DNA from: Chthoniobacterales bacterium
GTDB lineage: Bacteria; Verrucomicrobiota; Verrucomicrobiia; Chthoniobacterales; UBA6821
Assembly (NCBI GenBank): GCA_035287205.1
Contig: DATEBV010000367.1
Location: forward strand, 3,869-67,868
Direction of reading: 5' to 3'
Length of the DNA: 64,000 nucleotides
Part shown: in pieces, positions 1 through 64,000 of the stretch
How the letters are laid out: each line of letters begins with the position of its first letter
How positions within the stretch are numbered: the first letter of the stretch is position 1
Notes under the pieces: model-generated
What the model saw: only the letters and a program-made list of their open reading frames with translations
What the model was told of the DNA's origin: nothing
The model's database searches: none
Program-made: the position numbers and the translations under genes

Positions 1-426
1 AGCGATAATGATGAACATCCTTTTTATCCTGCAAGTTGTCAGCTTGATAATATTCTTTCTGTTGCCGCGACGGGTATGACTGATGATCTTGTAACTTTTG
101 CCAAGCCAACGAATGCCCCCGTTGTACCCAGTATTGAGACAGGTTCTAATTATGGAGCTAAAAGTGTTCACCTTGCCGCTCCTGGGGATTTGATTATCTC
201 TGCATGGGCTGATGCCGATAATTCTTATAAGTTCGGTAGTGGCACTTCCTGTGCGGCACCTTATGTATCAGGATCTCTGGCGCTTCTTGAAGCTCAATAT
301 CCCAACGCATCGTATCAAGAATTAATAGCACATCTTCTTGATAATACCGATAAGACTCCGAAGCTTACGGATAAAGTAAGAACGGGACGATTGAATATTG
401 GGAAAGCGCTTCAAAATAGCCTGTAG
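1..426 (+). CDS. Subtilisin-like serine peptidase (S8 family), C-terminal part; 5' end outside the window
   Basis: Frame 1 is open from base 1 (SDNDEHPFYPASCQLDNILSVAATG...). 'GSGTSCAAPYVSGSLALL' fits the subtilase catalytic-Ser motif G-T-S-x-A-x-P-x-V-x-G. Stop at 424-426. Confidence 0.75.
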   Translation, partial: SDNDEHPFYPASCQLDNILSVAATGMTDDLVTFAKPTNAPVVPSIETGSNYGAKSVHLAAPGDLIISAWADADNSYKFGSGTSCAAPYVSGSLALLEAQYPNASYQELIAHLLDNTDKTPKLTDKVRTGRLNIGKALQNSL

Positions 427-515
427 GCTGCAGGAGGGAGAGTCGGAAGCAAAATTATCATAATATCCACCCTATAATTGGTGCTAGTTTTGTGACTGCT
501 AACGTTTCTTAAGCA

Positions 516-604
516 GGAAGAAATTCACCACAAAGAACACAAAGGTTCACAAAGATTCACAAAGAACACAAAAAAAGAAAAAAGAATTTTTATAAAAATT
601 CTTT
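516..604. repeat. RE-5-like solo end with the 22-bp palindrome
   Basis: ggaagaaattcaccacaaagaacacaaagg..., then AAGAATTTTTATAAAAATTCTT (582-603, perfect palindrome). Confidence 0.7.
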
Positions 605-636
605 AACATGTTAAGAATTAAAGAAGATTAGCGATC

Positions 637-852
637 GTGAAACATAAAGAATCTATTCAGATTAAAAAACGAGGTCGCCTCATCGCTTTGCTTACAGGAG
701 TCCAGAGCAGTGAACTAACAAATCATAAAAAAGTGAAGCTAGCTAAGCCAGATTTTGCTGCTCGTCGAAAAGCGCTTTGGAAGGGTCGTGTTTTTACTTC
801 TCAAGAAGTTGCTACTTTCAGAAACGATGAATTAGAAGGAGAAGACAGATGA
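637..852 (+). CDS. Small ORF resembling a truncated Phd/YefM-type antitoxin (orphan; no toxin gene follows)
   Basis: GTG start. 'IKKRGRLIALLTG' resembles the 'TDRGKPIAVLIA' strand of the antitoxin at 34537-34791, and the C-terminal 'ELEGEDR' parallels its 'AIRGDR'. Short and weak. Confidence 0.3.
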   Translation: MKHKESIQIKKRGRLIALLTGVQSSELTNHKKVKLAKPDFAARRKALWKGRVFTSQEVATFRNDELEGEDR

Positions 853-871
853 GGCATTTTTCTGAAACATC

Positions 872-2242
872 ATGCTAATGCGCATTTTTCTTATCTTAAT
901 AACGATAGTTCTTGCAGGGATTTCTTTTGTTAAAAGTAAAAATACAGCAACGTCCTTTCCAGGATTTCAGGTGCCTGTAGGGAATGATGGGCTGCGCGTT
1001 GCTGATAGCGAACCTCTTCGTAAATATTCGGTTAATCCGTTAGTAGAATATGCCAGGGGATCAACGGATAACCAGAGTGATCCTTCAAATCTTAATCAGC
1101 GTATCGATCAACCTAGAGCCTACAGCCTACAGCCTATAGCCTCTATTCGGCCTGTGGGTCGAATAGTTCAGGAACGTCCTTTTTATCAAGAAGAAATTAT
1201 CGATCCTGATAGTAGCTATCCTATGGCACATGTGGCCTCGATGACAGAGCTTCCAGATGGGACTTTAGCTGCAACATGGTATGCAGGAAGTGGTGAGGTG
1301 CAGCCTGATGTTAAAATTTATTTTGCGCTGAAAAAAAAGGGAGAGTTATTATGGTCAGAGTCGCGTATTATTATGACACGAGAAAAGGCGTCGCATGAGT
1401 TACAACGTTATATTAAGGCGCTTGGAAATGCCCTTATTTTCTCCGAAGTAGATGGAACGTTGCGCATACTTTATGTGACGATTTCCATGGGAAAGTGGTC
1501 AGGGAGTATGCTGAATCTCACATCATCTTGCGACGGCGGTATTACCTGGAAAAGAAGCCGGCGCTTATTTTTAAGTCCCTTTTTTAATTTGAGCGAGTTA
1601 GTGAAAAATGCGCCAACACCTCTTGAAAGTGGAGGATGGGCCATTCCGATTTATCAAGAGTTTTTAGGAAAATTTCCAGAACTGCTGTGGCTTATGCCAG
1701 AAAAGAATTCGGTCTGCGGAGAGAATTCTTTTTTGAGAGCCAGTAAGAGTCGTATAGCCGGGGGATGTTCTTTTTTTCAGCCTTCCATGACAGCCTTCAA
1801 TTCACCTAGTGCGGTTGTTTTTTTACGTGACTATATGACCTCGGGAAAAATTTGGCGAACAAAGACAGTTGATGCTGGTTCTTCCTGGTCGCAACCAGAA
1901 CCAACCACATTACCTAATCACGATTCTGGTCTCGCCTCATTACGTCTTTCTAATGGGTGGTTACTTTTAGCTTTTAACGATTCGACAACCTCTCGAGATA
2001 ACCTCCGACTTGCTCTTTCTAAGGATGAAGGAAAAACATGGAAGAGGATTGCAACTATTGCAGAAGAACCAAAGAGCGATTTTTCTTATCCCTATTTTTT
2101 ACAAACACAGGATGGCATGATTCATCTTCTCTATAGTTGGAAGCGACGTCATATCCATCATGTTGTTTTTAATGAGGAGTGGGTTAGGAAGCAGGAAACA
2201 GGTGACAGGAAACAGGCAGGGCTAATTCACCGAAATGTATAA
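872..2242 (+). CDS. BNR/Asp-box repeat protein, sialidase-like beta-propeller with N-terminal anchor or signal
   Basis: N-terminal hydrophobic segment IFLILITIVLAGISFV. Asp-box motifs S-x-D-x-G-x-[TS]-W (SCDGGITW, VDAGSSWS, SKDEGKTW). Carries an in-frame RE-1S repeat at 1020-1170. Confidence 0.6.
   Translation: MLMRIFLILITIVLAGISFVKSKNTATSFPGFQVPVGNDGLRVADSEPLRKYSVNPLVEYARGSTDNQSDPSNLNQRIDQPRAYSLQPIASIRPVGRIVQERPFYQEEIIDPDSSYPMAHVASMTELPDGTLAATWYAGSGEVQPDVKIYFALKKKGELLWSESRIIMTREKASHELQRYIKALGNALIFSEVDGTLRILYVTISMGKWSGSMLNLTSSCDGGITWKRSRRLFLSPFFNLSELVKNAPTPLESGGWAIPIYQEFLGKFPELLWLMPEKNSVCGENSFLRASKSRIAGGCSFFQPSMTAFNSPSAVVFLRDYMTSGKIWRTKTVDAGSSWSQPEPTTLPNHDSGLASLRLSNGWLLLAFNDSTTSRDNLRLALSKDEGKTWKRIATIAEEPKSDFSYPYFLQTQDGMIHLLYSWKRRHIHHVVFNEEWVRKQETGDRKQAGLIHRNV
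1020..1170 (+). mobile_element. RE-1S copy, in frame inside the BNR protein gene
   Basis: 151 nt, GTAAATATTCGG...CGAATAGTTCA. Encodes KYSVNPLVEYARGSTDNQSDPSNLNQRIDQPRAYSLQPIASIRPVGRIV. Confidence 0.8.
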
Positions 2243-2265
2243 ACATGGAATGGATGAAAGAAGAA

Positions 2266-2419
2266 GAAATTAACAGGGATGGAAGGGATAGAAGGGATGG
2301 CAGAAAAAGAATGTTGATTACTGAAGATCCAATCATTATTTGATTTTGAACACGTATTAATTTTATGCACACCATTTTTAATTTAGGCTCCGCCATCCCT
2401 TCCATCCCTATTAATTTTC
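2266..2419 (+). repeat. RE-6 full-length copy
   Basis: GAAATTAACAGGGATGGAAGGGATAGAAGGGATGGCAG ... CCGCCATCCCTTCCATCCCTATTAATTTTC. Confidence 0.85.
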
Positions 2420-2472
2420 TGTAAATTAATGCTGGTGGTTACAAAAAATGCAAAAATCAAATTAAACACGTT

Positions 2473-3093
2473 ATGTCTCTCCCCTTCATAAATTTTTTTG
2501 AGGCGTTAACTCCATGGTTAATGCTCCTATGGCTTTTTCAAAAAATAGCTAAGAACCGTCGATATTATCAGAAAGGAATTTTTTCCTTAATATTATTAGC
2601 GCTCCTTGCCGCAGGAATTCTAGCGCTTCCCATTCATGGGCTTTCTATAGCCCGGTGGGTTACCAGTTTCTCTAGTAGTTTTAGTATTCCTCTCGTGGGA
2701 CTTTTGGGAGTGGGTATTATTGAGCAGAGTTTTTCTAAGCGAATTTTTTCTTCTCGGAACTGGACGGGCGCATGGTTTTTTGGAGCGGCTGCAAGTCTTG
2801 TATTATACCCTTCCGCACTGGGGCTCAGTCGTTTTGATACTTATGTATGGGGGTGGAATTTTAGTCCACTAATGATAGGGGTAGCTTTAATAACGGTGAT
2901 TCTTCTTTGGCAAAAAAATCGCTTTGGAATCCTTCTACTTTTCTCCTTAGCTTCTTTTCATCTACATGTGCAAGAGTCTACTAATCTCTGGGATTATTTG
3001 ATCGATCCTATTTATGCGGTGATTGCGATACTGATGGTAATAAAAAAAATAAATTCCAAGGTCAAATCTCGACATTGCATTTTTATTTTGTAG
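2473..3093 (+). CDS. Hypothetical polytopic membrane protein
   Basis: 206-aa ORF with about 6 hydrophobic helices. No recognisable family motif. Confidence 0.4.
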   Translation: MSLPFINFFEALTPWLMLLWLFQKIAKNRRYYQKGIFSLILLALLAAGILALPIHGLSIARWVTSFSSSFSIPLVGLLGVGIIEQSFSKRIFSSRNWTGAWFFGAAASLVLYPSALGLSRFDTYVWGWNFSPLMIGVALITVILLWQKNRFGILLLFSLASFHLHVQESTNLWDYLIDPIYAVIAILMVIKKINSKVKSRHCIFIL

Positions 3094-3140
3094 TATAGGT
3101 CGTTTCGCAAGCTACTAACCACGAACTGATCTTCAAATTA

Positions 3141-3178
3141 GATCTCGAAATTAATGAATTATCATTAATTTCGAGATC
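3141..3178. promoter_or_regulatory. Perfect 17-bp inverted repeat, 8 nt upstream of the gltA ATG
   Basis: GATCTCGAAATTAATGA-atta-TCATTAATTTCGAGATC. Confidence 0.6.
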
Positions 3179-3186
3179 CCCGATTT

Positions 3187-4326
3187 ATGCCAATTATTGC
3201 CAAAGGACTCAAAGGTATCATAGCCAATACGACATCATTAAGTGATGTTCGTGGGGCGGAAGGCATTCTTGTTTATGCAGGCTACAACATTGATGAGCTT
3301 ATTGGGAAAGTAAGCTATGAAGAAGTTGTGCATCTTTTGTGGTACGGAGAGTTACCAACAGCGGTTCAGTTAGTACAATTACACGAAGAATTAGCGAATC
3401 AACGAGAGCTTCCTCAGGGAGTCCTTAATTTTATTCTTTCAGCTCCGCGTGATGCCAATCCGATGGATGTTATTCGTACAGGTGTCTCCATGTTGGGTCT
3501 CTACGATCACGAGCCTTCTGGGAACCAAAATCAAGCGGAACTATTGCGAGCCAATCGTCATCGTGCCCTTTCTATTACAGCCAAGGTAGGTGTTATTGCT
3601 GCCTATTATCATCGTGCACGTCAGGGTAAAGACCTCCCTCCGATTGATAAAAATCTCACAGAAGCAGAACATTTTCTTTATCTTCTCAATGGAGAAATGC
3701 CGACAAAAGAAGCAGCAGAGACACTTGATGTTGCCTACGTTCTTCATGCTGATCATGGGATGAATGCATCAACATTTTCTGCACGTGTTACTATTGCTAC
3801 ACTCACAGACCTTTATTCTGCGATCACTTCAGCTATAGGTACTCTTAAAGGTCCACTTCATGGAGGTGCGAATGAAGCTGTTATTTATATGCTTCAAGAA
3901 ATTGGCGATGAATCACGTGTTGATGATTGGGTGAACAATGCTCTTGAGCAGAAAAAGAAAATTATGGGTATCGGTCATGCTGTTTATCAAACACTCGATC
4001 CTCGTGCACCTCATCTCCGTACTATGGCAATAACTCTTTGTGAACGTTTAGGAGAAACAAAATGGATTCGTATAGCAGAGAGAATTTCTTTGTTAATGAA
4101 AGAAAAGAAAGGGTTGAATGCCAATGTCGATTTCTATTCAGCGATCGTCTATTACGCCCTTGGATTGCCAACAGATATGTTTACTCCTATTTTCTCGATA
4201 GCACGAACAGCCGGCTGGACAGCGCATGTTCTAGAACAACTTTCCGACAATAATCTTTACCGTCCTTTAAGTGAATATGTTGGACCTGTTGAAGGGAAAA
4301 AAGTCATTCCGATTAGCCAAAGGTAA
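3187..4326 (+). CDS. gltA: Citrate synthase (short, about 380-aa type)
   Basis: 379 aa. 'GHAVYQTLDPRA' matches the citrate synthase G-H-x-V-Y-x-x-x-D-P-R signature. 'LHADHGMNAST' and 'NVDFYSA' are catalytic-region motifs. Confidence 0.9.
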   Translation: MPIIAKGLKGIIANTTSLSDVRGAEGILVYAGYNIDELIGKVSYEEVVHLLWYGELPTAVQLVQLHEELANQRELPQGVLNFILSAPRDANPMDVIRTGVSMLGLYDHEPSGNQNQAELLRANRHRALSITAKVGVIAAYYHRARQGKDLPPIDKNLTEAEHFLYLLNGEMPTKEAAETLDVAYVLHADHGMNASTFSARVTIATLTDLYSAITSAIGTLKGPLHGGANEAVIYMLQEIGDESRVDDWVNNALEQKKKIMGIGHAVYQTLDPRAPHLRTMAITLCERLGETKWIRIAERISLLMKEKKGLNANVDFYSAIVYYALGLPTDMFTPIFSIARTAGWTAHVLEQLSDNNLYRPLSEYVGPVEGKKVIPISQR

Positions 4327-4327
4327 C

Positions 4328-4349
4328 TATTCGGCCCGGTGGCCGAATA
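4328..4349. repeat. Solo RE-1 terminal hairpin (TATTCGGCC-CGGT-GGCCGAATA), 2 nt after the gltA stop
   Basis: Perfect 9-bp stem with a 4-nt loop. Confidence 0.8.
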
Positions 4350-4430
4350 ATAGTTGTTAGTTATTAGCTCTTGGTTGTTAGTTGACTTTTTCGCTCTTGC
4401 TCAAAAGGTTATCAAAGCAAAGCGAAGTTT

Positions 4431-4608
4431 ATAAGTATTCGGCTAACTCAGGGGATAAAATTTTTCCTAAACATATTGGAATCCTCTCCTGAAGCGATTT
4501 TGAGAGTAAAAAGATTCGTTCTTTCCTTGTCACGAAGTGACCAAAAATCAACTTAAACTTAAACTTATAACTTAAACTAACTATTCGGCCTGTTGGCCGA
4601 ATAGTTAT
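4431..4608 (+). mobile_element. RE-1L copy
   Basis: ataagtattcgg...cttgtcacgaagtgaccaaaaatcaacttaaacttaaac...ctattcggcctgttggccgaatagttat. The last base overlaps the stop of the minus-strand GT-C gene. Confidence 0.8.
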
Positions 4609-6353
4609 CACCGCTCGATGAGAAGATCTTGATGAAAGAGATATTTTGCAATTTTTCCACTTAAGATAGCGCGAGTTTCTTTGGCATTAAAACGATCAAT
4701 GAGATTGAGCCTTCTCCCAAGGATGTGTGCACCTTGAAGATTTTCTCCACTCGTATTAGTGAGTGGTAGGCTGATAATAAATCGAGGAACCTTTGCTTGC
4801 ATTTCACTGATAGTAATATTCTCATTATAATCGTAGGGGATCAGTGCCTTCGCTTCTGGTAATAAGAATCGATATGATTCTTCTCTGGCATTGAAGTTCG
4901 TTGGAACCCAGATTTTTTTGTCGAGAACTGCCTCCTGTGCAACTTGATCAAAACGACCTAATGGGCCATCAAAGGGAGCTAAAAAGAGAGCGTAACAAAG
5001 ATAGAGAAGGATGGTTCCAGGGCAGGCAAGAGAAGCGGTGAGGTGTGGTTTTAATAGGCCAGCGAGCATGAGTCCGACTGTGAGAGCCAGTAAAAACCAA
5101 TAACCGATGGAATAGTGATAAAAACTCCAGGTTTCTAGAGCAAGGTCGTGTTGAAGGATGAGTGATAATCCACCGAGTCCCAATGTAATCACAGCAACTG
5201 CAAGAAGGGTGATGGCCATAATCCAACGAGGAATGCGATTCCAATGAAGGGCTAATAAGAGTGCTAATGCAGGCATTCCAAGCAAGAGATAGCGTTCATC
5301 ACGTTGGTTTGGGAAAGAGAAAAATACAAAAACGGTAATAACCCAGATCCAGAGAAGTTTGTCGCTGTTAGAAAGATTTTTTTGACGAAAAGAAAGATAT
5401 CCTAAGATGACAAGAGCTATCGTGGCCGGCGCTAAAAGTCCTGCATTAAAAGGATAGGCAATCACATTGCGCCAGATGCTAGAATTGCCCCAGAAGAAAT
5501 TAAGTAAGTAATTGCCTGCCCCTGCATCAAATTTCCCTAAATTTTCTTTTACGATGAAATTATTAAATACGGCTTGTGGATAAGGATCAAAAACAAACCA
5601 GAGTGAAAAAACTCCAAGAGCAATAAGAACAAGTAATAAAATTTTTCCTGTATCACGTTTGAGCCATACAGAAAACTGGTATTCGCGCGTATGGAGATAC
5701 CACCAGGCAAGCCCTAGAGAAACGGGAGCAACAAGGGCAAATGATTTATAGAGGAGGCCTAGACCAATAATGGATCCAAAAACAGGGATGATATTCCAGT
5801 AATTAAAAAGTTGAGGCCAATAAAGGAGGACAAAGAATGGGAGGAAACACCAGAAAATTTCTGGGCCACTGGTGAGGAAACAACGCCCATAGCGATAGAT
5901 GCCAAAGAAGCTTAAATAAATAAGGAAAGCCAGGAAGGCACTCTCCCATGTTCCAGAAAGTTTTTTACCTAATGAAAAAAGCATTAAGGCCGTTAGCAAT
6001 GTGTAGACGACATTAGGATAGCGAAGATTGGCGAGGCTCCAGTTTTTTGCTCCCTGAGTGGAGATGATTCCTTGCCAAAAAAGGAGAGGAGGCTTTGTGT
6101 TTTGGAGTCGAGCAATAGGTGATTGCAGTGGCAGTAAATGACCGCTCTGTGCAGTAGCTCTTGTTATTTGAGCATAGACAAGCTCATCACCATTGGTTGC
6201 TAGATGATCACTCCCTAGCCCATAGAAATAAACAAAGACGGCAAGGAGTGAGGCCAGGAGATAGAAGGATAGGCGTCCAAATCCTTCTTCCTTCGGAGGA
6301 AGGATTTGAACCAAATGATCTGACTGCGATGTAGTAGTGTTAATGCAATGCAT
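4608..6353 (-). CDS. GT-C fold glycosyltransferase, ArnT/PMT-like (family 39/83-like)
   Basis: 581 aa with more than 10 TM helices. First-loop acidic motif 'GDELVYAQ' is typical of ArnT/PMT enzymes. The first 27 codons, including the ATG, are encoded by RE-2 copy 6276-6355. The stop overlaps the end of RE-1L 4431-4608. Confidence 0.55.
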   Translation of the reverse strand: MHCINTTTSQSDHLVQILPPKEEGFGRLSFYLLASLLAVFVYFYGLGSDHLATNGDELVYAQITRATAQSGHLLPLQSPIARLQNTKPPLLFWQGIISTQGAKNWSLANLRYPNVVYTLLTALMLFSLGKKLSGTWESAFLAFLIYLSFFGIYRYGRCFLTSGPEIFWCFLPFFVLLYWPQLFNYWNIIPVFGSIIGLGLLYKSFALVAPVSLGLAWWYLHTREYQFSVWLKRDTGKILLLVLIALGVFSLWFVFDPYPQAVFNNFIVKENLGKFDAGAGNYLLNFFWGNSSIWRNVIAYPFNAGLLAPATIALVILGYLSFRQKNLSNSDKLLWIWVITVFVFFSFPNQRDERYLLLGMPALALLLALHWNRIPRWIMAITLLAVAVITLGLGGLSLILQHDLALETWSFYHYSIGYWFLLALTVGLMLAGLLKPHLTASLACPGTILLYLCYALFLAPFDGPLGRFDQVAQEAVLDKKIWVPTNFNAREESYRFLLPEAKALIPYDYNENITISEMQAKVPRFIISLPLTNTSGENLQGAHILGRRLNLIDRFNAKETRAILSGKIAKYLFHQDLLIER

Positions 6354-6355
6354 AG
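6276..6355 (-). repeat. RE-2 copy (sense to the GT-C gene; supplies its ATG and the first 27 codons)
   Basis: Reverse complement reads ctATGcattgcattaacactactacatcgcagtcagatcatttggttcaaatccttcctccGAAggaagaaggatttgga. Confidence 0.85.
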
Positions 6356-6529
6356 TTTTTTACAGGAATGGTGGAAAAAGAAACCTGGGGGTGAACTTGC
6401 TTGTTTTTCTTAATTCAGTTTGAGCTTACCTTTCTTCTTCATTTTATTTCAGTTCAGTTTAAACTCACGAAGTTAGAAAATACCAGCTCAACATTTTAGA
6501 ATCTGTCAAACTGGCCATCCACAAAAAAA

Positions 6530-8167
6530 TTGAACTCGTTGACCTCTTGCCCATGGAATACGATGAATGCCCAAAATGCAAGCGAAGTGAGAACTAAAAA
6601 ATCAGAAGAATTTGTGAATACATTCAACGAACCAAAGCAACTACGAACAACGCACTGCGAATTACCAACACCTACTCTTTTGTGGACCGCTTGCGCCTAT
6701 CGCAAGGCTATCGCCCATTATCTGAATCTCATTATTCCGAGGGGATCCTCGCTTTTAGAAATTGGATGTGGTTCGGGGGTTTTACTGCAGTTATTACAAG
6801 GGGTGAATAAAATGGGAATTGATCCCGATGTGAAGGCTGTTACTGCTGCCGCTTTGCTCAATCCCGAGGCAGAGCTCTTCGTCGCACGTGGGGAAGAATT
6901 TGTTCCTTCCTTAACGCCTGATGTCATTGTACTTTCTGATACGCTTAACCATGTTGACGATGTGCAGGCTGTTTTAGAAAAAGTGCATTCTTATGCTCAG
7001 TCGTCAACACGGCTAGTTACTACCTGTTATAATACTCTTTGGCGGCCTGCCTTGGCCTTGGCTACTTTATTTAGGTTAAAGGCTCCTCAACCGCCAATAA
7101 ATTGGCTTTCACGGCATGATCTTGAAAATCTCCTCGAGTTGTCTGATTGGGAAATTATTCGAGAGGAATCACGCATTCTTTGTCCGCTTGAGATACCCTT
7201 TTTATCCACTCTTCTTAATCGCTGGATTGCACCATTAGTTCCTTGTTTTTGTTTAGCTATTATTCTGATCGCACGGCCGAGATCATCAGGGAGGATGACT
7301 CTTAACGATAGAGCTCTTTCAAAACTCGCTTCTGCTGATGAAGTGCAAGGAGTCGACGGCGCTGAAAAATTCGAGTGGCAGGAGCTACTCGATGCTTCGA
7401 GCACCGGCGCGACGCAGCAATTCGCAGCAGAAGTAGAGTTTTCAAAGCGCTCTAGTGTATCGGTAATTATTCCGGCCCGTAACGAGTCCGGCAATATAGC
7501 TGCCGCTGTCGCACGTACGCCTGCAATGGGATTGTGGACGGAGCTTATTTTTATTGAAGGAAATTCAACGGATGACACATGGGCAGTAATTCAACAAGTC
7601 AAAGTTGCCCATCCCGAATGTCGTATTAAAATTGCCCAACAGCCGGGTCGCGGCAAAGGAGATGCTGTCCGTACAGGGTATGCCATGGCGGAAGGTGATA
7701 TTTTAATGATTCTCGATGCTGATTTGACCGTGCCTCCAGAAGATCTTCCGAAATTTTATCAAGCGGTAGCGAATGGATCTTGTGAATTTGCCAATGGGAG
7801 TCGTTTGGTTTATCCCATGGAGAAAAAGGCGATGCAGTTTCTTAATCTTTGCGCTAATAAATTTTTTGGAATCGCATTTTCGTGGCTGTTGGGCCAGCAG
7901 GTGAAGGATACGCTTTGTGGAACGAAAGTTTTAACGCGAGAAAATTATTTAAAAATTGCGGCGAATCGATCCTACTTTGGTAACTTTGATCCTTTTGGTG
8001 ATTTTGATCTTCTTTTTGGCGCGAGTAAATTAAACCTAAAAATTCGTGATATTCCTGTGCGTTATCGTGAACGAACTTACGGTGAAACTAATATCAGCCG
8101 TTGGAGTCATGGGGCTTTGCTCTTTAGGATGCTTGGCTTTGCGGCACGAAAGTTGAAATTTGTTTAA
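6530..8167 (+). CDS. Bifunctional class I SAM methyltransferase / family 2 glycosyltransferase fusion
   Basis: N-terminal 'LLEIGCGSGVLL' (SAM motif I), one TM segment, then GT2 motifs 'SVIIPARNE', 'ILDADLT' and 'NGSRLVYP'. TTG start at 6530 is uncertain (ATG at 6563). RE-3 copy 7316-7447 is in frame between the domains. Confidence 0.65.
   Translation: MNSLTSCPWNTMNAQNASEVRTKKSEEFVNTFNEPKQLRTTHCELPTPTLLWTACAYRKAIAHYLNLIIPRGSSLLEIGCGSGVLLQLLQGVNKMGIDPDVKAVTAAALLNPEAELFVARGEEFVPSLTPDVIVLSDTLNHVDDVQAVLEKVHSYAQSSTRLVTTCYNTLWRPALALATLFRLKAPQPPINWLSRHDLENLLELSDWEIIREESRILCPLEIPFLSTLLNRWIAPLVPCFCLAIILIARPRSSGRMTLNDRALSKLASADEVQGVDGAEKFEWQELLDASSTGATQQFAAEVEFSKRSSVSVIIPARNESGNIAAAVARTPAMGLWTELIFIEGNSTDDTWAVIQQVKVAHPECRIKIAQQPGRGKGDAVRTGYAMAEGDILMILDADLTVPPEDLPKFYQAVANGSCEFANGSRLVYPMEKKAMQFLNLCANKFFGIAFSWLLGQQVKDTLCGTKVLTRENYLKIAANRSYFGNFDPFGDFDLLFGASKLNLKIRDIPVRYRERTYGETNISRWSHGALLFRMLGFAARKLKFV
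7316..7447 (+). repeat. RE-3 copy, in frame (44 codons) between the MT and GT2 domains
   Basis: Termini CTTTCAAAACTCGCTTCTGCTG / CAGCAGAAGTAGAGTTTTCAAAG (19/22 inverted repeat). Encodes ...ASADEVQGVDGAEKFEWQELLDASSTGATQQFAAEVEFSK. Confidence 0.85.
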
Positions 8168-8201
8168 ATGAGTTCAAACTGAATTCAGGCAATAGAAAGA
8201 A

Positions 8202-8247
8202 GGAAGAAAATAGCCACAAAAGAACACAAAAAAAACACAAAAGAAGA
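8202..8247. repeat. RE-5 solo left end
   Basis: ggaagaaaatagccacaaaagaacacaaaaaaaacacaaaagaag. Confidence 0.75.
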
Positions 8248-8250
8248 AAT

Positions 8251-8383
8251 GTAAATATTCGGTTACACCATCGGTAAAATGTGCCAGCGAATCAACTAAT
8301 CATCAGAGTGATCTATCAAATCTTAATCAGTGTATCAACCTACAGCCTATAGCCTCTATTCGGCCTTTTTGTCGAATAGTTAC
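8251..8383 (+). mobile_element. RE-1S copy (5' end of the membrane-protein gene / intergenic)
   Basis: GTAAATATTCGG...GTCGAATAGTTAC. Homologous to 41270-41420. Directly follows RE-5 solo end 8202-8247. Confidence 0.8.
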
Positions 8384-8416
8384 CTTCACTCTTTACTTGT
8401 TGTTTTTGCCGACAGC

Positions 8417-10348
8417 ATGTTTCTCCAGCTCTGGCCTTCGATTATTTGGGCTATTCTCATTGGGATAGCCAGTACCTTTCGATGCTGGAAAGGAGCTTTA
8501 TTAACAATACTCTTGGCGCTCTTGCCGATAGTAGCAGGATACATTTACTTTGGTGTTTCTTATTCCTCTGATGAATCATTCCTCGTCGCAGGGGTCATTC
8601 CTTACAGTGATGCTTCCATGCATTTTCGACAAGCAGCGCAGATGGCAGTGGATGGAGTAACACATACAGGTATGAATGGACGATTTCTCTACCCTGCCTA
8701 TTTCTCATCACTCTTAACTATTACAGGGTTACATCTTCTCGGCGCGCAGGTTTTAGTAGGGCTTCTTTTTGCAGCGGCATTGATTGTTACTTTACGCGTT
8801 GTAGCGCGGTGGATCGGTGCTCCAGGGGCCATTGTTGTTGCATTAACTTGCTGGCTTTTTTTTAGAGCACGCTGTTCAGGCCTCGTCATGACTGAAAATC
8901 TTGGGATAACTTGTGGTCTTCTTGCTTTGACCGCGTTACTGATGGCCACTATGCGAAGGAGCCTTCTTTTGCTCTTGCTTGGAATTTTTATATTGGCCTT
9001 AGGTCTTTGTGCACGTCCAGGAGCGCTTGTTGTTTTACCATTAATGATTTTGTTTGCTGGATGGGAGGGATGGAGTAGATGGGGAAAAAGAGAGCATGAA
9101 TGTTCGGCAAGCTCATCAGTAAAATGTGTTCCAATGAATCATCAGGATCCTTCTAATTCTGCCTGCTGTAGCAGGTCTCCACTTCCCTCTTCTATCTTTT
9201 ATCTTCCATCTCCTGCCGCAGCAGCGGCATCTCCCACCTCTCTTAGACCGACTGGCCGAAGAGTCGCCTCATCTCTTATCGCAGCATTGCTCGCTGTTGT
9301 AATGATCATGGCAGCTTTCAGCTCTAATACCCTTCTTTCACATACGCTTTATCAAGGTAAGGTCATTGAGAATGGAAATTTTGCATTTACTCTTTATGGA
9401 ATGCTTACGGGAGGGAAATGGTCCGACAATCTTTCTTGGTCTCATTGGAATGCACCACTTGTGATGAAGGAGAGCCTGAAATTAATTCAAGCAAAACCAC
9501 AGCTTCTTGTCTTCGGCGCTGCCCGAGCTTACAAAGAAGCATTTTCTCGGCGTATCTTTTTTATGTTTAATCATGAGTCTCGTCTTGCCACGCTGTTGCT
9601 GCTTTTAGCTGCGGTCGGCCTTGTCGCTTTATGGAGAATGAAACCACTACGCCCGCATGCTCTTTGGTTGACGTTAATGGCTCTGGGAATTTTACTCTCA
9701 CTTCCCTTTGTTCCACCGTGGGATGCCGCAGAGAGGCCATTTGCTGTAACAGTACCTTTTCAAGCTCTCTTTGCAGGTATTGGTCTTTTTGCTTTGCTTC
9801 GAATGGCAACAGTTCATAACTTATTTTCACAGTTGCCTTCAGCAATAAAGGGCTTTGTTGCTCTGGTATTAGAGCGGTTAGTATTTTATAAGATCCAAGA
9901 AAGCGTTACTAAAGAACCAAGAGAATGGTTTTCTTTATCTTTTTTATGGGTTCTTGTGGTAATAGTTTTTTCATTAAGCGTGCCGCTGCCACTGCTCCAC
10001 AAGTTTGTTATTTTATACACTCAAGAAGAGTCTCGTCGAAGCTCTATTGAATTACATCCAGGATCGATGACTGTATTAAATGCTAAAAACTTTACTGATT
10101 TTCGTCGGCGTTTAGCGCCTTTTCTTGATCATAATCCACAAGAAGCAGTTCTTTTTTCTCTTGTTACTGATCAAACGGTATTAGGTATCAATTGGGGAAG
10201 TAAAAATTTTGATCGCTGTGCGGTTCTTAACGGTGTATCAGAGATGGTCGACTTTAAAGGATGGAGGGTCGATCAGCGACTTTGCAAGCGTTCAGATCGA
10301 CCTCCTTTGGAGGAAGGACCTGAATCAAATAATCCAACTGCGAAATAG
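8417..10348 (+). CDS. Polytopic membrane protein, GT-C-like (function unknown)
   Basis: ORF track starts at GTG 8330 inside RE-1S copy 8251-8383; the first ATG after the repeat is 8417. Many TM helices, with first-loop 'SSDESF/YSDASMHF'. Internal in-frame RE-1V at 9096-9267. The last 19 codons and the stop come from antisense RE-2 (10291-10368). Confidence 0.45.
   Translation: MFLQLWPSIIWAILIGIASTFRCWKGALLTILLALLPIVAGYIYFGVSYSSDESFLVAGVIPYSDASMHFRQAAQMAVDGVTHTGMNGRFLYPAYFSSLLTITGLHLLGAQVLVGLLFAAALIVTLRVVARWIGAPGAIVVALTCWLFFRARCSGLVMTENLGITCGLLALTALLMATMRRSLLLLLLGIFILALGLCARPGALVVLPLMILFAGWEGWSRWGKREHECSASSSVKCVPMNHQDPSNSACCSRSPLPSSIFYLPSPAAAAASPTSLRPTGRRVASSLIAALLAVVMIMAAFSSNTLLSHTLYQGKVIENGNFAFTLYGMLTGGKWSDNLSWSHWNAPLVMKESLKLIQAKPQLLVFGAARAYKEAFSRRIFFMFNHESRLATLLLLLAAVGLVALWRMKPLRPHALWLTLMALGILLSLPFVPPWDAAERPFAVTVPFQALFAGIGLFALLRMATVHNLFSQLPSAIKGFVALVLERLVFYKIQESVTKEPREWFSLSFLWVLVVIVFSLSVPLPLLHKFVILYTQEESRRSSIELHPGSMTVLNAKNFTDFRRRLAPFLDHNPQEAVLFSLVTDQTVLGINWGSKNFDRCAVLNGVSEMVDFKGWRVDQRLCKRSDRPPLEEGPESNNPTAK
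9096..9267 (+). mobile_element. RE-1V (172-nt variant), in frame inside the membrane-protein gene
   Basis: Degenerate termini atgaatgttcgg...ccgaagagtcgc. The interior matches copy 54868-55039 (ttctaatt.tgcctgc...ctccacttcc...catctcccacctctc). Confidence 0.7.
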
Positions 10349-10368
10349 TAGTGCAATGCAATGCATAG
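10291..10368 (-). repeat. RE-2 copy (antisense; supplies the C-terminal 19 codons and the stop of the 8417-10348 gene)
   Basis: ttcagatcgacctcctttggaggaaggacctgaatcaaataatccaactgcgaaatagtagtgcaatgcaatgcatag. Confidence 0.8.
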
Positions 10369-10604
10369 TTTGTTCAGAAGCCGCCGAACAGATATTTTGG
10401 CCTTGTAGTCTGTAGTTTGTAGTCGATAGCCTATAATTCAGAACTCATCTCCGAAGGGGTGTGTGAAGGGTTATGTGACTTTTAGGTATTCAAATCCTTC
10501 CTGCTTCGGAGGAAACGACTTAGTCAGCAAATCGAATTTAAGTATTTACGATCAAATGAAGGTGCCGCATTGTTTGCGACCAAGGGCGGCAGCGTGCCTT
10601 GGTG

Positions 10605-10680
10605 CTATTAAACACATGATTACTTCGCTGCCCAATCATTTAATTCAGATCCATCCTCCGAAGGAGGGAGATCTGAATGC
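10605..10680 (+). repeat. RE-2 copy upstream of galE
   Basis: ctattaaacacatgattacttcgctgcccaatcatttaattcagatccatcctccGAAggagggagatctgaatgc. Confidence 0.8.
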
Positions 10681-10717
10681 CTACGAACTAAGAACTAAGA
10701 ACAGGCATTGTGCAACA

Positions 10718-11800
10718 ATGCCTATTATACTTGTTACGGGAGGTTCCGGGTACATTGGTTCCCATACGTGTATTGCTCTTGATAAGGCTGGTTATACACC
10801 TCTCATCCTCGATAATTTTAGCAATAGTAACGCATCGGTTCTTGATCGCATGGAAGTACTCATGAATCATCGGCCATTATTCATTAAAGGAGATGTGCGG
10901 GATGAGGCATTGCTAAAGAAAATTTTCCAAGAGCATGACTGTACTGGTGTAATTCATTTTGCGGGATTAAAGGCCGTAGGAGAATCGATTGCTCAACCAC
11001 TCGAATATTACGATGTGAATGTCACAGGATCGCTCTCACTGTTGATGGCTATGCAGTATTCTGGTGTCAAAAGGCTCATTTTTTCTTCTTCTGCTGCTGT
11101 CTATGGAAAACCTGAATCTCTCCCTATTAAGGAAAGTGCAACTCGATCGACGGTGAATCCCTACGGTCGTTCCAAACTGATGGTTGAAGATATTCTCGAA
11201 GATTTTTACTATGCAGATCCCTCTTGGAGTATTGCACGCCTTCGCTATTTCAATCCCATAGGAGCTCATCCAAGTGGACTCATTGGAGAAGCTCCTCAAG
11301 GAGTGCCTAACAATCTCATGCCTTACATTACCCAAGTTGCCGTTGGCCTTCGCGAGAAACTTTCTGTTTTTGGAGGAGATTATCCAACGCATGATGGCAG
11401 CGCGGTTCGTGATTATGTTCATGTGATGGATTTAGCGGAGGGACATGTTGCGGCACTCAATTGGTGTCAGAAAGGTTCTCAACAGTCAGGAGGGATGTTA
11501 ACTGTTAATTTAGGAACAGGAACTGGCTCTTCTGTTTTGGAAATAGTTCGAGCTTTTGAAATGGCCAGTGGGAAAAAAATTCCCTATGAAATAGTAGCTC
11601 GCCGTGCTGGAGATATTGCTGAGTGTTGGGCTGATTCTACTGATGCGGCTGAAATATTGCATTGGAAAGCCACACGCAGCCTGGAAGAAATGTGTAGAGA
11701 TAGTTGGCATTGGGAACAGCAGAAGAGAAAAGAGGAAATAGCCACAAAAGAACACAAAGAAACACAAAAAAGAAATTTGGCTATGAACTTGATTGATTAG
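10718..11800 (+). CDS. galE: UDP-glucose 4-epimerase
   Basis: 'ILVTGGSGYIGSH' Rossmann motif directly after M at 10718; 'YGRSKLMVE' is the YxxxK motif. ORF-track start 10463 only adds RE-2-derived sequence. The C-terminal about 22 codons (EEIATKEHKETQKRNLAMNLID) and the stop are encoded by RE-5 copy 11734-11965. Confidence 0.9.
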   Translation: MPIILVTGGSGYIGSHTCIALDKAGYTPLILDNFSNSNASVLDRMEVLMNHRPLFIKGDVRDEALLKKIFQEHDCTGVIHFAGLKAVGESIAQPLEYYDVNVTGSLSLLMAMQYSGVKRLIFSSSAAVYGKPESLPIKESATRSTVNPYGRSKLMVEDILEDFYYADPSWSIARLRYFNPIGAHPSGLIGEAPQGVPNNLMPYITQVAVGLREKLSVFGGDYPTHDGSAVRDYVHVMDLAEGHVAALNWCQKGSQQSGGMLTVNLGTGTGSSVLEIVRAFEMASGKKIPYEIVARRAGDIAECWADSTDAAEILHWKATRSLEEMCRDSWHWEQQKRKEEIATKEHKETQKRNLAMNLID

Positions 11801-11965
11801 TTCAGCTAAGCTGTTTCGAAGCTGTTGGAACTCTATATTTCCACAGGATCTTAATTGCTACCTCCTTGTTTTTTACGATAGCTAACATTCTTTATTTTGA
11901 GTTCTTAAATTCTTTTTTTGTGTTCTGTTCTTTTGTGTTCTTTTGTGTTCTTTTGTGGCTATTTC
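11734..11965. repeat. RE-5 full-length copy (galE-rmlA spacer)
   Basis: Termini GGAAATAGCCACAAAAGAACACAAAGAAACACAAAAAA / TTTTTTGTGTTC...TTTTGTGGCTATTTC. The interior is homologous to 30141-30401 and 54516-54750. Confidence 0.85.
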
Positions 11966-11987
11966 TTTTCTTTTTTAAAATCTATTT

Positions 11988-12863
11988 ATGAACCGAAAAG
12001 GCATTATTTTAGCGGGAGGATCGGGGACACGTCTCTACCCTGTTACCAAGGTGATTTCAAAGCAGTTACTTCCGATTTACGATAAGCCGATGATTTACTA
12101 TCCGCTGAGCACGCTCATGCTGGCAGGTATACGAGATATTCTTATTATTTCAACGCCTCAAGATCTTCCTCGTTTTGAGCTGCTTCTTGGTGATGGTAAT
12201 GACTGGGGAATGAATTTTCAATATGCGGTTCAGCCGAATCCTGAAGGATTGGCTCAAGCCTTCGTTATTGGTAAGGAATTTATTGCTAATGATCCTTCGG
12301 CTTTAGTACTGGGAGATAATATCTTCTATGGTCACGATTTTCCTGCACAGCTCGGACAGGCTACAGAAAGGAATGAGGGAGCTACTATTTTTGCTTACCG
12401 TGTGAATGATCCCGAGCGGTATGGTGTTGTTTCCTTCGATGCTCATGGTAAGGCCGTCTCATTAGTAGAAAAACCAATACAACCTGAAAGTAACTACGCG
12501 GTTACAGGGCTCTACTTTTATGACAACCAAGTTGTTAACCTTGCTGCAGGCCTTAAACCATCCAAGAGAGGAGAATTAGAGATTACCGATCTTAATCGTC
12601 TTTATCTTGAAAAAGGAGAGCTCCATGTTGAGATCATGGGGCGAGGTTATGCTTGGCTTGATACAGGAACTCATGAGAGTCTTATTGAGGCCAGTAATTT
12701 TATTGAAACGATCGAACACCGCCAAGGGCTTAAAGTAGCCTGCCCTGAAGAAATTGCTTATCATCGTGGATTTATTAATGCAGAGCAGCTTGAGAAGCTT
12801 GCCGCGCCATTGCAGAAAAATGGTTATGGGCAGTATCTGCAACGCTTACTGCGAGAAAAATGA
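11988..12863 (+). CDS. rfbA: Glucose-1-phosphate thymidylyltransferase
   Basis: 291 aa. '[16 protein letters not shown]...[18 protein letters not shown]' is canonical RmlA. Overlaps rmlC by 4 nt. Confidence 0.95.
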
Positions 12864-13573
12864 AAATTATTCCTACCAATATTCGTGATCTCCTTCTCAT
12901 CGAGCCAAGGCTTTTTGAGGATGAGCGTGGTTTTTTTTACGAGAGTTTTAACCAGAAGGAGTTTTTAGCACAAACAGGTATTAACCCGACTTTCGCAATT
13001 GGAGATGGCGATCTTTTGCAATATACTCAGCCTCAAACTAGTTTTCACAAACCCTCATGTACCAAAGGTACACCACGGCTTCTTGAAAACAATTTTGAAA
13101 CCAAGTCCTTACAAAATATCATCCATCCCAATTGCGAAAGTCGGGTTGATGCTGTTTTTGTTCAAGACAATCATAGCCATTCTGTTCAGGGTGTGCTTCG
13201 AGGGCTTCATTATCAGGTTAGGCAACCTCAAGGGAAGCTTATCAGAGTAGTTCAAGGATCAATTTTTGATGTAGCAGTTGATTTGCGCTCGGAATCGCCA
13301 ACCTTTGGGCAATGGGAAGGAGTAGAACTTTCCGAAGAAAATTGCCGTCAGCTTTGGATTCCTCCTGGTTTTGCCCATGGATTTTTAGTTCTCAGTCCTA
13401 GCGCTGACGTACTCTATAAGACAACCGACTATTATGAACCTCAGTATGAACGGACTATTTTGTGGAACGATTCTACGCTTGGTATTACTTGGCCCAAGAT
13501 GGATAACATGACTCTTTCTGATAAAGATCAAAAAGGAATTTCTTTTGAAGACGTGGTGAATGGAAGAGAATGA
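12860..13573 (+). CDS. rfbC: dTDP-4-dehydrorhamnose 3,5-epimerase carrying a 55-codon palindromic insert
   Basis: '[14 protein letters not shown]', '[18 protein letters not shown]' and '[11 protein letters not shown]' are canonical RmlC. 237 aa versus the usual roughly 182. The extra 165 nt (12983-13147) are bounded by a perfect 20-bp inverted repeat. Confidence 0.9.
12983..13147. repeat. RE-4: 165-nt palindromic insert (55 codons) in rmlC
   Basis: Perfect 20-bp terminal inverted repeat AACCCGACTTTCGCAATTGG / CCAATTGCGAAAGTCGGGTT. Removing it restores canonical RmlC spacing between 'FNQKEF' and 'FVQDNHS'. Confidence 0.85.
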
Positions 13574-13580
13574 GATATTT

Positions 13581-13650
13581 TACGGTCGAAAATTTCGACT
13601 TCAATAAAAGGCGAAAAAAATAAAACTTCCTATCGTTTTTCCAGAAAAGT
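13581..13650 (+). pseudogene. Remnant of an ORF6N-family gene (middle part only)
   Basis: 'acggtcgaaaatttcgacttc...cctatcgtttttccagaaaag' is homologous to 14976-15052 of the intact ORF6N gene, including the TCGAAAATTTCGA palindrome. Confidence 0.5.
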
Positions 13651-13655
13651 GAGTT

Positions 13656-13727
13656 TTCAGATTCCCTCTTTCGGAGGAAGAATCTGAAGTAAATAGTCGA
13701 ACTATGAGTTGTAGAATAAAGACATTG
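13656..13727 (-). repeat. RE-2 copy (intergenic, rmlC-wzm)
   Basis: ttcagattccctctttcggaggaagaatctgaagtaaatagtcgaactatgagttgtagaataaagacattg. Confidence 0.7.
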
Positions 13728-13827
13728 TTGCTTCGCTTTCTTTCCTTGTCACGAAGTGACCAAAAATTAACTTAAACTTAAACTTATAACTTAAACTAAC
13801 TATTCGGTCTGCAGGCCGAATAGTTGC
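13728..13827 (+). mobile_element. RE-1L, 3' part only
   Basis: cttgtcacgaagtgaccaaaaattaacttaaacttaaac...ctattcggtctgcaggccgaatagttgc. Ends 8 nt before the wzm ATG. Confidence 0.75.
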
Positions 13828-13834
13828 ATTCCAG

Positions 13835-14680
13835 ATGCCCTACATTTCCTCACAACGATTGCCTTTGAGTGATCTATTGCTCCCCTGGAAAATTATAGTT
13901 CGTCTGGCTGCCTATGGCTCCTTGCTTAAACAATTTACCTGGCGTGAAGTACAAAAGCGCTACAAGGGAACATTTTTAGGGCTCTTTTGGTCCTTTATGA
14001 CGCCTCTTTTGATGCTTTCTGTTTATACTGTGGTTTTTGGTTTTATTTTTAGAGGTTCTTATGGCCATCCAGGAGAAACAAAAACCCAATTTGCCCTTGG
14101 GCTTTTTTGTGGACTGCTTCTTTGGGAGCTGATTGCTGGAGTTATCTCTTGCGCGCCAGGACTTATCATTAACAATGCTAATTTTGTTACCAAAGTGATC
14201 TTTCCCTTAGAAATTTTGCCTATTGTCATGATTACCGCTACCCTTTTCCATACGGCGATTGGCTTTATCCCACTTCTACTGTTTCTTATTATCTCTCAAG
14301 GAGCGATTTCATTATCAGCGATTAGTATATTTCCAATTTTTATCCCGGTGCTACTTTATAGTCTTGGCATTGCTTGGATTTTGTCAGCCTTGGGAGTTTT
14401 CTTGCGCGATATCAGCGCAATGATACCTGCTGCGATCACCATTCTCATGTTTGTGAGTGCTATCTTCTTTCCTATTAGTGCCATTCCCCCTGTTTGGCGC
14501 TGGGCTATTATGCTCAATCCCGCAGCAGTTTTGATTTCTATGGCGCGTAATGCGGTGGTTTTTAGTCAATGGCCTCATTGGAGTATGTATGGTATTCAAT
14601 TTGCTATTAGTATGATGGTTGCAATTGTAGGGTATGCTCTTTTTATGAGAGTGAAACCAGCCTTTGCGGATGTTATATGA
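13835..14680 (+). CDS. wzm: ABC-2 type polysaccharide export permease (Wzm/TagG-like)
   Basis: 281 aa with 6 TM helices. N-terminal 'REVQKRYKGTFLGLFWSFMTPLL' is typical of ABC-2 O-antigen/teichoic acid permeases. Lies two genes upstream of the cognate ATPase, separated by the ORF6N gene. Confidence 0.8.
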   Translation: MPYISSQRLPLSDLLLPWKIIVRLAAYGSLLKQFTWREVQKRYKGTFLGLFWSFMTPLLMLSVYTVVFGFIFRGSYGHPGETKTQFALGLFCGLLLWELIAGVISCAPGLIINNANFVTKVIFPLEILPIVMITATLFHTAIGFIPLLLFLIISQGAISLSAISIFPIFIPVLLYSLGIAWILSALGVFLRDISAMIPAAITILMFVSAIFFPISAIPPVWRWAIMLNPAAVLISMARNAVVFSQWPHWSMYGIQFAISMMVAIVGYALFMRVKPAFADVI

Positions 14681-14719
14681 GCAACATCGCTTCATTTCTA
14701 CGAAATGAAGCGATGTTGC
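14681..14719. promoter_or_regulatory. Perfect 18-bp stem / 3-nt loop hairpin immediately after the wzm stop
   Basis: GCAACATCGCTTCATTTC-tac-GAAATGAAGCGATGTTGC. It is not followed by a T-run. Confidence 0.7.
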
Positions 14720-14748
14720 TAAAATTGCCTTATCATGGAATCGACTTT

Positions 14749-15324
14749 ATGAATGAAATAATGAATAATGAAAACCTTAAGGAAATGATCTTTGAGCTCA
14801 GAGGCGAACGTGTGCTTCTCGATAGCGATGTTGCGAAGCTTTATGGGGTTGAAACGAAAAGAATTAATGAAGCTGTTAAAAATAATCCTGAAAAATTTCC
14901 CCAAGGGTATCTTTTTCAACTTACTAAAGAAGAGTGGGATATATTGAAATCGAAAATTTCGACTTCGAATTTAAATTTGCGGTCGAAAATTTCGACCGCA
15001 AATTTTTCGAAAATAAGAACAATGCCTACTGTTTTTCCAGAAAAAGGGTTGTATATGTTAGCAACAATCCTCAAAAGCTCTCAAGCAACAGCAGCTACGT
15101 TGGCTATTATTGAAACGTTTGCTAAAATTAAAGAACTTTCTAGAAATATCAAAGAGCTTTCTGTTATTCAAAATCCATCGGCTCAAAAAACTCTTATGCA
15201 AAAAAGTGGTGAGCTTTTGACAGATATATTTGATAATGACTTAGGTACCAATGATACAGAGACGACCTTAGAACTCAACTTTGCTGTATTGAAATTTAAA
15301 CACACCATTAAGAAAAAGAAGTAA
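14749..15324 (+). CDS. ORF6N (KilA-N-like) domain protein inserted between wzm and wzt
   Basis: 'LRGERVLLDSDVAKLYGVETKRINEAVKNNPEKFPQGYLFQLTKEEW' is a strong ORF6N-domain pattern. ORF-track start 14677 overlaps the wzm stop (ATGA) but runs through an 18-bp hairpin, so ATG 14749 is more plausible. Confidence 0.6.
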   Translation: MNEIMNNENLKEMIFELRGERVLLDSDVAKLYGVETKRINEAVKNNPEKFPQGYLFQLTKEEWDILKSKISTSNLNLRSKISTANFSKIRTMPTVFPEKGLYMLATILKSSQATAATLAIIETFAKIKELSRNIKELSVIQNPSAQKTLMQKSGELLTDIFDNDLGTNDTETTLELNFAVLKFKHTIKKKK

Positions 15325-15360
15325 AGATATTATGTCTCAGGATCTTTTTACTTTACTACT

Positions 15361-15400
15361 TTTTTGTGTTCTTTTGTGTTCTTTTGTGGTTAATTTCTTC
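15361..15400. repeat. RE-5-like solo right end, 15 nt before the wzt ATG
   Basis: tttttgtgttcttttgtgttcttttgtggttaatttcttc. Confidence 0.75.
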
Positions 15401-15414
15401 TCTTTCTTCTCTTA

Positions 15415-16770
15415 ATGCTAGCGATTTCAGTTAAAAACGTCTCTAAAGCCTATACCATCTGGCGGGATCCAGCGGCACGGCTCAAGCATCCCTTGCTGAA
15501 GCTAGCAGGAGAAATGTTTCCCCTTTTACGGGAGAGGATTGATAAAAAACTGGAAGGGCTGTGTCGTGAATTTTATGCTTTAAAGGATATTAGCTTTGAG
15601 GTCAAAAAAGGAGAATCCATTGGGATTATTGGGCGCAATGGATCAGGGAAATCGACGCTTCTCCAAATTATTGCTGGTACCCTTCAACCCTCAGAAGGTT
15701 CTGTGACGGTCAATGGACGCGTTGCCGCTCTACTTGAATTGGGGAGTGGTTTTAATCCTGAATTTACAGGTCGAGAAAATGTCTATCTTAATGCTTCCAT
15801 ATTAGGCCTTACTCGAAATGAAACAGAAGAGCGTTTTCCTAAGATTGAAGCCTTTGCTGACATTGGTGAATTTATTGACCAACCGGTCAAAACCTACTCC
15901 AGTGGTATGATGGTCAGGTTGGCATTTGCCGTTGTTTCTCATATTGATGCGGATATTTTAATTATTGATGAAGCTCTAGCTGTAGGGGATTATTTTTTCC
16001 AACAAAAATGCACTGGTAGAATAAGAAAACTTCAAGAAAATGGCACGACACTTCTTTTTGTTTCTCATGATCTTGGAAGTGTCAGAAATCTTTGTGAAAA
16101 GGCATTATATCTTAAAAAAGGAACTGCTTTTTATTGGGGCGCTAGTGAAAAAACAATCAATTATTATTTCAATGAACAAGAAAAACCTCCAGGACTTCTA
16201 GTAGAAAAACATCACGCATTAGTTCCTCCTGTGTCATCATCCTCTCATCACTATTTAAACAAATTGCGTTCTGAAGCTGTATGGTGGTTAGAACTCACAG
16301 AAGCGCTAAAAAATGAGAAAGGTTCTATAGTTGGGGTTATTATTTGTAATGAAAAAGGAGTTATTGGAGGAAAAATAAACATTGGTGAGAAAATAAAGAT
16401 AAAAATAGTGTTTTTGTCGCTAGCAGATCAAAATTATCATGTTGTTGTTGAGTTTAAAAATCGGTACAATCAAATTATTAATAGCACAAGTACTTATACC
16501 TGTGGAATAGGGCATATTAATATGGGACCGAATGATATTGCAGAATATGAATTTTACTTTGATTTGAATATTGAAGCAGGAAAATATAGTTATCAAATTA
16601 TTCTTGCCGGCGAAAACAGCCTTCCTAATCGATGTGAGCGTCTTCATGAAACTTCATGGCTTGGTCCTTTAGATATAGAATGGGATTATGAAAATAAAAA
16701 GGCGCCGTTTTTAGGAATGTTTGGACTACCTGCAATAGCTAAAGAAGTTAAAAAATGGAGGTATGAATAA
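15415..16770 (+). CDS. wzt: Polysaccharide ABC exporter ATP-binding protein with C-terminal extension (Wzt/TagH-like)
   Basis: Walker A 'GRNGSGKST', signature 'YSSGMMVRL', Walker B 'ILIIDEALAVGD'. An extra C-terminal domain of about 200 aa, as in Wzt proteins that bind the glycan terminus. Confidence 0.85.
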   Translation: MLAISVKNVSKAYTIWRDPAARLKHPLLKLAGEMFPLLRERIDKKLEGLCREFYALKDISFEVKKGESIGIIGRNGSGKSTLLQIIAGTLQPSEGSVTVNGRVAALLELGSGFNPEFTGRENVYLNASILGLTRNETEERFPKIEAFADIGEFIDQPVKTYSSGMMVRLAFAVVSHIDADILIIDEALAVGDYFFQQKCTGRIRKLQENGTTLLFVSHDLGSVRNLCEKALYLKKGTAFYWGASEKTINYYFNEQEKPPGLLVEKHHALVPPVSSSSHHYLNKLRSEAVWWLELTEALKNEKGSIVGVIICNEKGVIGGKINIGEKIKIKIVFLSLADQNYHVVVEFKNRYNQIINSTSTYTCGIGHINMGPNDIAEYEFYFDLNIEAGKYSYQIILAGENSLPNRCERLHETSWLGPLDIEWDYENKKAPFLGMFGLPAIAKEVKKWRYE

Positions 16771-17500
16771 AGGATCACATATGGGAGCAATAACTTTTTC
16801 ATTAGATAGTAAATTAGTAGAAGCAATAAAAAAAACACTTCAACCGACAGTGTTTTTTGAAACAGGTACTTACAAAGGAGATACTGTTTATAACCAGATT
16901 AAGAACTTTAATAAGATTATTTCTGTAGAGTTAGCGCATGATTTGTGGAGCACTGCATGCAAACGATTTGAACAGTATCAACATATAGAAATTATTCATG
17001 GAGATTCTCCAAAGGTTTTAGAAGATTGTTACTCTAGAATTTCTGGAGAGTCAGTGCTTTATTGGCTTGATGCGCATTGGTGTGTCGCGCTTGGAACTGC
17101 TGGTGAAAAATCACAATGTCCTTTGCTAAAAGAACTATCTGCTATTAAAGAACTTAATGAAAATTCTGTTATCCTTATTGATGATGCCAGGCTTTTTTTA
17201 GCGCCTCCCTTAGCGCCTCATGAAATTACTGAATGGCCTCAATTTCATGATATTATAAAGCATCTTTATGCTTTGAGCACAGAGCATGAAATGATGGTTG
17301 TCAACGACATCATTATTTATTATCCCATTAAATTAAAAGATGACATCATTAATTATGCTCAGCACTGTGGCGTTGATTGGCTTAACATAGGCCATTATGC
17401 TGAAGAGATTATTAATTTGAAAAAAATTTGTGAAGAACGCCTTGAGCTGATTGAGCGACTTCATCAAGAGTGTGCCAGATTGTCTGAAAACATAAATTAA
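16763..17500 (+). CDS. Putative SAM-dependent methyltransferase-like protein with C-terminal coiled coil
   Basis: 'FFETGTYKGDT' (E-x-G-x-x-x-G, TylF/CmcI/FkbM-like motif I), 'LDAHW' and 'ILIDDARLF'. C-terminal heptad-like 'IINLKKICEERLELIERLHQECARL'. The family call is tentative. Confidence 0.35.
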   Translation: MNKGSHMGAITFSLDSKLVEAIKKTLQPTVFFETGTYKGDTVYNQIKNFNKIISVELAHDLWSTACKRFEQYQHIEIIHGDSPKVLEDCYSRISGESVLYWLDAHWCVALGTAGEKSQCPLLKELSAIKELNENSVILIDDARLFLAPPLAPHEITEWPQFHDIIKHLYALSTEHEMMVVNDIIIYYPIKLKDDIINYAQHCGVDWLNIGHYAEEIINLKKICEERLELIERLHQECARLSENIN

Positions 17501-18909
17501 TGAATAATTCTACTTATAATTATTGTATTGATTTTCCGATAGATCGAATAAATCAGGAAAAGTGTGAAGTTATAGGGTGGATTTTTCATAAAGAAGGTTA
17601 TCCCATAAAAAAAATTCGTTTAAAAATAAAGAACAAGATTTTTGACGGTGTTATTGGATATCCAAGGCCTGATGTGACCTCCTATTTTAATAATGCAAAA
17701 GAATCAGAACATAGTGGCTTTAGAGTTCCCGTGGAGTTAAATGCTGGACTTAATAAAATGATGATAGAAATATTATCTAGAGAGAAGGATTGTTGGGAAA
17801 TTGCAGGAATTATCGAAATAAAATATACACAATGGTCTGGTTTTAATTTTTTTAAAAAAGGATTTATTAAGAAATTTCAAGAAACGCGAGTTTGTAAAAA
17901 ACCTCCATGGAGAAATTATTTAAAACGACTTTTTTCAAAGAAAAATTTTTTAATTAACTCACAATCAAGGAGTCGTTTTATTGCCATTATAAGAAATGAT
18001 CTTTTAACAAATATTCATTATTTCTTGGATCGCAAAAAACTCATTGGGTTGGGGTATCTTGTTCAACATGCTCCGAAGGCCATTACTCATGAAAAATATC
18101 CCAAGCATCAAAAGTTAGATTGCTATCCTAAAATAACGATAGTGACTCCATCTTACAATCAAGGTAATTTTTTGGAGGCTACTATTCAAAGTGTTTTAAA
18201 TCAAAATTATTCTAATCTTGAATATATTGTTATTGATGGGGGGTCTCAAGATGCTTCGTCTCAAATTATTAAAAAACATGAATCTTATTTAAGTTATGCC
18301 GTAAGTGAACAAGATCAAGGGCAATCGCATGCTATTCAAAAAGGGTTTGATCAATGTACTGGTGGCTGTAATGATATTATGGCTTATCTGAACTCTGATG
18401 ATACTTATTTGCCTGGGGCACTAGAGTTTGTTGCTAACTATTTTCATCAACATCCTGAGGTTGATATGATTTATGGACATCGTGTTCTAATTGATGAACA
18501 TGGCAATGAAATCGGGCGCTGGTTTACTCCTCATCACAATCATTATAATCTTTCCGTTTTAGATTATGTGCCACAGGAAACAATGTTTTGGAGGAAGCGT
18601 TTCTATGATAAAATTGGCGGAATAGATCCTGGATTCCATTTTGCCATGGATTGGGATTTACTCTTAAGAATTCAAGAATCAGGAGCTGTAATTAAAAGAG
18701 TTCCCTATTTTTTAGCTTGTTTTCGAGTGCATACTCAGCAGAAAACTAATATTCAAATGAGTACTATTGGTGAAATAGAGATCAATAAATTACGTGAACG
18801 ATCTCACAACGGGAAAGTTTCTCAAAAAAATATTGCTAAAGTTCACAAAAAAAACTCTATTGAAAGCGCTATAACAAGTCTTTTATTTGGCAGAGGGATT
18901 CGTTTCTAA
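17500..18909 (+). CDS. Family 2 glycosyltransferase with unknown N-terminal domain of about 200 aa
   Basis: 'ITIVTPSYNQGNFLEATIQSVLNQNYSNLEYIVIDGGSQD' and 'NSDDTYLPGAL' (DxD region) are typical GT2. Confidence 0.75.
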   Translation: MNNSTYNYCIDFPIDRINQEKCEVIGWIFHKEGYPIKKIRLKIKNKIFDGVIGYPRPDVTSYFNNAKESEHSGFRVPVELNAGLNKMMIEILSREKDCWEIAGIIEIKYTQWSGFNFFKKGFIKKFQETRVCKKPPWRNYLKRLFSKKNFLINSQSRSRFIAIIRNDLLTNIHYFLDRKKLIGLGYLVQHAPKAITHEKYPKHQKLDCYPKITIVTPSYNQGNFLEATIQSVLNQNYSNLEYIVIDGGSQDASSQIIKKHESYLSYAVSEQDQGQSHAIQKGFDQCTGGCNDIMAYLNSDDTYLPGALEFVANYFHQHPEVDMIYGHRVLIDEHGNEIGRWFTPHHNHYNLSVLDYVPQETMFWRKRFYDKIGGIDPGFHFAMDWDLLLRIQESGAVIKRVPYFLACFRVHTQQKTNIQMSTIGEIEINKLRERSHNGKVSQKNIAKVHKKNSIESAITSLLFGRGIRF

Positions 18910-18917
18910 AGTTTTTT

Positions 18918-21902
18918 ATGCATCCATTGTCTCTTTTATTTACTTTTCTCCTTTTTGCATATTTTTGTATTGCGGGAAAAGCTTTTATGCTGGCTATAAA
19001 CTTGCCAGGATCGTGCTTAAGATCATGGTTAATTGCTCCTGTTATGGGGTTCTCATTGCAGATCTTAATTGTAAGTATCATTAATCAAGCTGGATATCCT
19101 GTGGAGAAATTTGCACGTTGGGAGGCAGTTTTAACTCTGCTAATCGCTATTGCTATTTTTCTTTGGAAACGGCCTATCTTTCCTTGGCGTTACTTAAGTC
19201 CCTTTGCCGGATCTTCTCTTATCGTTTTATTTTATGCAGGATGGCCGCTACTGCTTTTAGGCATGGGATGGCTTTCTTACTGTAATGATGATATGGCAAA
19301 TTACTGTTTGGCCGCAAAGAGGCATCTTCATCATGGATTTTTTAGTGTTCCCACGATAGAAGAATTACAAGGCACTGATTATTCTCAATATTATTATTTT
19401 ATGCATGTTGGGGGCTTCTTGCGTTATGGGAGTGAATTATTAATTTCATGGGTTTCTGGAGTAACAGGGCTTAATCCATTAAAAATTTTTATGCCTACCA
19501 TTATAGCTCTAGGAATGGGGCTTCCACCTATTACTGCGGCCTTAGCACGTGCAGGACGCGCTAAGTATGCTGTGATGGTAGTTTCTTCACTACTTCTTGC
19601 TCTGAGTCCTCTCTTTCTTTTGGGAATGTTCTACCAACTTATTGCTCAAATGGCCGGCCTTGGACTGCTGTGTGGAACAGCGACTCTCATGATGGACGAG
19701 AGAAAACTTGCATCAAAACAATCGTTTCTGCGAATGTCTCTCGGGTTGGGTACCCTGGGAGCTGCATTTTGTGTGACGTATCCAGAGCTTACCCCTTTCT
19801 GTGGTCTTGGGTTTCTATTATGGATTGTTGTAAGAAGCATCAAATCATTATCTATCCCATGGAGTAAATATTCGCTTAACCCATTGGGAGAATGTGCTAA
19901 TGATTCAACTCATTATCAAGGTGATCCTTCAAATTTAAATCAGGGCATCAATCAACCTCCCACCTCTCACCTCCTACCTTTCACCACTATTCGGCCTGTT
20001 GGCCGAATAGTTACCTCTTGGAGGCCTATAGTGTTGTGTTTATTGTCTGGCGTTGTTGTTCTAACGTGGCTTCGTTATAATATATTTGTCTACTTATTAA
20101 CTATTATAGAACAACTGCAAGGTGGAACTCATGCTATGGAGAGCGACATTCTTTTTCCTTATTTTTTAGTTCCTAGCGGAATACCTTCTTTATTCGGATT
20201 TCTTTCGATTTCAGGATCTTTTAGTAAGATTCAAGGATATGGACTCATGTTTATTTCAATAATATTTTTGATTCTTTTTACTGGATTAGTGATGCATTCT
20301 ATAAGGAAAGGGAAGGGGCATTCTTGTATTGCGCTTATTATGTTATTGGTAGGAGGATTACTTTTCTACAAGCAGGTCGGTTTTGGAACATTTAAGTTAG
20401 CAATGTTCATCCAACCATTTATTGCTATTGAACTAGCCTTGTTTTTTTGCAGCCTTGGTCTTATGCAACTGCTTGTATGGGTGGTGTTTTACTGTATTTT
20501 TCAATTTCCTGTCGGTTTCTTTTATGGAAAAACATCTCTTGGTTTACATCATGCCCAGTTTGTCGAAATTCCAGGAGCATCAAGTAGAAATTTAGATATT
20601 ACGAACAGAGAGAATTTTTCCGTGGTTAGTGTAGAGAGTGCGCATCTTGTGATTGAAAAGTTTGCAGCATGCGTGGCGCAGGGACATCCTCTTGTGTTTA
20701 ATATGAAAAATAGCATTGCTGAATTTGGAGCAGCAGCAGCACCACCATTTTTTTTAGATCTTATAGCCCGATTTCATCTTTATGTAAAGGAGACTGCTTC
20801 TGTAAGTGATTTAGTTAAAGAAAATATGATGATGTTTCAGGAAAAAAAACTTCTTGGAACAAGTATCAAGTATTCACTACGGCAACAAGATACTACTGCG
20901 ACGAGAGTAAGACCACCGAGAGATATTGAAATTTTTAATGGATTGCTATCTAATAATGAAATAGGGAAAGATTTTTTTCAATCCACAAAGCTTCTTCCAG
21001 AGGAGGTGTCTCTTACATTTGTTAATTCTCATAGGGGAGAGCATTATTATGGATGTTTTAAACGCAAGGCCATTTCATTTTATCAAAATCAAAACGATCC
21101 TTATTCTCGAGTACAGAGTTTGTCTGGAATTGGACCATACTTTTTATTTCAAGTAGATCCTCCATCACAAGAAATTTACTTACGGGTAGCAGTAACAAAG
21201 TCTATTTTTGGTAAGGAGAGAACATCTCTTTACCAACATGCAGTAGTCAAAGGAGAGCAAGATAAAAATGCTGATTTTAAAGGAAATGGGGCTGCTAATC
21301 TGTATATTGGTCCTATTAAGCCGTTTGATTGGAATGGAACTAGTTATGTAGCTCTTGATTTTGGCGAAGAAGGCCAACAACCCATTAAAGATACGACCGG
21401 AATTATGGGGCTTTATCGAAAAGAACAATCGATTGATCCTCGCTACCTTGTAGGGTATGCCCGTGATATTTCAGCCATCACCGCAGATCATTATCGTATT
21501 ATGGAAAGGCCACGAGAAGTTAGTAATTTTCCAAAAGATCTGGCAGAGGCGAAGTCGTTAGAATTCTCAGGATGGTATGAGGATGGATGGATATCACAAC
21601 ATTCTTATGTTATCCTAGGGTCAGATAAAAAAGCGGATAGTTTGGTTATTAAAGGAGTAGTTCCAGGGCTTAAAAGGTTAGTTACTGAGGGACAACGAAT
21701 TACTATATTTATTAATGGAGTGGAAATTTGCCATCAGCAAAAGATAGCACCGGGCGCTTTTGAGTTAAAGTTTAACGTGCCTCAGAAAAAGGAGAGCAGT
21801 CCTTCTACTCGGGTAGATATAGTTTTTAACATAGCAGAACAGCTTCCTGCGCCTGATTTTAGGCCTGCTTCTGCTAAGATTAACTATTTAGGTCTCAACT
21901 AA
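18918..21902 (+). CDS. Large membrane protein (GT-C-like N-terminal half plus a soluble C-terminal half of about 450 aa)
   Basis: 994 aa. More than 12 TM helices with first-loop 'NDDMANY'. In-frame RE-1S at 19864-20014. No recognisable motif in the C-terminal half. Confidence 0.5.
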   Translation: MHPLSLLFTFLLFAYFCIAGKAFMLAINLPGSCLRSWLIAPVMGFSLQILIVSIINQAGYPVEKFARWEAVLTLLIAIAIFLWKRPIFPWRYLSPFAGSSLIVLFYAGWPLLLLGMGWLSYCNDDMANYCLAAKRHLHHGFFSVPTIEELQGTDYSQYYYFMHVGGFLRYGSELLISWVSGVTGLNPLKIFMPTIIALGMGLPPITAALARAGRAKYAVMVVSSLLLALSPLFLLGMFYQLIAQMAGLGLLCGTATLMMDERKLASKQSFLRMSLGLGTLGAAFCVTYPELTPFCGLGFLLWIVVRSIKSLSIPWSKYSLNPLGECANDSTHYQGDPSNLNQGINQPPTSHLLPFTTIRPVGRIVTSWRPIVLCLLSGVVVLTWLRYNIFVYLLTIIEQLQGGTHAMESDILFPYFLVPSGIPSLFGFLSISGSFSKIQGYGLMFISIIFLILFTGLVMHSIRKGKGHSCIALIMLLVGGLLFYKQVGFGTFKLAMFIQPFIAIELALFFCSLGLMQLLVWVVFYCIFQFPVGFFYGKTSLGLHHAQFVEIPGASSRNLDITNRENFSVVSVESAHLVIEKFAACVAQGHPLVFNMKNSIAEFGAAAAPPFFLDLIARFHLYVKETASVSDLVKENMMMFQEKKLLGTSIKYSLRQQDTTATRVRPPRDIEIFNGLLSNNEIGKDFFQSTKLLPEEVSLTFVNSHRGEHYYGCFKRKAISFYQNQNDPYSRVQSLSGIGPYFLFQVDPPSQEIYLRVAVTKSIFGKERTSLYQHAVVKGEQDKNADFKGNGAANLYIGPIKPFDWNGTSYVALDFGEEGQQPIKDTTGIMGLYRKEQSIDPRYLVGYARDISAITADHYRIMERPREVSNFPKDLAEAKSLEFSGWYEDGWISQHSYVILGSDKKADSLVIKGVVPGLKRLVTEGQRITIFINGVEICHQQKIAPGAFELKFNVPQKKESSPSTRVDIVFNIAEQLPAPDFRPASAKINYLGLN
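19864..20014 (+). mobile_element. RE-1S copy, in frame inside the 994-aa membrane-protein gene
   Basis: 151 nt, GTAAATATTCGC...CTATTCGGCCTGTTGGCCGAATAGTTAC. The flanking 8-mers cccatgga and ctcttgga match at 6 of 8 positions (decayed TSD). Confidence 0.85.
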
Positions 21903-21913
21903 CAAATAACCAA

Positions 21914-23725
21914 GTGCATCCAATATTTTTTCTTCAAGAATATCTATTAACTTTTTTAGCCATTATTCTCTTTGGATTTTGTGGCTATGGCACCCTTACC
22001 TTCTTTTTAGAGAACCAAGAATTAACTTTTACTCAAATTATTTTAATATCTCCTTTTAATGGAATTATTATGAGTGTGTTAGGGATTATTCTATTATATA
22101 CCTGTGGAATAAGTTTTACTCTAGCAATAGGTATTACTGTTTTATTATTAACCGCAATAAGTATCTATTATCTTACAAAGAACTATAGAAGCATCAAATT
22201 TTTAATAGTGCTTCCATTTTTTATTATTGCTTTCTTAATAAGTCTATTGTGCAACTCTAATGCACTGAAAGAATCTTCTCCTTCCATTCAGATGATTGAT
22301 GGATCTGATGCGATGGGTTATAGCATGAGCGCGGATTGGATTCGAATGAATACCATTAAAAGGCTACCAGGACTCAATGCATCAGATCCCTATGAAGTGT
22401 TACCCTATCAAAATCTTCGTACGGATCAACGGTTAGGAAGTTTTGCTTATTTAGCATTAATTAGTGCGTTCGCTCATCGTTCAGCATTTTTCTCTTATAA
22501 TTTAGCAGTAACAATTGCTATAACCATTTTTATTATGGGGCTTGCTGCAGTAGTCTCTTCTAGATGGATTTGTTTTTATTTAACTTCTTTATTGTTAGGT
22601 TTTTCTCAACTTATTGATTTAGCTAATGCAGGATATTTTGGCAAGATGCTTGGTTATCCAGCTATTTTATTATTGCTGTTACTTGTCCTTAGAAACAATA
22701 CTCCAAGTGCAAAAAATATTTTATACTATTCTCTATTAATAGTGGGTGCGAGTTCACTGTATTCTTATATTAGTACTTTTGTTTTATTTAGTTTTACAAT
22801 ATTTTTATTTTTATTTTATCAATTAATTTTTTGTAAAAAAAGTTTTGGATGGAATGAACAGTATGATGAGTGTAAATGTACTATAATTTACGTATTAGCA
22901 ACTCTAACATTTATAGCATTTGCATGTTCAGGAGGTTTTTTAGTATTGCTTGGAGGTGGTCCTTACTGGCAGCGAGGGCTATTAGAGGATCACCCTTTCC
23001 AGTTGAAGTTTAAAGAGATTCTTTTTTATATTTTAAATATTGATTATATTCCTTCATTAGTTCATTTTCCAGGAGGTAGTGCAAGTTTTATCATCTTTAT
23101 ATCAATAATAATTTTGATAATAGTATGCAGCAGCATTTTTATTAAAAACAGAATAGTATTTATTATAATTATGTTGCCATTAAGTATAATAACAGTATTA
23201 ATAGCAACAGGGCGTTATTGGGGAGCTTACCAAATGGCTTTGCTGTTCTACCTTTGTTCTTGTCTTGCTATAGGATTGTTATTGAATGAATTATTCAAAT
23301 ACAAAACAAAAAAGGCTAGAGTAATAGGAGTATTATTTTTTATTATGTTTGCAATTCCGCATCTGCCTCTTTTTATTGCTGTTACTAATCGATTTGCTTA
23401 TTCCTCACCTGATACTGTTAGATATGCTGAGGCAGAGTTTAAAAAACTTAAAGCTATGATAGGGCATGGAAAAGTTATGATTGATACTACTAGTGTCTAT
23501 GATACACAACCTTTATTGCTTGAATTTGGACGTGATCAGATGAGCCTTTTTTTTACAGCTCGTGCTTGGATTTTAACAGGTTGGGGTCTTTCTTATCCAG
23601 AATATCTTGCCGTCAATCATGGAGAGAATTGTTCTTTTAGGATATTACCTGCAGGAGAAAAATGTGAGTTGCCGTGGGTACCCGTTTATATAGGAAGACA
23701 TTATCAACTGGCTTCAAAGGGATAA
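21914..23725 (+). CDS. Polytopic membrane protein, GT-C-like
   Basis: 603 aa with GTG start and very hydrophobic sequence. First-loop 'GSDAMGYSMSADW'. Lies directly upstream of a GtrB-like GT2. Confidence 0.45.
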   Translation: MHPIFFLQEYLLTFLAIILFGFCGYGTLTFFLENQELTFTQIILISPFNGIIMSVLGIILLYTCGISFTLAIGITVLLLTAISIYYLTKNYRSIKFLIVLPFFIIAFLISLLCNSNALKESSPSIQMIDGSDAMGYSMSADWIRMNTIKRLPGLNASDPYEVLPYQNLRTDQRLGSFAYLALISAFAHRSAFFSYNLAVTIAITIFIMGLAAVVSSRWICFYLTSLLLGFSQLIDLANAGYFGKMLGYPAILLLLLLVLRNNTPSAKNILYYSLLIVGASSLYSYISTFVLFSFTIFLFLFYQLIFCKKSFGWNEQYDECKCTIIYVLATLTFIAFACSGGFLVLLGGGPYWQRGLLEDHPFQLKFKEILFYILNIDYIPSLVHFPGGSASFIIFISIIILIIVCSSIFIKNRIVFIIIMLPLSIITVLIATGRYWGAYQMALLFYLCSCLAIGLLLNELFKYKTKKARVIGVLFFIMFAIPHLPLFIAVTNRFAYSSPDTVRYAEAEFKKLKAMIGHGKVMIDTTSVYDTQPLLLEFGRDQMSLFFTARAWILTGWGLSYPEYLAVNHGENCSFRILPAGEKCELPWVPVYIGRHYQLASKG

Positions 23726-23774
23726 CAGGGATAAATTTAACCAATCTTAATAACGTAGAAGTTCTTACAGTGTC

Positions 23775-24716
23775 ATGAATCCTCTTTTATCCATTATTGT
23801 TCCTGTCTTTAAGGAGGAAAAAAATGTTCCTGAATTCCTTCACTATGTCCTACCAATTCTTGAACAACAAACTCAGGATTTTGAGATCATTTTTTCCCTA
23901 GATCCTTCGCCTGACCAAACAGAAGAAGTTATCATCAAGCATCATCAGAATGATCCTAGAATCAAATGTATTAAATTTTCACGTCGTATTGGACAGCCAA
24001 TGGCAATTCTAGCAGGACTTCAGTATTCATCAGGTGATGCTGTGATTGTTATGGATGTTGATATGCAAGATCCACCAGAGCTTATTCCCTCGATGGTAGA
24101 AAAATGGAAAGAAGGATATGATGTAGTGATGGCACAACGCCGTACGCGTCATGGAGAAACATGGATTAAGTTGCTCATTGCAAAAGTAGGTTATGCTTTG
24201 ATAAAAAAAATATCTGATGTTTCTATTCCAGAAAATACGGGGGAATTTAGACTCATGAGCCGTAGAGTTGTTGATGAGGTGATTAAATTAAAAGAATGTC
24301 ATGGCTTCCTGCGTGGTCTTGTTGCACTTGTAGGGTTTAAGCAGACAACGATTTTATTTGACCGGCCAGCACGTCTTCATGGACAAGGCAATTATAATGC
24401 GCTCTTTGGTTCTTTGCGTATCGGGTTTAATGGTATTTTTTGCTTTTCAACACATGCATTAGTATTGAGTACTGAGATAGGCTTTATGTTAGCCATTGGA
24501 TCCATATTTTTTGCGATTATTTATTTTATCTTGAAAATTTTTGGGTTTCCTTTTGCTTCAGGAAACCCTACCATTGTTATTCTTATTTTAATGATGGGTG
24601 GAATTCAGTTGATTAGTATTGGAATTTTAGGAGAATATATTGGGCGTATTTATGAAGAAGTTAGACAACGCCCTAAATTTATCGTGGATACAATTATTGG
24701 ATTCAAAGAACACTAA
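23775..24716 (+). CDS. Polyprenyl-phosphate glycosyltransferase (GT2; GtrB/ArnC/DPM1-like)
   Basis: 'LSIIVPVFKEEKNV', 'VMDVDMQDPPELI' and 'TGEFRLMSRRV', plus two C-terminal TM helices. This is the classic GtrB/ArnC architecture. Confidence 0.8.
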   Translation: MNPLLSIIVPVFKEEKNVPEFLHYVLPILEQQTQDFEIIFSLDPSPDQTEEVIIKHHQNDPRIKCIKFSRRIGQPMAILAGLQYSSGDAVIVMDVDMQDPPELIPSMVEKWKEGYDVVMAQRRTRHGETWIKLLIAKVGYALIKKISDVSIPENTGEFRLMSRRVVDEVIKLKECHGFLRGLVALVGFKQTTILFDRPARLHGQGNYNALFGSLRIGFNGIFCFSTHALVLSTEIGFMLAIGSIFFAIIYFILKIFGFPFASGNPTIVILILMMGGIQLISIGILGEYIGRIYEEVRQRPKFIVDTIIGFKEH

Positions 24717-24719
24717 ACT

Positions 24720-25481
24720 ATGAGCAGTACAAATAATACAAAAAGAGTTTCTGAAGCAGAAGACTTTTGGGACCATTTCACATCAAGTGCACAGATTCAT
24801 CCTGCAAATATCTATAGATATCAACTTATCGCAGATATTATTAAAAAATTTAATATAGCATCTAACTCTATCATTGATCTTGGATGTGGCAATGGAGCCC
24901 TTTTAAGTCACTTGAAAGCCTCTCTTCTTGGTGATATTTTCATTGGATTTGATGGAGCGCAATCAATTATCGAACGGAACAAGAGGAATCTCGAATTTGC
25001 CCAATTTTATCAAGCTGATTTACAAGAGCCCAATAATTTTCCATTTAAGGAACAGGCTGATCTTGTAGTTTGTTCCGAAGTTGTAGAGCACATGCCGAAT
25101 TATACACCAGTTTTTCAGCTTGCTTATGAATTACTTAACCCTGGTGGCTATTTTATATTGACAACACAAGGAGGAAAGCGGCGGCGACATGATGTTGAAC
25201 TTTTAGGGCATCTTCGGCACTATAATCTTCATGAATTAGGAGAGGAAGTAGTTTCTTTTGGATTTCAGTTGCATCACAAACAGCAAGTAGGGTGGCCGGT
25301 ACTTAACCTTCAGAAAATAGCAGCTTCTTTGCTGATAAAACGTGTAGAAAAAGAACTTGCTTCCCCGGAAGACCCTACACCTCTTTTTAGATTGGCCTGT
25401 AGAATAGTAAAACAAGGATTAAAACTGTCTTCAAAACGCAAGGGGCCTCAATTGATTATTATTGGACGTAAACCTTTGTAA
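24720..25481 (+). CDS. Class I SAM-dependent methyltransferase
   Basis: 'IIDLGCGNGALL' is motif I, followed by an acidic residue and the 'VVCSEVVEHMP' post-I/II motifs. Confidence 0.7.
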   Translation: MSSTNNTKRVSEAEDFWDHFTSSAQIHPANIYRYQLIADIIKKFNIASNSIIDLGCGNGALLSHLKASLLGDIFIGFDGAQSIIERNKRNLEFAQFYQADLQEPNNFPFKEQADLVVCSEVVEHMPNYTPVFQLAYELLNPGGYFILTTQGGKRRRHDVELLGHLRHYNLHELGEEVVSFGFQLHHKQQVGWPVLNLQKIAASLLIKRVEKELASPEDPTPLFRLACRIVKQGLKLSSKRKGPQLIIIGRKPL

Positions 25482-25490
25482 GAATTTATT

Positions 25491-26450
25491 ATGAAAGCAA
25501 TTATTATTGGAGGAGCTGGTTTTATTGGTTCTTGTTGTGCGGCACGGTTGTTAGAAGACTCTCAAAATAGAGTCACAATATTTGATAATTTTAGCTCAGG
25601 ACGACATTGGCATCTTGAAACTCTTTTATCGACTCAAAGAATCAATATTATCAAAAACGATGCTCAAGATGTTAACGCATTAACAGAAGCGATGCATGGG
25701 CATGAGATTGTATTTCACTTTGCTTCCAATCCAGACATTGCTAAGGCTGCAACAGAACCAACCATTGATTTTTATCAAGGAACGCTTCTTTCACAGAATG
25801 TTTTTGAAGCGGCAAGGCTCACAGGAGTGGAAAAAATTATTTATGCAAGTGGGAGTGGTATCTTTGGAGATAATCCTTCAAAAGTTTTTAATGAAGATGA
25901 TTTTAGCTCAACTCCAACTTCTACTTATGCTGCAAGTAAGGCCGCTGGGGAAACCCTATTGAGTGCCTATTCTTCGATGTTTGGACTTCATGGAATTAGC
26001 TATCGTTTTGCAAATGTGGTTGGTCCTCATCAAACCCATGGAGTAGCCTTTGATTTTATTAATCGGCTTAGGAAAAATCCACACACCTTGTCAGTCCTGG
26101 GAGATGGAACGCAAACAAAATCTTATATTCATGTAGATGATATTGTTACAGCTCTGCTATATTTTAAAGATGCATTTCCTGCGCCATATAACTATTTTAA
26201 TTTAACAACAGATGATACTTTAACGGTTAAGCAGATTGCAGAACTTGTTATTTCTGAAATGGGGTTACAAGATGTTGTTGTACAGTATGGATCTGCTGAT
26301 AGAGGGTGGTCAGGTGATGTTCCTCGAATACGTTTTACTGCTAGTAAAATGAAAGCTTATGGATGGTGTCCACAACGTAACGCCTTAGAAGCAATGCGTG
26401 CATCTATTCGCGGTATGATAGACAATGCAAACAAAGGTCTTTTTGAATGA
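25491..26450 (+). CDS. NAD-dependent sugar-nucleotide epimerase/dehydratase (extended SDR)
   Basis: 'IIGGAGFIGS' and 'YAASKAAGE' (YxxxK). 319 aa. Confidence 0.8.
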   Translation: MKAIIIGGAGFIGSCCAARLLEDSQNRVTIFDNFSSGRHWHLETLLSTQRINIIKNDAQDVNALTEAMHGHEIVFHFASNPDIAKAATEPTIDFYQGTLLSQNVFEAARLTGVEKIIYASGSGIFGDNPSKVFNEDDFSSTPTSTYAASKAAGETLLSAYSSMFGLHGISYRFANVVGPHQTHGVAFDFINRLRKNPHTLSVLGDGTQTKSYIHVDDIVTALLYFKDAFPAPYNYFNLTTDDTLTVKQIAELVISEMGLQDVVVQYGSADRGWSGDVPRIRFTASKMKAYGWCPQRNALEAMRASIRGMIDNANKGLFE

Positions 26451-27214
26451 TGAATTATGGCCTTATTACGGGAGCTAGTAGTGGTATTGGAAAAGCAATA
26501 GCATTGCGCATGGCGTCAAAGAAAATTCCGCTGCTTCTTGTGGGGCGGCAGCATTCGTTAATTCCAATACAGGAAGCCATTGGTCAAGCAGGTGGAGTTG
26601 CTGAAATTTTTGATGCTGACCTTGTTAAACATGAACACTGGAAAAGTGAGTTGTCAAAAAATATAGCATCTAAGAATGGAGCACAATGGAGTGTCGTTTT
26701 AGCTGCCTCTATTTTGGGTAGCCCCAGAGAAGAATGTGAACTGAGTAACTATAATCATGTTTTTAATACTAATGTTGTTGGCAATCTTGCCGTGCTTGAG
26801 GCTTGTTTGCCTCAAATGACTCAAACTCAATTTGGAAGAATCGTCTTTTTTGCAGGTGGTGGAGCTGCCTATGCTTATCCAGAATTTCCTGCTTATGCTT
26901 TAAGTAAAGTAAGTACCGTACGGCTTACTGAAAATCTTGCGGCAATTTATCCTCCAAGTACTGGTCTTTCTTTTGTATGCCTTGCTCCTGGTGCTGTTGA
27001 TACTCCAATGCTTGCAAAGGTCATTGCGGCTGGGGGCGAGGTAAAAACAAAAACGAATATTGAAGAGCCTGTCAATTTTGTAGAAGAATATTGTAATTCT
27101 AATTCAAATATTTTAAGCGGACGTTATATTCATGTGAGAGACAATTGGAAGGACTATTTGTCTGGTTCAAAGCAAGTAATCCAGGATCAATTTTTTCTGA
27201 GGCGTATTCAATGA
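26447..27214 (+). CDS. Short-chain dehydrogenase/reductase
   Basis: 'ITGASSGIGKAIA' (TGxxxGxG) and 'YALSK' (YxxxK). Confidence 0.75.
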   Translation: MMNYGLITGASSGIGKAIALRMASKKIPLLLVGRQHSLIPIQEAIGQAGGVAEIFDADLVKHEHWKSELSKNIASKNGAQWSVVLAASILGSPREECELSNYNHVFNTNVVGNLAVLEACLPQMTQTQFGRIVFFAGGGAAYAYPEFPAYALSKVSTVRLTENLAAIYPPSTGLSFVCLAPGAVDTPMLAKVIAAGGEVKTKTNIEEPVNFVEEYCNSNSNILSGRYIHVRDNWKDYLSGSKQVIQDQFFLRRIQ

Positions 27215-28209
27215 AAATTGTCAATATTATTGGGGCTGGTCTTATTGGCCAGGAAAGAATGAAAGCTGTAGCAAAGCTACAAGCAAGTGGTATTCCTATA
27301 AAAGTTGGTTGGGTCTATGATCCCTACCAACAAAAACTTAATATTCTTTCTGTTGAACATGGGTTTAAAACAACAGAAGATATCAATAGGTTTTATGATC
27401 AACCAGCAGATCTTGTCGTTGTTTCTTGTCCTCATGACATTGCTACTGATCATACTTGTAATGCTTTGCAAGCAGGGCATTGCGTTCTTATTGAAAAACC
27501 TATTGGACGCAATTACCTAGAGACGCAACGTATTGCTGAGGCTGCAGGAATCGAGAAACGGCTCTTTGTCGGTTTAAATTATCGTTTTATGCCAGGGGTA
27601 GCAACTCTTATTGAAGATTGGCATGGAGGCCAGTTCGGCAAACCTATTTCTCTAAGCATGCAGATTGGTCATGGAGGAAAGCCAGGAGATGAAAAAACAT
27701 GGAAACTTGATCCTATCCGCTGCGGGGGAGGTGCCCTGCTTGATCCTGGTATTCATATGCTTGATCTCTGTAGATTAATGACAGGTTCCAATCTAACAAT
27801 TCAAGCTGTTACTTCATGGAGTGGATTTTGGAAAACAGGTATTGAAGAAGAAGTTCGTCTTTTATTACAGAATGGTGATGTCGCTATTGCGCTGGAGGTG
27901 AGCGTCGTGCGCTGGCGCAGTCATTTTGAAATTTTTGCTCAAGGTACAGAGGGATATGGCATTGTTACGGGGAGAGGCCGTAGCTATGGGATTCAACGAT
28001 ATCGACGTGGGAAAAGGTGGGGATGGCAATATGCAAAGGATCAAGCAGCCAGTGAGGAAGTTGTTTTAGAGGATTCTTGTGAAAACTCCTTTGCGGATGA
28101 GCTTGCTGCATGTCTTAATCTTAAAGGAATAAATAGTGCTCGTCCTGCAGACTTAAAAGATGGATTAGGCCTTATGGAGTTATACCAGGATATAAAAGCA
28201 CGACTTTAG
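27211..28209 (+). CDS. Gfo/Idh/MocA family oxidoreductase
   Basis: Start ATG 27211 overlaps the preceding stop (ATGA). 'VNIIGAGLIGQER' is the Rossmann motif and 'IEKPI' is the conserved EKP motif. Confidence 0.7.
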   Translation: MKIVNIIGAGLIGQERMKAVAKLQASGIPIKVGWVYDPYQQKLNILSVEHGFKTTEDINRFYDQPADLVVVSCPHDIATDHTCNALQAGHCVLIEKPIGRNYLETQRIAEAAGIEKRLFVGLNYRFMPGVATLIEDWHGGQFGKPISLSMQIGHGGKPGDEKTWKLDPIRCGGGALLDPGIHMLDLCRLMTGSNLTIQAVTSWSGFWKTGIEEEVRLLLQNGDVAIALEVSVVRWRSHFEIFAQGTEGYGIVTGRGRSYGIQRYRRGKRWGWQYAKDQAASEEVVLEDSCENSFADELAACLNLKGINSARPADLKDGLGLMELYQDIKARL

Positions 28210-28239
28210 TGAAGCTATAATCTCTAACAACTAAGACCG

Positions 28240-29220
28240 ATGATTATTACACGATCGCCATTACGAATATCTCTTGGTGGAGGGGGAACCGATCTGCCTT
28301 CTTACTACACAGAACATGAAGGGTTTTTGATTGCAGGAGCTATTAATAAATATGTTTTTATAACTATTAATAAGACATTTACTCCTAAAATATTGCTTAA
28401 ATATTCTAAATTAGAATTGGTTCAAGAAGTGCATGAAATAGAACATCCCATTATTCGTGAAGCACTGCTATCTGTAGAAATAGAACATCCTTATTTAGAA
28501 ATTACTGCAATGGCTGATATTCCTGCAGGAACGGGGTTAGGATCTTCTGGGAGTTTTACCACAGCTTTACTGAAAGCATTGTATGCTCATCGTCGCCACC
28601 TTATGCAACCTCAAGAACTAGCGGAGTTAGCCTGTGATATTGAGATTAACCGGCTTGGAGAACCTATAGGAAAACAAGATCAATATATAGCCGCTTATGG
28701 AGGGCTTACATGCTTTACTTTTCATAAGGATCATCGAGTGACGGCAGAACCATTAAAAGTCTCTACGGAGACAACTTTTGATTTGGAAGATAATATATTA
28801 CTCTTTTTTACAGGGTATTCACGAAGCGCTAGTGGAATTCTTAAGGATCAAAATACCCGTACCAAGTCTAGTGATGATGAAATGTTAAAAAATCTCCATT
28901 TTGTCAAAGAGTTGGGTTATAGAAGTAAGGAGGCATTGGAATTGGGCAATACAACTCAATTTGGAGAGCTGATGCATGAGCATTGGGAGCATAAAAAAAC
29001 GCGTTCTGGAGGCATGTCTAATGCCAATATTGACCACTGGTATGAGGTAGGAATACAAAATGGGGCAGTAGGGGGTAAGCTTGTTGGAGCAGGGGGCGGA
29101 GGTTTTTTAATGTTCTATGCAAAAGATCGGACTAAATTACGGCATGCTATGAAAAAAGAAGGGTTGGAAGAAGTTCGGTTTGGCTTTGATTTTGAGGGTA
29201 CAAAAATTGTCCTTTCGTAA
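28240..29220 (+). CDS. hddA: GHMP sugar kinase, D-glycero-alpha-D-manno-heptose 7-phosphate kinase-like
   Basis: 'PAGTGLGSSGSFTTALL' is GHMP motif II and 'GAGGGGFLMF' is motif III. Adjacent to hddC, gmhA and gmhB homologues. Confidence 0.7.
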   Translation: MIITRSPLRISLGGGGTDLPSYYTEHEGFLIAGAINKYVFITINKTFTPKILLKYSKLELVQEVHEIEHPIIREALLSVEIEHPYLEITAMADIPAGTGLGSSGSFTTALLKALYAHRRHLMQPQELAELACDIEINRLGEPIGKQDQYIAAYGGLTCFTFHKDHRVTAEPLKVSTETTFDLEDNILLFFTGYSRSASGILKDQNTRTKSSDDEMLKNLHFVKELGYRSKEALELGNTTQFGELMHEHWEHKKTRSGGMSNANIDHWYEVGIQNGAVGGKLVGAGGGGFLMFYAKDRTKLRHAMKKEGLEEVRFGFDFEGTKIVLS

Positions 29221-29225
29221 TAAGC

Positions 29226-29281
29226 AGAAAAATAGCCACAAAAGAACACAAAGAAACACAAAAATCAGAACACAAAAAAAG
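29226..29281. repeat. RE-5 solo left end after hddA
   Basis: agaaaaatagccacaaaagaacacaaagaaacacaaaaatcagaacacaaaaaaag. Confidence 0.75.
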
Positions 29282-29409
29282 AATTTTACGAACATATGCT
29301 ACCAACGTCTATGAAGAAGCTGATAGTGTTTAATGGTTTAAATTTTTAGGGGTTTAGGGGAAAGTTTTTCTGTAGCTCCTGCATTTTATCACCTAAACTC
29401 TTAAACTAC

Positions 29410-29431
29410 TATTCGGCCTGTTGGCCGAATA
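29410..29431. repeat. Solo RE-1 terminal hairpin, 8 nt before the hddC ATG
   Basis: TATTCGGCC-TGTT-GGCCGAATA. Confidence 0.8.
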
Positions 29432-29438
29432 ATTATCT

Positions 29439-30131
29439 ATGAATTTGCCTGTAGCCATTCTCGCTGGTGGACTAGCTAAGCGCTTACGACCACTGACGGA
29501 AAATATTCCTAAGCTTTTAGTGGAGGTGGCAGGCGAACCATTTTTTACTCATCAAATCAGGTTACTTAAGAAAGCGGGTCTAACTAAAATTATTCTCTGT
29601 GTTGGGTATCTTGGCGAGATGGTTGTAGAGCACTACGGAGATGGTTCTCGATGGGGTATGGAGATAGACTATTCTTTTGATGGGCCGAAATTATTAGGAA
29701 CAGGGGGAGCACTTATTCAAGCGCTTCCCAAACTAGGAGATGCTTTTTATGTGCTCTATGGTGATAGCTATTTGCCAATTGATTATCAATCGGTAGGAGA
29801 TAGCTTTTTGAAATCAGGCAAAAAAGGACTGATGACTGTTTATAAAAACAAGGACCTTTATGACTCAAGTAATGTCTGGTATGATCAGGAGTGTATCATG
29901 GCTTATGATAAGCAAAGAAAGCTTCCACAGATGCATTATATTGACTATGGGTTAGGAGTCTTTCAATCTGTGGCTTTTGCTAACTATTCTTCTAGCGATA
30001 TAATTGATTTAGCCGAGATACAGAAAGATCTTGTAGTACAGGGAGAATTAGCTGGGTATGAAATAAAAGAGCGTTTTTATGAAGTTGGTTCTCATACAGG
30101 ACTCAAAGAATTGAACAATCTCCTGGCGTAA
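29439..30131 (+). CDS. hddC: Sugar-1-phosphate nucleotidyltransferase, D-glycero-alpha-D-manno-heptose 1-phosphate guanylyltransferase-like
   Basis: 'AILAGGLAKRLRPLTENIPKLLVEV' is the NTP-transferase G-x-G-x-R-L motif. 230 aa, with pathway context. Confidence 0.7.
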   Translation: MNLPVAILAGGLAKRLRPLTENIPKLLVEVAGEPFFTHQIRLLKKAGLTKIILCVGYLGEMVVEHYGDGSRWGMEIDYSFDGPKLLGTGGALIQALPKLGDAFYVLYGDSYLPIDYQSVGDSFLKSGKKGLMTVYKNKDLYDSSNVWYDQECIMAYDKQRKLPQMHYIDYGLGVFQSVAFANYSSSDIIDLAEIQKDLVVQGELAGYEIKERFYEVGSHTGLKELNNLLA

Positions 30132-30140
30132 GCGTTCCAA

Positions 30141-30401
30141 GGAATAGCCACAAAAGAACACAAAGAAACACAAAAAAGAAATTTGGCGATGAATTTGATT
30201 GATTAGTTAGCCTAAGCTGTTTCGTAGCTGTGGGTGCTCTATGTTCTCGCAGGATCTCAATTCACTACTCTCTTATTTTTCACGATAGCGAACATTTTTT
30301 ATATTGAGTTCTTAAATTCATTAAAGAATTTTTATAAAAATTCTTTTTTTGTGTTCTTGTTCTTTGTGTTTTTTTGTGTCCTTTTGTGGCTATTTTCTTC
30401 C
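30141..30401. repeat. RE-5 full-length copy (hddC-gmhA spacer)
   Basis: GGAATAGCCACAAAAGAACACAAAGAAACACAAAAAAG ... internal palindrome AAGAATTTTTATAAAAATTCTT ... CCTTTTGTGGCTATTTTCTTCC. Confidence 0.85.
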
Positions 30402-30482
30402 TTGTTTCTGTTACTTCAATTCAGTTTAAGCTCACTAAAAATCCATTTTCAAAATCAGTTTACCTCCAGGCAGAATCTACTT

Positions 30483-31082
30483 ATGACTTACACAATAAAA
30501 CATCTCAACGAAGCATCAGAAATTATCTCACAAATAGATTCTAATCGGTGTGAACAATGCATCAAAGAGTTGGTGGACCTTCGAGAACGTGGAGGGCGGC
30601 TTTTTATTTTGGGTGTTGGGGGCAGTGCTGCCAATGCCTCGCATGCTGTGAATGATTTTCGTAAGATTGCTGGCCTTGAGGTTTATGCTCCTACTGATAA
30701 CGTGTCGGAGCTTACGGCGCGTACCAATGATGAAGGGTGGGCTACGGTCTTTGTTGAGTGGCTTAAAGGATCAAGATTAAATGAAAAAGATACAGTGTTG
30801 GTTCTTTCTGTGGGTGGAGGAAATCTTGAACAAAATGTTTCGCCTAATTTAGTCAAAGCAGTTCAACTTGCAAAGCATGTTGGGGCAAGAGTTCTTGGTA
30901 TTCTTGGTAAAGATGGAGGATATACTGCAACGGTGGCAGATGCATGTGTTATTATTCCAACAGTAAATCCCAATAATATTACGCCACATGCAGAGGCATT
31001 TCAAGCAGTGATCTGGCATCTTTGGGTTTCCCATCCAGATCTTAAACTCCATCAGACAAAATGGGAGAGTGTTAAACTATAG
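30483..31082 (+). CDS. gmhA: Phosphoheptose isomerase (SIS domain)
   Basis: 'LGVGGSAANASHAVNDFRK' and 'VLSVGGGN' are SIS/GmhA motifs. ATG 30483 is the first start after RE-5 copy 30141-30401; the ORF-track start 30234 lies within the repeat. Confidence 0.8.
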   Translation: MTYTIKHLNEASEIISQIDSNRCEQCIKELVDLRERGGRLFILGVGGSAANASHAVNDFRKIAGLEVYAPTDNVSELTARTNDEGWATVFVEWLKGSRLNEKDTVLVLSVGGGNLEQNVSPNLVKAVQLAKHVGARVLGILGKDGGYTATVADACVIIPTVNPNNITPHAEAFQAVIWHLWVSHPDLKLHQTKWESVKL

Positions 31083-31128
31083 GCTATAGGCTACAGGCCC
31101 AAATGGCTGTTCAGTAGCTTCTTAAAAA

Positions 31129-31210
31129 CTATGCAATGTATTTACACGACACCTTCGCAGCACAATCATTTGGTTCCGATTTTTCCTCCGAAGGAGGGAA
31201 ATCTGAACGC
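31129..31210 (+). repeat. RE-2 copy supplying the gmhB start
   Basis: ctATGcaatgtatttacacgacaccttcgcagcacaatcatttggttccgatttttcctccGAAggagggaaatCTGaacgcc. Confidence 0.85.
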
Positions 31211-31769
31211 CTGCAAACCAGCTATTTTTCTAGATCGAGATGGGACTTTAAACGCACAAGTGGTTAGAGAGGGGAAGCCTTATCCTCCTCAAAGCGTAGA
31301 AGAATTTAGGTTGTTAGATGGTGTTGCAGCAGCATGTCGAGACCTTAAAGCAGCAGGTTTTTTGCTGGTTGTCGTGACGAATCAGCCTGATGTTGGTCGT
31401 GGAGATCAATCATGTACAGTTGTTGAGGCGATGCATATCAAGTTACAGCTCTTGGTTCCTGAAATAGATCGTATTGAAGTTTGCTATGATTCAGGGCGAG
31501 GAGATTTTAGTCGACGAAGAAAACCTGAAATAGGAATGTTAGAAGATGCTTCGGATGCTCTTAATATCGACCTTACATCTTCTTGGATAATTGGTGATCG
31601 CTGGAGGGATATCGATTGTGGAAAGAAGGCTGGCATTAAAACAATTTTTATCGATTATGGCTATGTAGAGGAGTTAAGATATCAATCAGATTTTACTGTT
31701 AAGTCATTGGCTGAGGCTGCGCAGATTATAATCGTTCAGACCAACATAAGCAAAGCTGCAAAAAATTAA
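31131..31769 (+). CDS. gmhB: D,D-heptose 1,7-bisphosphate phosphatase (HAD)
   Basis: 'AIFLDRDGTLN' (HAD motif I), 'VVVTNQPDVGRG' and 'IGDRWRDIDCG'. The only ATG (31131) lies in RE-2 copy 31129-31210. An in-frame CTG at 31203, 5 nt after a GGAGG, would give a canonical-length N-terminus. Confidence 0.8.
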   Translation: MQCIYTTPSQHNHLVPIFPPKEGNLNACKPAIFLDRDGTLNAQVVREGKPYPPQSVEEFRLLDGVAAACRDLKAAGFLLVVVTNQPDVGRGDQSCTVVEAMHIKLQLLVPEIDRIEVCYDSGRGDFSRRRKPEIGMLEDASDALNIDLTSSWIIGDRWRDIDCGKKAGIKTIFIDYGYVEELRYQSDFTVKSLAEAAQIIIVQTNISKAAKN

Positions 31770-31795
31770 CAACGCGGGAATGAAAGAAAGAAAGA

Positions 31796-32201
31796 GGAAG
31801 AGAATAAATTAACCACAAAAGACCACAAAAGAACACAAAAAAAAGAGCCATGCCGGTGAACTTTACTGATTAATATATTTGTTTGCTTTGACTTACACAG
31901 TCTTAAAGTGTAAGGAGATTATAGTGTTAACTTAGTAAATTGTGACTCAGAACTCTTTACTCTTTACCTTCCTGGTAGGTTAATTTCTTCGTCCTAACAT
32001 CGGATGTGGGGTCAGGGTCTCGAATCTTAACCAATGGGAACTCTTATTTTGGGAGTTATCTAAAAGTACAAATTTCTCTGGATTTAAAGTGGAGCGGCCA
32101 TTCTTTGGTCAAGATTGCGAACCCTGATCCCAACATCTAATCTGTTTTTATAATTCGTTAATAGCTATGCTAATAAATTTTTTTCTTTTGTGGTTAATTT
32201 C
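31796..32201. repeat. Composite RE-5-like element (AACCACAAAAG termini) filling the gmhB-tal spacer
   Basis: Left end ggaagagaataaattaaccacaaaagaccacaaaagaacacaaaaaaaag. An inner right end ggttaatttc lies at 31978-31987 and an outer right end ttttcttttgtggttaatttc at 32181-32201. It contains the long inverted repeat 32003-32137. Confidence 0.6.
32003..32137. other. Long imperfect inverted repeat (arms of about 30 nt, spacer of about 74 nt)
   Basis: gatgtggggtcagggtctcgaatcttaacc ... ggtcaagattgcgaaccctgatcccaacatc. A related half-site, ttggggtcagggttggcgctaagttaag, lies at 44886-44913. Confidence 0.45.
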
Positions 32202-32207
32202 TTTAAT

Positions 32208-32281
32208 CCTTTCTTGTCACGAAGTGACCAAAAATCAACTTAAACTTAAACTTTCAACTTAAACTTACTGCAAAGCAGTAA
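32208..32281 (+). mobile_element. RE-1L fragment with a substituted terminal hairpin
   Basis: cttgtcacgaagtgaccaaaaatcaacttaaacttaaac, then TTACTGC-AAA-GCAGTAA in place of the CGG hairpin. Confidence 0.6.
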
Positions 32282-32285
32282 AAAA

Positions 32286-32366
32286 CTATACAATGCATTC
32301 ACACTATACTTCTGTAGCACAATCATTTGGTTCAGGACCGTCCTCCGAAGGAGGGGGGCTGAACGC
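32286..32366 (+). repeat. RE-2 copy supplying the transaldolase start
   Basis: ctatacaATGcattcacactatacttctgtagcacaatcatttggttcaggaccgtcctccGAAggaggggggCTGaacgc. Confidence 0.85.
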
Positions 32367-33081
32367 TTGCCTTAATAATCTTAAAATAGCTATTTATGCT
32401 GATGGCGCTGATAAAAAAGGTATTATCGACCTTTATCATCAACCTTATATTAAAGGATTAACAACAAATCCTACACTCATGCGTAAAGCAGGAATTACTA
32501 ATTATGAAGGTTTTGCTCGTGAAATTCTTGAAGTAGTAACGAATAAACCACTTTCATTAGAAGTTTTTTCAGATGAGTTTCAGGAAATGAAGAGGCAGGC
32601 GCTCAAGATTAATTCATGGGGAGCGAATGTTTATATTAAGATACCGATTACAAATTCTCATGGAGAATCTTCGCTGTCTTTGATTCAAGAACTTGGAAAA
32701 GAAGGGATGAAACTCAATATCACAGCGTTACTAACGGTTCAACAGGTAGAAGGAGTTGCTCAAGTATTAAATCCTGAAGTTCCTTCTGTGGTTTCTGTAT
32801 TTGCTGGTCGTATTGCTGACACTGGAGTTGATCCTATGAACATTATGAGATCCGCAAAAACTATTCTTAAACAGCAGCCTAAGGCAGAACTTCTTTGGGC
32901 TTCTGTCCGAGAGGTTTTTAATATTATGCAGGCAGAAGAATCAGGTTGTGACATAGTCACTGTGCAGCATGATATTCTAGCAAAAGCTGCAACTATGCTC
33001 GGGAAAGATCTCACAGAACTTTCTTTAGAAACAGTACAAATGTTTGCAAGAGACGCTATAGAGTCAGGTTTTTCTTTGTGA
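32293..33081 (+). CDS. Transaldolase / fructose-6-phosphate aldolase family protein
   Basis: 'GLTTNPTLM' and 'YIKIPIT' (active-site Lys region) in a short Tal/Fsa-type protein. ATG 32293 lies in RE-2 copy 32286-32366, with an in-frame CTG at 32359. Confidence 0.75.
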   Translation: MHSHYTSVAQSFGSGPSSEGGGLNACLNNLKIAIYADGADKKGIIDLYHQPYIKGLTTNPTLMRKAGITNYEGFAREILEVVTNKPLSLEVFSDEFQEMKRQALKINSWGANVYIKIPITNSHGESSLSLIQELGKEGMKLNITALLTVQQVEGVAQVLNPEVPSVVSVFAGRIADTGVDPMNIMRSAKTILKQQPKAELLWASVREVFNIMQAEESGCDIVTVQHDILAKAATMLGKDLTELSLETVQMFARDAIESGFSL

Positions 33082-34493
33082 ACATTCTCTTTGTTCTTTA
33101 TGGAGGGTTCGAAACGAACTCTTCTATTCTCTTAACTTTATTTGCGAAAGAGCTTACAAAACGGGGCCATCAGTGTGCTATTGTAATTCATAGTGACCAT
33201 CAAGAGGGGGTTATCGAGCATCAAGAATATATTTCTAGTTTTCATCCTGCTAAAGTTCTTGAGAATCCTGGGTGCTGTTTTAAAAATAATAGAAGAGCAG
33301 ATATCATTCATGCATGGACTCCACGGCAAAATGTATGCCAATTTGTTCTTGATTACCAAGCACATTATCCAACACCGCTACTTATTTATAGTGAAGATAA
33401 TGAAGAGTGGATTTCTACACAATTTATTGATCGTTCAGGGAGTAAAATAGAAGAAGAAACGGAAGCGTCTCTTCAAATGAAGATACCAACTTGTTTATCG
33501 CATCCTTACAATTATAAAGCTTTTCTTGGATTGGCTGATGCTGCAGCCATCATCATTCCTAAGCTTGTAGAGGATATTCCTTCATGGTTATTTTATGAAG
33601 TAATCATGACAGGTGTTGATTTAGATTATTTTTATCCTCGTTCGGCTAATAACGCCTTAAAGGAAGCACTTCATCTTAAGCCTCAGCAAAAAATTATTGT
33701 TTATTGCGGCGGAGTTAATCAGTTTACTGCACAAAGTATAAAATCATTGTGTCAGATGGTTTTTTTACTGAATAAAGAAGGCTGTTCTTGTCGTTTGTTA
33801 CGGAGCGGGAGAGAAAAACTATCAATAATTCCTGGGATAACAGCGAAAGAATTGAAATATGTATCAGACCTTGGCATTTTGCCAAGATCAGAGCTTCCGA
33901 ATCTGATGTCTTTAGCTGATGTTTTTGTTCAGCCTGGAGTGCCAAGTCCTTTTGAGGAGTTAAGGCTTCCTTGTAAAATTCCTGAATTTATGGCGATGGG
34001 GATTCCGACAATTCTTCCAAATTGCAACATAGCATCGTTAATGACTCATGGTGAAGATGCTCTGATTCATGAAACAGGAGCTCTTGAAGAAATTACAACT
34101 CTTTGTAAAAAAGTATTTTGCGATGAAATATTAACGAGAAAGCTTAAAGAAGGAGCGCGACAATTTGCTGTAAAATATTTTGACTACCAGCAAAAAGTTG
34201 ATCAGCTTGAAAAGCTTTATCAAAAAGCGATGGATCAGTATCACAATCATCAATCGCAATTATTTTGGGAATCAAATAGTTCTGAAAAATCTCCATCACG
34301 ATTATTTGTTAAAAAACTTCATCATCTTTTACAACAGACAGAATCTTTCAGTCAAGAGAGGCAAAAAGGGATTACTGCTGAACTCGCCGCAGTAGCTCTC
34401 GATTTTCAAGAACGTCTTTGTTTACGTGATAGGCAATTTGAACATCTTAAAAAAAAGAGGAAGTCTAAGATAGCAAGGCTTTTTGGATACTAA
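33078..34493 (+). CDS. GT-B glycosyltransferase (family 4/1-like) with C-terminal coiled-coil tail
   Basis: GTG start overlapping the preceding stop. 'FVQPGVPSPFEELRLPCKIPEFMAMGIPTILPN' fits the GT4 E-x7-E region. Confidence 0.55.
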   Translation: MNILFVLYGGFETNSSILLTLFAKELTKRGHQCAIVIHSDHQEGVIEHQEYISSFHPAKVLENPGCCFKNNRRADIIHAWTPRQNVCQFVLDYQAHYPTPLLIYSEDNEEWISTQFIDRSGSKIEEETEASLQMKIPTCLSHPYNYKAFLGLADAAAIIIPKLVEDIPSWLFYEVIMTGVDLDYFYPRSANNALKEALHLKPQQKIIVYCGGVNQFTAQSIKSLCQMVFLLNKEGCSCRLLRSGREKLSIIPGITAKELKYVSDLGILPRSELPNLMSLADVFVQPGVPSPFEELRLPCKIPEFMAMGIPTILPNCNIASLMTHGEDALIHETGALEEITTLCKKVFCDEILTRKLKEGARQFAVKYFDYQQKVDQLEKLYQKAMDQYHNHQSQLFWESNSSEKSPSRLFVKKLHHLLQQTESFSQERQKGITAELAAVALDFQERLCLRDRQFEHLKKKRKSKIARLFGY

Positions 34494-34536
34494 TTAGAAC
34501 TTGACTTTATCGCGATTAAGTGACACTGTTACACCT

Positions 34537-34791
34537 ATGGTTGCTAATTTATCAATAAGTATTAAAGAACTTCATGCTAAGACTGGAGCGCAAGTACGTC
34601 GAGTGAATAAGAGTCGAAGTCCGATTACAGTAACAGATCGAGGAAAGCCGATTGCTGTTTTGATAGCGCCGAATTTTATTGCAGCTAATCCTCGACATCG
34701 TACTTTACTCCCAGAATATGCTAAGCTGTTGTCAAGATCCTTATCCAACGATGTGCTTGATGATCTTGATGCCATTCGAGGAGATCGTTAA
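34537..34791 (+). CDS. Type II antitoxin, Phd/YefM-like (VapB-type partner)
   Basis: 'ISIKELHAKTGAQVRRV...PITVTDRGKPIAVLIAP' is a typical Phd/YefM N-terminus. Immediately precedes a PIN gene. ORF track uses TTG 34501. Confidence 0.6.
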   Translation: MVANLSISIKELHAKTGAQVRRVNKSRSPITVTDRGKPIAVLIAPNFIAANPRHRTLLPEYAKLLSRSLSNDVLDDLDAIRGDR

Positions 34792-34811
34792 ACCCGGTAT
34801 TTAAACCGCCC

Positions 34812-35246
34812 ATGTGTTTTTGTGATACATCTACCTTAGCAAAATATTATGTGCCGGAGAAGGAGTCATCATCGGTGCGCTTGCATCTTGATCAAGAAAA
34901 TCAGGTAATGGTTTCTGAACTTGCTCGTGTTGAGTTAATGGGAGTATTTCATCGGCGTTTGAGAGAACGCAAATGGAATAGGGATGAGTTTATGGCAGTT
35001 GTGCAGCAATTTTCTCATGATGATATTGAAGGACATTGGAGTTGGCTTCCTTTAGATGGAACTATTGTAGAGCAGGCTAGTAAGATTTTTATTGCATTGC
35101 CAGATAGTGTGTTTTTGCGAAGCTCCGACTGTCTTCATTTGGTAACGGCATTGTATTATCGAATTAAGGAAATCTATACTTATGATGCTCATCAAATTCA
35201 GGCTGCCTCTGTTCTGGGACTCAAGCCAATTTCAATTTCAGTGTAA
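34812..35246 (+). CDS. vapC: PIN-domain toxin (VapC-like)
   Basis: N-terminal 'CDTSTLAKYYVPE' carries the first acidic residue of PIN, with a later 'SSDCLHLVTA' motif. 144 aa and paired with the antitoxin. Confidence 0.65.
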   Translation: MCFCDTSTLAKYYVPEKESSSVRLHLDQENQVMVSELARVELMGVFHRRLRERKWNRDEFMAVVQQFSHDDIEGHWSWLPLDGTIVEQASKIFIALPDSVFLRSSDCLHLVTALYYRIKEIYTYDAHQIQAASVLGLKPISISV

Positions 35247-35318
35247 TAACCGACCTTTTCTTGACATTAGTAGGCCCTATCGCAGAGAGTAACAGGTCGC
35301 ATCGTAGTAAACTATTTT

Positions 35319-35390
35319 GCCGACGTAGCACAGTGGTAGTGCAGCTGATTCGTAATCAGCAGGTCAGGGGTTCGAATCCCCTCGTCGGCT
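35319..35390 (+). tRNA. tRNA-Thr (anticodon CGT)
   Basis: Manual cloverleaf: acceptor GCCGACG/CGTCGGC, D arm GCAC-AGTGGTA-GTGC, anticodon arm GCTGA-TTCGTAA-TCAGC, T arm AGGGG-TTCGAAT-CCCCT. No encoded CCA. Confidence 0.9.
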
Positions 35391-35430
35391 CATTTTTAAA
35401 AATTAAATTATTCGGGTTAGTTGTGTTAGC

Positions 35431-35568
35431 GTAAATATGCGGTTAACCCATTTGTAGAATGTGCTCCAATTTATCATCGGAACGATCCTTCAAATTTTAA
35501 CCAGCATACCGATTAACCTTCAGCCTTCAACTTTTAGCCTCTATTCGGCCTGTTGGCCGAATAGTTAC
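35431..35568 (+). mobile_element. RE-1S copy, 40 nt downstream of tRNA-Thr
   Basis: GTAAATATGCGG...CTATTCGGCCTGTTGGCCGAATAGTTAC. The flanking 8-mers gtgttagc and gtggtagt match at 6 of 8 positions. Confidence 0.85.
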
Positions 35569-35621
35569 GTGGTAGTTATTATAAAAAAGAGATAATGAAA
35601 TGTTGCTTTGCATTAGTTGTT

Positions 35622-35763
35622 AATTTCGTTGGAAATTCGCTGATGCTGATGAAGTACAAGAAGCCACGGAGCGCAGAATTTGAGTGTACAGCAGTACTCG
35701 ATAATTCAAGCACCGGAGGCGACGCTGTAATTCAGTAGCAGCAGTAGAATTTCCAACGAAATT
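35622..35763 (+). repeat. RE-3 copy, intergenic, abutting the gmd ATG
   Basis: Perfect 17-bp termini AATTTCGTTGGAAATTC / GAATTTCCAACGAAATT. The interior is homologous to 7316-7447. Confidence 0.85.
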
Positions 35764-36786
35764 ATGAAGAAGGCACTAATTACTGGTATAACAGGTCAAG
35801 ATGGTTCCTACCTTGCAGAGCTTCTGCTTGAAAAAGGCTATGAAGTTCATGGGGTCATACGACGCGCATCGACGTTTAATACAAGTCGTATCGATCATCT
35901 TTATAATGACCCTCATATTCATGGAACGCGGCTTTTTCTTCACTATGGTGATTTGGCCGATTCAGTGCAGATGGTAAAGTTGCTTTATAGTTTGAAGCCC
36001 GATGAGATTTATAATCTTGGGGCCCAGAGCCATGTTCGAGTCTCTTTTGATATTCCAGAATACACTGGCGATGTTACAGGATTAAGTACAGTGCGATTAT
36101 TAGAGGCGATTCGTGAGGCAGGTCTTGCGCAAGATGTCCGTTTTTATCAAGCTTCCTCATCAGAGATGTTTGGGCAAGTTCATGAAGTGCCGCAGCGGGA
36201 AACTACCCCTTTTCATCCTCGTTCTCCTTATGGTTGTGCGAAGGTTTTTGCTTACTGGCTCACAGTAAACTATCGTGAGGCTTACAATCTCCATGCTTCC
36301 AATGGAATTCTTTTTAATCATGAGAGTCCTCGTCGTGGAGAAACGTTTGTGACGCGAAAGATCACGCGTGCTGCCACAAGAATTAAGTTAGGACTTCAAG
36401 ATAAGCTTTTTCTTGGCAATCTCGATGCCCAGCGCGACTGGGGTTATGCAAAAGAATACGTGGAAGTGATGTGGTTGATGTTGCAACAGGATAAAGCAGA
36501 TGACTACGTTTGTGCAACAGGAGAGATGCATACGATTCGGGAGTTTTGTGAGGAATGCTTTGGATTGCTTGATTTAGATTGGAAGGAATATGTTGAGCAC
36601 GATAGTCGTTATGAACGTCCTAGTGAGGTAGAGCTCCTCATTGGAGATCCTTCTAAATTGAAACGTCAAATTGGTTGGGAACCAAAGGTAAAGTTTAAGG
36701 AGCTTGTTCGTATTATGACCGAAGCAGATCTTGAGTTAGCAGAACAGGATCTATTGCTTTGCAGTAAGATTAAGTTGAGAGTTTAA
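35764..36786 (+). CDS. gmd: GDP-mannose 4,6-dehydratase
   Basis: '[27 protein letters not shown]', '[10 protein letters not shown]' and 'NHESPRRG' are canonical Gmd. The ATG directly abuts RE-3 copy 35622-35763. Confidence 0.95.
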
Positions 36787-36837
36787 GTTTAAGAATTTTT
36801 CAGGACTCGCTTCCCTTTACTCGTTACTTGTTTTCTG

Positions 36838-36883
36838 CTATCTTTAATTCGGTTGCAGCGAAGTGGCAACTGAATGACAATTT
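36838..36883 (+). promoter_or_regulatory. Conserved hairpin module upstream of TA cassette 1 (related to the RE-7 terminus)
   Basis: ctatctttaattcGGTTGCagcgaagtgGCAACtgaatgacaattt. The same module precedes all three antitoxin ATGs. Confidence 0.5.
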
Positions 36884-37060
36884 ATGATAATAGACCATCC
36901 CATTCCAACGTTAGTAGAAGAACCTGTAGAAACAAGTGACTCAATCTATACAGTTGAGTTGATAGCCGCTCTTGAGGAAGCAGATGCTGCAATTGATCGA
37001 GGAGAATTTGTGACTTTTGAGGAAATTAAGAAGGAATTTGCTTCATGGGTTACGAAATAG
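36884..37060 (+). CDS. Small antitoxin of ParE/RelE cassette 1 (58 aa; below the ORF-track cutoff)
   Basis: Manual translation: [58 protein letters not shown]. Paralog of 38739-38921 and 40034-40216. Overlaps the toxin start by 16 nt. Confidence 0.55.
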   Translation: MIIDHPIPTLVEEPVETSDSIYTVELIAALEEADAAIDRGEFVTFEEIKKEFASWVTK

Positions 37061-37347
37061 TTTTTTCTGCTCAAGCCCAGCATGATTTGAGAGAGATTGA
37101 ATATTATATTTCTTTTGATTCTCCTCAAGTAGCTAAGCGTTTTGGTCAGCAGTTGATTAAAAAGACAGATATGCTTGGCTTACATCCAGAAATAGGACGT
37201 ATAGTTCCTGAAGTTGGTAACCGTATTGTGCGAGAAATCATTGTTGGAAATTATCGTATTATGTACAGAGTGAATGTTTCAAAAAAGCAGGTTCGGATTT
37301 TGAGCTACTGGCATGCTGCTCGAGGTACTCCCGATGTCCGTTATTAA
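37045..37347 (+). CDS. ParE/RelE-family toxin (cassette 1)
   Basis: 100 aa. 'A..DL.EI..YI....P..A.RF' followed by '...GR.VPE......REI.VGNYRI.Y.V....V.IL...HAAR' fits the ParE/RelE pattern. Lies between gmd and fcl. Confidence 0.7.
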
Positions 37348-38293
37348 TCCTTCCTCGCGTATTTACATTGCAGGCCATCGCGGAATGGTTGGTTCTGCAC
37401 TCGTGCGTGCGTTTCATGCAAGAGGTTGTACCAATCTCATTCTGAAGACGCATCAGGAGTTAGATCTTTGTGATCAAGCTGCTGTTCAATCATTTTTTGA
37501 AAAGGAAAAACCGGAAGTTGTTGTGGTAGCTGCTGCACGTGTGGGAGGTATTCATGCTAATGCAACCTACCCTGCAGAGTTTATTCATGAGAATCTTGCG
37601 AGTGCTCATCATGTGATTCATGAGGCTTATACGCATGGAGTAGAACGTCTGCTTTTTCTTGGAAGCTCGTGCATCTATCCTAGGGAAGCACCTCAGCCGA
37701 TTAAAGAGGAGTATCTCCTTTCAGGCCCTCTGGAGCCAACGAATGAGGCTTATGCCATTGCAAAGATTGCGGGACTTAAGCTCTGTCAATTTTATCGTCA
37801 GCAGTATGGAGTTTTATTTCATTCTGCGATGCCGACAAATCTTTATGGTCCTGGTGATAATTATCATCCTGAAAATTCTCATGTGTTGCCGGCACTTATA
37901 CGTCGTTTTCATGAGGCTAAAGAAATAGCGGCTTCTTCAGTGAGCCTCTGGGGCACAGGGACAAGTCGACGTGAATTTCTTCATGTTGATGATCTTGCGT
38001 CAGCATTGCTTTTATTGCTTGAACAGGAGAATCCACTCGATTGGATCAATGTAGGCAGTGGTACCGATGTGACGATTCGTGAGTTGGCCGAACTCATCGC
38101 TCGTATCATCGGTTTTGAAGGAACACTGCAGTGGGATGCTACGCGTCCTGATGGAACTCCGCGCAAACTGATGGATAGTAATAAACTTTTTGGAATGGGC
38201 TGGCGTTCGCAGTTTGATCTCGAAATGGGAATACGTCATGCCTATGACGATTTTTTGCGATCTTTAGAAAGTGGAATTTTAAGGAAGAATTAA
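37334..38293 (+). CDS. fcl: GDP-L-fucose synthase (GDP-4-keto-6-deoxymannose epimerase/reductase)
   Basis: '[14 protein letters not shown]' and '[10 protein letters not shown]' are canonical Fcl. ATG 37334 lies inside the last 14 nt of the toxin gene. The last codons and stop fall in RE-5-like sequence (38283-38350). Confidence 0.9.
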
Positions 38294-38350
38294 CCACAAA
38301 AAGCAGAGAAGAAATTAACCACAAAGAACACAAAGGAACACAAAAGAAGA
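38283..38350. repeat. RE-5-like solo left end (duplicated) covering the fcl stop
   Basis: ggaagaatTAAccacaaaaagcagagaagaaattaaccacaaagaacacaaaggaacacaaaagaag. Confidence 0.7.
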
Positions 38351-38477
38351 AGTAAAAAGTGAAAGGGTATTTTTAGAATTTTGGTCCGAGGTTGGGTTGA
38401 TTTTTTATGTGCGGTGTTATTTTATTTGAACATAATCGATGATCTAATTGTCTTATTTCAGGAAGACAATGGTAGAA

Positions 38478-38676
38478 GTAAATATTCGATTAACCCAGTC
38501 GATAAAATTTGTCTAGCCGTGTAAGAATCCTTTACTGAAGTGATTTCGAGAGCAAAAAACTAGGTGCAAATAAAAATGTCGCTTCACTTTTTACATTGTT
38601 ACGAAGTGACCAAAAATCAACTTAAACTTAAACTGAAAACTTAAACTTATATTCGGCCTGTTGGCCGAATATTTAC
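38478..38676 (+). mobile_element. RE-1L full-length copy with a perfect 8-bp TSD
   Basis: 199 nt. TIR GTAAATATTCG / CGAATATTTAC. TSD TGGTAGAA at 38470-38477 and 38677-38684. The paralogous site near 39971-39990 is empty. Confidence 0.92.
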
Positions 38677-38689
38677 TGGTAGAATAAAA

Positions 38690-38738
38690 AACCTGATTTT
38701 ATTTAAGTTGCTGCGTAGTGGCAACTGAACGCCTATTT
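38690..38738 (+). promoter_or_regulatory. Conserved hairpin module upstream of TA cassette 2
   Basis: acctgattttatttaAGTTGCtgcgtagtgGCAACTgaacgcctattt. Confidence 0.5.
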
Positions 38739-38921
38739 ATGATTACTGACCCATTAGTAGAAGAATTAGTAGAAGACCCTACAGAACTAAGCAGACGCGA
38801 TCCTGCTTATCGAGCTGCATTTATTGCAGCAGTTGAAGAAGGGTTAGCATCAATCGAACAAGGGAAATGTATCACTCTTGAAGAAATGGAGAAAAAATTC
38901 TATTCATGGTTTACCGAGTAG
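38739..38921 (+). CDS. Small antitoxin of ParE/RelE cassette 2
   Basis: MITDPLVEELVEDPTELSRRDPAYRAAFIAAVEEGLASIEQGKCITLEEMEKKFYSWFTE. C-terminal 'A.EEGL....G..I..EE' is ParD-like. Overlaps the toxin start. Confidence 0.55.
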   Translation: MITDPLVEELVEDPTELSRRDPAYRAAFIAAVEEGLASIEQGKCITLEEMEKKFYSWFTE

Positions 38922-39208
38922 TTATTTCTCCTGAAGCTCAGCGTGATCTAAGAGGTATTCAGCGCTATATTTCTTTTGATGCGCCTCAGGCAGCTCTACG
39001 CTTTACTCAACACCTTTTTTCTAAGCAAAAAGTTCTTGAAGCACATCCTGAAATAGGTCGTGTTGTCCCTGAAATTGCCAATTGCACCCTACGAGAGATC
39101 ATTATTGGAAACTATCGAGTGATTTATAAGGTCGATCATTCGGGAAAAGAAATTATAATTCTTCGATATTGGCATGCTGCTCGAGGTGTTCCAGAATTTC
39201 GTTATTAA
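38906..39208 (+). CDS. ParE/RelE-family toxin (cassette 2, intact)
   Basis: 100 aa, alignable over its full length with 37045-37347, roughly half the positions identical by eye. Confidence 0.7.
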   Translation: MVYRVVISPEAQRDLRGIQRYISFDAPQAALRFTQHLFSKQKVLEAHPEIGRVVPEIANCTLREIIIGNYRVIYKVDHSGKEIIILRYWHAARGVPEFRY

Positions 39209-39222
39209 CCACCCATATATTC

Positions 39223-39813
39223 ATGAATAAATCATTACTCTTTGCACTCATCCTCATGACTGCTGCTTCTTGTCTTACACAGGCAAGTCCAAGTCAACAA
39301 AGTCTTGTTCCTTCAAATATCAGTACCTACGAGCAAGTAAACACTGCTCCAGCAGAAGTCATCCAGCCATTAGAAATCACTATTGATGATTTAGTGAATA
39401 CCCCATGGGATGAAGCAAGTCCTAAAGCGCACGTTCCATGGTATTCTTATGAAGATTTCAATGGAGCGCAAATTTTAGAGCCCCTATCAATTACCTTAGA
39501 GAAAGGCCAAGACCTTATTATTCATATTAGCAATTCTAAGCATGTTAAAGGAGGCTATCTACCTCAACATGGGTTTTATATAGATGAGAGAGGACTCATC
39601 TATACTATCAATGAAATCGACTGGGGAAGGGGACATAGTCTTAATGCAGACCCTTACTTTCCATGCCGTGATGAGCAAGGTATGCTCTCTTATCATGTGA
39701 TTAACAGTCATTCAGGGAAAAACGATTTAACGTTTAAATATTGTCTTTCTGGTTCTGACAGAAGCGGCGATAGCAAAGTCAATGTTAAGAAAATATTTGT
39801 GACATGCGAATAA
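39223..39813 (+). CDS. Secreted hypothetical protein (paralog A)
   Basis: Signal peptide MNKSLLFALILMTAASCLTQA/SP. Shares 'ITLEKGQDLIIHISN' and the signal peptide with 40388-41014. ORF-track start 39169 overlaps the toxin. Confidence 0.5.
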   Translation: MNKSLLFALILMTAASCLTQASPSQQSLVPSNISTYEQVNTAPAEVIQPLEITIDDLVNTPWDEASPKAHVPWYSYEDFNGAQILEPLSITLEKGQDLIIHISNSKHVKGGYLPQHGFYIDERGLIYTINEIDWGRGHSLNADPYFPCRDEQGMLSYHVINSHSGKNDLTFKYCLSGSDRSGDSKVNVKKIFVTCE

Positions 39814-39984
39814 TGTAGTTGTCTAGCCAGCGAGAAGAGCAGGAATTAACTGCAAAATAACACAAAGGATTTTTTTTGAAATCTTGATCCAAGATTGGGT
39901 TTGATCTTGTTACACAGTGGACTATTTTATTTTGAACGTAATTGATGATCCAATTGTCTTACTTAAAGAAAGACTATGATAAAA

Positions 39985-40033
39985 AATCTTATTTTATTTC
40001 AGTTGCCGCCTGACGACAACTGAACACCTATTT
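39985..40033 (+). promoter_or_regulatory. Conserved hairpin module upstream of TA cassette 3
   Basis: aatcttattttatttcAGTTGccgcctgacgaCAACTgaacacctattt. Confidence 0.5.
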
Positions 40034-40216
40034 ATGATAACTGACCACTCCATCTCAACGTTAGTAGAAGATCCTGCAGAACTAAGCAGACGTGATCCGG
40101 CTTGTCGGGCTGCATTTATTGCGGCGGTTGAAGAAGGGCTGGCTGATTTTGAACGAGGAGATTTTATCACTCATGAAGAACTTAAAAAAGAATTCTATTC
40201 ATGGTGTACCGAATAG
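40034..40216 (+). CDS. Small antitoxin of ParE/RelE cassette 3
   Basis: MITDHSISTLVEDPAELSRRDPACRAAFIAAVEEGLADFERGDFITHEELKKEFYSWCTE. Close paralog of the cassette-2 antitoxin, with most positions identical by eye. Confidence 0.5.
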   Translation: MITDHSISTLVEDPAELSRRDPACRAAFIAAVEEGLADFERGDFITHEELKKEFYSWCTE

Positions 40217-40364
40217 TTATTGCTTCAAGAGCTAAACGTGATTTATACGAGAGATTGTTGTTGGAAATTATCGAGTAATTTACAAAGTGGATCATTCCAG
40301 AAAAGAGATTAGAATTCTTCACTATTGGCACGCTGCACGAGGCACTCCAGATTTTCATTATTAA
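40201..40364 (+). pseudogene. ParE/RelE toxin pseudogene (cassette 3; 139-nt internal deletion and frameshift)
   Basis: Both ends align with 38906-39208 (atggtgtaccgaatagtt... and ...cactattggcacgctgcacgaggcactccagattttcattattaa). It is 164 nt versus 303 nt, and the reading frame stops at 40276-40278. Confidence 0.75.
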
Positions 40365-40387
40365 CCCTCAACACATAACCAAGCTCC

Positions 40388-41014
40388 ATGACTAAATCAT
40401 TACTCTTTGCAGTCATCCTCATGACTGCTGCTTTATCTTTTACACAGGCAACTCCGAGTCAGCAAAAAACTATTGCTTCCCCTATCGTCGCTTATACTCA
40501 AACGGATACTGCTTTAACAGAAGCCATTCCTCCGTATGAAATGACGTTTACAGTAGAAGAGCTTTTTTTTGGTCCAGGGTTCTCCATCACTTTAGAAAAA
40601 GGCCAGGATCTTATTATTCATATTAGTAATCCTGATAACATATGGCACAATGCAGGTAAATTTTCCGAAAACCGTGGCTGCATGGGTGGACTGTATATTG
40701 CCAATTGTGATAATAACATTGCGATCCATACTCATTCTCGGGCTCGTGCTGATATTTCTTGCAAGATGATGGGAATTAATTGGGGAGGATATTATAATTT
40801 TTTCAGGCAAAGAGACCCTCTCTCTTTAGATGAAAAACTCGATGAGGATGGAAGTGTTCTCTCTTATTATTTTAAGAATAATCATGAGGGTAAAGAACAA
40901 CTGCAATTTCATTTTCATTGGATCCCTGCAGGCAACAGTTCAAGAGACAGTTTTAACGCAGAAGTGGCATCTGGAGTAGCAGATTCAAGAATTATTAATG
41001 TAACAGTTCAGTAA
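40388..41014 (+). CDS. Secreted hypothetical protein (paralog B)
   Basis: Signal peptide MTKSLLFAVILMTAALSFTQA/TP. Shares 'ITLEKGQDLIIHISN' with paralog A. Confidence 0.5.
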   Translation: MTKSLLFAVILMTAALSFTQATPSQQKTIASPIVAYTQTDTALTEAIPPYEMTFTVEELFFGPGFSITLEKGQDLIIHISNPDNIWHNAGKFSENRGCMGGLYIANCDNNIAIHTHSRARADISCKMMGINWGGYYNFFRQRDPLSLDEKLDEDGSVLSYYFKNNHEGKEQLQFHFHWIPAGNSSRDSFNAEVASGVADSRIINVTVQ

Positions 41015-41150
41015 TAACTTGCTCTGGTTGATTCATGATTTGTCGAATAGTTGTAATTTTCTCAGCATTATTTTCCCAAATGGGTATATTTGGTCTATGG
41101 TGATTCAGTTAGCAATTTCAAGCGCTCCTCATAACAAACTCTCTTTGTCC

Positions 41151-41457
41151 GTAAATATTTGACAGCCCTAATCAGAAAATTTTGTTGAAGTTCTTTATTA
41201 AAGTGACCTTGAAAGCAAAAAGTTGGGAGGAAGGAAAAATATCGCTTTGCTTCTCTCCTTGTCACGAAGGTAAATATTCGGTTAACCCATCAGTAAAATG
41301 TGCTAGAGAATCAATTAATTATCAGAGCGATCTATCAAATCTTAATCAGCGTATCGATTAGCCTACAGCCTATAGCCTACAGCCTATAGCCTCTATTCGG
41401 CCAGCAGGCCGAATAGTTACTCACGAAGTGACCAAAAATCAACTTAAACTTAAACTC
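41151..41457 (+). mobile_element. RE-1L copy interrupted by RE-1S (composite)
   Basis: Starts gtaaatatttgac. It is interrupted at 41269/41421 and resumes tgaccaaaaatcaacttaaacttaaac. It lacks its own terminal hairpin. Confidence 0.75.
41270..41420 (+). mobile_element. RE-1S copy nested inside an RE-1L copy, with a perfect 8-bp TSD
   Basis: 151 nt. Flanked by TCACGAAG (41262-41269) and TCACGAAG (41421-41428). It splits the RE-1L motif gtcacgaagtgacc. Confidence 0.9.
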
Positions 41458-41470
41458 TTACCTATTTCTT

Positions 41471-42916
41471 ATGTTCTCAAACATCCTCTCTATCATTGGC
41501 ATCTCTCTCGAGGTGATTATCCTTTTTAATCTTTTAATTGTTGTTCATGAGTTAGGGCATTTTCTGGCAGCCCGTTCTCGTGGGCTTGTGGTGGAAAAAT
41601 TCGCTATTTGGTTTGGAAAGCCCATTTGGTCGAAGACCATTAATGGAATTGAATATCGGTTAGGATGTATTCCTGCTGGAGGGTTTGTCGCCATCCCTCA
41701 GTTAGCGCCGATGGAAGCACTCGAGGGAGAGAGTAAGCAAAAGTATTCCGATCTGCCGCCTGTTTCCCCACTTGATAAAATTATTGTTGCCGCAGCAGGA
41801 CCGGTTTTTAGTCTTTTGCTGGCTTTAGCATTTGCTTGTGTTGTTTGGGGTGTTGGGCGTCCTGTAAGTGAGGCAGAGAAGACCGCTGTGATAGGTTATG
41901 TTATGCCTGATGGTCCTGCTGCTAAGGCAGGCTTACAGCCAGGAGATAAAATTCTTGCGGTGAATGCACATCCTGTCACACGTATTAATGGGATGGGACG
42001 GATGAGTGATAGCGTGTCTTGGAATGTGGCTACAAGCCAATCACCTTTGATTCCGATTCGCTTTGAGCGCGATGGGGTGGAGCACATTGTTGAAATTGAG
42101 CCCCTTGTGCAGCCTCGCCAAGGATGGGGTAGAAAGAATCTTCGTCAGATTCAGATCTTGCCGGCGCAGACGCCAATGATTTCTAAAATTATCCCTCAAA
42201 GTCCTGCCTCGGCAGCAGGACTTCTTTCTGGCGATCTGGTGGTGATGGCCAATGGAGTAAAATTATTGAGTCCTATTGCCTTGGCAGAAATTCTTAATAA
42301 TACCAAGGGACAGGCGGTAACGTTGGTGATCAGTCGTCGTATGGGAGATGCTTTAAAAACTTTTTCAGTGAATATTTTACCTCTCATTCCTGTAGGGGAG
42401 AAGCAGTCGCGTCTTGGTATTGTCTGGGATCAACGTGGTGTTGTGACGCTCTCTTATCCTAATCCTTGGGATCAAATTGCGGCAAGTGTGAGTACGATGT
42501 GGGAGACCATCTCGGCAGTGATGACACCTCATTCGGAAATTACGGTGCAGCACCTGAGCGGTCCTGTTGGTATTATGAGGATTTATTATATGCTTTTTGA
42601 AAGTCCCATGGGATGGCGTTTAGCTCTTTGGTTCAGTGTGGTGCTTAATGTCAACTTGGCTCTACTGAATCTGCTCCCTTTCCCTGTACTTGATGGGGGG
42701 CACATTCTTCTGGCAATTTGTGAATGGGCAATTCGTAAGCCGATCGAACATCGCGTGGTAGAATGGATTCAGAGTGGCTTTGCTCTTATTCTGATGGGAT
42801 TCATGTTGTATGTAACTTTTTTTGATCTTCTCGATTTGCCGCCCCTTATGAGAGGAAAATCGAATCCCCAAGAAAAATCAGCAGTGATGCAGTTTGCCTC
42901 GCCAGTTGGAAAATGA
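41471..42916 (+). CDS. rseP: RIP (site-2) zinc metalloprotease RseP
   Basis: 'HELGHFLAAR' (HExxH), PDZ-like central regions, and 'NLLPFPVLDGGH' (NxxPxxxLDG). Confidence 0.9.
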   Translation: MFSNILSIIGISLEVIILFNLLIVVHELGHFLAARSRGLVVEKFAIWFGKPIWSKTINGIEYRLGCIPAGGFVAIPQLAPMEALEGESKQKYSDLPPVSPLDKIIVAAAGPVFSLLLALAFACVVWGVGRPVSEAEKTAVIGYVMPDGPAAKAGLQPGDKILAVNAHPVTRINGMGRMSDSVSWNVATSQSPLIPIRFERDGVEHIVEIEPLVQPRQGWGRKNLRQIQILPAQTPMISKIIPQSPASAAGLLSGDLVVMANGVKLLSPIALAEILNNTKGQAVTLVISRRMGDALKTFSVNILPLIPVGEKQSRLGIVWDQRGVVTLSYPNPWDQIAASVSTMWETISAVMTPHSEITVQHLSGPVGIMRIYYMLFESPMGWRLALWFSVVLNVNLALLNLLPFPVLDGGHILLAICEWAIRKPIEHRVVEWIQSGFALILMGFMLYVTFFDLLDLPPLMRGKSNPQEKSAVMQFASPVGK

Positions 42917-44742
42917 CTTACTGTCGCAGCCTTTATCATTATGAGCGGCGCCTTTCTCGCGTTGTAACTGTTGGTGATCTCAAGATGGGTGGAGATGAAC
43001 CAATACGGGTTCAATCGATGTTGACTTCTGACACGATGGATACAGAAGCGTGTGTTCGTGAGACTTTAGGTTTAGTTGCTGTGGGGTGTGAAATAGTTCG
43101 TATCACAGCACCTACAGTGAAGGATGCAGCTAACTTAAAAAATATTCATGAGGCCTTGCGTGCCGTAGGCTGTGAGGTACCGCTGGTGGCTGATATTCAT
43201 TTTAAGCCTGATGCAGCTTTGGAAGCGGCTCAATGGGTGGAGAAGGTTCGCATTAATCCTGGTAATTTTGCGGACTCCAAGAAGTTTCATGTTCGTGAGT
43301 ATAGCGATATTGAATATGAAACGGAGCTGGAAAGGATTCGAGATCGATTCGCTCCGTTAGTACACCTTTGCAAGGAGCGAGGTGTGGCGATGAGAATTGG
43401 AACGAATCACGGTTCGCTTAGTGACCGTATCATGAATCGTTTTGGAGATTCACCGCGAGGAATGGTAGAAAGTGCTTTAGAGTTTGCTCATATTGCTCGG
43501 GATCTTGATTATCATGAATTTGTTTTTTCCATGAAGGCTTCTAATCCGAAGGTAATGATTGAGGCTTATCGATTGTTGATAGCTCGTCTTGAAGCAGAAG
43601 GATCTGATTGGAATTATCCCATTCATCTTGGCGTGACCGAGGCTGGGGATGGAGAAGATGGACGTATTAAAAGTGCTATTGGTATTGGTTCACTTCTTGC
43701 CGATGGTATTGGCGATACGGTTCGGGTTTCACTCACGGAAGATAGCGAGAGAGAGATTCCCGTAGCGCAGGCACTAGTTAGAAGATGGCAGGGAGAAAAT
43801 GGAAGTCAGGATGCAGATTACAGGGAGCAGGTTGCAGGGAATTCATCTCGTGCCGCCGCCGCATGTCCTACCTGGCCTCTTTTTAGTTATGAACGGCGTA
43901 CTTCTGAATCTCTTTGTTTACAAGGAGTGAACCTAGGTGGAGAAGAGCCAATCCGTGTTGTTGTGTTACGTGAGACATATCAAGCAGTTGCTCCTAAATT
44001 GGCATCCATGGGAGAGTATCAACCAGAGCTTATTGAAGAGGATCTTCCCATTAAAGAAATTGATCCTTCTTCTGATGCTGAGGTAGCCGCCATGAATGCC
44101 GAAGAAAGCCCTACTCTTGTTACAGTAAGGGATGGTACGGCAATGTCGCCGATTGCAGCCTTTCGCATGTTAGCAGCACGTCTTGCAGCAAGGCATCCTA
44201 TTTTACTCAAAGATACATTAGACTTCTTTCGAAACCCTACTGGTGCCGCGAATTGTGACGTCGCGTCGGTGTTGGAGCAGAATTCTACTAATAATCTGCT
44301 TGCTTCAGCGACTACTATTGGTTCGTTGCTTTGTGATGGTATTGGAGATGCCATTATGATTCGTAGAGAGAAGGCGCCAGGCGCTTCGTTGCGTCTTGCT
44401 TATAATATTCTTCAAGCGGCAGGCACACGGATTTTTAAAACCGATTATGTAGCATGTCCTTCGTGTGGGAGAACGCTTTTTAATCTTCAGAACACAACCG
44501 CTCGTATTAAGGCTGCTACAGGACATCTCAAAGGAGTTCGTCTTGCAGTAATGGGGTGTATTGTTAATGGTCCCGGAGAAATGGCCGATGCCGATTTCGG
44601 TTATGTCGGAGGGGCCCCAGGTAAAATCAATCTCTATGTCGGAAAGAAGCCTATAAAATTTAATATTCCGGAAGCAGAGGCTGTAGAACAACTTGTTCAA
44701 CTCATCCGTGAGCATGGTAAATGGGTTGACGCAGTAGTTTGA
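42913..44742 (+). CDS. ispG: 4-hydroxy-3-methylbut-2-en-1-yl diphosphate synthase, long form with inserted domain
   Basis: 'IRVQSM', 'VADIHF', 'RINPGN' and the Fe-S cysteines 'ACPSCGRT' and 'GCIVNGPGE'. 609 aa. A half RE-3 copy lies in frame at 44226-44280 within the insert domain. Confidence 0.9.
   Translation: MTYCRSLYHYERRLSRVVTVGDLKMGGDEPIRVQSMLTSDTMDTEACVRETLGLVAVGCEIVRITAPTVKDAANLKNIHEALRAVGCEVPLVADIHFKPDAALEAAQWVEKVRINPGNFADSKKFHVREYSDIEYETELERIRDRFAPLVHLCKERGVAMRIGTNHGSLSDRIMNRFGDSPRGMVESALEFAHIARDLDYHEFVFSMKASNPKVMIEAYRLLIARLEAEGSDWNYPIHLGVTEAGDGEDGRIKSAIGIGSLLADGIGDTVRVSLTEDSEREIPVAQALVRRWQGENGSQDADYREQVAGNSSRAAAACPTWPLFSYERRTSESLCLQGVNLGGEEPIRVVVLRETYQAVAPKLASMGEYQPELIEEDLPIKEIDPSSDAEVAAMNAEESPTLVTVRDGTAMSPIAAFRMLAARLAARHPILLKDTLDFFRNPTGAANCDVASVLEQNSTNNLLASATTIGSLLCDGIGDAIMIRREKAPGASLRLAYNILQAAGTRIFKTDYVACPSCGRTLFNLQNTTARIKAATGHLKGVRLAVMGCIVNGPGEMADADFGYVGGAPGKINLYVGKKPIKFNIPEAEAVEQLVQLIREHGKWVDAVV
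44226..44280 (-). repeat. RE-3 half copy, in frame in ispG
   Basis: ctttcgaaaccctactggtgccgcgaattgtgacgtcgcgtcggtgttggagcag aligns with the left half of 52456-52587. Encodes FRNPTGAANCDVASVLEQ. Confidence 0.65.
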
Positions 44743-44747
44743 AAACA

Positions 44748-44800
44748 GGAATAGCCACAAAAGAACACAAAGAAACACAAAAAAACAGAACACAAAAAAG
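44748..44800. repeat. RE-5 solo left end, 5 nt after the ispG stop
   Basis: ggaatagccacaaaagaacacaaagaaacacaaaaaaacagaacacaaaaaag. Confidence 0.75.
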
Positions 44801-44802
44801 GA

Positions 44803-44880
44803 GTAAAAATCCGGCTAATCCAGTTAATAAAATTTGTCTAAATATACTGGAATCTTTTGCTGCAGCGACTGAGAAGGCAT
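44803..44880 (+). mobile_element. RE-1L, 5' part only
   Basis: gtaaaaatccggctaatccagttaataaaatttgtctaaa aligns with the 5' part of 38478-38676. Confidence 0.55.
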
Positions 44881-44910
44881 AGGAAAATTGGGGTCAGGGT
44901 TGGCGCTAAG

Positions 44911-45621
44911 TTAAGAAGTGACTACTGGTTGCTCAGGCTGATGATGAGAAAAGAATTTTTCGATCTCGTGAAGCATACGTTGAATATGACGGTAACTTTT
45001 AACAGGGACCATACGGGCATAACTTTTCCAAGGATTTCCCCATTCTAAAATTTCAATAGTAACACGACGTACACCCCATTCCCTCATGGCAGTTCGTGTT
45101 GGTTTATAGAGGTCGATGGTATTAGTACCAGCAAGAGCCCATCCATAGTCATCGACAATAAAGATTTCTCGGGTGGCACGAATACGGAAGCGTGTTCCAG
45201 CAGGCCAGCGTGCCCAGTCTGCTGCAGCACTGTTGATAACGCCGCATTGTAAGCGCGTACCAAGGGCAGAGCATTGCCCATAACGGAGATGGTCGCATTC
45301 CGTGGAAGTGTAGGCTGTGGTTCTAACTTTTTGTATAGCTGCACGGCGCAATGGCTTCTCGTAAGGAGGAAGTTGATGATGGGCACAGCCAGTTAAGAAG
45401 AAGGCCAAGAGCAATATCTGTAAGAAAAGATAAGGCTTCAGTAAAGGGTGAAGAGTAAAGGGTAAAGGGTCGGAAGCGTTCAGACCCCCTCCTTCGTAGG
45501 AAGGATCTGAACCAAATAATCGCATTGCGAAGGAGTGGTATAAATAGAGCCTGTTCGAAAGTAATCCAGTTTTGAAAATGGATTTTAATTTTTGTTTGGT
45601 ACCTAGCTTAGCTACAGACAT
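44911..45621 (-). CDS. 3D-domain (MltA/RlpA-like) lipoprotein; start uncertain
   Basis: Lipobox 'FFLTGC'. 'TTAYTS...AADWARWPAGTRFRI...FIVDDYG...NTIDLY' fits the 3D domain. The upstream part of the ORF is RE-2 copy 45475-45547 (ATG at 45525-45523, in-frame CTG at 45483-45481). Confidence 0.6.
   Translation of the reverse strand: MSVAKLGTKQKLKSIFKTGLLSNRLYLYHSFAMRLFGSDPSYEGGGLNASDPLPFTLHPLLKPYLFLQILLLAFFLTGCAHHQLPPYEKPLRRAAIQKVRTTAYTSTECDHLRYGQCSALGTRLQCGVINSAAADWARWPAGTRFRIRATREIFIVDDYGWALAGTNTIDLYKPTRTAMREWGVRRVTIEILEWGNPWKSYARMVPVKSYRHIQRMLHEIEKFFSHHQPEQPVVTS
45475..45547 (-). repeat. RE-2 copy at the 5' end of the 3D-domain gene
   Basis: Reverse complement reads ctatttataccactccttcgcaATGcgattatttggttcagatccttcctacGAAggagggggtCTGaacgct. 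Confidence 0.8.
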
Positions 45622-45794
45622 GTAACGAGTAACGAGTAAAGGGTAACGAGTTTATTTTCTTGCCTGCGGCAATTGATTTAAAAAATTGCTCACTATAACA
45701 AATTAATTTTCGATAAAATGGTATTTTTGAGAATTTATATTTTTCTGAACTTACCCATTCTATTTTTTTGATAAAAATGGCCAAAGTCCAGTTA

Positions 45795-45848
45795 AAGAAT
45801 TTTTACAAAAATTCTTTTTTTCTTTTTTTGTGTTCTTTGTGTATCTTT
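45795..45848. repeat. RE-5 solo right end
   Basis: aagaatttttacaaaaattctttttttctttttttgtgttctttgtgtatc. Confidence 0.65.
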
Positions 45849-45868
45849 GACTCGCTCTCGGACAAACT

Positions 45869-45953
45869 CTATATATGTCATCCATTCACACTACACCTTC
45901 GCAGTCCGACCATTTAGTTCAGATCCTTCCTCCGCAGGAGGGAGGATCTGGAG
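45869..45953 (+). repeat. RE-2 copy supplying the start of APC permease 1
   Basis: ctatatATGtcatccattcacactacaccttcgcagtccgaccatttagttcagatccttcctccgcaggagggaggatctgga. Confidence 0.85.
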
Positions 45954-47296
45954 GCCGATCTCCCAGTAAAACAAAGCCTAAGGTAGGGCTCTTAACCTGT
46001 ATTTTTCTTGTGATGGCTATCATGGTGGGTAATGGGATCTATACAAGTCTTGGAATGCAGCTTTTGAATATTTCTAGCGGATTTACGATTCTTTCTCTTT
46101 GGGCATTGGGTGGCATTTGTGCTCTTTGCGGAGCTCTTTCATATGCAGAATTGGCATCGCTCATGCCTCACTCTGGGGGAGAGTATTACTATCTGTCAAA
46201 AATCTATCATCCAGCGCTTGGCACGATGGCCGGTTTTATTGCACAGATAGCTGGCTTTATTGCGCCAATTTCCTTAGCTAGTATGGCTTTTGGAAAATAT
46301 CTTCAGGCATTCTTTCCTTCAACTAATCCGATGGTTTCTTCCATGGTCTTGGTAACAGTGATCACGGGAATGCATCTTGTAACGCTAGGATTTAGCGCTG
46401 TGTTTCAAGATATCATTACAGGTTTAAAATTTCTTCTGATAGGGGTTATTCTCTATCTTGGGCTTCGTCATGCTACAATATCACCGACGATTTTTCTTCC
46501 TTCGATGGTAGGAATGAAAGAACTTTTTTCTCCAAGCTCTGGAGTTGCTTTAATTTTTTGCTTCTATGCTTATTCAGGATGGAATTCTTCCACCTATATT
46601 GCCGATGATGTTACTTCTTCTCATCGTACGGTTGGACGCTCTCTGGTGATTGGAGCTATTCTGGTTATTGTGATCTATATGCTTATGAATGCTATTTTTC
46701 TCATGGCTGCACCAGTGGGAGAGTTGCGCGGTGTTTTGGATGTCGGTCGTGTGGTGGCCACACATCTTTTGGGTCAAGAAGGCGGTCGTATGATGACAGT
46801 AATGATTGCCTTTGGACTTGTTGCTGGAGTGAGTGCGATGGTTTGGGTCGGGCCTCACATTACGCAGATGATGGGAAGAGATCTTCCTGCCTTGCGTTGG
46901 TTAGCTCCTGTTTCCAAAGGGAATGTTCCTCTCCATGCGATGCTTATTCAGTATATTCTGGTAATGATTTTGCTTTCGACGGGAGCTTTTAAAATGGTCC
47001 TTGTAGCGACTCAATTTCCTATCATTTTTTGTGAATTCTTAGGAGTTATTGGAGTGATTGTTTTACGCTTTCAGCATCGTAAGATCTACGATCCTTCCAT
47101 ACCAAAGAAAGATCGCCAAGGTTTTCGTTGTCCTCTCTATCCCTTGCCTCCTCTCTTTTTTGCAGTGATCAGCATCATGGCTCTCACATACACAACGATC
47201 ACCAATCCTCTGGAAGGGATCGTTGGGATTGCGCTGATTATTATTGCTATTGCTCTCTACCCTCTCCTCCATCGAGAGAATGCAATAGAGGAATAA
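45875..47296 (+). CDS. APC-family amino acid permease (paralog 1, RE-2-derived N-terminus)
   Basis: 473 aa with 12 TM helices. Colinear with the paralog at 47703-49004, most positions identical by eye. The first about 27 codons (MSSIHTTPSQSDHLVQILPPQEGGSGG) come from RE-2 copy 45869-45953. Confidence 0.75.
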   Translation: MSSIHTTPSQSDHLVQILPPQEGGSGGRSPSKTKPKVGLLTCIFLVMAIMVGNGIYTSLGMQLLNISSGFTILSLWALGGICALCGALSYAELASLMPHSGGEYYYLSKIYHPALGTMAGFIAQIAGFIAPISLASMAFGKYLQAFFPSTNPMVSSMVLVTVITGMHLVTLGFSAVFQDIITGLKFLLIGVILYLGLRHATISPTIFLPSMVGMKELFSPSSGVALIFCFYAYSGWNSSTYIADDVTSSHRTVGRSLVIGAILVIVIYMLMNAIFLMAAPVGELRGVLDVGRVVATHLLGQEGGRMMTVMIAFGLVAGVSAMVWVGPHITQMMGRDLPALRWLAPVSKGNVPLHAMLIQYILVMILLSTGAFKMVLVATQFPIIFCEFLGVIGVIVLRFQHRKIYDPSIPKKDRQGFRCPLYPLPPLFFAVISIMALTYTTITNPLEGIVGIALIIIAIALYPLLHRENAIEE

Positions 47297-47316
47297 TTGC
47301 TAACGTAGTCCAAGCA

Positions 47317-47483
47317 GAAAATTAACAGGAATGGAAAGGATGGAAGAGATAGCAGAGGGTAAAATTAAGAAAACAAGTCATCAGAGTTCTTATTAAATTA
47401 TTCTAAGAGTTTAATACCTTGTTGTGCTTACTCAATTGTTGCTATCCCTTCCATCGCATTCGTTCTTGTGATTTTTCATTAAC
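47317..47483 (+). repeat. RE-6 variant copy
   Basis: gaaaattaacaggaatggaaaggatggaagagatagcag ... gctatcccttccatcgcatt...tttttcattaac. Confidence 0.65.
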
Positions 47484-47510
47484 TCCTCTCTCGGTTTTAA
47501 TATACGGCAA

Positions 47511-47660
47511 GAAATGCGATGGAAGGGATGGCGGAGACTTAAATTTAAAATGGTGTGTATAAAATTAATGAGTCCACAAAATTAAATAATGATTAGATCC
47601 TTCATTATTCAGTATTCTTTTTCTGCCATCCCTTTTATCCCTTCCATCCTTGTGAATTTT
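47511..47660 (-). repeat. RE-6 copy (reverse orientation of 2266-2419)
   Basis: gaaatgcgatggaagggatggcggag...ctgccatcccttttatcccttccatccttgtgaattttt aligns along its length with the reverse complement of 2266-2419. Confidence 0.8.
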
Positions 47661-47702
47661 TTTTAGATAGGTTGGTAGTTACCCTAATTCTACGAATTGT
47701 AC

Positions 47703-49004
47703 ATGAGGACAAACCAAAAAATTGGAATTTTTACTTCTGTTATTCTTGTGATGGCCATCATGGTCGACACTGGAATTTACACGAGCCTAGGGTTGCAGCT
47801 TTTAAGTATTTCCAGTGCTTTTACAATTCTTACCCTTTGGGTACTAGCTGGAATAGGCGCTCTCTGTGGAGCTCTTTCCTATGCAGAGTTGGCATCGCTG
47901 ATGCCTCATTCCGGAGGAGAGTATTACTATCTGTCAAAAATCTATCATCCGGCAGTTGGTACGATGGCTGGAATTATTGGCCAACTAGCTGGTTTTTCCG
48001 CTCCTATTGCTTTAGCCAGTATGGCTTTTGGAAAATATTTTCAAGCACTCTTTCCTTCGAGTAACGCGATGCTTTCTTCTATTATTTTAGTGACTGTAGT
48101 AACGGGAGCTCACCTTTTTAATCTCCGTTATAGTGCCATTTTTCAAAATAGCGTTACCGGTTTAAAATTTCTCCTGATTGCTATTTTTCTCTATGTTGGG
48201 TTTCGTTATGCCACGATAACGCCAAAAATTTTTCTTCCTTCAAAAGTGGCGATAAAAGAGCTTTTTCACCCAAGTTCTGGAGTAGTTTTGGTCTTTTGTT
48301 TCTATGCTTACTCAGGTTGGAATTCCTCTATCTATATTGCCGATGATGTCGTTTCTGCACGGCGTAATGTAGGACGATCTTTAATCATTGGATCTCTCCT
48401 GGTTATTCTGATTTATCTGCTGATGAATGTTGTTTTCCTTATGGCGGCACCACTAGGAGAGTTACGTGGTGTTCTGGATATTGGTCGTGTTGTGGCTTTT
48501 CACCTTTTGGGCCAAGAAGGAGGATATATGATGGCAGGACTCATTGCTGTTGGGCTTATTGCCGGCGTGAGTGGGATGGCGTGGCTGGGACCTCACATTA
48601 CACAAATGATGGGAAGAGATCTTCCTGCCTTGTGCTGGTTGGCTCCGGTGTCCAAAAGTAATATTCCTCTTAGAGCGATGTTTTTTCAATACATCTTGGT
48701 TCTTTTAATGCTCATGACTTCGTCTTTTAAGGCTATTTTGATCAGTGCAGAAATCCCTTTGATTTTTTGTAATCTTTTAGGAGTTGTGGGAGTGGTTATA
48801 CTACGGTGGAAACATCATAAGATAGACGATTATGAAGGATTTAAATGCCCATTCTATCCGCTCCCTCCTCTCTTATTTGCAACGATCAGCATGATCGCGT
48901 TAATTTACACTATGATCACTAATCCTATGGAGGGAATCATTGGAGTTACTATTATCATCGGAGCATTATTACTTTATCCGCTTTTTATTATTCGAGCAAC
49001 GTGA
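47703..49004 (+). CDS. APC-family amino acid permease (paralog 2)
   Basis: Tandem paralog without the RE-2 leader. ATG 47703 (ORF track uses TTG 47697). Confidence 0.75.
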   Translation: MRTNQKIGIFTSVILVMAIMVDTGIYTSLGLQLLSISSAFTILTLWVLAGIGALCGALSYAELASLMPHSGGEYYYLSKIYHPAVGTMAGIIGQLAGFSAPIALASMAFGKYFQALFPSSNAMLSSIILVTVVTGAHLFNLRYSAIFQNSVTGLKFLLIAIFLYVGFRYATITPKIFLPSKVAIKELFHPSSGVVLVFCFYAYSGWNSSIYIADDVVSARRNVGRSLIIGSLLVILIYLLMNVVFLMAAPLGELRGVLDIGRVVAFHLLGQEGGYMMAGLIAVGLIAGVSGMAWLGPHITQMMGRDLPALCWLAPVSKSNIPLRAMFFQYILVLLMLMTSSFKAILISAEIPLIFCNLLGVVGVVILRWKHHKIDDYEGFKCPFYPLPPLLFATISMIALIYTMITNPMEGIIGVTIIIGALLLYPLFIIRAT

Positions 49005-49053
49005 GCTTAAACTGCATTGAAGTATTGTTATTCTAACATTACCGTAATAGACA

Positions 49054-49321
49054 GAAATTCACCACACCAGTCATTCAGTCCTCGCTACGCAACGACTGAA
49101 GTAAAGGTGACAGTTTGTTTTAGTATGTTTACTTAACTGATAGTTGAACAATTAGTAGTAAGGAGGGTGAAGAATTTTTATAGCGTTCTCAGTAACTTAA
49201 TTGAACTTAATTGAAAGCTATTTTTTGATTTTTTTTCAGGAAAGACAACGATAAAAACAAAAACCTTATTTTACTTCAGTCGCTGCGCAGCAGAGACTGA
49301 ATGACTGGTGTGGTGAATTTC
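49054..49321. repeat. RE-7: 268-nt element with inverted termini of about 55 nt
   Basis: GAAATTCACCACACCAGTCATTCAGTCCTCGCTACGCAACGACTGAAGTAAAGG ... CCTTATTTTACTTCAGTCGCTGCGCAGCAGAGACTGAATGACTGGTGTGGTGAATTTC. Confidence 0.85.
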
Positions 49322-49432
49322 TGCGTATTTGAGGAACGTTATCAGTCACAAAACTAGCACTAATTATCGGGTAGATATTGCTATGGTTTTTACCACCCCT
49401 CCCTTTACCTTTCACTCTTTACTTCTTCTTTC

Positions 49433-50569
49433 ATGTTTTTGTTTGTTCTTTTGTGGCTATTTTCAGCATCACTCTTTGCTCAAGAAGTGAGGAGGGCTTT
49501 GCCCGTTCATGCAACCCCTCATGAGGTGGCACAATTTCTTGCCGGTTTTCCTGTTTCAGGAGCATCGGCTTTATCAAGTTTGCAACTTACCAAAGAATAT
49601 CTTGAACACCATCTTGCGATACAGAAAGCGTGGAAAGAGTGCCAGGAACAACGTTTTGAACCCATGAAGAATTGGGCAAGTCAAGAAATGACGTCTCGTA
49701 TTCCTGCTCCTACGATTGTTCGTTATCTTTTTGGAGGACCTGATGAGCTGAGTCTTTTAGCGCTTTTTCCCAATGCTTCTGTTTACATACTCTGTGGTAA
49801 AGAGCCCGTAGGGAAAATTATGCCGCCCGAAGAACTCTCAACAGAACAGTTAAAAATGGGTTTAAGTGATCTTCGTGAAAGCATGAAAACATTTCTACAT
49901 TACGGCTATTTTATTACTAAAGAAATGAAAACAACAATGGGTGTAGGTTTTTTTCAAGGGGTAACGCCTATCCTTTTTACCTTCCTTGCATTAACAGGGC
50001 ATCAAATTATAGCCGTTGAGACTGTTAATTTGGGAGGAGCCCCAGGAATTCGTATTCGGTTTTTAGCTCCAGCAGGAGGGCAAGAGCAGATGCTTTACTA
50101 CATGCAAACTGATTTGTCTAATGAAGCAAGTCATAGTTTCTTGAAATGGCTTGGTTCTTTTGGTCCAGGTGCTGCCTACTTAAAAGCAGCTTCTTACTTA
50201 CTTCATGAAGAAAATTTTTCTCGAGCACGTGAGTTTCTTTTAAATAGTTCCAATACAATTCTTGAAGATGATTCTGGCATTCCTTGCCGTTTTTTCACTC
50301 CAGCAGTCTGGTCCCTTTATTTCTTTGGGGACTATAAAGGTCCCATTGAGCTTTTTCGCTGTCAGTACCAACCAGATCTCTATGCTGCTTATGCGGCATC
50401 ACCTCTGCGGGGGCCCATGCCTTTTGGAACAGGGTACCAACTTATTGCAGGTGCTTCTGGTGGGGCAAATTTACTCCTCGCTGTCAAAAAAAGTTTTGTT
50501 CCTAAGGCTCTTCCTAAGGGAGAGGAGGAATCCTCTGTCAAAAAAATTAGGGGTAACAAGATCAAGTAA
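49433..50569 (+). CDS. Secreted hypothetical protein
   Basis: Signal peptide MFLFVLLWLFSASLFA/QE. Its hydrophobic core is encoded by an RE-5 terminal fragment (49436-49464). No family motif recognised. Confidence 0.5.
   Translation: MFLFVLLWLFSASLFAQEVRRALPVHATPHEVAQFLAGFPVSGASALSSLQLTKEYLEHHLAIQKAWKECQEQRFEPMKNWASQEMTSRIPAPTIVRYLFGGPDELSLLALFPNASVYILCGKEPVGKIMPPEELSTEQLKMGLSDLRESMKTFLHYGYFITKEMKTTMGVGFFQGVTPILFTFLALTGHQIIAVETVNLGGAPGIRIRFLAPAGGQEQMLYYMQTDLSNEASHSFLKWLGSFGPGAAYLKAASYLLHEENFSRAREFLLNSSNTILEDDSGIPCRFFTPAVWSLYFFGDYKGPIELFRCQYQPDLYAAYAASPLRGPMPFGTGYQLIAGASGGANLLLAVKKSFVPKALPKGEEESSVKKIRGNKIK
49436..49464. repeat. RE-5 right-end fragment forming a signal-peptide core
   Basis: tttttgtttgttcttttgtggctattttc encodes FLFVLLWLFS within the ORF starting at 49433. 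Confidence 0.7.
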
Positions 50570-50667
50570 AAATTCCTAATTTTTATTTGTGATGCATATA
50601 TACAACAATTCAGGTAAAAGTAACCTTGCTTGCTTTCAAAAAATGGATCATAGTCCTTCTTTGCTAT

Positions 50668-50740
<73 letters not shown>

Positions 50741-50744
50741 CACT

Positions 50745-50890
50745 CTACATATTAGGCCAACAGGCCGAATATAAGTTTAAGTTAAAAGTTTAAGTTTAAG
50801 TTGATTTTTGGTCACTTCGTGACAAGGTAAGAAGCGAAGCGACATTTTTATTTTCTCGAGTTTTTTTGCTCTCGAAGTCGCTTCATAGCC
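50745..50890 (-). mobile_element. RE-1L copy (reverse orientation), 4 nt after tRNA-Phe
   Basis: ctacatattaggccaacaggccgaatataagtttaagtt...ggtcacttcgtgacaagg is the reverse complement of the RE-1L 3' half. Confidence 0.75.
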
Positions 50891-50943
50891 ACACTGTTGC
50901 TTTACCCCCCTAAACTCCTAAACTCCTAAACCATTATACTATT

Positions 50944-51093
50944 ATGTTACACTATGCTGTCGTTTTTCTTATCATCGCTTTAATAGCCGCTTTTTTAGGC
51001 TTTGGAGGTATCGCTGGTACCGCCGCTTGGATTGCTCAGTTGTGTTTTATTTTCTTTTTGATTTTAGCTGTTATTTCGTTTCTTAAACGGTAA
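50944..51093 (+). CDS. UPF0391/DUF1328 small membrane protein (49 aa; below the ORF-track cutoff)
   Basis: Manual translation: [49 protein letters not shown]. '[18 protein letters not shown]' is the DUF1328 hallmark. Confidence 0.75.
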
Positions 51094-51199
51094 GCGTTCA
51101 GATCTGAGGTGCAGACAATCTTTATAAATTGAAGGCTTGGTATAGTGCCAGAATGATTCCATCCCAATGTTATTTTTAGCTGTAAACACAAATAAAAAG

Positions 51200-51257
51200 C
51201 CTTATTTTACTTCAGTCGCTGCGCAGCAGGGACTGAATGCCTAATGTGGTGAATTTC
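51200..51257 (+). repeat. RE-7 solo right end, just upstream of the AddB-like gene
   Basis: ccttattttacttcagtcgctgcgcagcagggactgaatgcctaatgtggtgaatttc. Confidence 0.8.
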
Positions 51258-51280
51258 TTTTTGCTTGATGCTTGCTAGCA

Positions 51281-54200
51281 ATGGACCCTTCAGATTTTAT
51301 TTTTTTAGATTGGAATCGTCCATGGCTTCCTCAACTTGCACAGTACCTGCTGACAACATGGTCCTGTAATCAACAATCCTCAGCACTTGATTCTGCAAGC
51401 GCATATACTGACCTCTCTGACACTGTTGTAATTTTGCCTGGGAGTAGGGCAGGGCGGCGACTTTTAGAGCTTCTTGCGCTTCAAGCTACAGAAGCGGCGC
51501 AAATTTTAATTCCTCCTCGTATTGTTACTTTGAGGAAGGCCGTTTCTTTGTTTTTAGAATTGAGTGAAGAATGCTTTCCTGAGGCAGGGCTCTTTACAAG
51601 TCGATTAGCTTGGCGTGAAGCTATGGCACAACTTCCCGCAAGTGAGCATTCTTTCATTCATGCTGCTCCTATAGAATCAACACAGAATCAACCGCTCTAT
51701 CGTATTGCTGAAGAACTAGCCCAAAAATTGGGTGGTGTAGGGCTTGATTTCAACGATGTTGCGAGACGTCTTGGCAGTCTCTGTCCCGAGGTCGCTGACT
51801 TTGAAGAGCCCCGTTGGAACGCTCTAGCTCATTTACAACAACTCTATCGTCAACAACTGACCCAATGGGGATATAGCGATGCTACCGACGCTCTTCGAAA
51901 ACGGCTTGCAGAAGGGGTTGCGAAGAAAGATGGCCGGATACTCGCCTGTTTTGTTGCCGACTATTCTCCTCTTTTTATTCCTTTTTTTGAAAAGGTACAA
52001 CCAGCCATCGCTGTTGTGGCTCCTTCTTCGCATGCAGCAGGATTTGGAGCCTATGGAAAATTAATCACTTCTTACTGGTTAGAGCATCCTGTTTCTTTGG
52101 ACTCAGCAACTATTATTCCTTGTGAAAGGAGTGAGGATCAGGCAGAAGAGATCGCTCATCTTGTTTCTTCCTTAGAGGTTTTTCTTCCTTCTTCTTTTTC
52201 GCTATCCGATAGTATTTCAATAGCGACCCCTGATGTTTCAGCTGTTCCAATGATTCGTGAACAGCTGGCTTTAGCTGACATCAAAGCTCGTTGGGCAGGA
52301 GGAAAGTCTTTTAAAGGAAGTCGTCTTCATCAACTCTTGCATGCGGTTGCCACAATGATGGATTCCTTTCCCAAGCTCTCTCTCGAAGCCTTTCGTTTGC
52401 TCTTGCGTCATCCGGATATCAATGTGCATCTCTCAGATCAAGAAAAAGTAGACTTCTTTCGAAACTCTACTTCTGCTGTGAATTGCGGCGTCGCGCCGGT
52501 GCTCGAAGTATCGAGTAGCTCCTGTACACTCAACTTCTCCGCGCCGTCGACTCCTTGCACTTCATCAGCAGAAGCGAGTTTGGGAAGAAGTCTATTGATT
52601 CGTCAGCTCGACCAATGGGAACAAGATCATCTGTCGCAGTTTTTAGAAAAAGATCATCTGCGTCAGTTTCCCAAATTTTTTTCACTTCTTTCTGCTATTA
52701 CAAAAATTGAAGAGATCATAGGCTTTTCGCCAAGATCTCAACGACTTGATTATTTAGTGAATGAATTAAGATTGTTTTTTCTACGAACTATGGGCGATCG
52801 TGAGGTCCGTGTTACGGTTCCTGAAGAACATTATCTTGTAGGGTGCCTTGAAAAGTTGAACATACTTCTTGAAGAAATTTCTTGTTCTTCATCAGCCTCA
52901 GCGACCATGAATATAGGTTCTGAGACAGGTTCTAAAAGAAAATCTGATAGTGGTCCCTTTTCGCTTCGAATGGCTGATTTTATAAGGCTTCTTATTGAAA
53001 TCATGAGTTCAGAAGAGCTTCCGGAGCGTGAAGAGCCCGAAGCTATTGAACTTTTGGGATGGCTTGAGGTCGCTTCTGATGATGCGCCAGTAATTATTAT
53101 TTCCTCTTGTCATGAGGGAGCGCTTCCTTCCTCTCAACGAGGAGATCCTTGGCTGCCTGAAGGGATTAGAGGTGCCTTGGGACTTCCTGATAACAAGCGA
53201 TTACTTGCACGTGATCATTATCTCCTTCACACCATCATGGCTGCTCGCACAGAAGCAGGCGTTGTTAAGATCTTTGCGCCACGTCATAATGGTCGTGGAG
53301 AACCAGTACGCCCAAGTCGTCTTTTAATGCTTGGTTGTTCTGAAGAAGAATTACCTGAAAGAGTTCTTTCACTAACGCAACGATTACAAGGAGGTTCTTA
53401 TCGATCACAATCTCAACAGGATTTTAGTAAGAACCTATCTTCACAGTCTACTGAAGCTGCGATGGGCTTCGTCACTCCGGTGCTCGAGTCCTCAGGTATG
53501 CCCTATACATTCCGGGCTCTGCGCTCCGAGGTTCCTTGCCCTTCATCAGCCTCAGCGACTTTGAAAACAGGTTCTAAGCAAGAATCAAGCTTTCGAGCTC
53601 TTCCTATAACAGAAGCAACCATCGAACGTCTGAATGTTACCTCTTTACGCACCTACTTGCGATCGCCAAGACTTTTTTATCTGCAGCATATTTTAAAGCT
53701 TCAAGAAATTGAATTGAATGCTGTTGAAATGGATGCATCACAATTTGGAACCCTGATTCATGCGGTGCTTGGAGCTTTTGGAGCTGAGGAGAAGATAACT
53801 AGTGTCCTCGATGCTAAAGAAACCTCTTCGTGGTTTAGAAAAAAACTTTTTGAAATTGCTCAGTATCAATTCGGCAACGAGCCACGACAATCTATCGTAT
53901 CACAAATTGAAGAAGTGATGCCTACTTTAGATGGTTTTGCCAAAGCGCAACAACTTCATCGTAGTAAAGGATGGAAAATCATTCATGCTGAAGCTATAGA
54001 CCAGGGGGGAGGCTCTCGCTTAGAAAAAATGATATCTCTTCCGAAAGGTCAATCCGTTATTTTACAGGGAAGGATAGATCGAGTTGATTGGCATCCAGAA
54101 ACAAGACGATGGTTAATTATTGATTATAAAACTTCTAACCGACAAGATTGGGAAAGGCAGACTCCTGATAGAGAGCATTTTCAAGAACAAGGAGGAGTGA

Positions 54201-54505
54201 TGCTATGGCATGACCTTCAACTTCCATTGTACTTAAAACTTGTTGATCAAATTCCAGCAGTGATGGGTTCAGGATTACCTACTCCAACTTTGGACAATAC
54301 AGACCTCTGCTACTTTCAGCTTCCTATCCACCCTGAAAGAGCAGGGTTAAGTTCTTATTTTAGCAACAGCATGATTACAGCAGCGTGGGAAGAGGCCTTC
54401 CGTGTGATAGAAGAAATTCTTGCTGGTAACTTCGAAGAAATCGGTGATCTTAATTCTGATCAAATGCCTACCTTAGCCGCTCTTTGTGGGATTTCTGGGT
54501 TGTAG
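51281..54505 (+). CDS. PD-(D/E)XK nuclease family protein, AddB/RexB-like
   Basis: C-terminal 'GRIDRVDWHPETRRWLIIDYKTS' followed by 'QLPLY' fits the RecB-family nuclease motif of AddB-type proteins. About 1,075 aa, with no Walker A seen. Carries RE-3 insertions at 52456-52587, 52887-52933 and 53430-53575. No addA partner in the window. Confidence 0.55.
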   Translation: MDPSDFIFLDWNRPWLPQLAQYLLTTWSCNQQSSALDSASAYTDLSDTVVILPGSRAGRRLLELLALQATEAAQILIPPRIVTLRKAVSLFLELSEECFPEAGLFTSRLAWREAMAQLPASEHSFIHAAPIESTQNQPLYRIAEELAQKLGGVGLDFNDVARRLGSLCPEVADFEEPRWNALAHLQQLYRQQLTQWGYSDATDALRKRLAEGVAKKDGRILACFVADYSPLFIPFFEKVQPAIAVVAPSSHAAGFGAYGKLITSYWLEHPVSLDSATIIPCERSEDQAEEIAHLVSSLEVFLPSSFSLSDSISIATPDVSAVPMIREQLALADIKARWAGGKSFKGSRLHQLLHAVATMMDSFPKLSLEAFRLLLRHPDINVHLSDQEKVDFFRNSTSAVNCGVAPVLEVSSSSCTLNFSAPSTPCTSSAEASLGRSLLIRQLDQWEQDHLSQFLEKDHLRQFPKFFSLLSAITKIEEIIGFSPRSQRLDYLVNELRLFFLRTMGDREVRVTVPEEHYLVGCLEKLNILLEEISCSSSASATMNIGSETGSKRKSDSGPFSLRMADFIRLLIEIMSSEELPEREEPEAIELLGWLEVASDDAPVIIISSCHEGALPSSQRGDPWLPEGIRGALGLPDNKRLLARDHYLLHTIMAARTEAGVVKIFAPRHNGRGEPVRPSRLLMLGCSEEELPERVLSLTQRLQGGSYRSQSQQDFSKNLSSQSTEAAMGFVTPVLESSGMPYTFRALRSEVPCPSSASATLKTGSKQESSFRALPITEATIERLNVTSLRTYLRSPRLFYLQHILKLQEIELNAVEMDASQFGTLIHAVLGAFGAEEKITSVLDAKETSSWFRKKLFEIAQYQFGNEPRQSIVSQIEEVMPTLDGFAKAQQLHRSKGWKIIHAEAIDQGGGSRLEKMISLPKGQSVILQGRIDRVDWHPETRRWLIIDYKTSNRQDWERQTPDREHFQEQGGVMLWHDLQLPLYLKLVDQIPAVMGSGLPTPTLDNTDLCYFQLPIHPERAGLSSYFSNSMITAAWEEAFRVIEEILAGNFEEIGDLNSDQMPTLAALCGISGL
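52456..52587 (-). repeat. RE-3 copy (reverse orientation), in frame (44 codons) in the AddB-like gene
   Basis: Close reverse complement of 7316-7447, roughly 85-90% identical by eye. Encodes FRNSTSAVNCGVAPVLEVSSSSCTLNFSAPSTPCTSSAEASLG. Confidence 0.85.
52887..52933 (-). repeat. RE-3 end fragment, in frame in the AddB-like gene
   Basis: cttcatcagcctcagcgaccatgaatataggttctgagacaggttct aligns with the right end of 53430-53575. Confidence 0.55.
53430..53575 (-). repeat. RE-3 long variant (reverse orientation), in frame in the AddB-like gene
   Basis: Termini agaacctatcttcacagtc / gactttgaaaacaggttct. Reverse complement of copy 56102-56247. Encodes ...STEAAMGFVTPVLESSGMPYTFRALRSEVPCPSSASATLKTGS. 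Confidence 0.8.
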
Positions 54506-54515
54506 GCAAGAAGAA

Positions 54516-54750
54516 GGAAGAAAATAGCCACAAAAGAACACAAAGAAACACAAAAAGAAACTTGGCGATGAACTAGATTAATTAGCTAGCCTAAGCTGTT
54601 TTGCTGCTATTAACGCTCTATATTGAAGCAGGATTTCAATTCCTGGCCTCATTGATTTTCATAATATTGAACATTCTTTATCTTTAATTTTTATAAAAAT
54701 TCTTTTTTTTATTTTTGCTTCTTTGTGTTCTTTTGTGGCTATTTTCTTCC
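54516..54750. repeat. RE-5 full-length copy (AddB-like to GH spacer)
   Basis: GGAAGAAAATAGCCACAAAAGAACACAAAGAAACACAAAAAG ... TTCTTTTGTGGCTATTTTCTTCC. Confidence 0.85.
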
Positions 54751-57266
54751 GGCAATTACTTCATTTCAGTTTGAATTTATATCAACGCTCATTACTCGTC
54801 TGGCCATTCCTTGTGGTTGTTTTCTGCTATTTGCTAATTCCCTCACAAGTACTAGCTCTCAACGGTAGTAAATATTCGGTAAACTCATCTGTAGAATGTG
54901 CTCCAACGAATCAGCAGAGTTCTTCTAATTGTGCCTGCAGCAACAGCTCTCCACTTCCATCTCCTGTCGCAGCGACGACATCTCCCACCTCTCACCTACC
55001 ACCTACCACCTCTATTAGGCCTGTTGGTCGAATAGTGACAGGCATTGTCACTATTGATCTCGATCATCCGAAGGCAATTTTGGATGCTTCTCAAACTCTT
55101 GGTGCAGGAATTGATGGGCATAAAGAGGGAGAGGGGGAAACAATTTTTTCATTAGCCAATATTCGCCGTATGCGTTCAGCTGGTTTAAAACCACTTGCTT
55201 ACCGCCTTCGGACTGAATTAGGGGTGGAAGCATGGCATTGGAATCCTCAAGGAACTTGGAGTGATCCTTCTCACCAGCAAGGGTATTGGCTCTCATCGAT
55301 TCATTCTAAAAAACCACTTCTTGAAAGTTATGGTTATCGACTACCTCGTCGCGGAGATACTCTTGACGAAGCTAATAACGATGGCTATTCACGACTTGAT
55401 GATGGTAACTCTAAGACTTTTTGGAAAAGCAATCCTTACCTTACTTCTCATTATACAGGAGAACCTGATAGGAAACATCCCCAGTGGGTGGTGCTCGATT
55501 TTGGAAAGCCTGTTTTTATTAATGCGGTCCGTCTTCATTGGAGAGAACCCTACGCAAAAAAATTTCGTATTCAATTTGCCAATGAAGGAGCTGTTTACTT
55601 TGGGCATCATCGTCCTTGGCATGATTTTCCTCAGGGAAAAAGAGAGCAAGGTCATGGAGGAGAAGAATTGCTTTCTTTAGGAGAGGTCAAGAAATTCGGG
55701 AAAAGAATACCTATTCGTTTTCTTCGCGTTCTGATGACAGAGAGTTCAGCAACAGCTCCTCCTTCGTGTCACGACCCACGCGACATGATGGGATATGCTA
55801 TCCAAGAAATTGAAGCAGGAGAAATAACTCGCGACGGAGTTTTTCATGATCATGTCATTCATCGTCCTGATAACCAGCAGACGCTCGTTTATGTTTCATC
55901 AACGGATCCATGGCATCGTGCCTCAGATAGGGATGAAAAAACCGAGCAACCAGGTTTTGATTTAATTGTTTCTTCTCGTCTTGCAGAAAAAAATGCCATC
56001 CTTTGGTCACTTCCAGTATTGTATGATACTCCGGAAAATAGTGCTGCTGCAGTACGATTCTTGCAACAACGCGGATATCTCTCTCAAGGAGTGTCAAAAT
56101 TAGAACCTGTTTTAAAAGTCGCTGAGGCTGATGAAGGGCGAGGAGTCGGCGGCGCGCAGAAGTTGAGTGTACAGCAGCTACTCGATGCTTCGAGCACCGG
56201 CGCGACGAAGCCATTCGCAGCTGCAGTAGACTTTGAAAACAGGTTCTTAGAACTTGGTGAAGAACCCGATGGGCAGCGCATAGATCCTAATGACTTTGGA
56301 GCTCTCTACTGTCAAACAGCACGACTTATTCGTAAGATAGATCCTTCAATTTCTTTAGGAGGTCCTAGTTTTGTCACCATTGATTGCCAACCAAACGATA
56401 CCACCTACCGCTTTGATCATCGTTCTTGGCTTCAGCGATTTTTCAAACAACTTCGAAAAAAAAATCAAAAGAAAGACTTTCAGTTTCTTACTTTTGAGTG
56501 GTATCCCTTCGACGATATTTGCCTTGATCCAGCGTCCTTACTTACTCAAGAACCGCTCCAACTTCAGCAAGCCGTTAAGCGAATTCGTCGTGGAGGAGTT
56601 CCTCCCTCCATGCCACTCATGATTACCGAGTATGGGTATTCTGTCTTTGAAGGACAACCTGAGGTGGAGCTTGCAGCAGCACTACTCAATACGGATATTA
56701 GTGCTCAATTTCTCTTATTAGGAGGAAAGACTTCTTATCTTTATGGGTATGAACCAAATTCTTTAGCCTGCCTTTATGGGAATTCTTGGGGAAACCTGAT
56801 GATGTTTCTTCAGAATAAAAGAGGAGGAATCAAAGCCTCTCTTCCTACTTATTATGCTGCACGTCTCTTAACTCAAGAGTGGATGGCTCCTTTAGCAGGA
56901 ACTCATCAAATCTATCCAACAGTAACAAATCTCAAAGACAAGAAGGGAAGATCTTTGGTAACAGCCTATACCCTTCAGCGTCCAGATCATCAGTGGTCAC
57001 TTCTAATCGTCAATAAAAGCCCTGATCAAGCTTGTTGTATTCAATGTCATTTTCTACATGCTGATCGAAAAGTTCCTAGTCCATGGAAAAGTCCTAGGGA
57101 TCTTTATTCCTATTCTCCAGTTCAATACCAATGGCATGTTGATGGACCGCATGGGCATCCTTCTCGCAATCGAGAGCCAGCTCACTCTTCGCTCAAAGAA
57201 GAAGATCCAATAATAATACTTCCATGGTCTATTACGGTCATTCTATTCGGGCAACAGGCCGAATAG
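54723..57266 (+). CDS. Secreted discoidin (F5/8 type C)-domain protein with C-terminal TIM-barrel glycoside-hydrolase-like region
   Basis: 'FWKSNPY...PQWVVLDFGKPVFINAVRLHW' is discoidin-like. 'LELGEEPDG', 'FEWYPF' and 'MITEYGYS' resemble GH clan-A acid/base and nucleophile strands. TTG start lies inside RE-5 copy 54516-54750. In-frame RE-1V (54868-55039) and RE-3 (56102-56247). The TAG stop lies inside an RE-1L terminal hairpin. Confidence 0.55.
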   Translation: MCSFVAIFFRQLLHFSLNLYQRSLLVWPFLVVVFCYLLIPSQVLALNGSKYSVNSSVECAPTNQQSSSNCACSNSSPLPSPVAATTSPTSHLPPTTSIRPVGRIVTGIVTIDLDHPKAILDASQTLGAGIDGHKEGEGETIFSLANIRRMRSAGLKPLAYRLRTELGVEAWHWNPQGTWSDPSHQQGYWLSSIHSKKPLLESYGYRLPRRGDTLDEANNDGYSRLDDGNSKTFWKSNPYLTSHYTGEPDRKHPQWVVLDFGKPVFINAVRLHWREPYAKKFRIQFANEGAVYFGHHRPWHDFPQGKREQGHGGEELLSLGEVKKFGKRIPIRFLRVLMTESSATAPPSCHDPRDMMGYAIQEIEAGEITRDGVFHDHVIHRPDNQQTLVYVSSTDPWHRASDRDEKTEQPGFDLIVSSRLAEKNAILWSLPVLYDTPENSAAAVRFLQQRGYLSQGVSKLEPVLKVAEADEGRGVGGAQKLSVQQLLDASSTGATKPFAAAVDFENRFLELGEEPDGQRIDPNDFGALYCQTARLIRKIDPSISLGGPSFVTIDCQPNDTTYRFDHRSWLQRFFKQLRKKNQKKDFQFLTFEWYPFDDICLDPASLLTQEPLQLQQAVKRIRRGGVPPSMPLMITEYGYSVFEGQPEVELAAALLNTDISAQFLLLGGKTSYLYGYEPNSLACLYGNSWGNLMMFLQNKRGGIKASLPTYYAARLLTQEWMAPLAGTHQIYPTVTNLKDKKGRSLVTAYTLQRPDHQWSLLIVNKSPDQACCIQCHFLHADRKVPSPWKSPRDLYSYSPVQYQWHVDGPHGHPSRNREPAHSSLKEEDPIIILPWSITVILFGQQAE
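54868..55039 (+). mobile_element. RE-1V (172-nt variant), in frame inside the discoidin/GH gene
   Basis: GTAAATATTCGG...CTATTAGGCCTGTTGGTCGAATAGTGAC. Encodes KYSVNSSVECAPTNQQSSSNCACSNSSPLPSPVAATTSPTSHLPPTTSIRPVGRIV. Confidence 0.85.
56102..56247 (+). repeat. RE-3 long variant, in frame in the discoidin/GH gene
   Basis: Termini AGAACCTGTTTTAAAAGTC / GACTTTGAAAACAGGTTCT. Encodes EPVLKVAEADEGRGVGGAQKLSVQQLLDASSTGATKPFAAAVDFENRF. Confidence 0.85.
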
Positions 57267-57413
57267 AAGTTTAAGTTTTAAGTTTAAGTTTAAGTTTAAG
57301 TTGGTTTTTAGTCACTTCGTGACAATGAGAAAAGTGAAGCGATATTTTTATTTGCACCTAGTTTTTGCTCTCGAAATCGCTTCAGTAAAGGATTCTTTCA
57401 CGTCTAGACAAAT
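57240..57413 (-). mobile_element. RE-1L copy (reverse orientation) supplying the TAG stop of the GH gene
   Basis: ctattcgggcaacaggccgaaTAGaagtttaagtt...agtcacttcgtgacaatg...gtctagacaaat. The stop codon 57264-57266 lies inside the hairpin. Confidence 0.8.
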
Positions 57414-57501
57414 CTACAAAAAAAATCCATCGCTGTTTGCATGGCAGACAGCGATGGATTTAAAACCACTGTTGCATTACAACAGCGATGGATCCTTGGA
57501 T

Positions 57502-57855
57502 TTAGTTAACAGAACAAGCAGCTTGCTTTTGATCGCAATGCTTTTGAATCTTGTCAAGGATTGGCTCTACTGAAGGATCTTGCTTGATCATTGCAGCGCG
57601 TAGTGCTGGATCACCGCATCTCTTCTTGCTCAGGCAAGGATTAGCAGCAATAGCAGCAGCCTTGGCAGCATGAAGGCGGCAACGTTCTTCTTTAGTGAGC
57701 ACCGCACAGCACATATTGTCTCTTTTCTTCGTGCAAGGAGAGCACGCAGAAGGTGAAGACGCACAAACTGGCGTATTGTGCATTTCAGCTTTGACCGAAA
57801 CAACACCTGTTGTTAGGACGGCTGCGAGTAGGGTAGCGAGTAGTTTCTTATGCAT
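57502..57855 (-). CDS. Small secreted cysteine-rich protein
   Basis: Signal peptide MHKKLLATLLAAVLTTGVVSVKA. 12 Cys in about 95 mature residues. No family recognised. Confidence 0.45.
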   Translation of the reverse strand: MHKKLLATLLAAVLTTGVVSVKAEMHNTPVCASSPSACSPCTKKRDNMCCAVLTKEERCRLHAAKAAAIAANPCLSKKRCGDPALRAAMIKQDPSVEPILDKIQKHCDQKQAACSVN

Positions 57856-58098
57856 ACTTTTTTATAGGTTAAGGGTTACTGCATCTTTCTCACGCGATAC
57901 TTAGGTTACTGTACTTATTCTTTTTGGTATTTAGTTTCGTTGTCATCGCATCCGTTATCAATAGATAGCGGATGCTCTTCCTTCTAGCTAAACCTAAAAA
58001 TGCTTATGTAAAATCACCTGAGTCTCTCCTGAGAAAGATATATGACTACTGAACATCTCTGTAATGAACCTCTTTTTAAAGAAAGTCACTCTTTTTTT

Positions 58099-58350
58099 TT
58101 ATTCTTCACGCCCTAAACGATCGGCATAATAGGAGAAACGATTAGAGAGGATAAAAAAGGTAGGCGCCCAGAGTCCTATAAAAATTCCAAAACGTTCTCC
58201 ATAAGCACGCTGAGCGCATAAAGCTGCGTCATGCCAATCGACTGACATATTGCCACCTAAAAAATACCACATGATAATAGAACCCATGATGGAAAGAAAT
58301 CCGAAGAGTAAACAAAAGTTGCTGATAAGTTGGAGAGTTGATTTTTTCAT
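58099..58350 (-). CDS. Small two-TM membrane protein
   Basis: 83 aa with two hydrophobic helices. No family recognised. Confidence 0.4.
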   Translation of the reverse strand: MKKSTLQLISNFCLLFGFLSIMGSIIMWYFLGGNMSVDWHDAALCAQRAYGERFGIFIGLWAPTFFILSNRFSYYADRLGREE

Positions 58351-58507
58351 AAGAAGTTAATGGTTTAAATGTTTAGGAGTTTAGAGGAGTTGTGAAGTTG
58401 CTGCCTAGTCTCAAAGGTTTCTGATCACTAAGAAGAGATAGACTTTTAATAGGGATAGAAGAAGAAGAGAGGAAATGAAAGAAAAAGAACACAAAAAAGA
58501 GAATTAT

Positions 58508-58634
58508 TTAACCGCAGAGAATGCAGAGAATAGATTGCGAAATAAAAGATGCTTAAAAATAAATCCAAGAGATCTCTCTTACAATAGTACAAAGTTCTTT
58601 AATGTTTTTCATTCTTTGCGTTCTTTGCGGTTAA
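58508..58634. repeat. RE-5-related small inverted-repeat element (AACCGCAGAGAA termini)
   Basis: TTAACCGCAGAGAATGCAGAGAAT / ATTCTTTGCGTTCTTTGCGGTTAA, a 21/24 inverted repeat. Confidence 0.6.
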
Positions 58635-58646
58635 TTAAGTTTGTAA

Positions 58647-58670
58647 CTATTCGGCCTGTTGGCCGAATAG
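58647..58670. repeat. Solo RE-1 terminal hairpin abutting the stop of the FGE-like gene
   Basis: CTATTCGGCC-TGTT-GGCCGAATAG. The next base begins the reverse-strand stop codon (58671-58673). Confidence 0.8.
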
Positions 58671-59495
58671 TTATGTTTTAACCAGACGAATTCCAAAATT
58701 GATCATTGGTGTTTCGGGATAATAAAAGTGATTCTCCAAATGAAGTCCGCTTTTGGCGAGATAGCCACTAAATTTTTTCCAAGCATCAATCCATTGCCAA
58801 TAATCTTTATCACCATCATCATTTGAGTGGAGAAACTCAAATTGGTTCCATTCATCTTGTGTGGGCAAACGCCATTGTGCTCCTGCTTGTGGAGTGATGA
58901 CTTTATCCATCACATTCTGCCTCGTGATGAGTTTATTAGTATACGTAGGAATATATCCTTCGATATAGGCTCCTGAATGAGTGGAATCTGATTCAGTAAT
59001 TCCTGGGCCTTCAGCACCTACCGGCTGACCAAAATGCATCCAATTACAAAAGCGTGCCGCATCACATACTGTGACCCAGGTAATAGGTAAGTCTCCAATA
59101 GGAATGGCAACAGGCCTGCCCTTCTCATCAACTCTCGTTGGGAGTGTTCTTGTTCCTTGGATAACCGAGTAAGAATAGAGGTCGCCAATCCGTGTGCAGA
59201 TGATACAAGCAGTGCGAGAATCCATGGACATTTGTGGCTTATAGAGATGATACGGATCGCCTGTCGAGGCTACAGCATTGAGAAAAGCACAATACTCTTT
59301 TACCGAAATGCACTTTCTTGCAATGCTGAAATCTTCCATCGGAATAAGATCGATAGTGAGAGGTAATGAGAGAGGGGCGATAGCATCATCAGCTGTTGGA
59401 GTAGGGCTGGGAGAAGGAGGGTCTGCTCGAAGAGTGCTCAGGCTTAGAAAAACAATTAACAGGGATAAAAGCAGGGCTGATTTACGGAAAGTCAT
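58671..59495 (-). CDS. Formylglycine-generating enzyme (SUMF1/FGE-sulfatase domain) family protein, secreted
   Basis: Signal peptide. 'ITWVTVCDAARFCNWM' and 'WRLPTQDEW' match conserved FGE-domain motifs. The stop abuts an RE-1 hairpin (58647-58670). Confidence 0.7.
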   Translation of the reverse strand: MTFRKSALLLSLLIVFLSLSTLRADPPSPSPTPTADDAIAPLSLPLTIDLIPMEDFSIARKCISVKEYCAFLNAVASTGDPYHLYKPQMSMDSRTACIICTRIGDLYSYSVIQGTRTLPTRVDEKGRPVAIPIGDLPITWVTVCDAARFCNWMHFGQPVGAEGPGITESDSTHSGAYIEGYIPTYTNKLITRQNVMDKVITPQAGAQWRLPTQDEWNQFEFLHSNDDGDKDYWQWIDAWKKFSGYLAKSGLHLENHFYYPETPMINFGIRLVKT

Positions 59496-59525
59496 AAACA
59501 GGGATGAAAGAGAATAAAAGAAAAA

Positions 59526-59560
59526 GAAATTAACAAGGATGGAAGGGATGGAAGAGATAA
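59526..59560 (+). repeat. RE-6 solo left end
   Basis: gaaattaacaaggatggaagggatggaagagataa. Confidence 0.65.
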
Positions 59561-59797
59561 ATACAGAGAGAAGTGATTAATGGGAAAATCCATTTTCAAA
59601 ATCAGCTTGCTTTCGAACCCTATATACAGCAGCACAAGAATATTGCAAACAGGTAAACATCTTGATAGGAAATTACACCATCAATTCAATATTTTGGATA
59701 TCATCAAACCGACGTTCTACAAAAATTTAAATTCGCTGACATCTTGCCCTTTGAATACGGGCTGCAAGTATTGCCAATTTTATCAATGTTACATCTT

Positions 59798-62700
59798 ATG
59801 AAAAAACTCTTCTTTACCTCTCTCTTTGCTGTTTTAATCCGTACAGGCTTCCTTGTAGCACAAGATAATTATCAGGTGACAGGAAGCAGGGAACAGGGAA
59901 CAAATTCCAATCAAACCACAGAACTGGTTCAGAATAACAGTAGGATAGCATTACCATTAAGAAACGATACAATTCCTATTTCCAATCTTCTCTCTTTTAC
60001 CTCCCTTTTGGACGTTACGCCCAAATTGATGATGAACCCTTCTCTTGAAGAGGAAACAAAGACTTTAGCAAAAGCTTTAGGAGTTTTGGGAAAAGGTGCA
60101 GTCGATGCTAAAGGAGTAATGGTAGGAGGTGAAAGTGGGGGAATCGGAGCCGTGGGAGCTATGAGAAGCAATGTTGATAGTACTATTTCGTCCAGTAATG
60201 TATTAAGACTTCGTGGTGGAGGACCTAAAAAAACTCAGCAATTTCAACCTAAGGGAGCTCTTAAATCAACGGGAGAGAGTAGTGAGGAAGGGGAGAGTGG
60301 ATCTGATCCTGATGCTTCAGCAGATGAAGATGTTTGTGACATGATTTATACTAATATAAAAGATTATATTAGGACAACGGGTATGGCTGATGTTGCAATT
60401 GATTTAGATAAAGAGAAACAACAAGCTACAAAAGAATTAAAAAAACAACAGGCACTGGCATTAAGTCGTACTCATGATGAGACGCGTTCTGTAGGAACAG
60501 TAGATAGTGAATGGATTCAAGATGCATTGTATAAGACAGCTCAAATGAAACTAGGAGCTACCTTAAAAAAAGAGCAAGCCGATTTACACAGTCTACACAG
60601 TCCCCATAGCCCATCTAGCAAAGATCAAGAGTTAGCGGCTAAAAAGAAAATGACCCTTTTACTCCATGGAAACTCACAATTAGCAGTAGAAAAGGCACAG
60701 CGGGCAAAAGAAGCTGCAGAAAACAATTTAAAAAAGGAAGATAAAGGCCATCAAAAGATACTTGTAAATCAGTATGCAACACCATTAGATCAAGAAAATT
60801 CCTCGCTGAATATGATTTGCCAGGAAGCTCTTGTAACGTATGCAACTGCTGATCATGAGTTTAAAAAAGCCAAGAGAGACATTGAAGAAGCACAGCTTGC
60901 TACGGTAAATGCAGAGTTGGCATTGCAAGAGGCACAACATATTGAAAGTGATCTCTCTTCACTTAATAAAGCAGTCTCTGCTTTAGAGCTTGCACGCGAA
61001 GAGGAGGAAAACCTAGAGCAGAAAACAGATCCTATAGCGAATGAAGCTTCAGCAAGAAATAGTTGGTGTGAGGCCTTGAAAAAGGCCTTTGAAACGGCAG
61101 TAGCAGCTAACGATTTAAGAGCAAAAATTCCATCCTTATCATTATTCTCTTCATCGCTATCATCTCAAGCAACAAAGTGGAATAAAATCCTACAAGAGGC
61201 TCAAGCTACAGAACAAGCTTGGAAAGAGGTGGTTGACGCATGTCGTAGTGCTCTTGATAAAAAACCTATTCGAAAGTCTAAAATTATTTGGGACAAAGAT
61301 CTGGAAGAAGCCGTTAATCAACAGATGCTATGGGAGACGAGGATTATTTGGTTCAAGATAGGACAAACTGTCGAAGAGGCTAAAGCATCTTCTGGATTAC
61401 AGAATTCAGAAGAGCTTCTTCAACAAGCCGAGGAAATGAGTTCTATTTATGATGATCTGTTAGGAACACTTCAAAGGAAACAGAACGAGACTCCAGCAAG
61501 ATTACAAACGTGGTGGAATCATGACCTTCAGCAAATAGAGGCTCAACGAGGAACCCATGAAAAGGAGGTAGCTAAATTAAGGGCAGCAGAAGCTCAGAGA
61601 AAAATAGAAGTGGAAAAAGCAAGATTGGCTGCAGAGCTCAATGAAGCAATTAGAAATTCCGATACGGTTTGGAATCATGCTCTTGAACTTAGTCACCAAG
61701 TGAATACTTCTAAAGTCTCAGCTGATAGAACCAGAACAGAAAATGCTTATCAAGAAGTGATGCGTCTTGCTGATAATGCTTCTGCTGCTTGGGTGCAGGC
61801 AGCAGAAGGAAAAAGAAATGTTCTATCTAAAACAACAGATACAAATCAAAGAGCTACGCTGAATAATAAAATTCAAGAAGCAACGAGTAAAAGAACAGAA
61901 TATACCCAACTTGCTAAAACAGCTCTTGCCAATGCTCAAGAAATAGCTAAGAAAATGGCTGAAGCACGCGAAGCGGAGCGCATTGCAAAAGAAAAAGCGG
62001 ATGCCCTAGCGGCTAAAGAATTAAGTGAAGCAATGAACATTGCACGTATTGCTTGGAATCATGCTGTTGACCTTAGTAGTCAAACTGATACTGCTAAATC
62101 CTCAGCTGATAGAATTCAAACAGAGAATGCCTATCAAGAAGTGAAAGGTCTTGCAGAGAATGCTATTATAATTTGGACAGAAGCAGAAATGGCACAGAAA
62201 AATGTTTTATCTAAAACAACAGACGTGAATCAAAAAGCTGCTTTAAATAGCAAAATTCAAGAAGCAATAAATAAGAAAAAGGAATATGCTCAACTTACTG
62301 CAATAGTAGTCAAAGAAATTCAAAAGAAAGAAGAAGCAGAAAAAGCAAGATTGGCTGCGGAGCTTAATGAAACAATTCGAAATGCTGATGTGGCTTGGAA
62401 TGATGCTCTTGAGCTTAGTCGCCAAGTGGATGCTGCTAAAGCTTCAGCAGATAGAATCCAAACAGAGAATGCCTATCAAGAAGTGAAGCGTCTTGCAGAG
62501 AACGCTGCTACTGCTTGGGTGAAAGCAGAGGAGGGAAAAAGAAATGTTCTATCTAAAACAGCAGGTGCGAATCAAAGAGCTACAGTGAGTAGTAAAATTC
62601 AAGAAGCAACGAATAAAAGAACAGAATACACTCAACTTTCCAAGCAAGCTCTTGCTAATGCTCAAGAAATAGCTAGGAAAGTGGCTGCTGCACGCGAAGT

Positions 62701-64000
62701 AGAGCGCATTGCAAAAGAAAAAGAGGCTGCCCAAGTTGCTAAAGAATTAAGCGAAGCAATTAACATTGCATGTGCTGTTTGGAACCATGCTATTGATCTT
62801 AGTAGTCGAACTGATGCTGCTAAAGCCTCAGCAGATAGAACCCAAGCAGAGAATGCTTATCAAGAAGTGAGGCGTCTTGCAGAGGATGTTGCAGCTGCTT
62901 GGATGAAAGCAGAAGAGACATTGAGGAATGTTTTATCTAAAACAACAGATATGAATCAAAAAGCTGTTTTAAATAATAAAATTCAAGAAACAGCAAATAA
63001 AAAGATCGAGTATACTCGATTTGCGACAACAGCTCTTGCCAATGCTCAAGAAGCAACAAGGAAAGCGGCTGAAATGAAAGCTCAGGCAAAAGCCGAAAAG
63101 AAACGCCTTCAAGAAGAAGCTAAAGCAGCTCAAGAGAGAGAAATTGCCGCTCAGTTAGCAAGGGAGAGAGCGGAATGGTTAGAAAAACAAAAGGGAGTTA
63201 AGACTGAAGTAGAGAGAAGAATAGGAGAAATAAGGGAGCGCATAGACTTAATAGAAAGAAAAAAAACAGAAGCTACAGAAACAAATCGCCTAGCATGGGA
63301 GAAGGTTGAAAGGGTCAATAATAAATGGATGGTAAGAGATAGTACAAGAACAACAGCTAAAGAAGCAGCGGAGAGTGCAACAGCTGATTTAGAACGAATC
63401 AAAGAAGAACAGAAAATAGTTGAAGCTGATTTGGCAAGATGTCAAGAGGTGATTAGAAGATGGGATAACTCGCCAAAAGAAAATGTAGCAGAAGTAATAA
63501 GAAAATTTCAAGAAGCACAATCAAAAGTCCAAACGACAATAGGAGATAATTCATCTTGTTGGCAAGAAGTTGCAATGTCTTTAGAAAAGAGTGCTGACTA
63601 TTGGAAGAGAGCATTTGAATTCCAAACAAATCAAACAGCTCTAGCCGTAGATTATAGCATGATTGCAGTTGAATCAGAACAAGCCGCAGAATATAGCAAA
63701 AGAGCAGCTGAGGTGTATGCGACTTTAGATGAAGATACGGAAGATAACAGAAAAGGAAATCGATGGAAACATGCAGGTCAATCTGCACAGTATAGTGCCG
63801 ATTGTAGGATGAAAGGAATTGAAGCAGGGCGTCTAGGAAAACAGGCGAATGTTCAAGAATATGCAACAGCAGCAGGAAAATTGCAACACGCTTCAATATT
63901 ATGCGTTCAAGCTGTACTAGATGGTCATATGTTGTGGAAGGAAGGTCCTATGCTCCAGTGGAGGCGAGGTCGTTTTCTCCAAGCAGAAGGAATAAGTGAG
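59798..64000 (+). CDS. Very large secreted coiled-coil repeat protein (3' end outside the window; missing from the ORF track)
   Basis: Manual translation from ATG 59798 (MKKLFFTSLFAVLIRTGFLVAQDN...) is stop-free to base 64000, at least 1,400 codons. K/E/A/Q-rich and heptad-like, with four 116/126-aa tandem units. All listed minus-strand ORFs here are shadows. Confidence 0.75.
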   Translation, partial: MKKLFFTSLFAVLIRTGFLVAQDNYQVTGSREQGTNSNQTTELVQNNSRIALPLRNDTIPISNLLSFTSLLDVTPKLMMNPSLEEETKTLAKALGVLGKGAVDAKGVMVGGESGGIGAVGAMRSNVDSTISSSNVLRLRGGGPKKTQQFQPKGALKSTGESSEEGESGSDPDASADEDVCDMIYTNIKDYIRTTGMADVAIDLDKEKQQATKELKKQQALALSRTHDETRSVGTVDSEWIQDALYKTAQMKLGATLKKEQADLHSLHSPHSPSSKDQELAAKKKMTLLLHGNSQLAVEKAQRAKEAAENNLKKEDKGHQKILVNQYATPLDQENSSLNMICQEALVTYATADHEFKKAKRDIEEAQLATVNAELALQEAQHIESDLSSLNKAVSALELAREEEENLEQKTDPIANEASARNSWCEALKKAFETAVAANDLRAKIPSLSLFSSSLSSQATKWNKILQEAQATEQAWKEVVDACRSALDKKPIRKSKIIWDKDLEEAVNQQMLWETRIIWFKIGQTVEEAKASSGLQNSEELLQQAEEMSSIYDDLLGTLQRKQNETPARLQTWWNHDLQQIEAQRGTHEKEVAKLRAAEAQRKIEVEKARLAAELNEAIRNSDTVWNHALELSHQVNTSKVSADRTRTENAYQEVMRLADNASAAWVQAAEGKRNVLSKTTDTNQRATLNNKIQEATSKRTEYTQLAKTALANAQEIAKKMAEAREAERIAKEKADALAAKELSEAMNIARIAWNHAVDLSSQTDTAKSSADRIQTENAYQEVKGLAENAIIIWTEAEMAQKNVLSKTTDVNQKAALNSKIQEAINKKKEYAQLTAIVVKEIQKKEEAEKARLAAELNETIRNADVAWNDALELSRQVDAAKASADRIQTENAYQEVKRLAENAATAWVKAEEGKRNVLSKTAGANQRATVSSKIQEATNKRTEYTQLSKQALANAQEIARKVAAAREVERIAKEKEAAQVAKELSEAINIACAVWNHAIDLSSRTDAAKASADRTQAENAYQEVRRLAEDVAAAWMKAEETLRNVLSKTTDMNQKAVLNNKIQETANKKIEYTRFATTALANAQEATRKAAEMKAQAKAEKKRLQEEAKAAQEREIAAQLARERAEWLEKQKGVKTEVERRIGEIRERIDLIERKKTEATETNRLAWEKVERVNNKWMVRDSTRTTAKEAAESATADLERIKEEQKIVEADLARCQEVIRRWDNSPKENVAEVIRKFQEAQSKVQTTIGDNSSCWQEVAMSLEKSADYWKRAFEFQTNQTALAVDYSMIAVESEQAAEYSKRAAEVYATLDEDTEDNRKGNRWKHAGQSAQYSADCRMKGIEAGRLGKQANVQEYATAAGKLQHASILCVQAVLDGHMLWKEGPMLQWRRGRFLQAEGISE
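61613..63064 (+). repeat. In-frame tandem repeats inside the giant coiled-coil gene (4 units of 378/348/378/348 nt; 726-nt super-period)
   Basis: Units start at 61613, 61991, 62339 and 62717. Recurrent core: WNHA..LS...D..K.SADR.QTENAYQEV..LAENA..AW...E....NVLSKTTD.NQ.A.LN.KIQEA.NK..EY. Confidence 0.85.

Follow-up and report, generated by a model that had tools for sequence, protein, structure and literature searches.

In 2000 and 2002 Ogata et al. described the Rickettsia palindromic elements RPE-1 to RPE-3 (as related in PMC2229807, PMC10969869 and PMC3767692), and the title of the 2002 paper, as cited in PMC10969869, calls in-frame protein-coding palindromes "unique". The question of a hotspot or a common origin was raised for the RPEs in PMC3767692, which also lists an RPE in a recB-family exonuclease, and for the guanylate kinase of Rickettsia the activity with the insert was compared with that without it (Abergel et al., 2006, cited in PMC2229807). 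Fusion of an open frame to a gene is also reported for other bacterial MITEs, namely the 107-bp form of Correia, ERIC, YPAL and QMITE1 of Coxiella (PMC2229807, PMC10969869, PMC5896051). In-frame palindromes have been considered peculiar to Rickettsia. The repeat RE-3, described here from a member of the Chthoniobacterales, displays the same phenomenon with comparable intensity in an unrelated phylum.

The window, i.e., the whole stretch of 64 kb that was analyzed, comes from an extremely repeat-rich genome; repeats make up 21% of the window. Copies of RE-3 were located in the window with blastn and nhmmer. The copies, their host genes and two overlapping antisense frames are the following.

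6530–8167, + strand: host gene for a methyltransferase (Methyltransf_23) fused to a family 2 glycosyltransferase (MT-GT2); the gene probably starts farther downstream than the TTG at 6530
7310–7453, + strand: RE-3 copy with type A ends and a 144-nt body, forward phase 0, MT-GT2 residues 261–308
7087–7578, − strand: antisense ORF of 163 aa over the copy 7310–7453, most likely not a gene
35619–35765, + strand: intergenic RE-3 copy with indels, decayed
42913–44742, + strand: host gene ispG (GcpE), of the long form normal for Verrucomicrobiota
44219–44276, − strand: remnant of the right half of RE-3, 58 nt, in frame in ispG (DFFRNPTGAANCDVASVLE), E 7.5e-8
51272–54505, + strand: host gene for an AddB-like PD-(D/E)XK nuclease, ORF of 1077 aa
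52450–52593, − strand: RE-3 copy of type A (TCT variant), 144 nt, reverse phase 1, AddB-like residues 393–441
52878–52922, − strand: remnant of the left end of RE-3, about 45 nt, in frame in the AddB-like gene, E 6.9e-5
53431–53574, − strand: RE-3 copy with type B ends, 144 nt, TTA on both sides, reverse phase 1, AddB-like residues 720–768
54723–57266, + strand: host gene for an 847-aa protein with an F5/8 type C (discoidin) domain
56103–56246, + strand: RE-3 copy of type B, 144 nt, forward phase 0, residues 461–508 of the discoidin protein
56084–56281, − strand: antisense ORF of 65 aa over the copy 56103–56246, most likely not a gene

RE-3 is thus a real repeat, with four full and two remnant copies in four intact genes and one decayed copy between genes. 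The initial annotation had called it a palindromic repeat lying in frame within real genes, which the copies, their fold and the open host frames bear out; its six genic copies are indeed there if the remnants are counted, but in four genes rather than in five, and the length of 132 nt, or 146 nt in a variant, which it gave for the element was wrong, the body being exactly 144 nt in all four full genic copies of the window. Across unrelated genes the full copies of the window are 78–90% identical to the copy 7310–7453. Of 29 copies examined, 28 have a core of 103 nt; the exception is the most decayed copy, which lacks the anchor motif.

The element is dispersed: to the seven copies in the 64-kb window come 28 in 143 kb of a related JGI assembly (18 loci). 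No match to TCGAGCACCGGCGCGACGNNGCNATTC was obtained in a scan of 185,579 species genomes, the RE-3 lineage being absent from those representatives. With a profile of the forward peptide 116 proteins were found among 1.84 billion cluster representatives; 43 of them are at least 250 aa long, and in these 45 of the 49 matched stretches are internal. All ten host clusters that were looked up are from MAGs of Chthoniobacterales and Verrucomicrobia, and outside the window most host proteins of RE-3 lack a Pfam domain. The profile of the reverse peptide returned in a word-indexed protein search only two short proteins and missed also the AddB-like protein of the window itself.

RE-3 ends in terminal inverted repeats of about 19 nt, which read AGACTTCTTTCAAAACTC / GAGTTTGGAAAGAAGTCT in type A and GAACCTGTTTTCAAAGTC / GACTTTGAAGACAGGTTC in type B, the best parse placing the boundaries of the two types one base apart. 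In the 207 kb of window and JGI loci together these repeats occur outside RE-3 copies only once, as a solitary match in the loci, and not at all in the window. Perfect direct repeats of 3 nt flank 14 of 27 copies, 9 of 18 of type A (AAT or ATT) and 5 of 9 of type B (TTA). The target duplication follows the pattern A-W-T in type A, while that of type B is TTA. The flanking triplets are imperfect in many copies, among them the copy 7310–7453, where GAT (7307–7309) and AGT (7454–7456) form a degenerate target duplication; the copy 56103–56246 is flanked by TTA at 56100–56102 and 56247–56249. An empty site was found in locus L004, which reads GCTTC-AAT-AAAG where the filled site in L008 reads GCTTC[AAT]AGAC...GTCT[AAT]AAAG, the difference being exactly 147 nt and a single AAT remaining; this lone empty site is paralogous, lies within another repeat and shows 85–88% identity.

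A duplication of TA, as in the IS630/mariner type, was rejected for type A, since the empty site would then exceed the observed one by 3 nt. A hairpin of the REP or IS200-IS605 type, moved by RAYT or TnpA, was rejected because such hairpins insert beside a fixed target and duplicate nothing, whereas a target duplication is evident for RE-3 from its 3-nt direct repeats and its empty site; identity with REPs is also disfavored by size, 144 nt for RE-3 against 20–40 bp for REPs (PMC3733652). RE-3 carries no transposase gene of its own, its sole open frames being read-through frames of 48 codons, and no transposase or longer element with RE-3 ends was found in the 207 kb. Judged by its sequence, RE-3 is a MITE by virtue of its small size, terminal inverted repeats, target duplication and dispersed copies, although support for the target duplication is limited, since there is one empty site only and many flanks are degenerate.

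RE-3 forms one long hairpin. The copy 7310–7455 folds with −72 kcal/mol (z = −6.7), which none of 200 shuffled sequences reached. Across the copies 96.9% of the cells are paired and 20 of the 44 pairs show compensatory double changes; none of 500 shuffles came up to this level, and controls in which the pairing was slid were 31–46% paired. In the terminal helix, likewise 96.9% paired, 9 of 11 pairs covary. The long imperfect hairpin is kept through compensatory changes. At the gathering thresholds of Rfam only two tRNAs matched in the window, the best match to RE-3 having E = 0.67; a self-splicing intron or known structured RNA was rejected for RE-3, as no Rfam family matches.

Of the six phases of RE-3 only one per orientation contains no stops, namely phase 0 in forward and phase 1 in reverse, and the third codon positions of these two coincide. 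A third phase of each orientation is closed by a TAG at the junction of element and duplication. Body and duplication together are 147 nt or 49 codons, and therefore an insertion of RE-3 never shifts the reading frame. Open frames of 192–1375 codons span 28 of the 35 copies in the window and the 18 JGI loci, an intragenic share that is biased upward because the loci were picked by a pattern derived from coding copies. Within these frames phase 0 is used by every one of the 17 forward copies and phase 1 by every one of the 11 reverse copies; if the phase were free, the chance of this would by our own arithmetic be (1/3)^28, about 4e-14. That every genic copy occupies a permissive phase is beyond chance.

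From the lack of stops and frameshifts we infer that RE-3 is translated within its host proteins. The forward peptide reads ..LASADEVQGVDGAEK..LLDASSTGAT..FAAEVEF... and the reverse peptide ..NSTSA.NC.VAPVLE.SSSSCTLNFSAPSTPCTSSAEAS.., and the conceptual translations of the copies agree with the earlier claim of one characteristic peptide per orientation. The frame that the host does not use fares differently. Among 28 full copies, 11 have a stop in the reverse frame, which in 10 cases is due to the TAT variant of type A; the commonest subfamily is closed in reverse orientation. The reverse frame is closed in 8 of 15 forward-class, 3 of 5 intergenic and none of 8 reverse-class copies (hypergeometric p about 0.008), and closure of the forward frame is seen in 3 of 8 genic copies of the reverse class and in none of 15 of the forward class (p about 0.03). 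Variation between copies is equal at the three codon positions and without 3-base periodicity, so it gives no sign of selection on the peptide.

The statement that RE-3 is kept open in both orientations holds for the phase used by the host, which is always open, but not for the unused frame, which often has stops; moreover, 33% of dinucleotide-shuffled sequences are open in both orientations, so that this openness is by itself not unusual. Similarly, the two antisense ORFs listed at the outset, 7087–7578 and 56084–56281, are both present, but the claim that the antisense strand is also open fails for the copy 53431–53574, which has a stop in the forward frame not used by its host. The ORF 7087–7578 owes its existence solely to the open reverse phase of the copy 7310–7453.

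Comparison of the host proteins with orthologues, already envisaged in the initial annotation, covered three hosts, and close orthologues of MT-GT2, AddB-like nuclease and ispG without the inserts were found. The MT-GT2 fusion is widespread across Verrucomicrobiota, with 440–490 aa, and its closest orthologues (P0003, P0019 and P0031) are fused without an RE-3 insert, which indicates that RE-3 neither made the linker nor is needed for it. These sequences argue that the fusion is ancestral and not made by RE-3. The position of RE-3 between the domains was correctly stated in the initial annotation: the insert (residues 261–308) lies within the sole long stretch of low confidence in the structure model (253–305, pLDDT below 50), which has a confidently folded domain on either side. 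Alignment of the window with the contig of the insert-free orthologue P0003 did not fix the insertion boundaries, the linker DNA being too diverged. Another orthologue (P0001) has at the same linker an insert not recognizable as RE-3. The predicted peptide spanning the MT-GT2 junction is ...LNDRALSKLASADEVQGVDGAEK...

In the AddB-like nuclease the copy 52450–52593 is missing from eight orthologues and the copy 53431–53574 from those compared. In the orthologue P0122 the site that corresponds to the remnant 52878–52922 is occupied by a full RE-3 in reverse orientation, and P0122, P0123 and P0127 have RE-3-like reverse inserts at other sites. An independent ENA assembly (P0121, locus L101) contains the identical gene with the same three RE-3 copies; the predicted peptide across the junction is ...DFFRNSTSAVNCGVAPVLEVSSSSCTLNF... 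Owing to the remnant, ispG has a variable loop that exceeds its counterpart in orthologues by about 14 residues. Of the discoidin protein only the F5/8 type C domain matched solved structures, and in locus L104 the AddB-like orthologue is followed by a gene that is not orthologous to that of the discoidin protein. As far as these alignments tell, RE-3 inserts are located in linkers or variable loops. The intergenic copy 35619–35765, which ends at the ATG (35764) of GDP-mannose 4,6-dehydratase, has stops in both frames used in genes, three in the forward and one in the reverse, and no reading frame runs unbroken across it.

The repeat, its ends, the hairpin, the exclusive use of two phases and the absence from orthologues, all observed directly, are as a whole very probably explained by a non-autonomous transposable element (MITE) of a Chthoniobacterales lineage, which in MT-GT2 would be a passenger in a pre-existing inter-domain linker. 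RE-3 would be moved by a putative transposase. Insertion into a gene in the permissive phase would add a peptide of about 49 residues, presumably nearly neutral, that may survive in a linker or variable loop, and insertion in other phases would truncate the protein and be purged. Surviving copies would then drift, the frame not used by the host gathering stops, and old copies would lose length through in-frame deletions, which may be how the remnants in ispG and the AddB-like gene arose. Whether RE-3 is adapted to coding sequence rather than merely filtered by it is another matter, and we consider adaptation rather doubtful. Genic copies would in that case persist and seed new copies, by which five features could have been shaped: the body that is a multiple of three, the 3-nt duplication, the stop-free phase per orientation, the shared wobble positions and the compensated hairpin. 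Were RE-3 adapted in this way, the family and one or more sister families of that genome would act across the lineage as a generator of protein insertions of 49 residues, in a bacterium other than Rickettsia.

That the peptide or the RNA hairpin has been co-opted, as an interaction or linker module or as a regulatory hairpin of the mRNA, and is kept by selection, would fit the good conservation of the peptide between copies, the compensatory changes that extend well past the terminal repeats, the wobble positions shared by the two used phases and the numerous copies in long proteins. Such a role is nevertheless improbable, since inter-copy variation is equal at the three codon positions, the frame unused by the host decays, the hosts are unrelated and have the inserts in variable loops missing from orthologues, the model confidence over the MT-GT2 insert is low and old copies are undergoing deletion; recent spread at the DNA level explains the conservation. 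It is far less probable still that the genic copies are untranslated chance survivors in decaying pseudogenes: the genome is extremely repeat-rich and most host proteins elsewhere are unannotated, yet the host frames are open for hundreds of codons on either side of RE-3, ispG, the AddB-like protein and MT-GT2 align end to end with orthologues and retain the invariant residues, and 28 of 28 copies are in the permissive phase.

Two further explanations can hardly be entertained. An ancestral domain or linker shared by descent, rather than inserted DNA, is suggested by the occurrence of RE-3 in a linker and by the copy of P0122 at the AddB-like site where the window has a remnant, but the closest orthologues are without the segment, both orientations occur and encode two unrelated peptides, the full copies of the window remain 78–90% identical to 7310–7453 in unrelated genes, some copies are intergenic, the ends are inverted, direct repeats flank the element and an empty site exists. 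Removal of RE-3 after transcription or translation in the manner of an intron or intein, which would leave mature proteins without the insert and for which the very stable hairpin might be a substrate of RNA processing, we regard as equally remote: an open frame would then be unneeded, yet the genic copies are stop-free and have a length that is a multiple of three. In addition, no Rfam family matches, 48 residues are far too short for an intein, and intein-like sequence features were not noticed on inspection of the peptide.

RE-3 provides dozens of natural 49-residue insertions in conserved enzymes (ispG, the AddB-like nuclease and MT-GT2), on which the tolerance of folds for insertions and the growth of linkers and loops can be studied. 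For annotation it follows that antisense ORFs over RE-3, e.g., 7087–7578, are most likely spurious and that the RE-3 peptide gives false similarity among unrelated proteins. Assemblies of the RE-3 lineage break at these repeats.

RE-3 has in common with the RPEs that both are palindromic repeats of 100–150 bp forming long stem-loops, found between genes as well as in frame within many unrelated genes of conserved proteins, that they encode a conserved peptide inserted where the fold tolerates it, and that copies decay, the orthologous sites of relatives holding different or degraded inserts. They differ in that RPEs are from Rickettsiales and RE-3 from Verrucomicrobiota (Chthoniobacterales), that RE-3 has 3-nt flanking direct repeats and an empty site, the target duplication of RPEs being listed as unknown in Table 1 of PMC2229807, and that RE-3, unlike the RPEs, has a body of exactly 144 nt and is used in genes in both orientations, one phase each. 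Compared by description, and with Chthoniobacterales as host, RE-3 is thus an analogue of the RPEs and not a member. Its transposon anatomy, with inverted ends, a 3-nt duplication and an exact 144-nt body, is cleaner than that of the RPEs, and 144 nt plus the 3-nt duplication give a mechanical reason why the reading frame is constantly retained.

With Correia, ERIC, YPAL and QMITE1 the element shares the small size, terminal inverted repeats, target duplications and hairpin transcripts, and also the presence of stop-free variants inside genes and stop-bearing ones between them; the 107-bp and 155-bp forms of Correia parallel the TCT variant plus type B and the TAT variant of RE-3 in reverse orientation. 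These MITEs are mainly intergenic, whereas RE-3 is mostly intragenic in our sample, which is biased, and they usually end in TA, whereas RE-3 is flanked by A-W-T or TTA triplets. Tourist-like MITEs of the IS5 / PIF-Harbinger type have a 3-bp target duplication TWA. RE-3 resembles them in its 3-bp duplication of A and T only (TTA in type B) and its short terminal inverted repeats, but its type A flanks read A-W-T, and the 207 kb contain no cognate transposase or longer element. RE-3 belongs with the known in-frame MITEs such as the RPEs, as a new element from a different phylum.

The 132 nt of RE-3 within the methyltransferase-family 2 glycosyltransferase (MT-GT2) fusion gene (7316-7447, forward; body 7310-7453), used as a query, recovered the following copies from the window, which has a G+C content of about 40% and is very repeat-rich (13.5 of 64 kb, 21%, under repeats in self-comparison):

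52456-52587, strand opposite to that of the query copy, RE-3 copy, 90% identical
56110-56234, RE-3 copy, 83% identical
35633-35756, RE-3 copy, 78% identical
44226-44271 and within 53447-53566, shorter RE-3 matches

A profile search put the tally at five full copies and two remnants. The MT-GT2 copy folds into a single long imperfect hairpin (-72 kcal/mol, z = -6.7; none of 200 shuffles as stable), and the two antisense ORFs that the initial annotation had reported over RE-3 (7087-7578 and 56084-56281) are both present. On these grounds the repeat is real and far beyond chance. Its only intergenic copy in the window (35619-35765) ends exactly at the ATG (35764) of a GDP-mannose 4,6-dehydratase gene and therefore constitutes the immediate upstream region of that gene.

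Alignment of 29 copies with their flanks, from the window and from loci of a related JGI assembly, revealed a core of 103 nt in 28; the exception is the most decayed copy (L014, 3290-3425), which is without the anchor motif. In each of the four full genic copies of the window the body is exactly 144 nt long. The ends fall into two sets, type A (AGACTTCTTTCAAAACTC...GAGTTTGGAAAGAAGTCT), flanked by the 3-nt direct repeats AAT...AAT or ATT...ATT (9 of 18 copies with perfect repeats), and type B (GAACCTGTTTTCAAAGTC...GACTTTGAAGACAGGTTC), flanked by TTA...TTA (5 of 9 copies with perfect repeats, among them the two of this type in the window). Across these subfamilies 96.9% of the cells are paired and 20 of the 44 hairpin pairs have changed on both sides, values reached by none of 500 shuffles, while slid controls were 31-46% paired; the hairpin is maintained. 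No Rfam family matches RE-3, and a search of 207 kb for a longer element sharing its ends found none. The central variant CTGAAAAATTCGAGTGGCAG (7363-7382) is joined to type A ends in the window and to type B ends in L003 (6294-6442, exact) and L002 (7452-7600, diverged), which suggests recombination or gene conversion between the subfamilies.

The single empty site found concerns the copy in L008, which is nested in another repeat. In L004 a paralogue of this outer repeat has the sequence GCTTC-AAT-AAAG and the filled counterpart GCTTC[AAT]AGAC...GTCT[AAT]AAAG, a gain of 147 nt with AAT duplicated; duplication of TA is not compatible with this site. This paralogous site and the flank statistics argue for a probable 3-nt target duplication. 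Because 144 + 3 = 147 nt, or 49 codons, an insertion cannot shift the frame.

Within the body two phases can be stop-free, forward phase 0 and reverse phase 1, whose third codon positions, by our own derivation, share base pairs; the junction-crossing phase of each orientation is closed in the alignments by a TAG, to which the flanking triplet contributes the T and the RE-3 end the AG. Open frames of 192-1375 codons contain 28 of the 35 copies found across window and loci, a share inflated by a search pattern derived from coding copies. All 17 forward genic copies use phase 0, encoding ..SKLAYADEVQGVDGAQKLSVQELLDASSTGATKQFAAEVEF.., and all 11 reverse ones phase 1, encoding ..NSTEAANGFVAPVLEASSSSCTLNFCAPSTPCPSSASATLK..; if phase were unconstrained, the probability would be about (1/3)^28.

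The initial annotation had described the element as open in both orientations. This is correct for the frame used by the host, whereas the other frame is often closed: a reverse-frame stop interrupts 8 of the 15 forward genic copies, 3 of the 5 intergenic ones and none of the 8 reverse genic ones (in 10 of the 11 affected copies through the type A variant CGCTTATGC), and a forward-frame stop interrupts 3 of the 8 reverse genic copies and none of the 15 forward genic ones. Openness in both orientations, also found in 33% of dinucleotide shuffles, is taken alone unremarkable, and variation among the copies lacks a 3-base periodicity. Phase use, stops in the unused frame, shuffles and lack of periodicity together point to a filter imposed by the presumed translation of the host genes rather than to selection of the peptide.

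A second repeat family, unrelated to RE-3, is also read through in frame:

1013-1184, 9099-9263, 19864-20018 and 54868-55039, genic, inside four long ORFs
35430-35568 and 41270-41418, intergenic

All four genic copies use one frame (peptides like KYSVNP.VECA...DPSNLNQ...IRPVGRIV), and in the same orientation both intergenic copies are closed by stops in each of the three frames. RE-3 is thus not the only repeat to be read in frame here; the habit is one of the genome.

MAGs labelled as Chthoniobacterales or Verrucomicrobiota supply the best relatives of the host proteins. In a set of 185,579 species genomes the nearest ispG is only 68% identical and the exact RE-3 pattern has no match; in JGI metagenomes the pattern is found on 18 contigs, all of project Ga0155638, which have many repeat families and no unique sequence in common with the window. 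An independent ENA assembly contains an AddB-like nuclease gene 100% identical to that of the window, with the same three copies, which excludes assembly artefacts as the source of the insertions. A profile built on the window's two forward peptides matched 116 proteins among 1.84 billion cluster representatives, 43 of them at least 250 aa long (largest 3167 aa), and in proteins of this size 45 of 49 matched stretches are internal. Few of these hosts have Pfam domains; the ten host clusters looked up, annotated as hypothetical proteins, derive from MAGs of Chthoniobacterales and Verrucomicrobia. Another host is the gene downstream of the AddB-like orthologue on L104, a related contig. In a PMT-family glycosyltransferase gene of a relative (contig L103) the element is present as two halves (764-837 and 909-992) about 70 nt apart, which could reflect a nested insertion or internal expansion.

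Comparison with orthologues, as the initial annotation had advised, showed the full-length inserts to be missing from close relatives of the MT-GT2 and AddB-like proteins. Across Verrucomicrobiota the methyltransferase-GT2 fusion is a conserved protein of 440-490 aa, and P0003 (best segment 91% identical), P0019 and P0031 are without the insert. In the structure model both domains are confident, and the insert (residues 261-308) is held by a stretch with pLDDT <50 (residues 253-305). RE-3 thus lies in the inter-domain linker, as annotated, but did not create it. The listed ORF begins with a TTG (6530-6690 region) about 40 codons upstream of the orthologue starts; judged from these, the real start is probably later.

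None of the eight aligned AddB-like orthologues has the copy of residues 393-441 or that of residues 720-768; the remnant at residues 536-551 marks the site of a full reverse copy in orthologue P0122, and a fourth site is occupied by RE-3-like reverse inserts in P0123 and P0127. In ispG a 58-nt remnant makes a variable loop about 14 residues longer than in six orthologues. In the discoidin-domain protein RE-3 is read in phase 0 within an ORF of 847 codons, for which a structure search and the L104 neighbour gave no orthologue to compare.

Unrelated inserts of 25-60 residues occur in other Chthoniobacterales, either at these variable sites or elsewhere in variable parts of the same genes: in P0001 and P0020 at the same place in the MT-GT2 linker (that of P0001 not recognisable as RE-3), in the AddB-like P0129 and in ispG (L029:1001-2860). 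Some look repeat-derived (e.g., YRLQAAGYRM, CRLQVTG). Such sites are either insertion hotspots or merely places tolerating insertions.

MITE-like units occupy almost every intergenic spacer of the window; examples of its repeats are:

4426-4608, 13726-13831, 38477-38677, 50736-50885 and 57243-57413

The repeats include a hairpin, TATTCGGCCTGTTGGCCGAATAG, that follows ACTTAA or CCTACAG runs, as well as GAACACAAA(A/G) runs. Two adjacent paralogous genes (45971-47296 and 47709-49004) are about 77% identical. Near the window end (61588-62997), 300-nt units spaced 342-384 nt, with strongly positive AT and GC skew, are probably part of a very large repetitive protein gene extending beyond the window; at the corresponding region of L101, the locus of the independent ENA assembly with the identical AddB-like gene, a product of 1670 aa is called.

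RE-3 has all the properties of a MITE that could be tested here. What defines Rickettsia palindromic elements is that they are palindromic MITE-like repeats inserted in frame into many unrelated genes; to a lesser degree, in-frame insertion is also known from the Correia, ERIC, YPAL and Coxiella QMITE elements (PMC2229807, PMC10969869, PMC3767692, PMC5896051); we found no report of such elements in Verrucomicrobiota. RE-3 behaves like the Rickettsia elements but belongs to a different lineage and is thus not one of them. The phenomenon itself is already known; what is notable is that the architecture is 144 + 3, that both orientations are used and that the window contains a second in-frame family.

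Follow-up and report, generated by a model that had tools for sequence, protein, structure and literature searches.

A verrucomicrobial MITE carries start codons that may open the reading frames of downstream genes

RE-2, a repeat found at the 5′ ends of genes in a 64,000-nucleotide stretch of DNA from a Chthoniobacterales bacterium (hereafter the window), is the right-hand ~110 nt of a MITE. Most RE-2 copies, in the window and in metagenomic contigs that carry the repeat, are fused in the sense orientation to a gene. The fused genes are probably translated from an ATG that lies within RE-2, which would give each protein a leader of 22–29 residues; we infer this use in vivo from the frame statistics and the loss of native starts described below.

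Complete copies of the element are 153–224 bp in length, mostly 165–190 bp, and are bounded by hairpin-shaped terminal inverted repeats (TIRs; GTAACCGTTCAG...CTGAACGCTTAC). From the left end, GTAACC is followed by a GTTCAG..CCTCC-TTCG-GGAGG..CTGAAC hairpin, TATA, the heptamer repeats (GGCTACA)n and GGTCGAAAC. Next comes the RE-2 part: after the G-poor AGGCTGTTCAGTAGCTTCTCAACAAACT there are two ATGs, which are 5 nt apart and not in the same frame, then ~40 nt without a stop codon, and an inverted copy of the hairpin ending in CTGAACGC(C/T)TAC. The left hairpin is the inverted image of the right one, and the right end (GTAAGC/GTAGGC GTTCAG...), once reverse-complemented, corresponds to the left end (GTAACCGTTCAG...) through the ~35-nt hairpins. 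The conserved core of RE-2 is 112 nt long, TTGCTGTTCAGTAGCTTCTCAACAAACT-ATG-CA-ATG-CATTTACACTACTACTTCGCAGTCCGATCATTTGG-[TTCAGATCCTTCCTCC-GAA-GGAGGGGGATCTGAA]-CGCCTAC, with a sharp, constant 3′ end and a 5′ end that varies among copies; the size of ~80 nt given in the first-pass annotation falls short of this core, and of the complete form with its extra left hairpin and heptamer repeats.

At identical offsets, at least six of the 20 complete copies are flanked by 8-bp target duplications, three of them perfect (ATTATGGA, CAACCATG and TCCACGCC) and three matching at 7/8 positions (GAACTAA[A/C], AAAGTC[A/G]C and AACACCT[G/A]); the duplicated octamers have no common motif. The sole ORFs in complete copies are read-through frames, and there is no transposase gene. 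The complete element is a non-autonomous transposon, structurally an ordinary MITE. A search of ~0.6 Mb for an autonomous transposase found only host genes (GspE-like, GyrB, TPR) between TIR pairs 0.5–3.5 kb apart. The constant 3′ and variable 5′ ends suggested a group II intron fragment or retroelement, which was rejected given the TIRs, the 8-bp duplications and the absence of an Rfam intron match; Rfam contains no family for RE-2, and only two tRNAs in the window reach the gathering score.

The right hairpin folds at −16.6 to −27.1 kcal/mol in the window copies (z-scores −2.6 to −5.2), and its arms are conserved as pairing partners, as the first-pass annotation had supposed (1537 paired cells compared with 1491 ± 4 in shuffles). 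Some double changes are seen in the stem (T-A to G-C, C-G to T-A), with G-U at 72 vs A-C at 38. The RNA of the whole element folds no better than shuffles (z −0.7 and −0.9). A lone sigma-70-like match (TTTACA-17-AATCAT) is located downstream of the ATGs, and the promoter-scan count is not above that of shuffles.

The repeat family is real: the core motif CCTCCGAAGGAGG, with up to two mismatches, occurs nine times in the window compared with 0.72 expected from shuffles, and the eight copies reported earlier are all clear, with one degenerate copy in addition. Their coordinates, from an nhmmer/HMM search and alignment, are as follows.

6270–6370, minus strand: RE-2 copy at the GT-C / PMT-like glycosyltransferase gene; ATG at 6353, PPKEG frame.
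10284–10474, minus strand: complete 191-bp MITE (RE-2 part 10285–10391), with left hairpin, heptamer repeats and RE-2.
10488–10525, plus strand: lone degenerate hairpin of the RE-2 type, its loop being TTCG.
10613–10684, plus strand: 5′-truncated RE-2 copy, 35 nt upstream of galE.
13652–13729, minus strand: RE-2 copy between rfbC and ABC-2, in antisense to each and fused to neither.
31074–31214 (nhmmer 31106–31213), plus strand: RE-2 copy occupying the entire gmhA–gmhB spacer.
31076–31100 and 31106–31214, plus strand: heptamer repeats and core, respectively, of the gmhB copy.
31131–31133 and 31136–31138, plus strand: ATG#1 and ATG#2 of the gmhB copy.
31173–31208 and 31203–31205, plus strand: hairpin and CTG, respectively, of the gmhB copy.
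32279–32369, plus strand: RE-2 copy at the transaldolase gene; hairpin 32330–32364.
45474–45548, minus strand: 5′-truncated RE-2 copy within the 5′ part of ORF 44911–45621.
45870–45957, plus strand: RE-2 copy at APC permease 1; ATG at 45875, PPKEG frame, exit in frame 2.

All six gene-proximal copies named earlier are present, each in sense to its own gene; two of the adjacent genes lie on the minus strand, as do their RE-2 copies. At gmhB, the left edge of the RE-2 copy provides the TAG stop of gmhA (31080–31082), and ATG#1 opens a 212-aa ORF. The transaldolase (tal) ORF of 262 aa opens at ATG#2 (32293) in the SSEGG frame, its native first three codons being gone, and in the GT-C gene the first transmembrane helix follows directly after the RE-2 junction. 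For these three genes and the APC permease gene, no ATG, GTG or TTG is found between RE-2 and the conserved domain, in agreement with the earlier view that the element holds their only available ATG; the N-terminal peptide patterns proposed with it (M..I.TT.SQ..HLV.I.PP.EG and FGS.PS.EGGGLNA) are likewise correct. The copy at 45474–45548 has lost the consensus ATGs, and a new in-frame ATG at 45525 arose inside the element; Pfam finds no domain in the corresponding gene (ORF 44911–45621), formerly called '3D'. The galE gene retains its native ATG at 10719, 35 nt beyond RE-2. The complete MITE at 10284–10474 is flanked by an 8-bp duplication (GCGACTTT at 10276–10283 and GTGACTTT at 10475–10482), and ORF 8330–10348 runs into its right end and terminates inside it. 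The adjacent degenerate hairpin predates the insertion of this MITE.

An IUPAC pattern of the core retrieved, from JGI metagenomes, 58 loci of project Ga0155638 and one Rifle contig (L055); by nhmmer, the loci from outside Ga0155638 are not RE-2, save for the Rifle contig. Among GTDB representative genomes, the same pattern gave 28 single chance matches in unrelated taxa, none of them from the organism's own lineage, and a search of representatives with a 30-aa peptide returned only two tandem-repeat proteins, both unrelated. The Ga0155638 loci have no unique sequence in common with the window, and share with it many repeat families at 72–88% identity; from these shared families alone, we infer that they derive from the same genome or from that of a sibling Verrucomicrobia. 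An HMM built from 68 near-full copies identifies 125 non-overlapping RE-2 copies in 506 kb (the window plus 51 loci), and eight further loci with 22 copies served as a hold-out set. The window ORFs recur in three independent assemblies. Start annotation differs: the NCBI record (GCA_001830205.1, MIDR01000113.1, a Rifle aquifer MAG) places the starts of gmhB and tal on the CTG that follows the hairpin, while ENA and Logan gene calls begin both at the RE-2 ATG.

The 125 copies were sorted by the ORFs that cross their ends, as follows.

Category A, 79/125 copies: an ORF of ≥100 codons leaves the RE-2 3′ end in the sense orientation, with no stop between.
Category B, 3/125 copies: such an ORF leaves the RE-2 5′ end, antisense.
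Category C, 3/125 copies: a sense-strand ORF enters the RE-2 5′ end.
Category D, 15/125 copies: an opposite-strand ORF enters the RE-2 3′ end.

The orientation bias that the first-pass annotation had proposed to look for is thus present, with 79 sense and three antisense fusions (binomial p = 4e-20); in the hold-out loci, category A accounts for 15/22 copies and category B for none. By crude gene calls, 94/125 copies have a co-oriented gene beginning ≤300 nt downstream; where the neighbouring genes are strictly in tandem, the bias is more modest (29 sense vs 13 antisense). The fused ORFs are real genes, since 19 of the 20 that were compared with NCBIfam match families, including Mpl/MurC, HemC, GatB, MurG, RimO, PyrB, CysC, CobA, Gnd-like, GmhB, Tal, GlnII, ProA, CarA, GspE-like and others. 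Internal, in-frame RE-2 copies occur in HemC (L068) and in a TPR protein (L033).

Empty sites reconstructed from copies with intact duplications place the insertions on native ATG or GTG starts or a short way upstream of them. The duplicated octamer of L061 includes the ATG, that of L059 is followed by a GTG at 0 nt, and at L066 the insertion is ~45 nt upstream of the native start; a structural target preference for start regions may play a part. Two other ideas were considered and rejected: insertion targeted to Shine–Dalgarno (SD) sequences, as neither host genes nor the operon of a relative described below carry an SD, and an analogy with integron attC sites, as the operon order is conserved and common to that relative, which does not have the element.

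The reading frames bear on how the fused genes may be translated. Among the 55 copies that retain the ATG region, 45 have an in-element ATG in the frame of the gene with no stop before the gene (p = 1e-24 against a null of ~18%), comprising 21/22 copies in frame 0 and 24/28 in frame 2. The corresponding rates are low for the unused frames of the same copies (6/60) and for non-genic copies (13/72); RE-2 is therefore not intrinsically open, and continuity is specific to the frame of the gene. The gene frames relative to the RE-2 end are unevenly distributed (30 / 9 / 40 for frames 0 / 1 / 2; chi-square p = 7e-5), the depleted frame 1 being the one in which RE-2's own CTGAAC gives TGA; each of the nine frame-1 genes has a start of its own, in most cases precisely 4 nt past RE-2. 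In silico, these results support the earlier proposal that the element supplies start codons and N-terminal peptides.

A canonical start ≤4 codons past the junction is absent in about 50/79 fused genes and present in about 27/79; ~17 of these ~27 would be expected by chance, and the genes concerned may use that start. Positions 1–7 of the NCBIfam profiles align 0–10 residues after the junction, mostly 0–5, for Mpl/MurC, GatB, PyrB, RimO, GlnII, ProA, GmhB, Tal, an FAD enzyme, CobA and MurG.

RE-2 might alternatively be a passenger in 5′ untranslated regions, with translation beginning at, or beyond, the junction from a native or non-canonical codon, and with ORF read-through as a by-product of a stop-free element. 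Precedent for this is found in the many REPs that are predicted at ORF N-termini but were concluded to be extragenic (Di Nocera et al. 2013, PMC3733652), and it would suit galE, several copies with intact target duplications that retain native starts, and the 27 fused genes with a canonical start close past the junction. However, the element is open chiefly in the frame of the gene, the gene frames avoid the one blocked by TGA, and GmhB, Tal, GatB, PyrB, GlnII, an SDR and the FAD enzyme have no canonical start between the junction and their conserved N-terminal motifs. We consider a passenger role unlikely, and initiation at the RE-2 ATG the better account of the fused genes.

The leader that would be translated depends on the ATG and on indels in the copy. 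ATG#1 opens a leader of the form ...HLVQILPPKEGG and ATG#2 one of the form ...SFGSDPSSEGG, while in the 19 copies that lack 1 nt at column 36, ATG#1 yields ...IWFRSVLRRRG; a length difference of ±1 nt in the 3′ arm switches the exit frame. Peptides that would lie within the leader or span the junction include ...SDHLVQILPPK as well as EGGSER-junction and SFGSDPSSEGGDLNAY-junction peptides. The basic frame (WFRSVLRRRG) stands ahead of hydrophobic signal-peptide or transmembrane N-termini in 7/9 cases, compared with 9/60 for the other frames (Fisher p = 3e-4), an association noticed post hoc, which is expected if the leader is translated.

A syntenic relative without RE-2 (L123) informs on the gmhB and tal fusions. 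Its operon, GFO–GHMP–NTP transferase–gmhA–gmhB–tal–GT, has a gmhA–gmhB spacer of 12 nt with MALRPAIFLDRDG and an ordinary ATG for gmhB, and its gmhB and tal overlap as ATGA (−4 nt; MNPLHRLNIDLYADGAD). Relative to L123, the window gmhB and tal each lack their first three codons, and the last two codons and stop of the window gmhA are derived from RE-2. Sixty GmhB homologues agree on the N-terminus, with a start 1–4 residues before RPAxFLDRDG. At the gmhB copy, the flanking target (the spacer and first three codons) is missing rather than displaced; simple insertion is therefore insufficient to explain this copy without an additional deletion.

The first-pass annotation had envisaged a different mode of initiation, in which the hairpin sequesters GGAGG against CCTCC and translation starts, perhaps switchably, at a CTG 4–5 nt further on. 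GGAGG does lie 4–6 nt before a conserved CTG, in a hairpin that is stable and conserved in its pairing; the CTG is in frame in four of the six gene-proximal window copies, as had been stated, the NCBI record begins gmhB and tal there, and such a start gives GmhB a spacing like that of its homologues. Over the wider set, the CTG is in the frame of the gene in 30/79 copies, which is chance, and in the commonest frame (frame 2; 40 copies) there is neither a CTG nor a near-cognate codon in frame after GGAGG; 21 of the 22 frame-0 copies also keep an open upstream ATG, which a CTG start would not need. The host's own genes, moreover, do not use SD sequences: among 134 native genes whose ATG is unambiguous and which are not close to an RE-2 copy, an SD-like tetramer is present at −16..−5 in six, compared with a background of 11%, and G falls to 5–10% upstream of the starts. 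The context of the RE-2 ATG (CTTCTCAACAAACT-ATG) has no SD and fits this G-poor pattern. The hairpin is a terminal inverted repeat, whose near-copy forms the other terminus of the element with no gene beyond it, and in fused genes it is located inside the ORF begun at the RE-2 ATG, where it is plain coding sequence. The statistics largely refute both the SD/anti-SD switch and the CTG start, which we reject as highly improbable.

A further possibility is that RE-2 is of the REP/REPIN type, i.e. a GTAG-tagged REP moved by a RAYT tyrosine transposase, whose RNA hairpins stabilise or punctuate operon mRNAs and whose coding fusions are incidental. Seen from the opposite strand, the right end reads GTAGGC plus a palindrome, and the left end is GTAACC plus a palindrome; Opitutus terrae is rich in GTAG repeats, whose ends often donate TAG stops (PMC3733652), matching the 15 category D copies, and the excess of G-U over A-C in the stem hints at RNA-level constraint in the sense strand. 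A RAYT mechanism is disfavoured by the 8-bp target duplications at fixed offsets, since HUH / IS200-type transposition does not generate such duplications. The RE-2 ends consist of GTAG or GTAA, 2 nt and a stem of ~16 bp, compared with stems of 5–13 bp in the described GTAG families (PMC3733652), and the tag of RE-2 is not constant at its fourth base (GTAG / GTAA); a limited search of the sampled DNA saw no RAYT gene. This reading, which leaves the ATG and frame statistics unexplained, is in our estimation improbable.

RE-2 shares features with several described repeats and differs from each of them. Like RE-2, the GTAG-tagged REPs and REPINs (Di Nocera 2013, PMC3733652) have a GTAG-like tag beside a palindrome, form inverted pairs, are abundant in a verrucomicrobium (O. 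terrae), donate TAG stops from their ends and include some copies at ORF N-termini; RE-2 stands apart through its longer stems, its 8-bp duplications and a conserved, non-palindromic body of ~100 nt that carries the ATGs. The classical bacterial MITEs Correia / NEMIS, Nezha, Chunjie and ERIC resemble RE-2 in size, TIRs, target duplication, high copy number, strong RNA fold and occasional ORF fusions, but none is reported with most copies fused to gene 5′ ends via an element-borne start codon.

The closest known analogues are Neisseria REP2, MIRU and RPE; in function, REP2 and the Borrelia IR elements come nearest, with MIRU also close. REP2 (Parkhill 2000; Morelle 2003) and the Borrelia plasmid repeats IR-A and IR-B are among the start-site repeats covered by the review of Delihas (2011, PMC3184786); as with RE-2, these are dispersed repeats (120–150 bp) directly upstream of genes, in sense, with stem-loops and an ATG fused to the ORF. 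REP2 is described without TIRs and, like the Borrelia elements, with a promoter and RBS, whereas RE-2 has TIRs and 8-bp duplications but lacks an SD, and belongs to a host whose genes do without SD sequences. REP2 has ~26 copies, with 14 genes affected; for RE-2, 0.5 Mb contains at least 125 copies, the majority fused, with housekeeping genes included. Going by the published description of REP2, RE-2, with its TIRs and lack of an SD, is not a member of that family. The mycobacterial interspersed repetitive units (MIRU; Supply 1997), in the account given in the same review, are small intercistronic operon repeats with co-oriented ORFs overlapping their neighbours, and their logic is the same in that translation continues across an inserted spacer; as summarised there, however, they are 40–100 bp in size, number ~40–50 copies, have 4-nt direct repeats and carry a separate mini-ORF, whereas the RE-2 ORF is fused to the downstream gene. 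The Rickettsia palindromic elements (RPE; Ogata 2000; PMC10969869) are, like RE-2, palindromic mobile repeats that survive in coding genes by staying in frame and are presumably translated, but they are mostly internal and CGTC-tagged, with supply of start codons unreported, whereas RE-2 has a GTAR tag, is overwhelmingly N-terminal and carries an ATG. Our literature search turned up no description of an element of this kind from Verrucomicrobia.

These features are consistent with the following outline of how the fusions may have come about. The host genome is compact, with operon spacers of only −4 to ~20 nt, so that the insertions it tolerates are those located at the start of a gene or within its first few codons. 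A sense copy would persist because it comes with an initiation site, namely an ATG whose unstructured, G-poor surroundings resemble those of the SD-less starts of the host, together with an open frame through the right hairpin into the gene; an antisense copy at the same place would not keep the downstream gene translated. This selective reason for the orientation bias, like the use of the ATG in vivo, is our interpretation of the sequence patterns. Once the gene is translated from the RE-2 ATG, the native start would decay or be lost. The match in frame between ATG and gene could be met by the choice of two ATGs, by the subfamily with the 1-nt deletion at column 36, and by the ±1-nt polymorphism in the 3′ arm. 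Later deletion of left-hand parts would produce the variable 5′ ends, and a gmhB copy without spacer and first codons.

Seen more broadly, the MITE family may act as a host-tolerated 'portable first exon', providing SD-independent initiation and leaders in three frames, serving as the sole start for dozens of genes, and with one basic frame kept preferentially before secreted and membrane proteins; we regard this fuller picture as about equally likely to be right or wrong. The housekeeping genes concerned would include gatB, murG, mpl/murC, pyrB, proA, glnII and gmhB.

Repeats that fuse an ATG to a gene have been known as curiosities (~14 genes for REP2, and sporadic 5′ extensions in other families), whereas most of the >125 copies of RE-2 are fused, and genes of central metabolism and cell-wall synthesis appear to depend on its start codon. 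What is notable in RE-2 is the scale, the multi-frame design and the SD-less host. The element suggests a route by which a transposon may enter a compact, SD-less genome, namely by mimicking the initiation context of the host and staying open in several frames, and its fusions represent a natural experiment on tolerated N-terminal extension. There is also a consequence for annotation, as pipelines disagree between ATG and CTG and homology-based start calling will mis-annotate RE-2 genes. If the proposed role is correct, RE-2 would be a compact, SD-independent translation-initiation module, with possible use as a tool, and a mobile element would have become an obligatory part of translation initiation in a free-living bacterium.

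Annotations disagree on where gmhB and tal begin (locus L002 versus loci L001 and L003). The NCBI record starts each gene at a CTG past the RE-2 hairpin, at 31203 for gmhB (188 aa) and 32359 for tal (240 aa), whereas in the gene calls of ENA and Logan both begin at the element ATG, giving products of 212 and 262 aa. Analysis of 134 gene starts from the window and the Ga0155638 loci (JGI metagenome loci, inferred to derive from the same or a sibling genome) revealed no Shine-Dalgarno signal in this organism; SD-like tetramers 5′ of starts are scarcer than background (4.5% versus 11%), G is depleted at −10 to −1, and +4/+5 are A-rich. Within RE-2, 3′ of its ATGs, lies a sigma-70-like match (TTTACA or TTCACA, a 17-nt spacer, AATCAT); the number of hits does not exceed that in shuffles:

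31141-31169, sigma-70-like match in RE-2
32298-32326, sigma-70-like match in RE-2

In nine frame-1 copies, three of which are listed below, the element's own TGA (within CTGAAC) lies in the frame of the gene, which has its own start at a fixed spot, 4 nt past the element's end in six of the nine.

L109:10040, frame-1 RE-2 copy
L033:2252, frame-1 RE-2 copy
L036:1491, frame-1 RE-2 copy

An element-initiated mini-ORF would therefore stop ~12 nt 5′ of the native start, and termination-reinitiation coupling could be possible in these copies.

The truncated RE-2 preceding ORF 44911-45621 lacks both consensus ATGs; a new in-frame ATG (45525-45523, minus strand) occupies the consensus GCAGTCCGATC position, past which the protein continues into a lipoprotein-like signal, LLLAFFLTGC. 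The '3D' domain for which the first-pass annotation named this gene was not found by Pfam. RE-2 also occurs, shortened, within an element nest at 10276-10690:

10284-10474, minus strand, complete MITE with target duplication
~10488-10525, older solo TTCG-loop hairpin, beside which the MITE inserted
10613-10684, 5′-truncated RE-2, likewise next to the inserted MITE

ORF 8330-10348 terminates within this MITE, which encodes its ~21 C-terminal residues.

The gmhA-gmhB-tal operon, compact in the syntenic relative, is expanded in the window, with, for example, ~350 nt separating the NTP-transferase gene from gmhA and ~610 nt separating gmhB from tal. Comparison of the window with the Ga0155638 loci shows intergenic regions filled by at least six further dispersed repeat families, each 200-360 nt, with 72-88% identity between copies of the two sets:

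30139-30438, 11729-11978, 54515-54775, 47315-47675, 45541-45745, further dispersed repeats
49045-49353, 38478-38674, 4432-4606, 451-656, 2257-2443, further dispersed repeats

A 63-nt repeat including AAGTTTAAGTTRATTTTTGGTCACTTCGTGAC (13739-13801 and 32207-32269; 90% identity) recurs shortly 5′ of several RE-2 copies, including in loci L059, L068 and L033, and may be a further module or an independent element. Separately, toxin-antitoxin genes are embedded in the polysaccharide/heptose cluster:

34501-35246 and 37045-37347, PhdYeFM antitoxin with PIN toxin; ParE toxin

RE-2 is also found inside genes. HemC (L068:7053-8171, minus strand) has one RE-2 at its N-terminus and a further RE-2 fragment, also in frame, in its interior, and the N-terminal region of a TPR protein (L033:2422-5115, minus strand) contains three partial copies in tandem. 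These are intragenic insertions resembling the Rickettsia palindromic elements, mobile repeats that survive in frame inside protein-coding genes.

Follow-up and report, generated by a model that had tools for sequence, protein, structure and literature searches.

Three small toxin-antitoxin (TA) cassettes lie between and behind two GDP-fucose genes in the window, the whole 64,000-nucleotide stretch of Chthoniobacterales DNA that was analysed, and they raise the question of whether such cassettes are recent intruders with a secreted cargo or old residents of the operon. The initial annotation had described three ParE/RelE-type toxins, each with a small partner gene upstream, and a gmd-fcl pair split by the first cassette; both points were borne out, the former with PF05016 matches for T1 and T2 and the latter by the gene coordinates. 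The fucose genes and cassette 1 are arranged as follows:

35764-36786, + strand: gmd (GDP-mannose 4,6-dehydratase; PF16363, E 1e-144), bordering the cassette 1 slot on its left
36838-36883, + strand: cassette 1 leader, with an inverted repeat CGGTTGC (36850-36856)/GCAACTG (36866-36872) that ends 11 nt before the AT1 ATG
36884-37060, + strand: AT1, a 58-aa mini-antitoxin of subtype C, with a 16-nt overlap with T1
37045-37347, + strand: T1, an intact 100-aa toxin of ParE/RelE fold (PF05016, 62.7 bits, E 4.9e-17)
37322-37347, + strand: T1/fcl junction, a 14-nt overlap with the fcl ATG (37334) inside the toxin's Asp-Val codons
37334-38293, + strand: fcl (GDP-L-fucose synthase; PF01370, E 7e-65)

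The gap between gmd and fcl was filled by a cassette of the same family in all six related lineages recovered, all compared sequences being MAGs or metagenome contigs. The order gmd, antitoxin, toxin, fcl was found in the window and in L009-11, L013, L018, L021 and L027; Gmd of the window was 86-93% identical to Gmd of L009, L013, L018, L021 and L027, and fcl 73-83% identical to its orthologues. The fcl start codon lay within the last 14 nt of the toxin gene in five of six lineages, L027 being the exception without an overlap, and a GATGTC..TAA junction with the toxin tail P[DN]V[RD]Y was shared by five of the six fcl-adjacent toxins (subtypes A, C, E and F) and was absent from all toxins that do not adjoin fcl. 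At least four antitoxin subtypes occupy this slot with the junction kept. The filled slot in six lineages and the start-codon overlap in five indicate that the insertion is ancient and embedded in the operon. Cassette 1 was thus not simply wedged between the two genes, as had been proposed; judged by these comparisons, it is an old, conserved operon resident and not a fresh insertion. The three cassettes of the window are paralogous, of an ordinary type II TA kind, and belong to a single family restricted to this clade; the whole locus is probably best explained by old TA residents with a kept junction, turnover of the cassette body and toxin-first erosion.

The toxin assignment is supported by profile matches above cut-off, both to PF05016 for T1 and T2 (cut-off 23 bits) and to TIGR02385 (28.1 bits for T1). 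Among PDB structures T2 matched ParE 6x0a_A best (E 1.8e-7), with a RelE/StbE protein behind it (E 1.8e-4). As members of this family, T1 and T2 are most likely ParE-like gyrase poisons. Intact toxins are under purifying selection (dN/dS 0.14-0.32), with a value of 0.26 for T1 against the L021 toxin and of 0.14-0.16 for T2 against the L013 and L018 toxins, to which it is 76-77% identical. The antitoxins, which are 58-60 aa long and overlap the toxin gene by 16 nt in all three cassettes, matched no model above threshold in the profile search; AT2 gave a weak match to the RelB/ParD model NF050811 (residues 28-54 on profile positions 56-82 of 83), and the paralogue P0013 a weak match to PF27535 RelB3_C. 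Residues 28-54 also aligned to the CopG-type antitoxin 6xrw_B (positions 51-75 of 79 aa, E 0.038) and to the RelB 9g12_C (positions 62-84 of 89 aa), so that the C-terminal half looks like the tail with which RelB/ParD antitoxins bind their toxins, while the N-terminal 27-29 residues appear, from their length and these sub-threshold alignments, too short for a ribbon-helix-helix DNA-binding domain.

The closest known systems are the ParDE pairs (RK2 ParDE; Mesorhizobium ParDE, PDB 6X0A; the ParD-type CopG antitoxin, PDB 6XRW), which share with the cassettes a PF05016 toxin whose best solved relative is ParE, an antitoxin gene that lies upstream of and overlaps the toxin gene, and the ParD/RelB-like antitoxin tail. 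They differ in that the antitoxins here measure 58-66 aa, about 27-29 residues replacing a ribbon-helix-helix domain of roughly 50, and exceed no model's cut-off, and in that the toxin target is here a prediction. An antitoxin that neutralises ParE yet has no DNA-binding domain is known from paaA2-parE2 of the E. coli O157:H7 prophage CP-933P (PMC8630535). This pair likewise combines a ParE toxin with a short antitoxin, here seemingly lacking that domain, and is embedded in and dependent on a foreign transcription unit, as the cassettes would be; however, no third regulator gene such as paaR2 adjoins the window cassettes, these are housed in a sugar-nucleotide operon and not in a prophage immunity region, and no sequence similarity of the window antitoxins to PaaA2 was detected.

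How a cassette could persist in this slot is suggested by the junction itself, where a GAGG lies in the Arg(CGA)-Gly codons of T1, 8 nt upstream of the fcl ATG. The last 25 nt of the toxin gene would thereby supply fcl with its Shine-Dalgarno sequence, in conserved Arg-Gly codons, and with its start codon, and transcription and translation of fcl would run through the cassette, so that a cell deleting the cassette would lose fcl expression along with its protection by the antitoxin. Promoter and terminator scans performed no better than chance. Here the cassette body has been exchanged among at least four subtypes with the junction kept, probably by recombination in the conserved YWHAARG-coding stretch, and older cassettes remain as orphan antitoxins. 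TA pairs commonly stand alone between core genes and are re-acquired at the same spots (PMC13617665). Like the Photorhabdus TA "islets" of that study, the cassettes stand singly between conserved genes, a given spot holds different systems from genome to genome, toxin-only pseudogenes are common and palindromes occur near ParE/RelE cassettes; unlike them, the slot is occupied in every recovered lineage, its occupants are all of one family, and the 3' end of the toxin gene merges with the beginning of the housekeeping gene that follows.

An alternative explanation is that the cassettes are mainly co-opted promoter and translation-coupling units for the next gene (fcl, S, rseP or a HAD hydrolase), an arrangement that would make the output of fucose glycans and surface proteins depend on TA transcription and on antitoxin turnover under stress. 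This fits the GAGG motif and the way in which the toxin stop meets the next gene (it overlaps fcl by 14 nt and, in L020, the HAD hydrolase gene as ATGA, and lies 8-23 nt before S genes), as well as a conserved TTGAY-N17-TAG box found in relatives at the leader position, directly after gmd and 7-10 nt before the antitoxin ATG. However, the TTGAY/TAG boxes are absent from the window's own three cassettes, which have a different leader in common. Cassettes with dead toxins (see below) still precede S2, rseP (L014) and fcl (L027), which suggests that the gene that follows can be expressed without the toxin protein, and autoregulation is doubtful because the antitoxin seemingly has no DNA-binding domain. 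We therefore consider this explanation somewhat unlikely.

Long-term residence would extend to the second gap, between fcl and rseP, which in this low-GC, Chthoniobacterales-like clade of Verrucomicrobia appears to be a variable spot, where relatives carry one or more of a cassette of type B, a Host_attach gene and an array of S genes encoding secreted proteins; both gaps belong to a conserved gene row. The order antitoxin, toxin, rseP was found in L009 and L014/15. In the window genome, a type A and a type B cassette interleave there with two S genes:

38294-38738, + strand: unit 1 leader, with CACAAAG-type repeats (38294-38350) and an inverted repeat AGTTGC (38706-38711)/GCAACT (38721-38726)
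38477-38676, no strand assigned: MITE-like element ("RE-1L" in the initial annotation), 200 bp, with terminal inverted repeats GTAAATATTCG/CGAATATTTAC
38739-38921, + strand: AT2, a 60-aa mini-antitoxin of subtype A, clustering with L013 and L018 antitoxins (bootstrap 83)
38906-39208, + strand: T2, an intact 100-aa toxin of ParE/RelE fold (PF05016, 67.4 bits, E 1.7e-18)
39223-39813, + strand: S1, a secreted protein of 196 aa from a small family confined to this clade, its signal peptide recognised by reading the sequence
39860-40033, + strand: unit 2 leader, with an inverted repeat CAGTTG (40000-40005)/CAACTG (40017-40022) and the empty MITE site
40034-40216, + strand: AT3, an intact 60-aa antitoxin of subtype B without a working toxin, clustering with the pre-rseP antitoxins of L009 and L014 (bootstrap 100)
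40201-40364, + strand: T3 toxin remnant, with the first 15 codons, a 139-nt deletion at about 40244/40245 and 39 C-terminal codons out of frame
40388-41014, + strand: S2, a 208-aa secreted paralogue of S1 (36% identity, E 5e-25)

These two units had been read as a tandem duplication in which one toxin decayed. We confirmed that they are colinear, with 71% identity over 171 nt between the non-coding leaders when the insertion is excluded, 72% between AT2 and AT3 and 36% between S1 and S2, and that the second toxin is dead. A simple duplication followed by decay did not hold up, as the TA pairs belong to different old subtypes with nearer relatives in other genomes and differ by a dS of about 0.5-0.7, too much for a fresh duplicate. 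The subtypes were defined by neighbour-joining trees (bootstrap 72-100), which could partly reflect recombination or composition bias because dS between AT2 and AT3 (0.73) is below that between AT3 and its protein-level orthologues (about 1.6). AT1 is 47% identical to AT2 and clusters with the orphan antitoxin of L018. The colinearity would reflect a duplication long ago, gene conversion between adjacent units, or both.

The unit 2 toxin lacks 139 nt next to an intact antitoxin, as first described: alignment of the units (A1) contains one frameshifting gap of 139 columns (668-806) in the unit 2 toxin, the T3 reading frame stops after 25 codons (at 40276-40278), its 39 C-terminal codons retain 77% identity to T2 out of frame, and tblastn returned the remnant as two fragments. 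The sequence, deletion included, is identical in an NCBI MAG, an ENA and a Logan assembly, all three from one sample set. The dN/dS of the remnant against T2 (0.20) suggests that the type B toxin was inactivated recently, so that retention of AT3 (dN/dS 0.06 against the L009/L014 pre-rseP antitoxins) says little about selection. Toxin-first decay beside an intact antitoxin recurred at least five times, with independent inactivations by the 139-nt deletion (T3), a 17-nt deletion (L014/15) and a nonsense codon (L027). A type C orphan antitoxin lies upstream of the resident cassette in both L018 and L009, with one deletion junction common to the two, and one more orphan antitoxin was found on another contig of the window's genome, the groundwater MAG GCA_001830205.1. 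TA pairs are documented to erode either toxin-first, which is the norm, or with loss of both genes together (PMC13617665). AT3 would persist because no antitoxin can be lost before its toxin, giving toxin-first erosion without any required benefit to the cell; its retention as anti-addiction, as originally suggested, is possible and is not separable from such ordinary erosion.

Secreted proteins of about 200 aa after both units, as first annotated, were confirmed for S1 and S2, whose N-termini, judged by eye, are classic Sec signal peptides (MNKSLLFALILMTAASCLTQA|SP and MTKSLLFAVILMTAALSFTQA|TP). The two proteins share 56% identity over the N-terminal 52 aa and 27% over the remainder, and among 1.84 billion proteins the family numbers about 20 representatives. 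S1 had no match in a Pfam search; its AF2 model is a beta-sandwich of moderate confidence (pLDDT 64), with Foldseek matches to PbICP-C 3pnr_B (E 9e-4), EhICP2 and chagasin. The nearest fold would therefore be that of the Ig-like chagasin/ICP proteins (MEROPS I42), although TM-scores are 0.2-0.5 at 8-14% identity, Pfs230 6-Cys domains score equally well and none of 16 S-family members matched Pfam I42. S genes may thus encode fast-evolving secreted beta-sandwich proteins, arrayed in the fcl/rseP gap of relatives.

Their linkage to the cassettes had been called constant, which was not the case. A cassette lies directly upstream of three of about 15 S genes, and an S gene downstream of three of about 18 cassettes. 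S arrays without cassettes occur in L027 (the nearest relative, with three in tandem directly after fcl), L024 and L008, and lone S genes without cassettes in L004, L025 and L028. One further adjacency of a cassette and an S gene occurs in L026 (third subtype, 8-nt gap); elsewhere the cassettes precede fcl, rseP or a HAD hydrolase gene. The adjacency nevertheless exceeds random placement, which points to some real association, through a shared variable spot or an ancestral unit. A tandem-duplicated functional triplet, in which the TA pair stabilises its cargo and AT3 is kept against related toxins, would agree with the colinear units and their leaders, the L026 adjacency, the intact AT3 open reading frame and leader, and the recurrence of orphan antitoxins. 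We regard it as improbable given the S genes without cassettes, the other genes found after cassettes and the low information of AT3 retention after a recent deletion. Furthermore, AT2 and AT3 differ in their C-terminal (toxin-binding) halves, so that cross-neutralisation is not expected, and the available sequence of the window's genome showed no intact type B toxin. Tripartite TA operons such as the toxin-antitoxin-chaperone higBA-secB-like operon and mazEF-mazG also have a third gene closely downstream of the pair, but here the third gene encodes a secreted protein, mostly occurs without the pair and shows no conservation with it.

Phage-defence (abortive infection) islets beside surface-glycan genes, their subtypes diversified in an arms race, are likewise quite unlikely, since the many subtypes with rapid turnover at fixed slots, the cassette GC of 0.35-0.39 against 0.42-0.47 in flanking genes and the widely reported antiphage role of TA systems (PMC13617665) are set against an immediate neighbourhood without other defence genes by Pfam labels, frequent toxin loss that argues against strong current selection, and a conserved fcl overlap left without explanation.

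The reported insertion of a repeat element in unit 1 was substantiated by its terminal inverted repeats, an 8-bp target-site duplication TGGTAGAA (38469-38476 and 38677-38684) and the empty site in unit 2; at least seven other copies lie in the window. Part of the unit 1 leader also recurs at 49240-49322 and 51190-51258.

All features that the initial annotation had listed at 36838-41040 were present in the ORF map and in the sequence. The window sequence, including the deletion in the third toxin gene, is also found in MIDR01000113.1 (MAG ‘Verrucomicrobia bacterium RIFCSPHIGHO2_12_FULL_41_10’), in an ENA re-assembly and in a Logan contig; all sequence data used here come from MAGs or metagenome contigs. 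The antitoxin and toxin genes of the three cassettes are referred to as AT1/T1, AT2/T2 and AT3/T3, and the genes for the two secreted proteins as S1 and S2. Cassette 1 lies between gmd and fcl, while unit 1 (leader, AT2, T2, S1) and unit 2 (leader, AT3, broken T3, S2) lie between fcl and rseP.

Features of the gmd-fcl region in the window
35764-36786, + strand: gmd, unambiguous by Pfam
36884-37060, + strand: AT1, 58-aa antitoxin ORF
37045-37347, + strand: T1, 100-aa toxin ORF, 16-nt overlap with AT1, PF05016
37334-38293, + strand: fcl, unambiguous by Pfam
38477-38676: MITE-like element of 200 bp in unit 1, accounting for the surplus length of this unit
38739-38921, + strand: AT2, antitoxin ORF
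38906-39208, + strand: T2, toxin with PF05016 match
39223-39813, + strand: S1, secreted protein
40034-40216, + strand: AT3, antitoxin ORF
40201-40364, + strand: T3, broken toxin
40388-41014, + strand: S2, secreted protein

The HMM search that the initial annotation had proposed for the toxins placed T1 (62.7 bits) and T2 (67.4 bits) in the ParE/RelE superfamily, both exceeding the gathering score of Pfam ParE_toxin PF05016 (cut-off 23). The best PDB match was ParE (6x0a_A; 1.8e-7), followed by a RelE/StbE protein (7etr_C; 1.8e-4), and NCBIfam labelled the toxins RelE/StbE, with scores (28.1 and 35.7 bits) just above the cut-off (27.9). ParE is a DNA gyrase poison and RelE a ribosome-dependent mRNase; we class the toxins as ParE/RelE-fold and as probably ParE-like. 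In all three window cassettes the antitoxin is upstream, co-oriented and overlaps the toxin by 16 nt, and an upstream, co-oriented, overlapping antitoxin is common to the roughly 18 cassettes from 12 loci, an architecture that qualifies them as predicted type II toxin-antitoxin (TA) modules.

The antitoxins, searched as single sequences, had no match in Pfam or the PDB, and with 16.4 bits against NF050811 (cut-off 60) they fall outside RelB/ParD (ribbon-helix-helix). The weak alignment with this model pairs antitoxin residues 28-54 with positions 56-82 only, of 83; the same residues align weakly with residues 51-75 of 79 of the CopG-type ParD 6xrw_B (E 0.038) and with residues 62-84 of 89 of RelB 9g12_C, the PDB profile matches being confined to the C-terminal tails of these two proteins. 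For one antitoxin paralogue there is a weak PF27535 RelB3_C label. The three weak signals appear mutually consistent, and the alignments to RelB/ParD tails suggest that the antitoxin is a toxin-binding tail preceded by only ~27-29 N-terminal residues, which looks like too few for a ribbon-helix-helix domain; the window antitoxin lies outside RelB/ParD as scored and would work at most like PaaA2. The family is narrow: 13 clusters were found among 5.8 billion, and 185,579 species genomes contained 5 loci.

Contexts of antitoxin homologues showed that the gap between gmd and fcl holds a cassette of this family in six lineages, namely the window (subtype C), the groundwater metagenome loci L009-L011 (L009, subtype F), L013 (subtype A), the Lac Pavin Verrucomicrobiia MAG locus L018 (subtype A), the Chthoniobacterales MAG locus L021 (subtype E) and L027, the nearest relative (subtype A). 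The window and L009 are 91% identical in Gmd, 81% in Fcl, 75% in RseP and 70% in GcpE. In five of the six lineages the toxin gene ends in ...CGA GGN NNN CC(C/T) (G/A)AT GTC (C/G)(G/A)N TA(T/C) TAA, and fcl starts at the ATG within (G/A)ATGTC, which results in a 14-nt overlap; the exception is L027, where the fcl ATG lies 4 nt past the toxin stop. The invariant Arg(CGA)-Gly codons of the toxin supply a GAGG 8 nt 5' of the fcl ATG. Upstream of the conserved 13-residue Fcl motif there is no other canonical start, and an additional in-frame ATG at 37313 is not kept in relatives. From this junction we infer that fcl is expressed by read-through of cassette 1. No terminator-like site was found outside the ORFs between gmd and fcl. 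The idea of a fresh insertion splitting gmd and fcl does not hold, as the slot is filled in six lineages and the overlap kept in five; judged by this distribution, cassette 1 is an old, integral component of the GDP-fucose operon. What is unusual here is the occupancy of the gmd-fcl gap across the clade together with a toxin/fcl overlap that is kept across subtypes. An alternative explanation, that the cassettes have been co-opted to drive the expression of downstream genes, seems rather unlikely as a full account and is partly compatible with retention of the cassettes by addiction and fusion to fcl, which we favour.

The antitoxins fell into at least six subtypes (A-F) in a neighbour-joining tree, cassette trees being built from 60-100 residues. 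AT3 belongs to the type B clade found before rseP (bootstrap 100), a type B cassette also occupying the slot just 5' of rseP in L009 and L014/15, and AT2 groups with type A (bootstrap 83). All fcl-adjacent toxins except that of L027 end in P[DN]V[RD]Y, and toxins of the same subtypes located elsewhere have other ends (PEFRY in window T2, PEI in L019_1, PEL in L020 and PKIASY in L026). We infer that the cassette body was swapped by recombination and the junction retained. Both L018 and L009 carry a type C orphan antitoxin 5' of the resident cassette, with the toxin deleted at an identical junction (ATGGTGTACAGAAAAAACAGA). Between fcl and rseP, both loci have a gene for a 139-aa Host_attach protein (PF10116; L009 4177-4596, L018 7455-7889), which is absent from the window, where S genes and cassettes are found instead. 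A Lac Pavin Verrucomicrobiia MAG contains three family cassettes within 12 kb (L019 2794-3263, 5953-6440 and 10491-10975) among Gmd-like and Fcl-like sugar-nucleotide genes. At L020 5962-6437 a HAD-type hydrolase gene has its start overlapping the toxin stop (ATGA), and in L019_1 such a gene starts 5 nt past the toxin stop. Glycan gene clusters are a recurrent site of the cassette family.

Units 1 and 2 are colinear over the leader, antitoxin, toxin and S signal peptide, in agreement with the colinearity described by the initial annotation. They are no fresh duplicate, given dS values of 0.73 for AT2 and AT3 and of 0.48-0.63 for T2 and the T3 fragments, and only 36% identity between S1 and S2. 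Identity changes from segment to segment in a mosaic fashion: for the N-terminal half of the antitoxin and the 3' end of the toxin the closest sequence is in the genome itself, and the unit 2 antitoxin C-terminal half and toxin 5' end are 93-94% identical to L014. Such a pattern indicates that cassettes have undergone recombination or gene conversion with one another. The insertion annotated as ‘RE-1L’ in unit 1 was borne out, as 38477-38676 has the 11-nt terminal inverted repeat and 8-bp target duplication (TGGTAGAA) of a MITE and unit 2 represents the empty site. Without the MITE, the two leaders are 71% identical. The cassette leader (GAAAGACAAYGATAAAAA..TTATTTTAYTTCAGTYGC-N9-GRSACTGAA; cassette copies at 38685-38738 and 39965-40033) also occurs at 49240-49322 and 51190-51258, 5' of two unrelated ORFs, which makes it a dispersed element resembling a promoter or leader and not an antitoxin-specific operator. 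An inverted repeat just 5' of each antitoxin ATG belongs to this leader and is confined to the window genome; relatives have a conserved TTGAY-N17-TAG box 7-10 nt 5' of this ATG, a candidate cassette promoter that would suggest a near-leaderless mRNA. The GC content of the TA/S stretch is 0.35-0.39 compared to 0.42-0.47 in the flanks, as expected for accessory genes.

Alignment of the two units confirmed the 139-nt loss in the unit 2 toxin beside an intact antitoxin ORF as a single 139-column gap; the T3 frame stops after 25 codons, and 39 homologous codons of the C-terminus can still be discerned out of frame. The remnant has a dN/dS of 0.20 relative to T2, indicating that T3 was under constraint until recently. 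Five cases of a dead toxin beside an intact antitoxin ORF were found, comprising window unit 2 (139-nt deletion), L014/15 (17-nt deletion), L027 (codon 56 changed to a stop), the orphan type C antitoxins of L018 and L009 (toxin deleted) and an orphan antitoxin on MIDR01000018 of the window's MAG, and no cassette of the family had the reverse state of a dead antitoxin with an intact toxin. These cases agree with the published dominance of toxin-only or double pseudogenisation (PMC13617665). The order of tolerable losses explains toxin-first decay, which requires no benefit, so the anti-addiction role that had been proposed for AT3 is possible but unsupported. AT1, AT2 and AT3 differ most in their toxin-binding half, which argues against broad cross-protection. 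The MIDR01000018.1 orphan (L017 6001-6186) is a lone 61-aa antitoxin of subtype D with the weak RelB3_C label and no toxin remnant, 65 nt from trmD and close to a MazE/PIN pair. Just 5' of gmd, the window has a fourth TA pair, from a different family (Phd/YefM antitoxin, 34537-34791; PIN toxin, 34812-35246); tRNA-Thr(CGT) at 35319-35391 and a copy of the MITE come next.

S1 and S2 begin with Sec-type signal peptides and lack a sequence match in Pfam, NCBIfam or the PDB. Their family (S) is very small: a word-indexed search gave four matches, and an HMM run exhaustively against 1.84 billion proteins gave 20 representatives. An AlphaFold model from 16 sequences (pLDDT 64, pTM 0.60) is an all-beta sandwich, for which Foldseek returned weak matches to Pfs230 6-Cys domains and chagasin/ICP inhibitors (E ~1e-3, TM 0.2-0.5). 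None of the 16 members matched the Pfam chagasin/ICP I42 family by sequence, and we treat the modelled likeness as a lead and not as an assignment.

The initial annotation had considered the linkage of a secreted cargo gene to the TA pair to be constant. A survey of such triplets contradicted this, since S genes lie 3' of only 3 of the ~18 cassettes, and 12 of the ~15 S genes lack a cassette immediately 5' of them. In L027, fcl is followed by three tandem S genes with no cassette between them; L024 has one clear S gene and two distant S-like flankers, again cassette-free; L008 has two tandem S genes; and L004, L025 and L028 have single, cassette-free ones. Only L026, whose toxin is of type F, repeats the order antitoxin-toxin-S (gap of 8 nt). 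Judged by gene order, S arrays after fcl are common to the window and its nearest relative, and cassettes among S genes are not obligatory, yet cassette-S adjacency recurs. A third gene co-occurring with the pair across genomes, as in a three-component TA operon, was not found, and despite the recurrent adjacency it is improbable that the three genes form a genuine cargo module whose antitoxin serves in anti-addiction. Pairs of S paralogues are 56-89% identical over the N-terminal 50-65 residues and 27-58% identical in the mature domain, which suggests either gene conversion at the 5' end or diversifying selection acting on a protein that is secreted or surface-located. Tandem paralogues with a near-identical signal peptide are found at window 39223-41014, L027 2629-4557 and L024 617-3101. 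In L025 (85-4029), a distant homologue (P0033) adjoins recA, with a CesT-type type III secretion chaperone gene and then a 501-aa ORF nearby, a hint that some genomes with S genes may belong to host-associated organisms.

Taken together, we consider it probable that these ParE/mini-antitoxin cassettes are clade-specific and have been retained through addiction and through being physically fused to the fcl expression signals. Subtypes would turn over by recombination and toxins would erode first, and the S genes would be accessory co-residents of the cassettes' variable spot. That the cassettes are phage-defence islets is hardly likely. Islets of TA genes between core genes have been documented, as have their erosion and their re-acquisition at a given spot (PMC13617665), and no new kind of system is revealed by these cassettes; what looked like a fresh TA insertion carrying a secreted cargo becomes a set of long-term, vertically kept cassettes in a sugar-nucleotide operon. 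More tentatively, the mini-antitoxin/ParE pair could be ‘operon-entrenched’, its 3' end being fused to the ribosome-binding site and start of fcl such that the cassette could not be deleted without losing GDP-fucose synthesis, and new subtypes displacing old ones by recombination with the junction kept and orphan antitoxins left behind. If so, this would be a route to chromosomal persistence not described for type II systems, and glycan and surface-protein expression would possibly be tied to TA activity. The intact cassettes, nonsense mutation, small and large deletions and orphan antitoxins form a natural decay series, which bears on the persistence of chromosomal TA pairs, on the selection of orphan antitoxins and on whether antitoxins without DNA-binding domains depend on host operons for expression.

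The window also contains several repeat families. The MITE-like family has at least eight copies (1020-1170, 4427-4608, 8251-8383, 19864-20014, 35431-35568, 38477-38676, 41270-41420 and 54868-55039) in long and short subfamilies, with terminal inverted repeats GTAAATATTCGG...CCGAATAGTTAC and an internal hairpin TATTCGGCC-TGT-TGGCCGAATA. A repeat of ~300 nt occurs four times at 61588-62997 (67-83% identity; start-to-start spacing 384, 342 and 384 nt). Short repeats of the CCACAAA(A)GAACACAAAG type directly follow stop codons on both strands at no fewer than 16 window sites (for example 8197-8245, 11725-11773, 29219-29267, 38302-38350, 44738-44806 and 54511-54559); they are shared with L027 (about 2500-2540) and may be a lineage-specific end-of-gene signal or protein-binding site.
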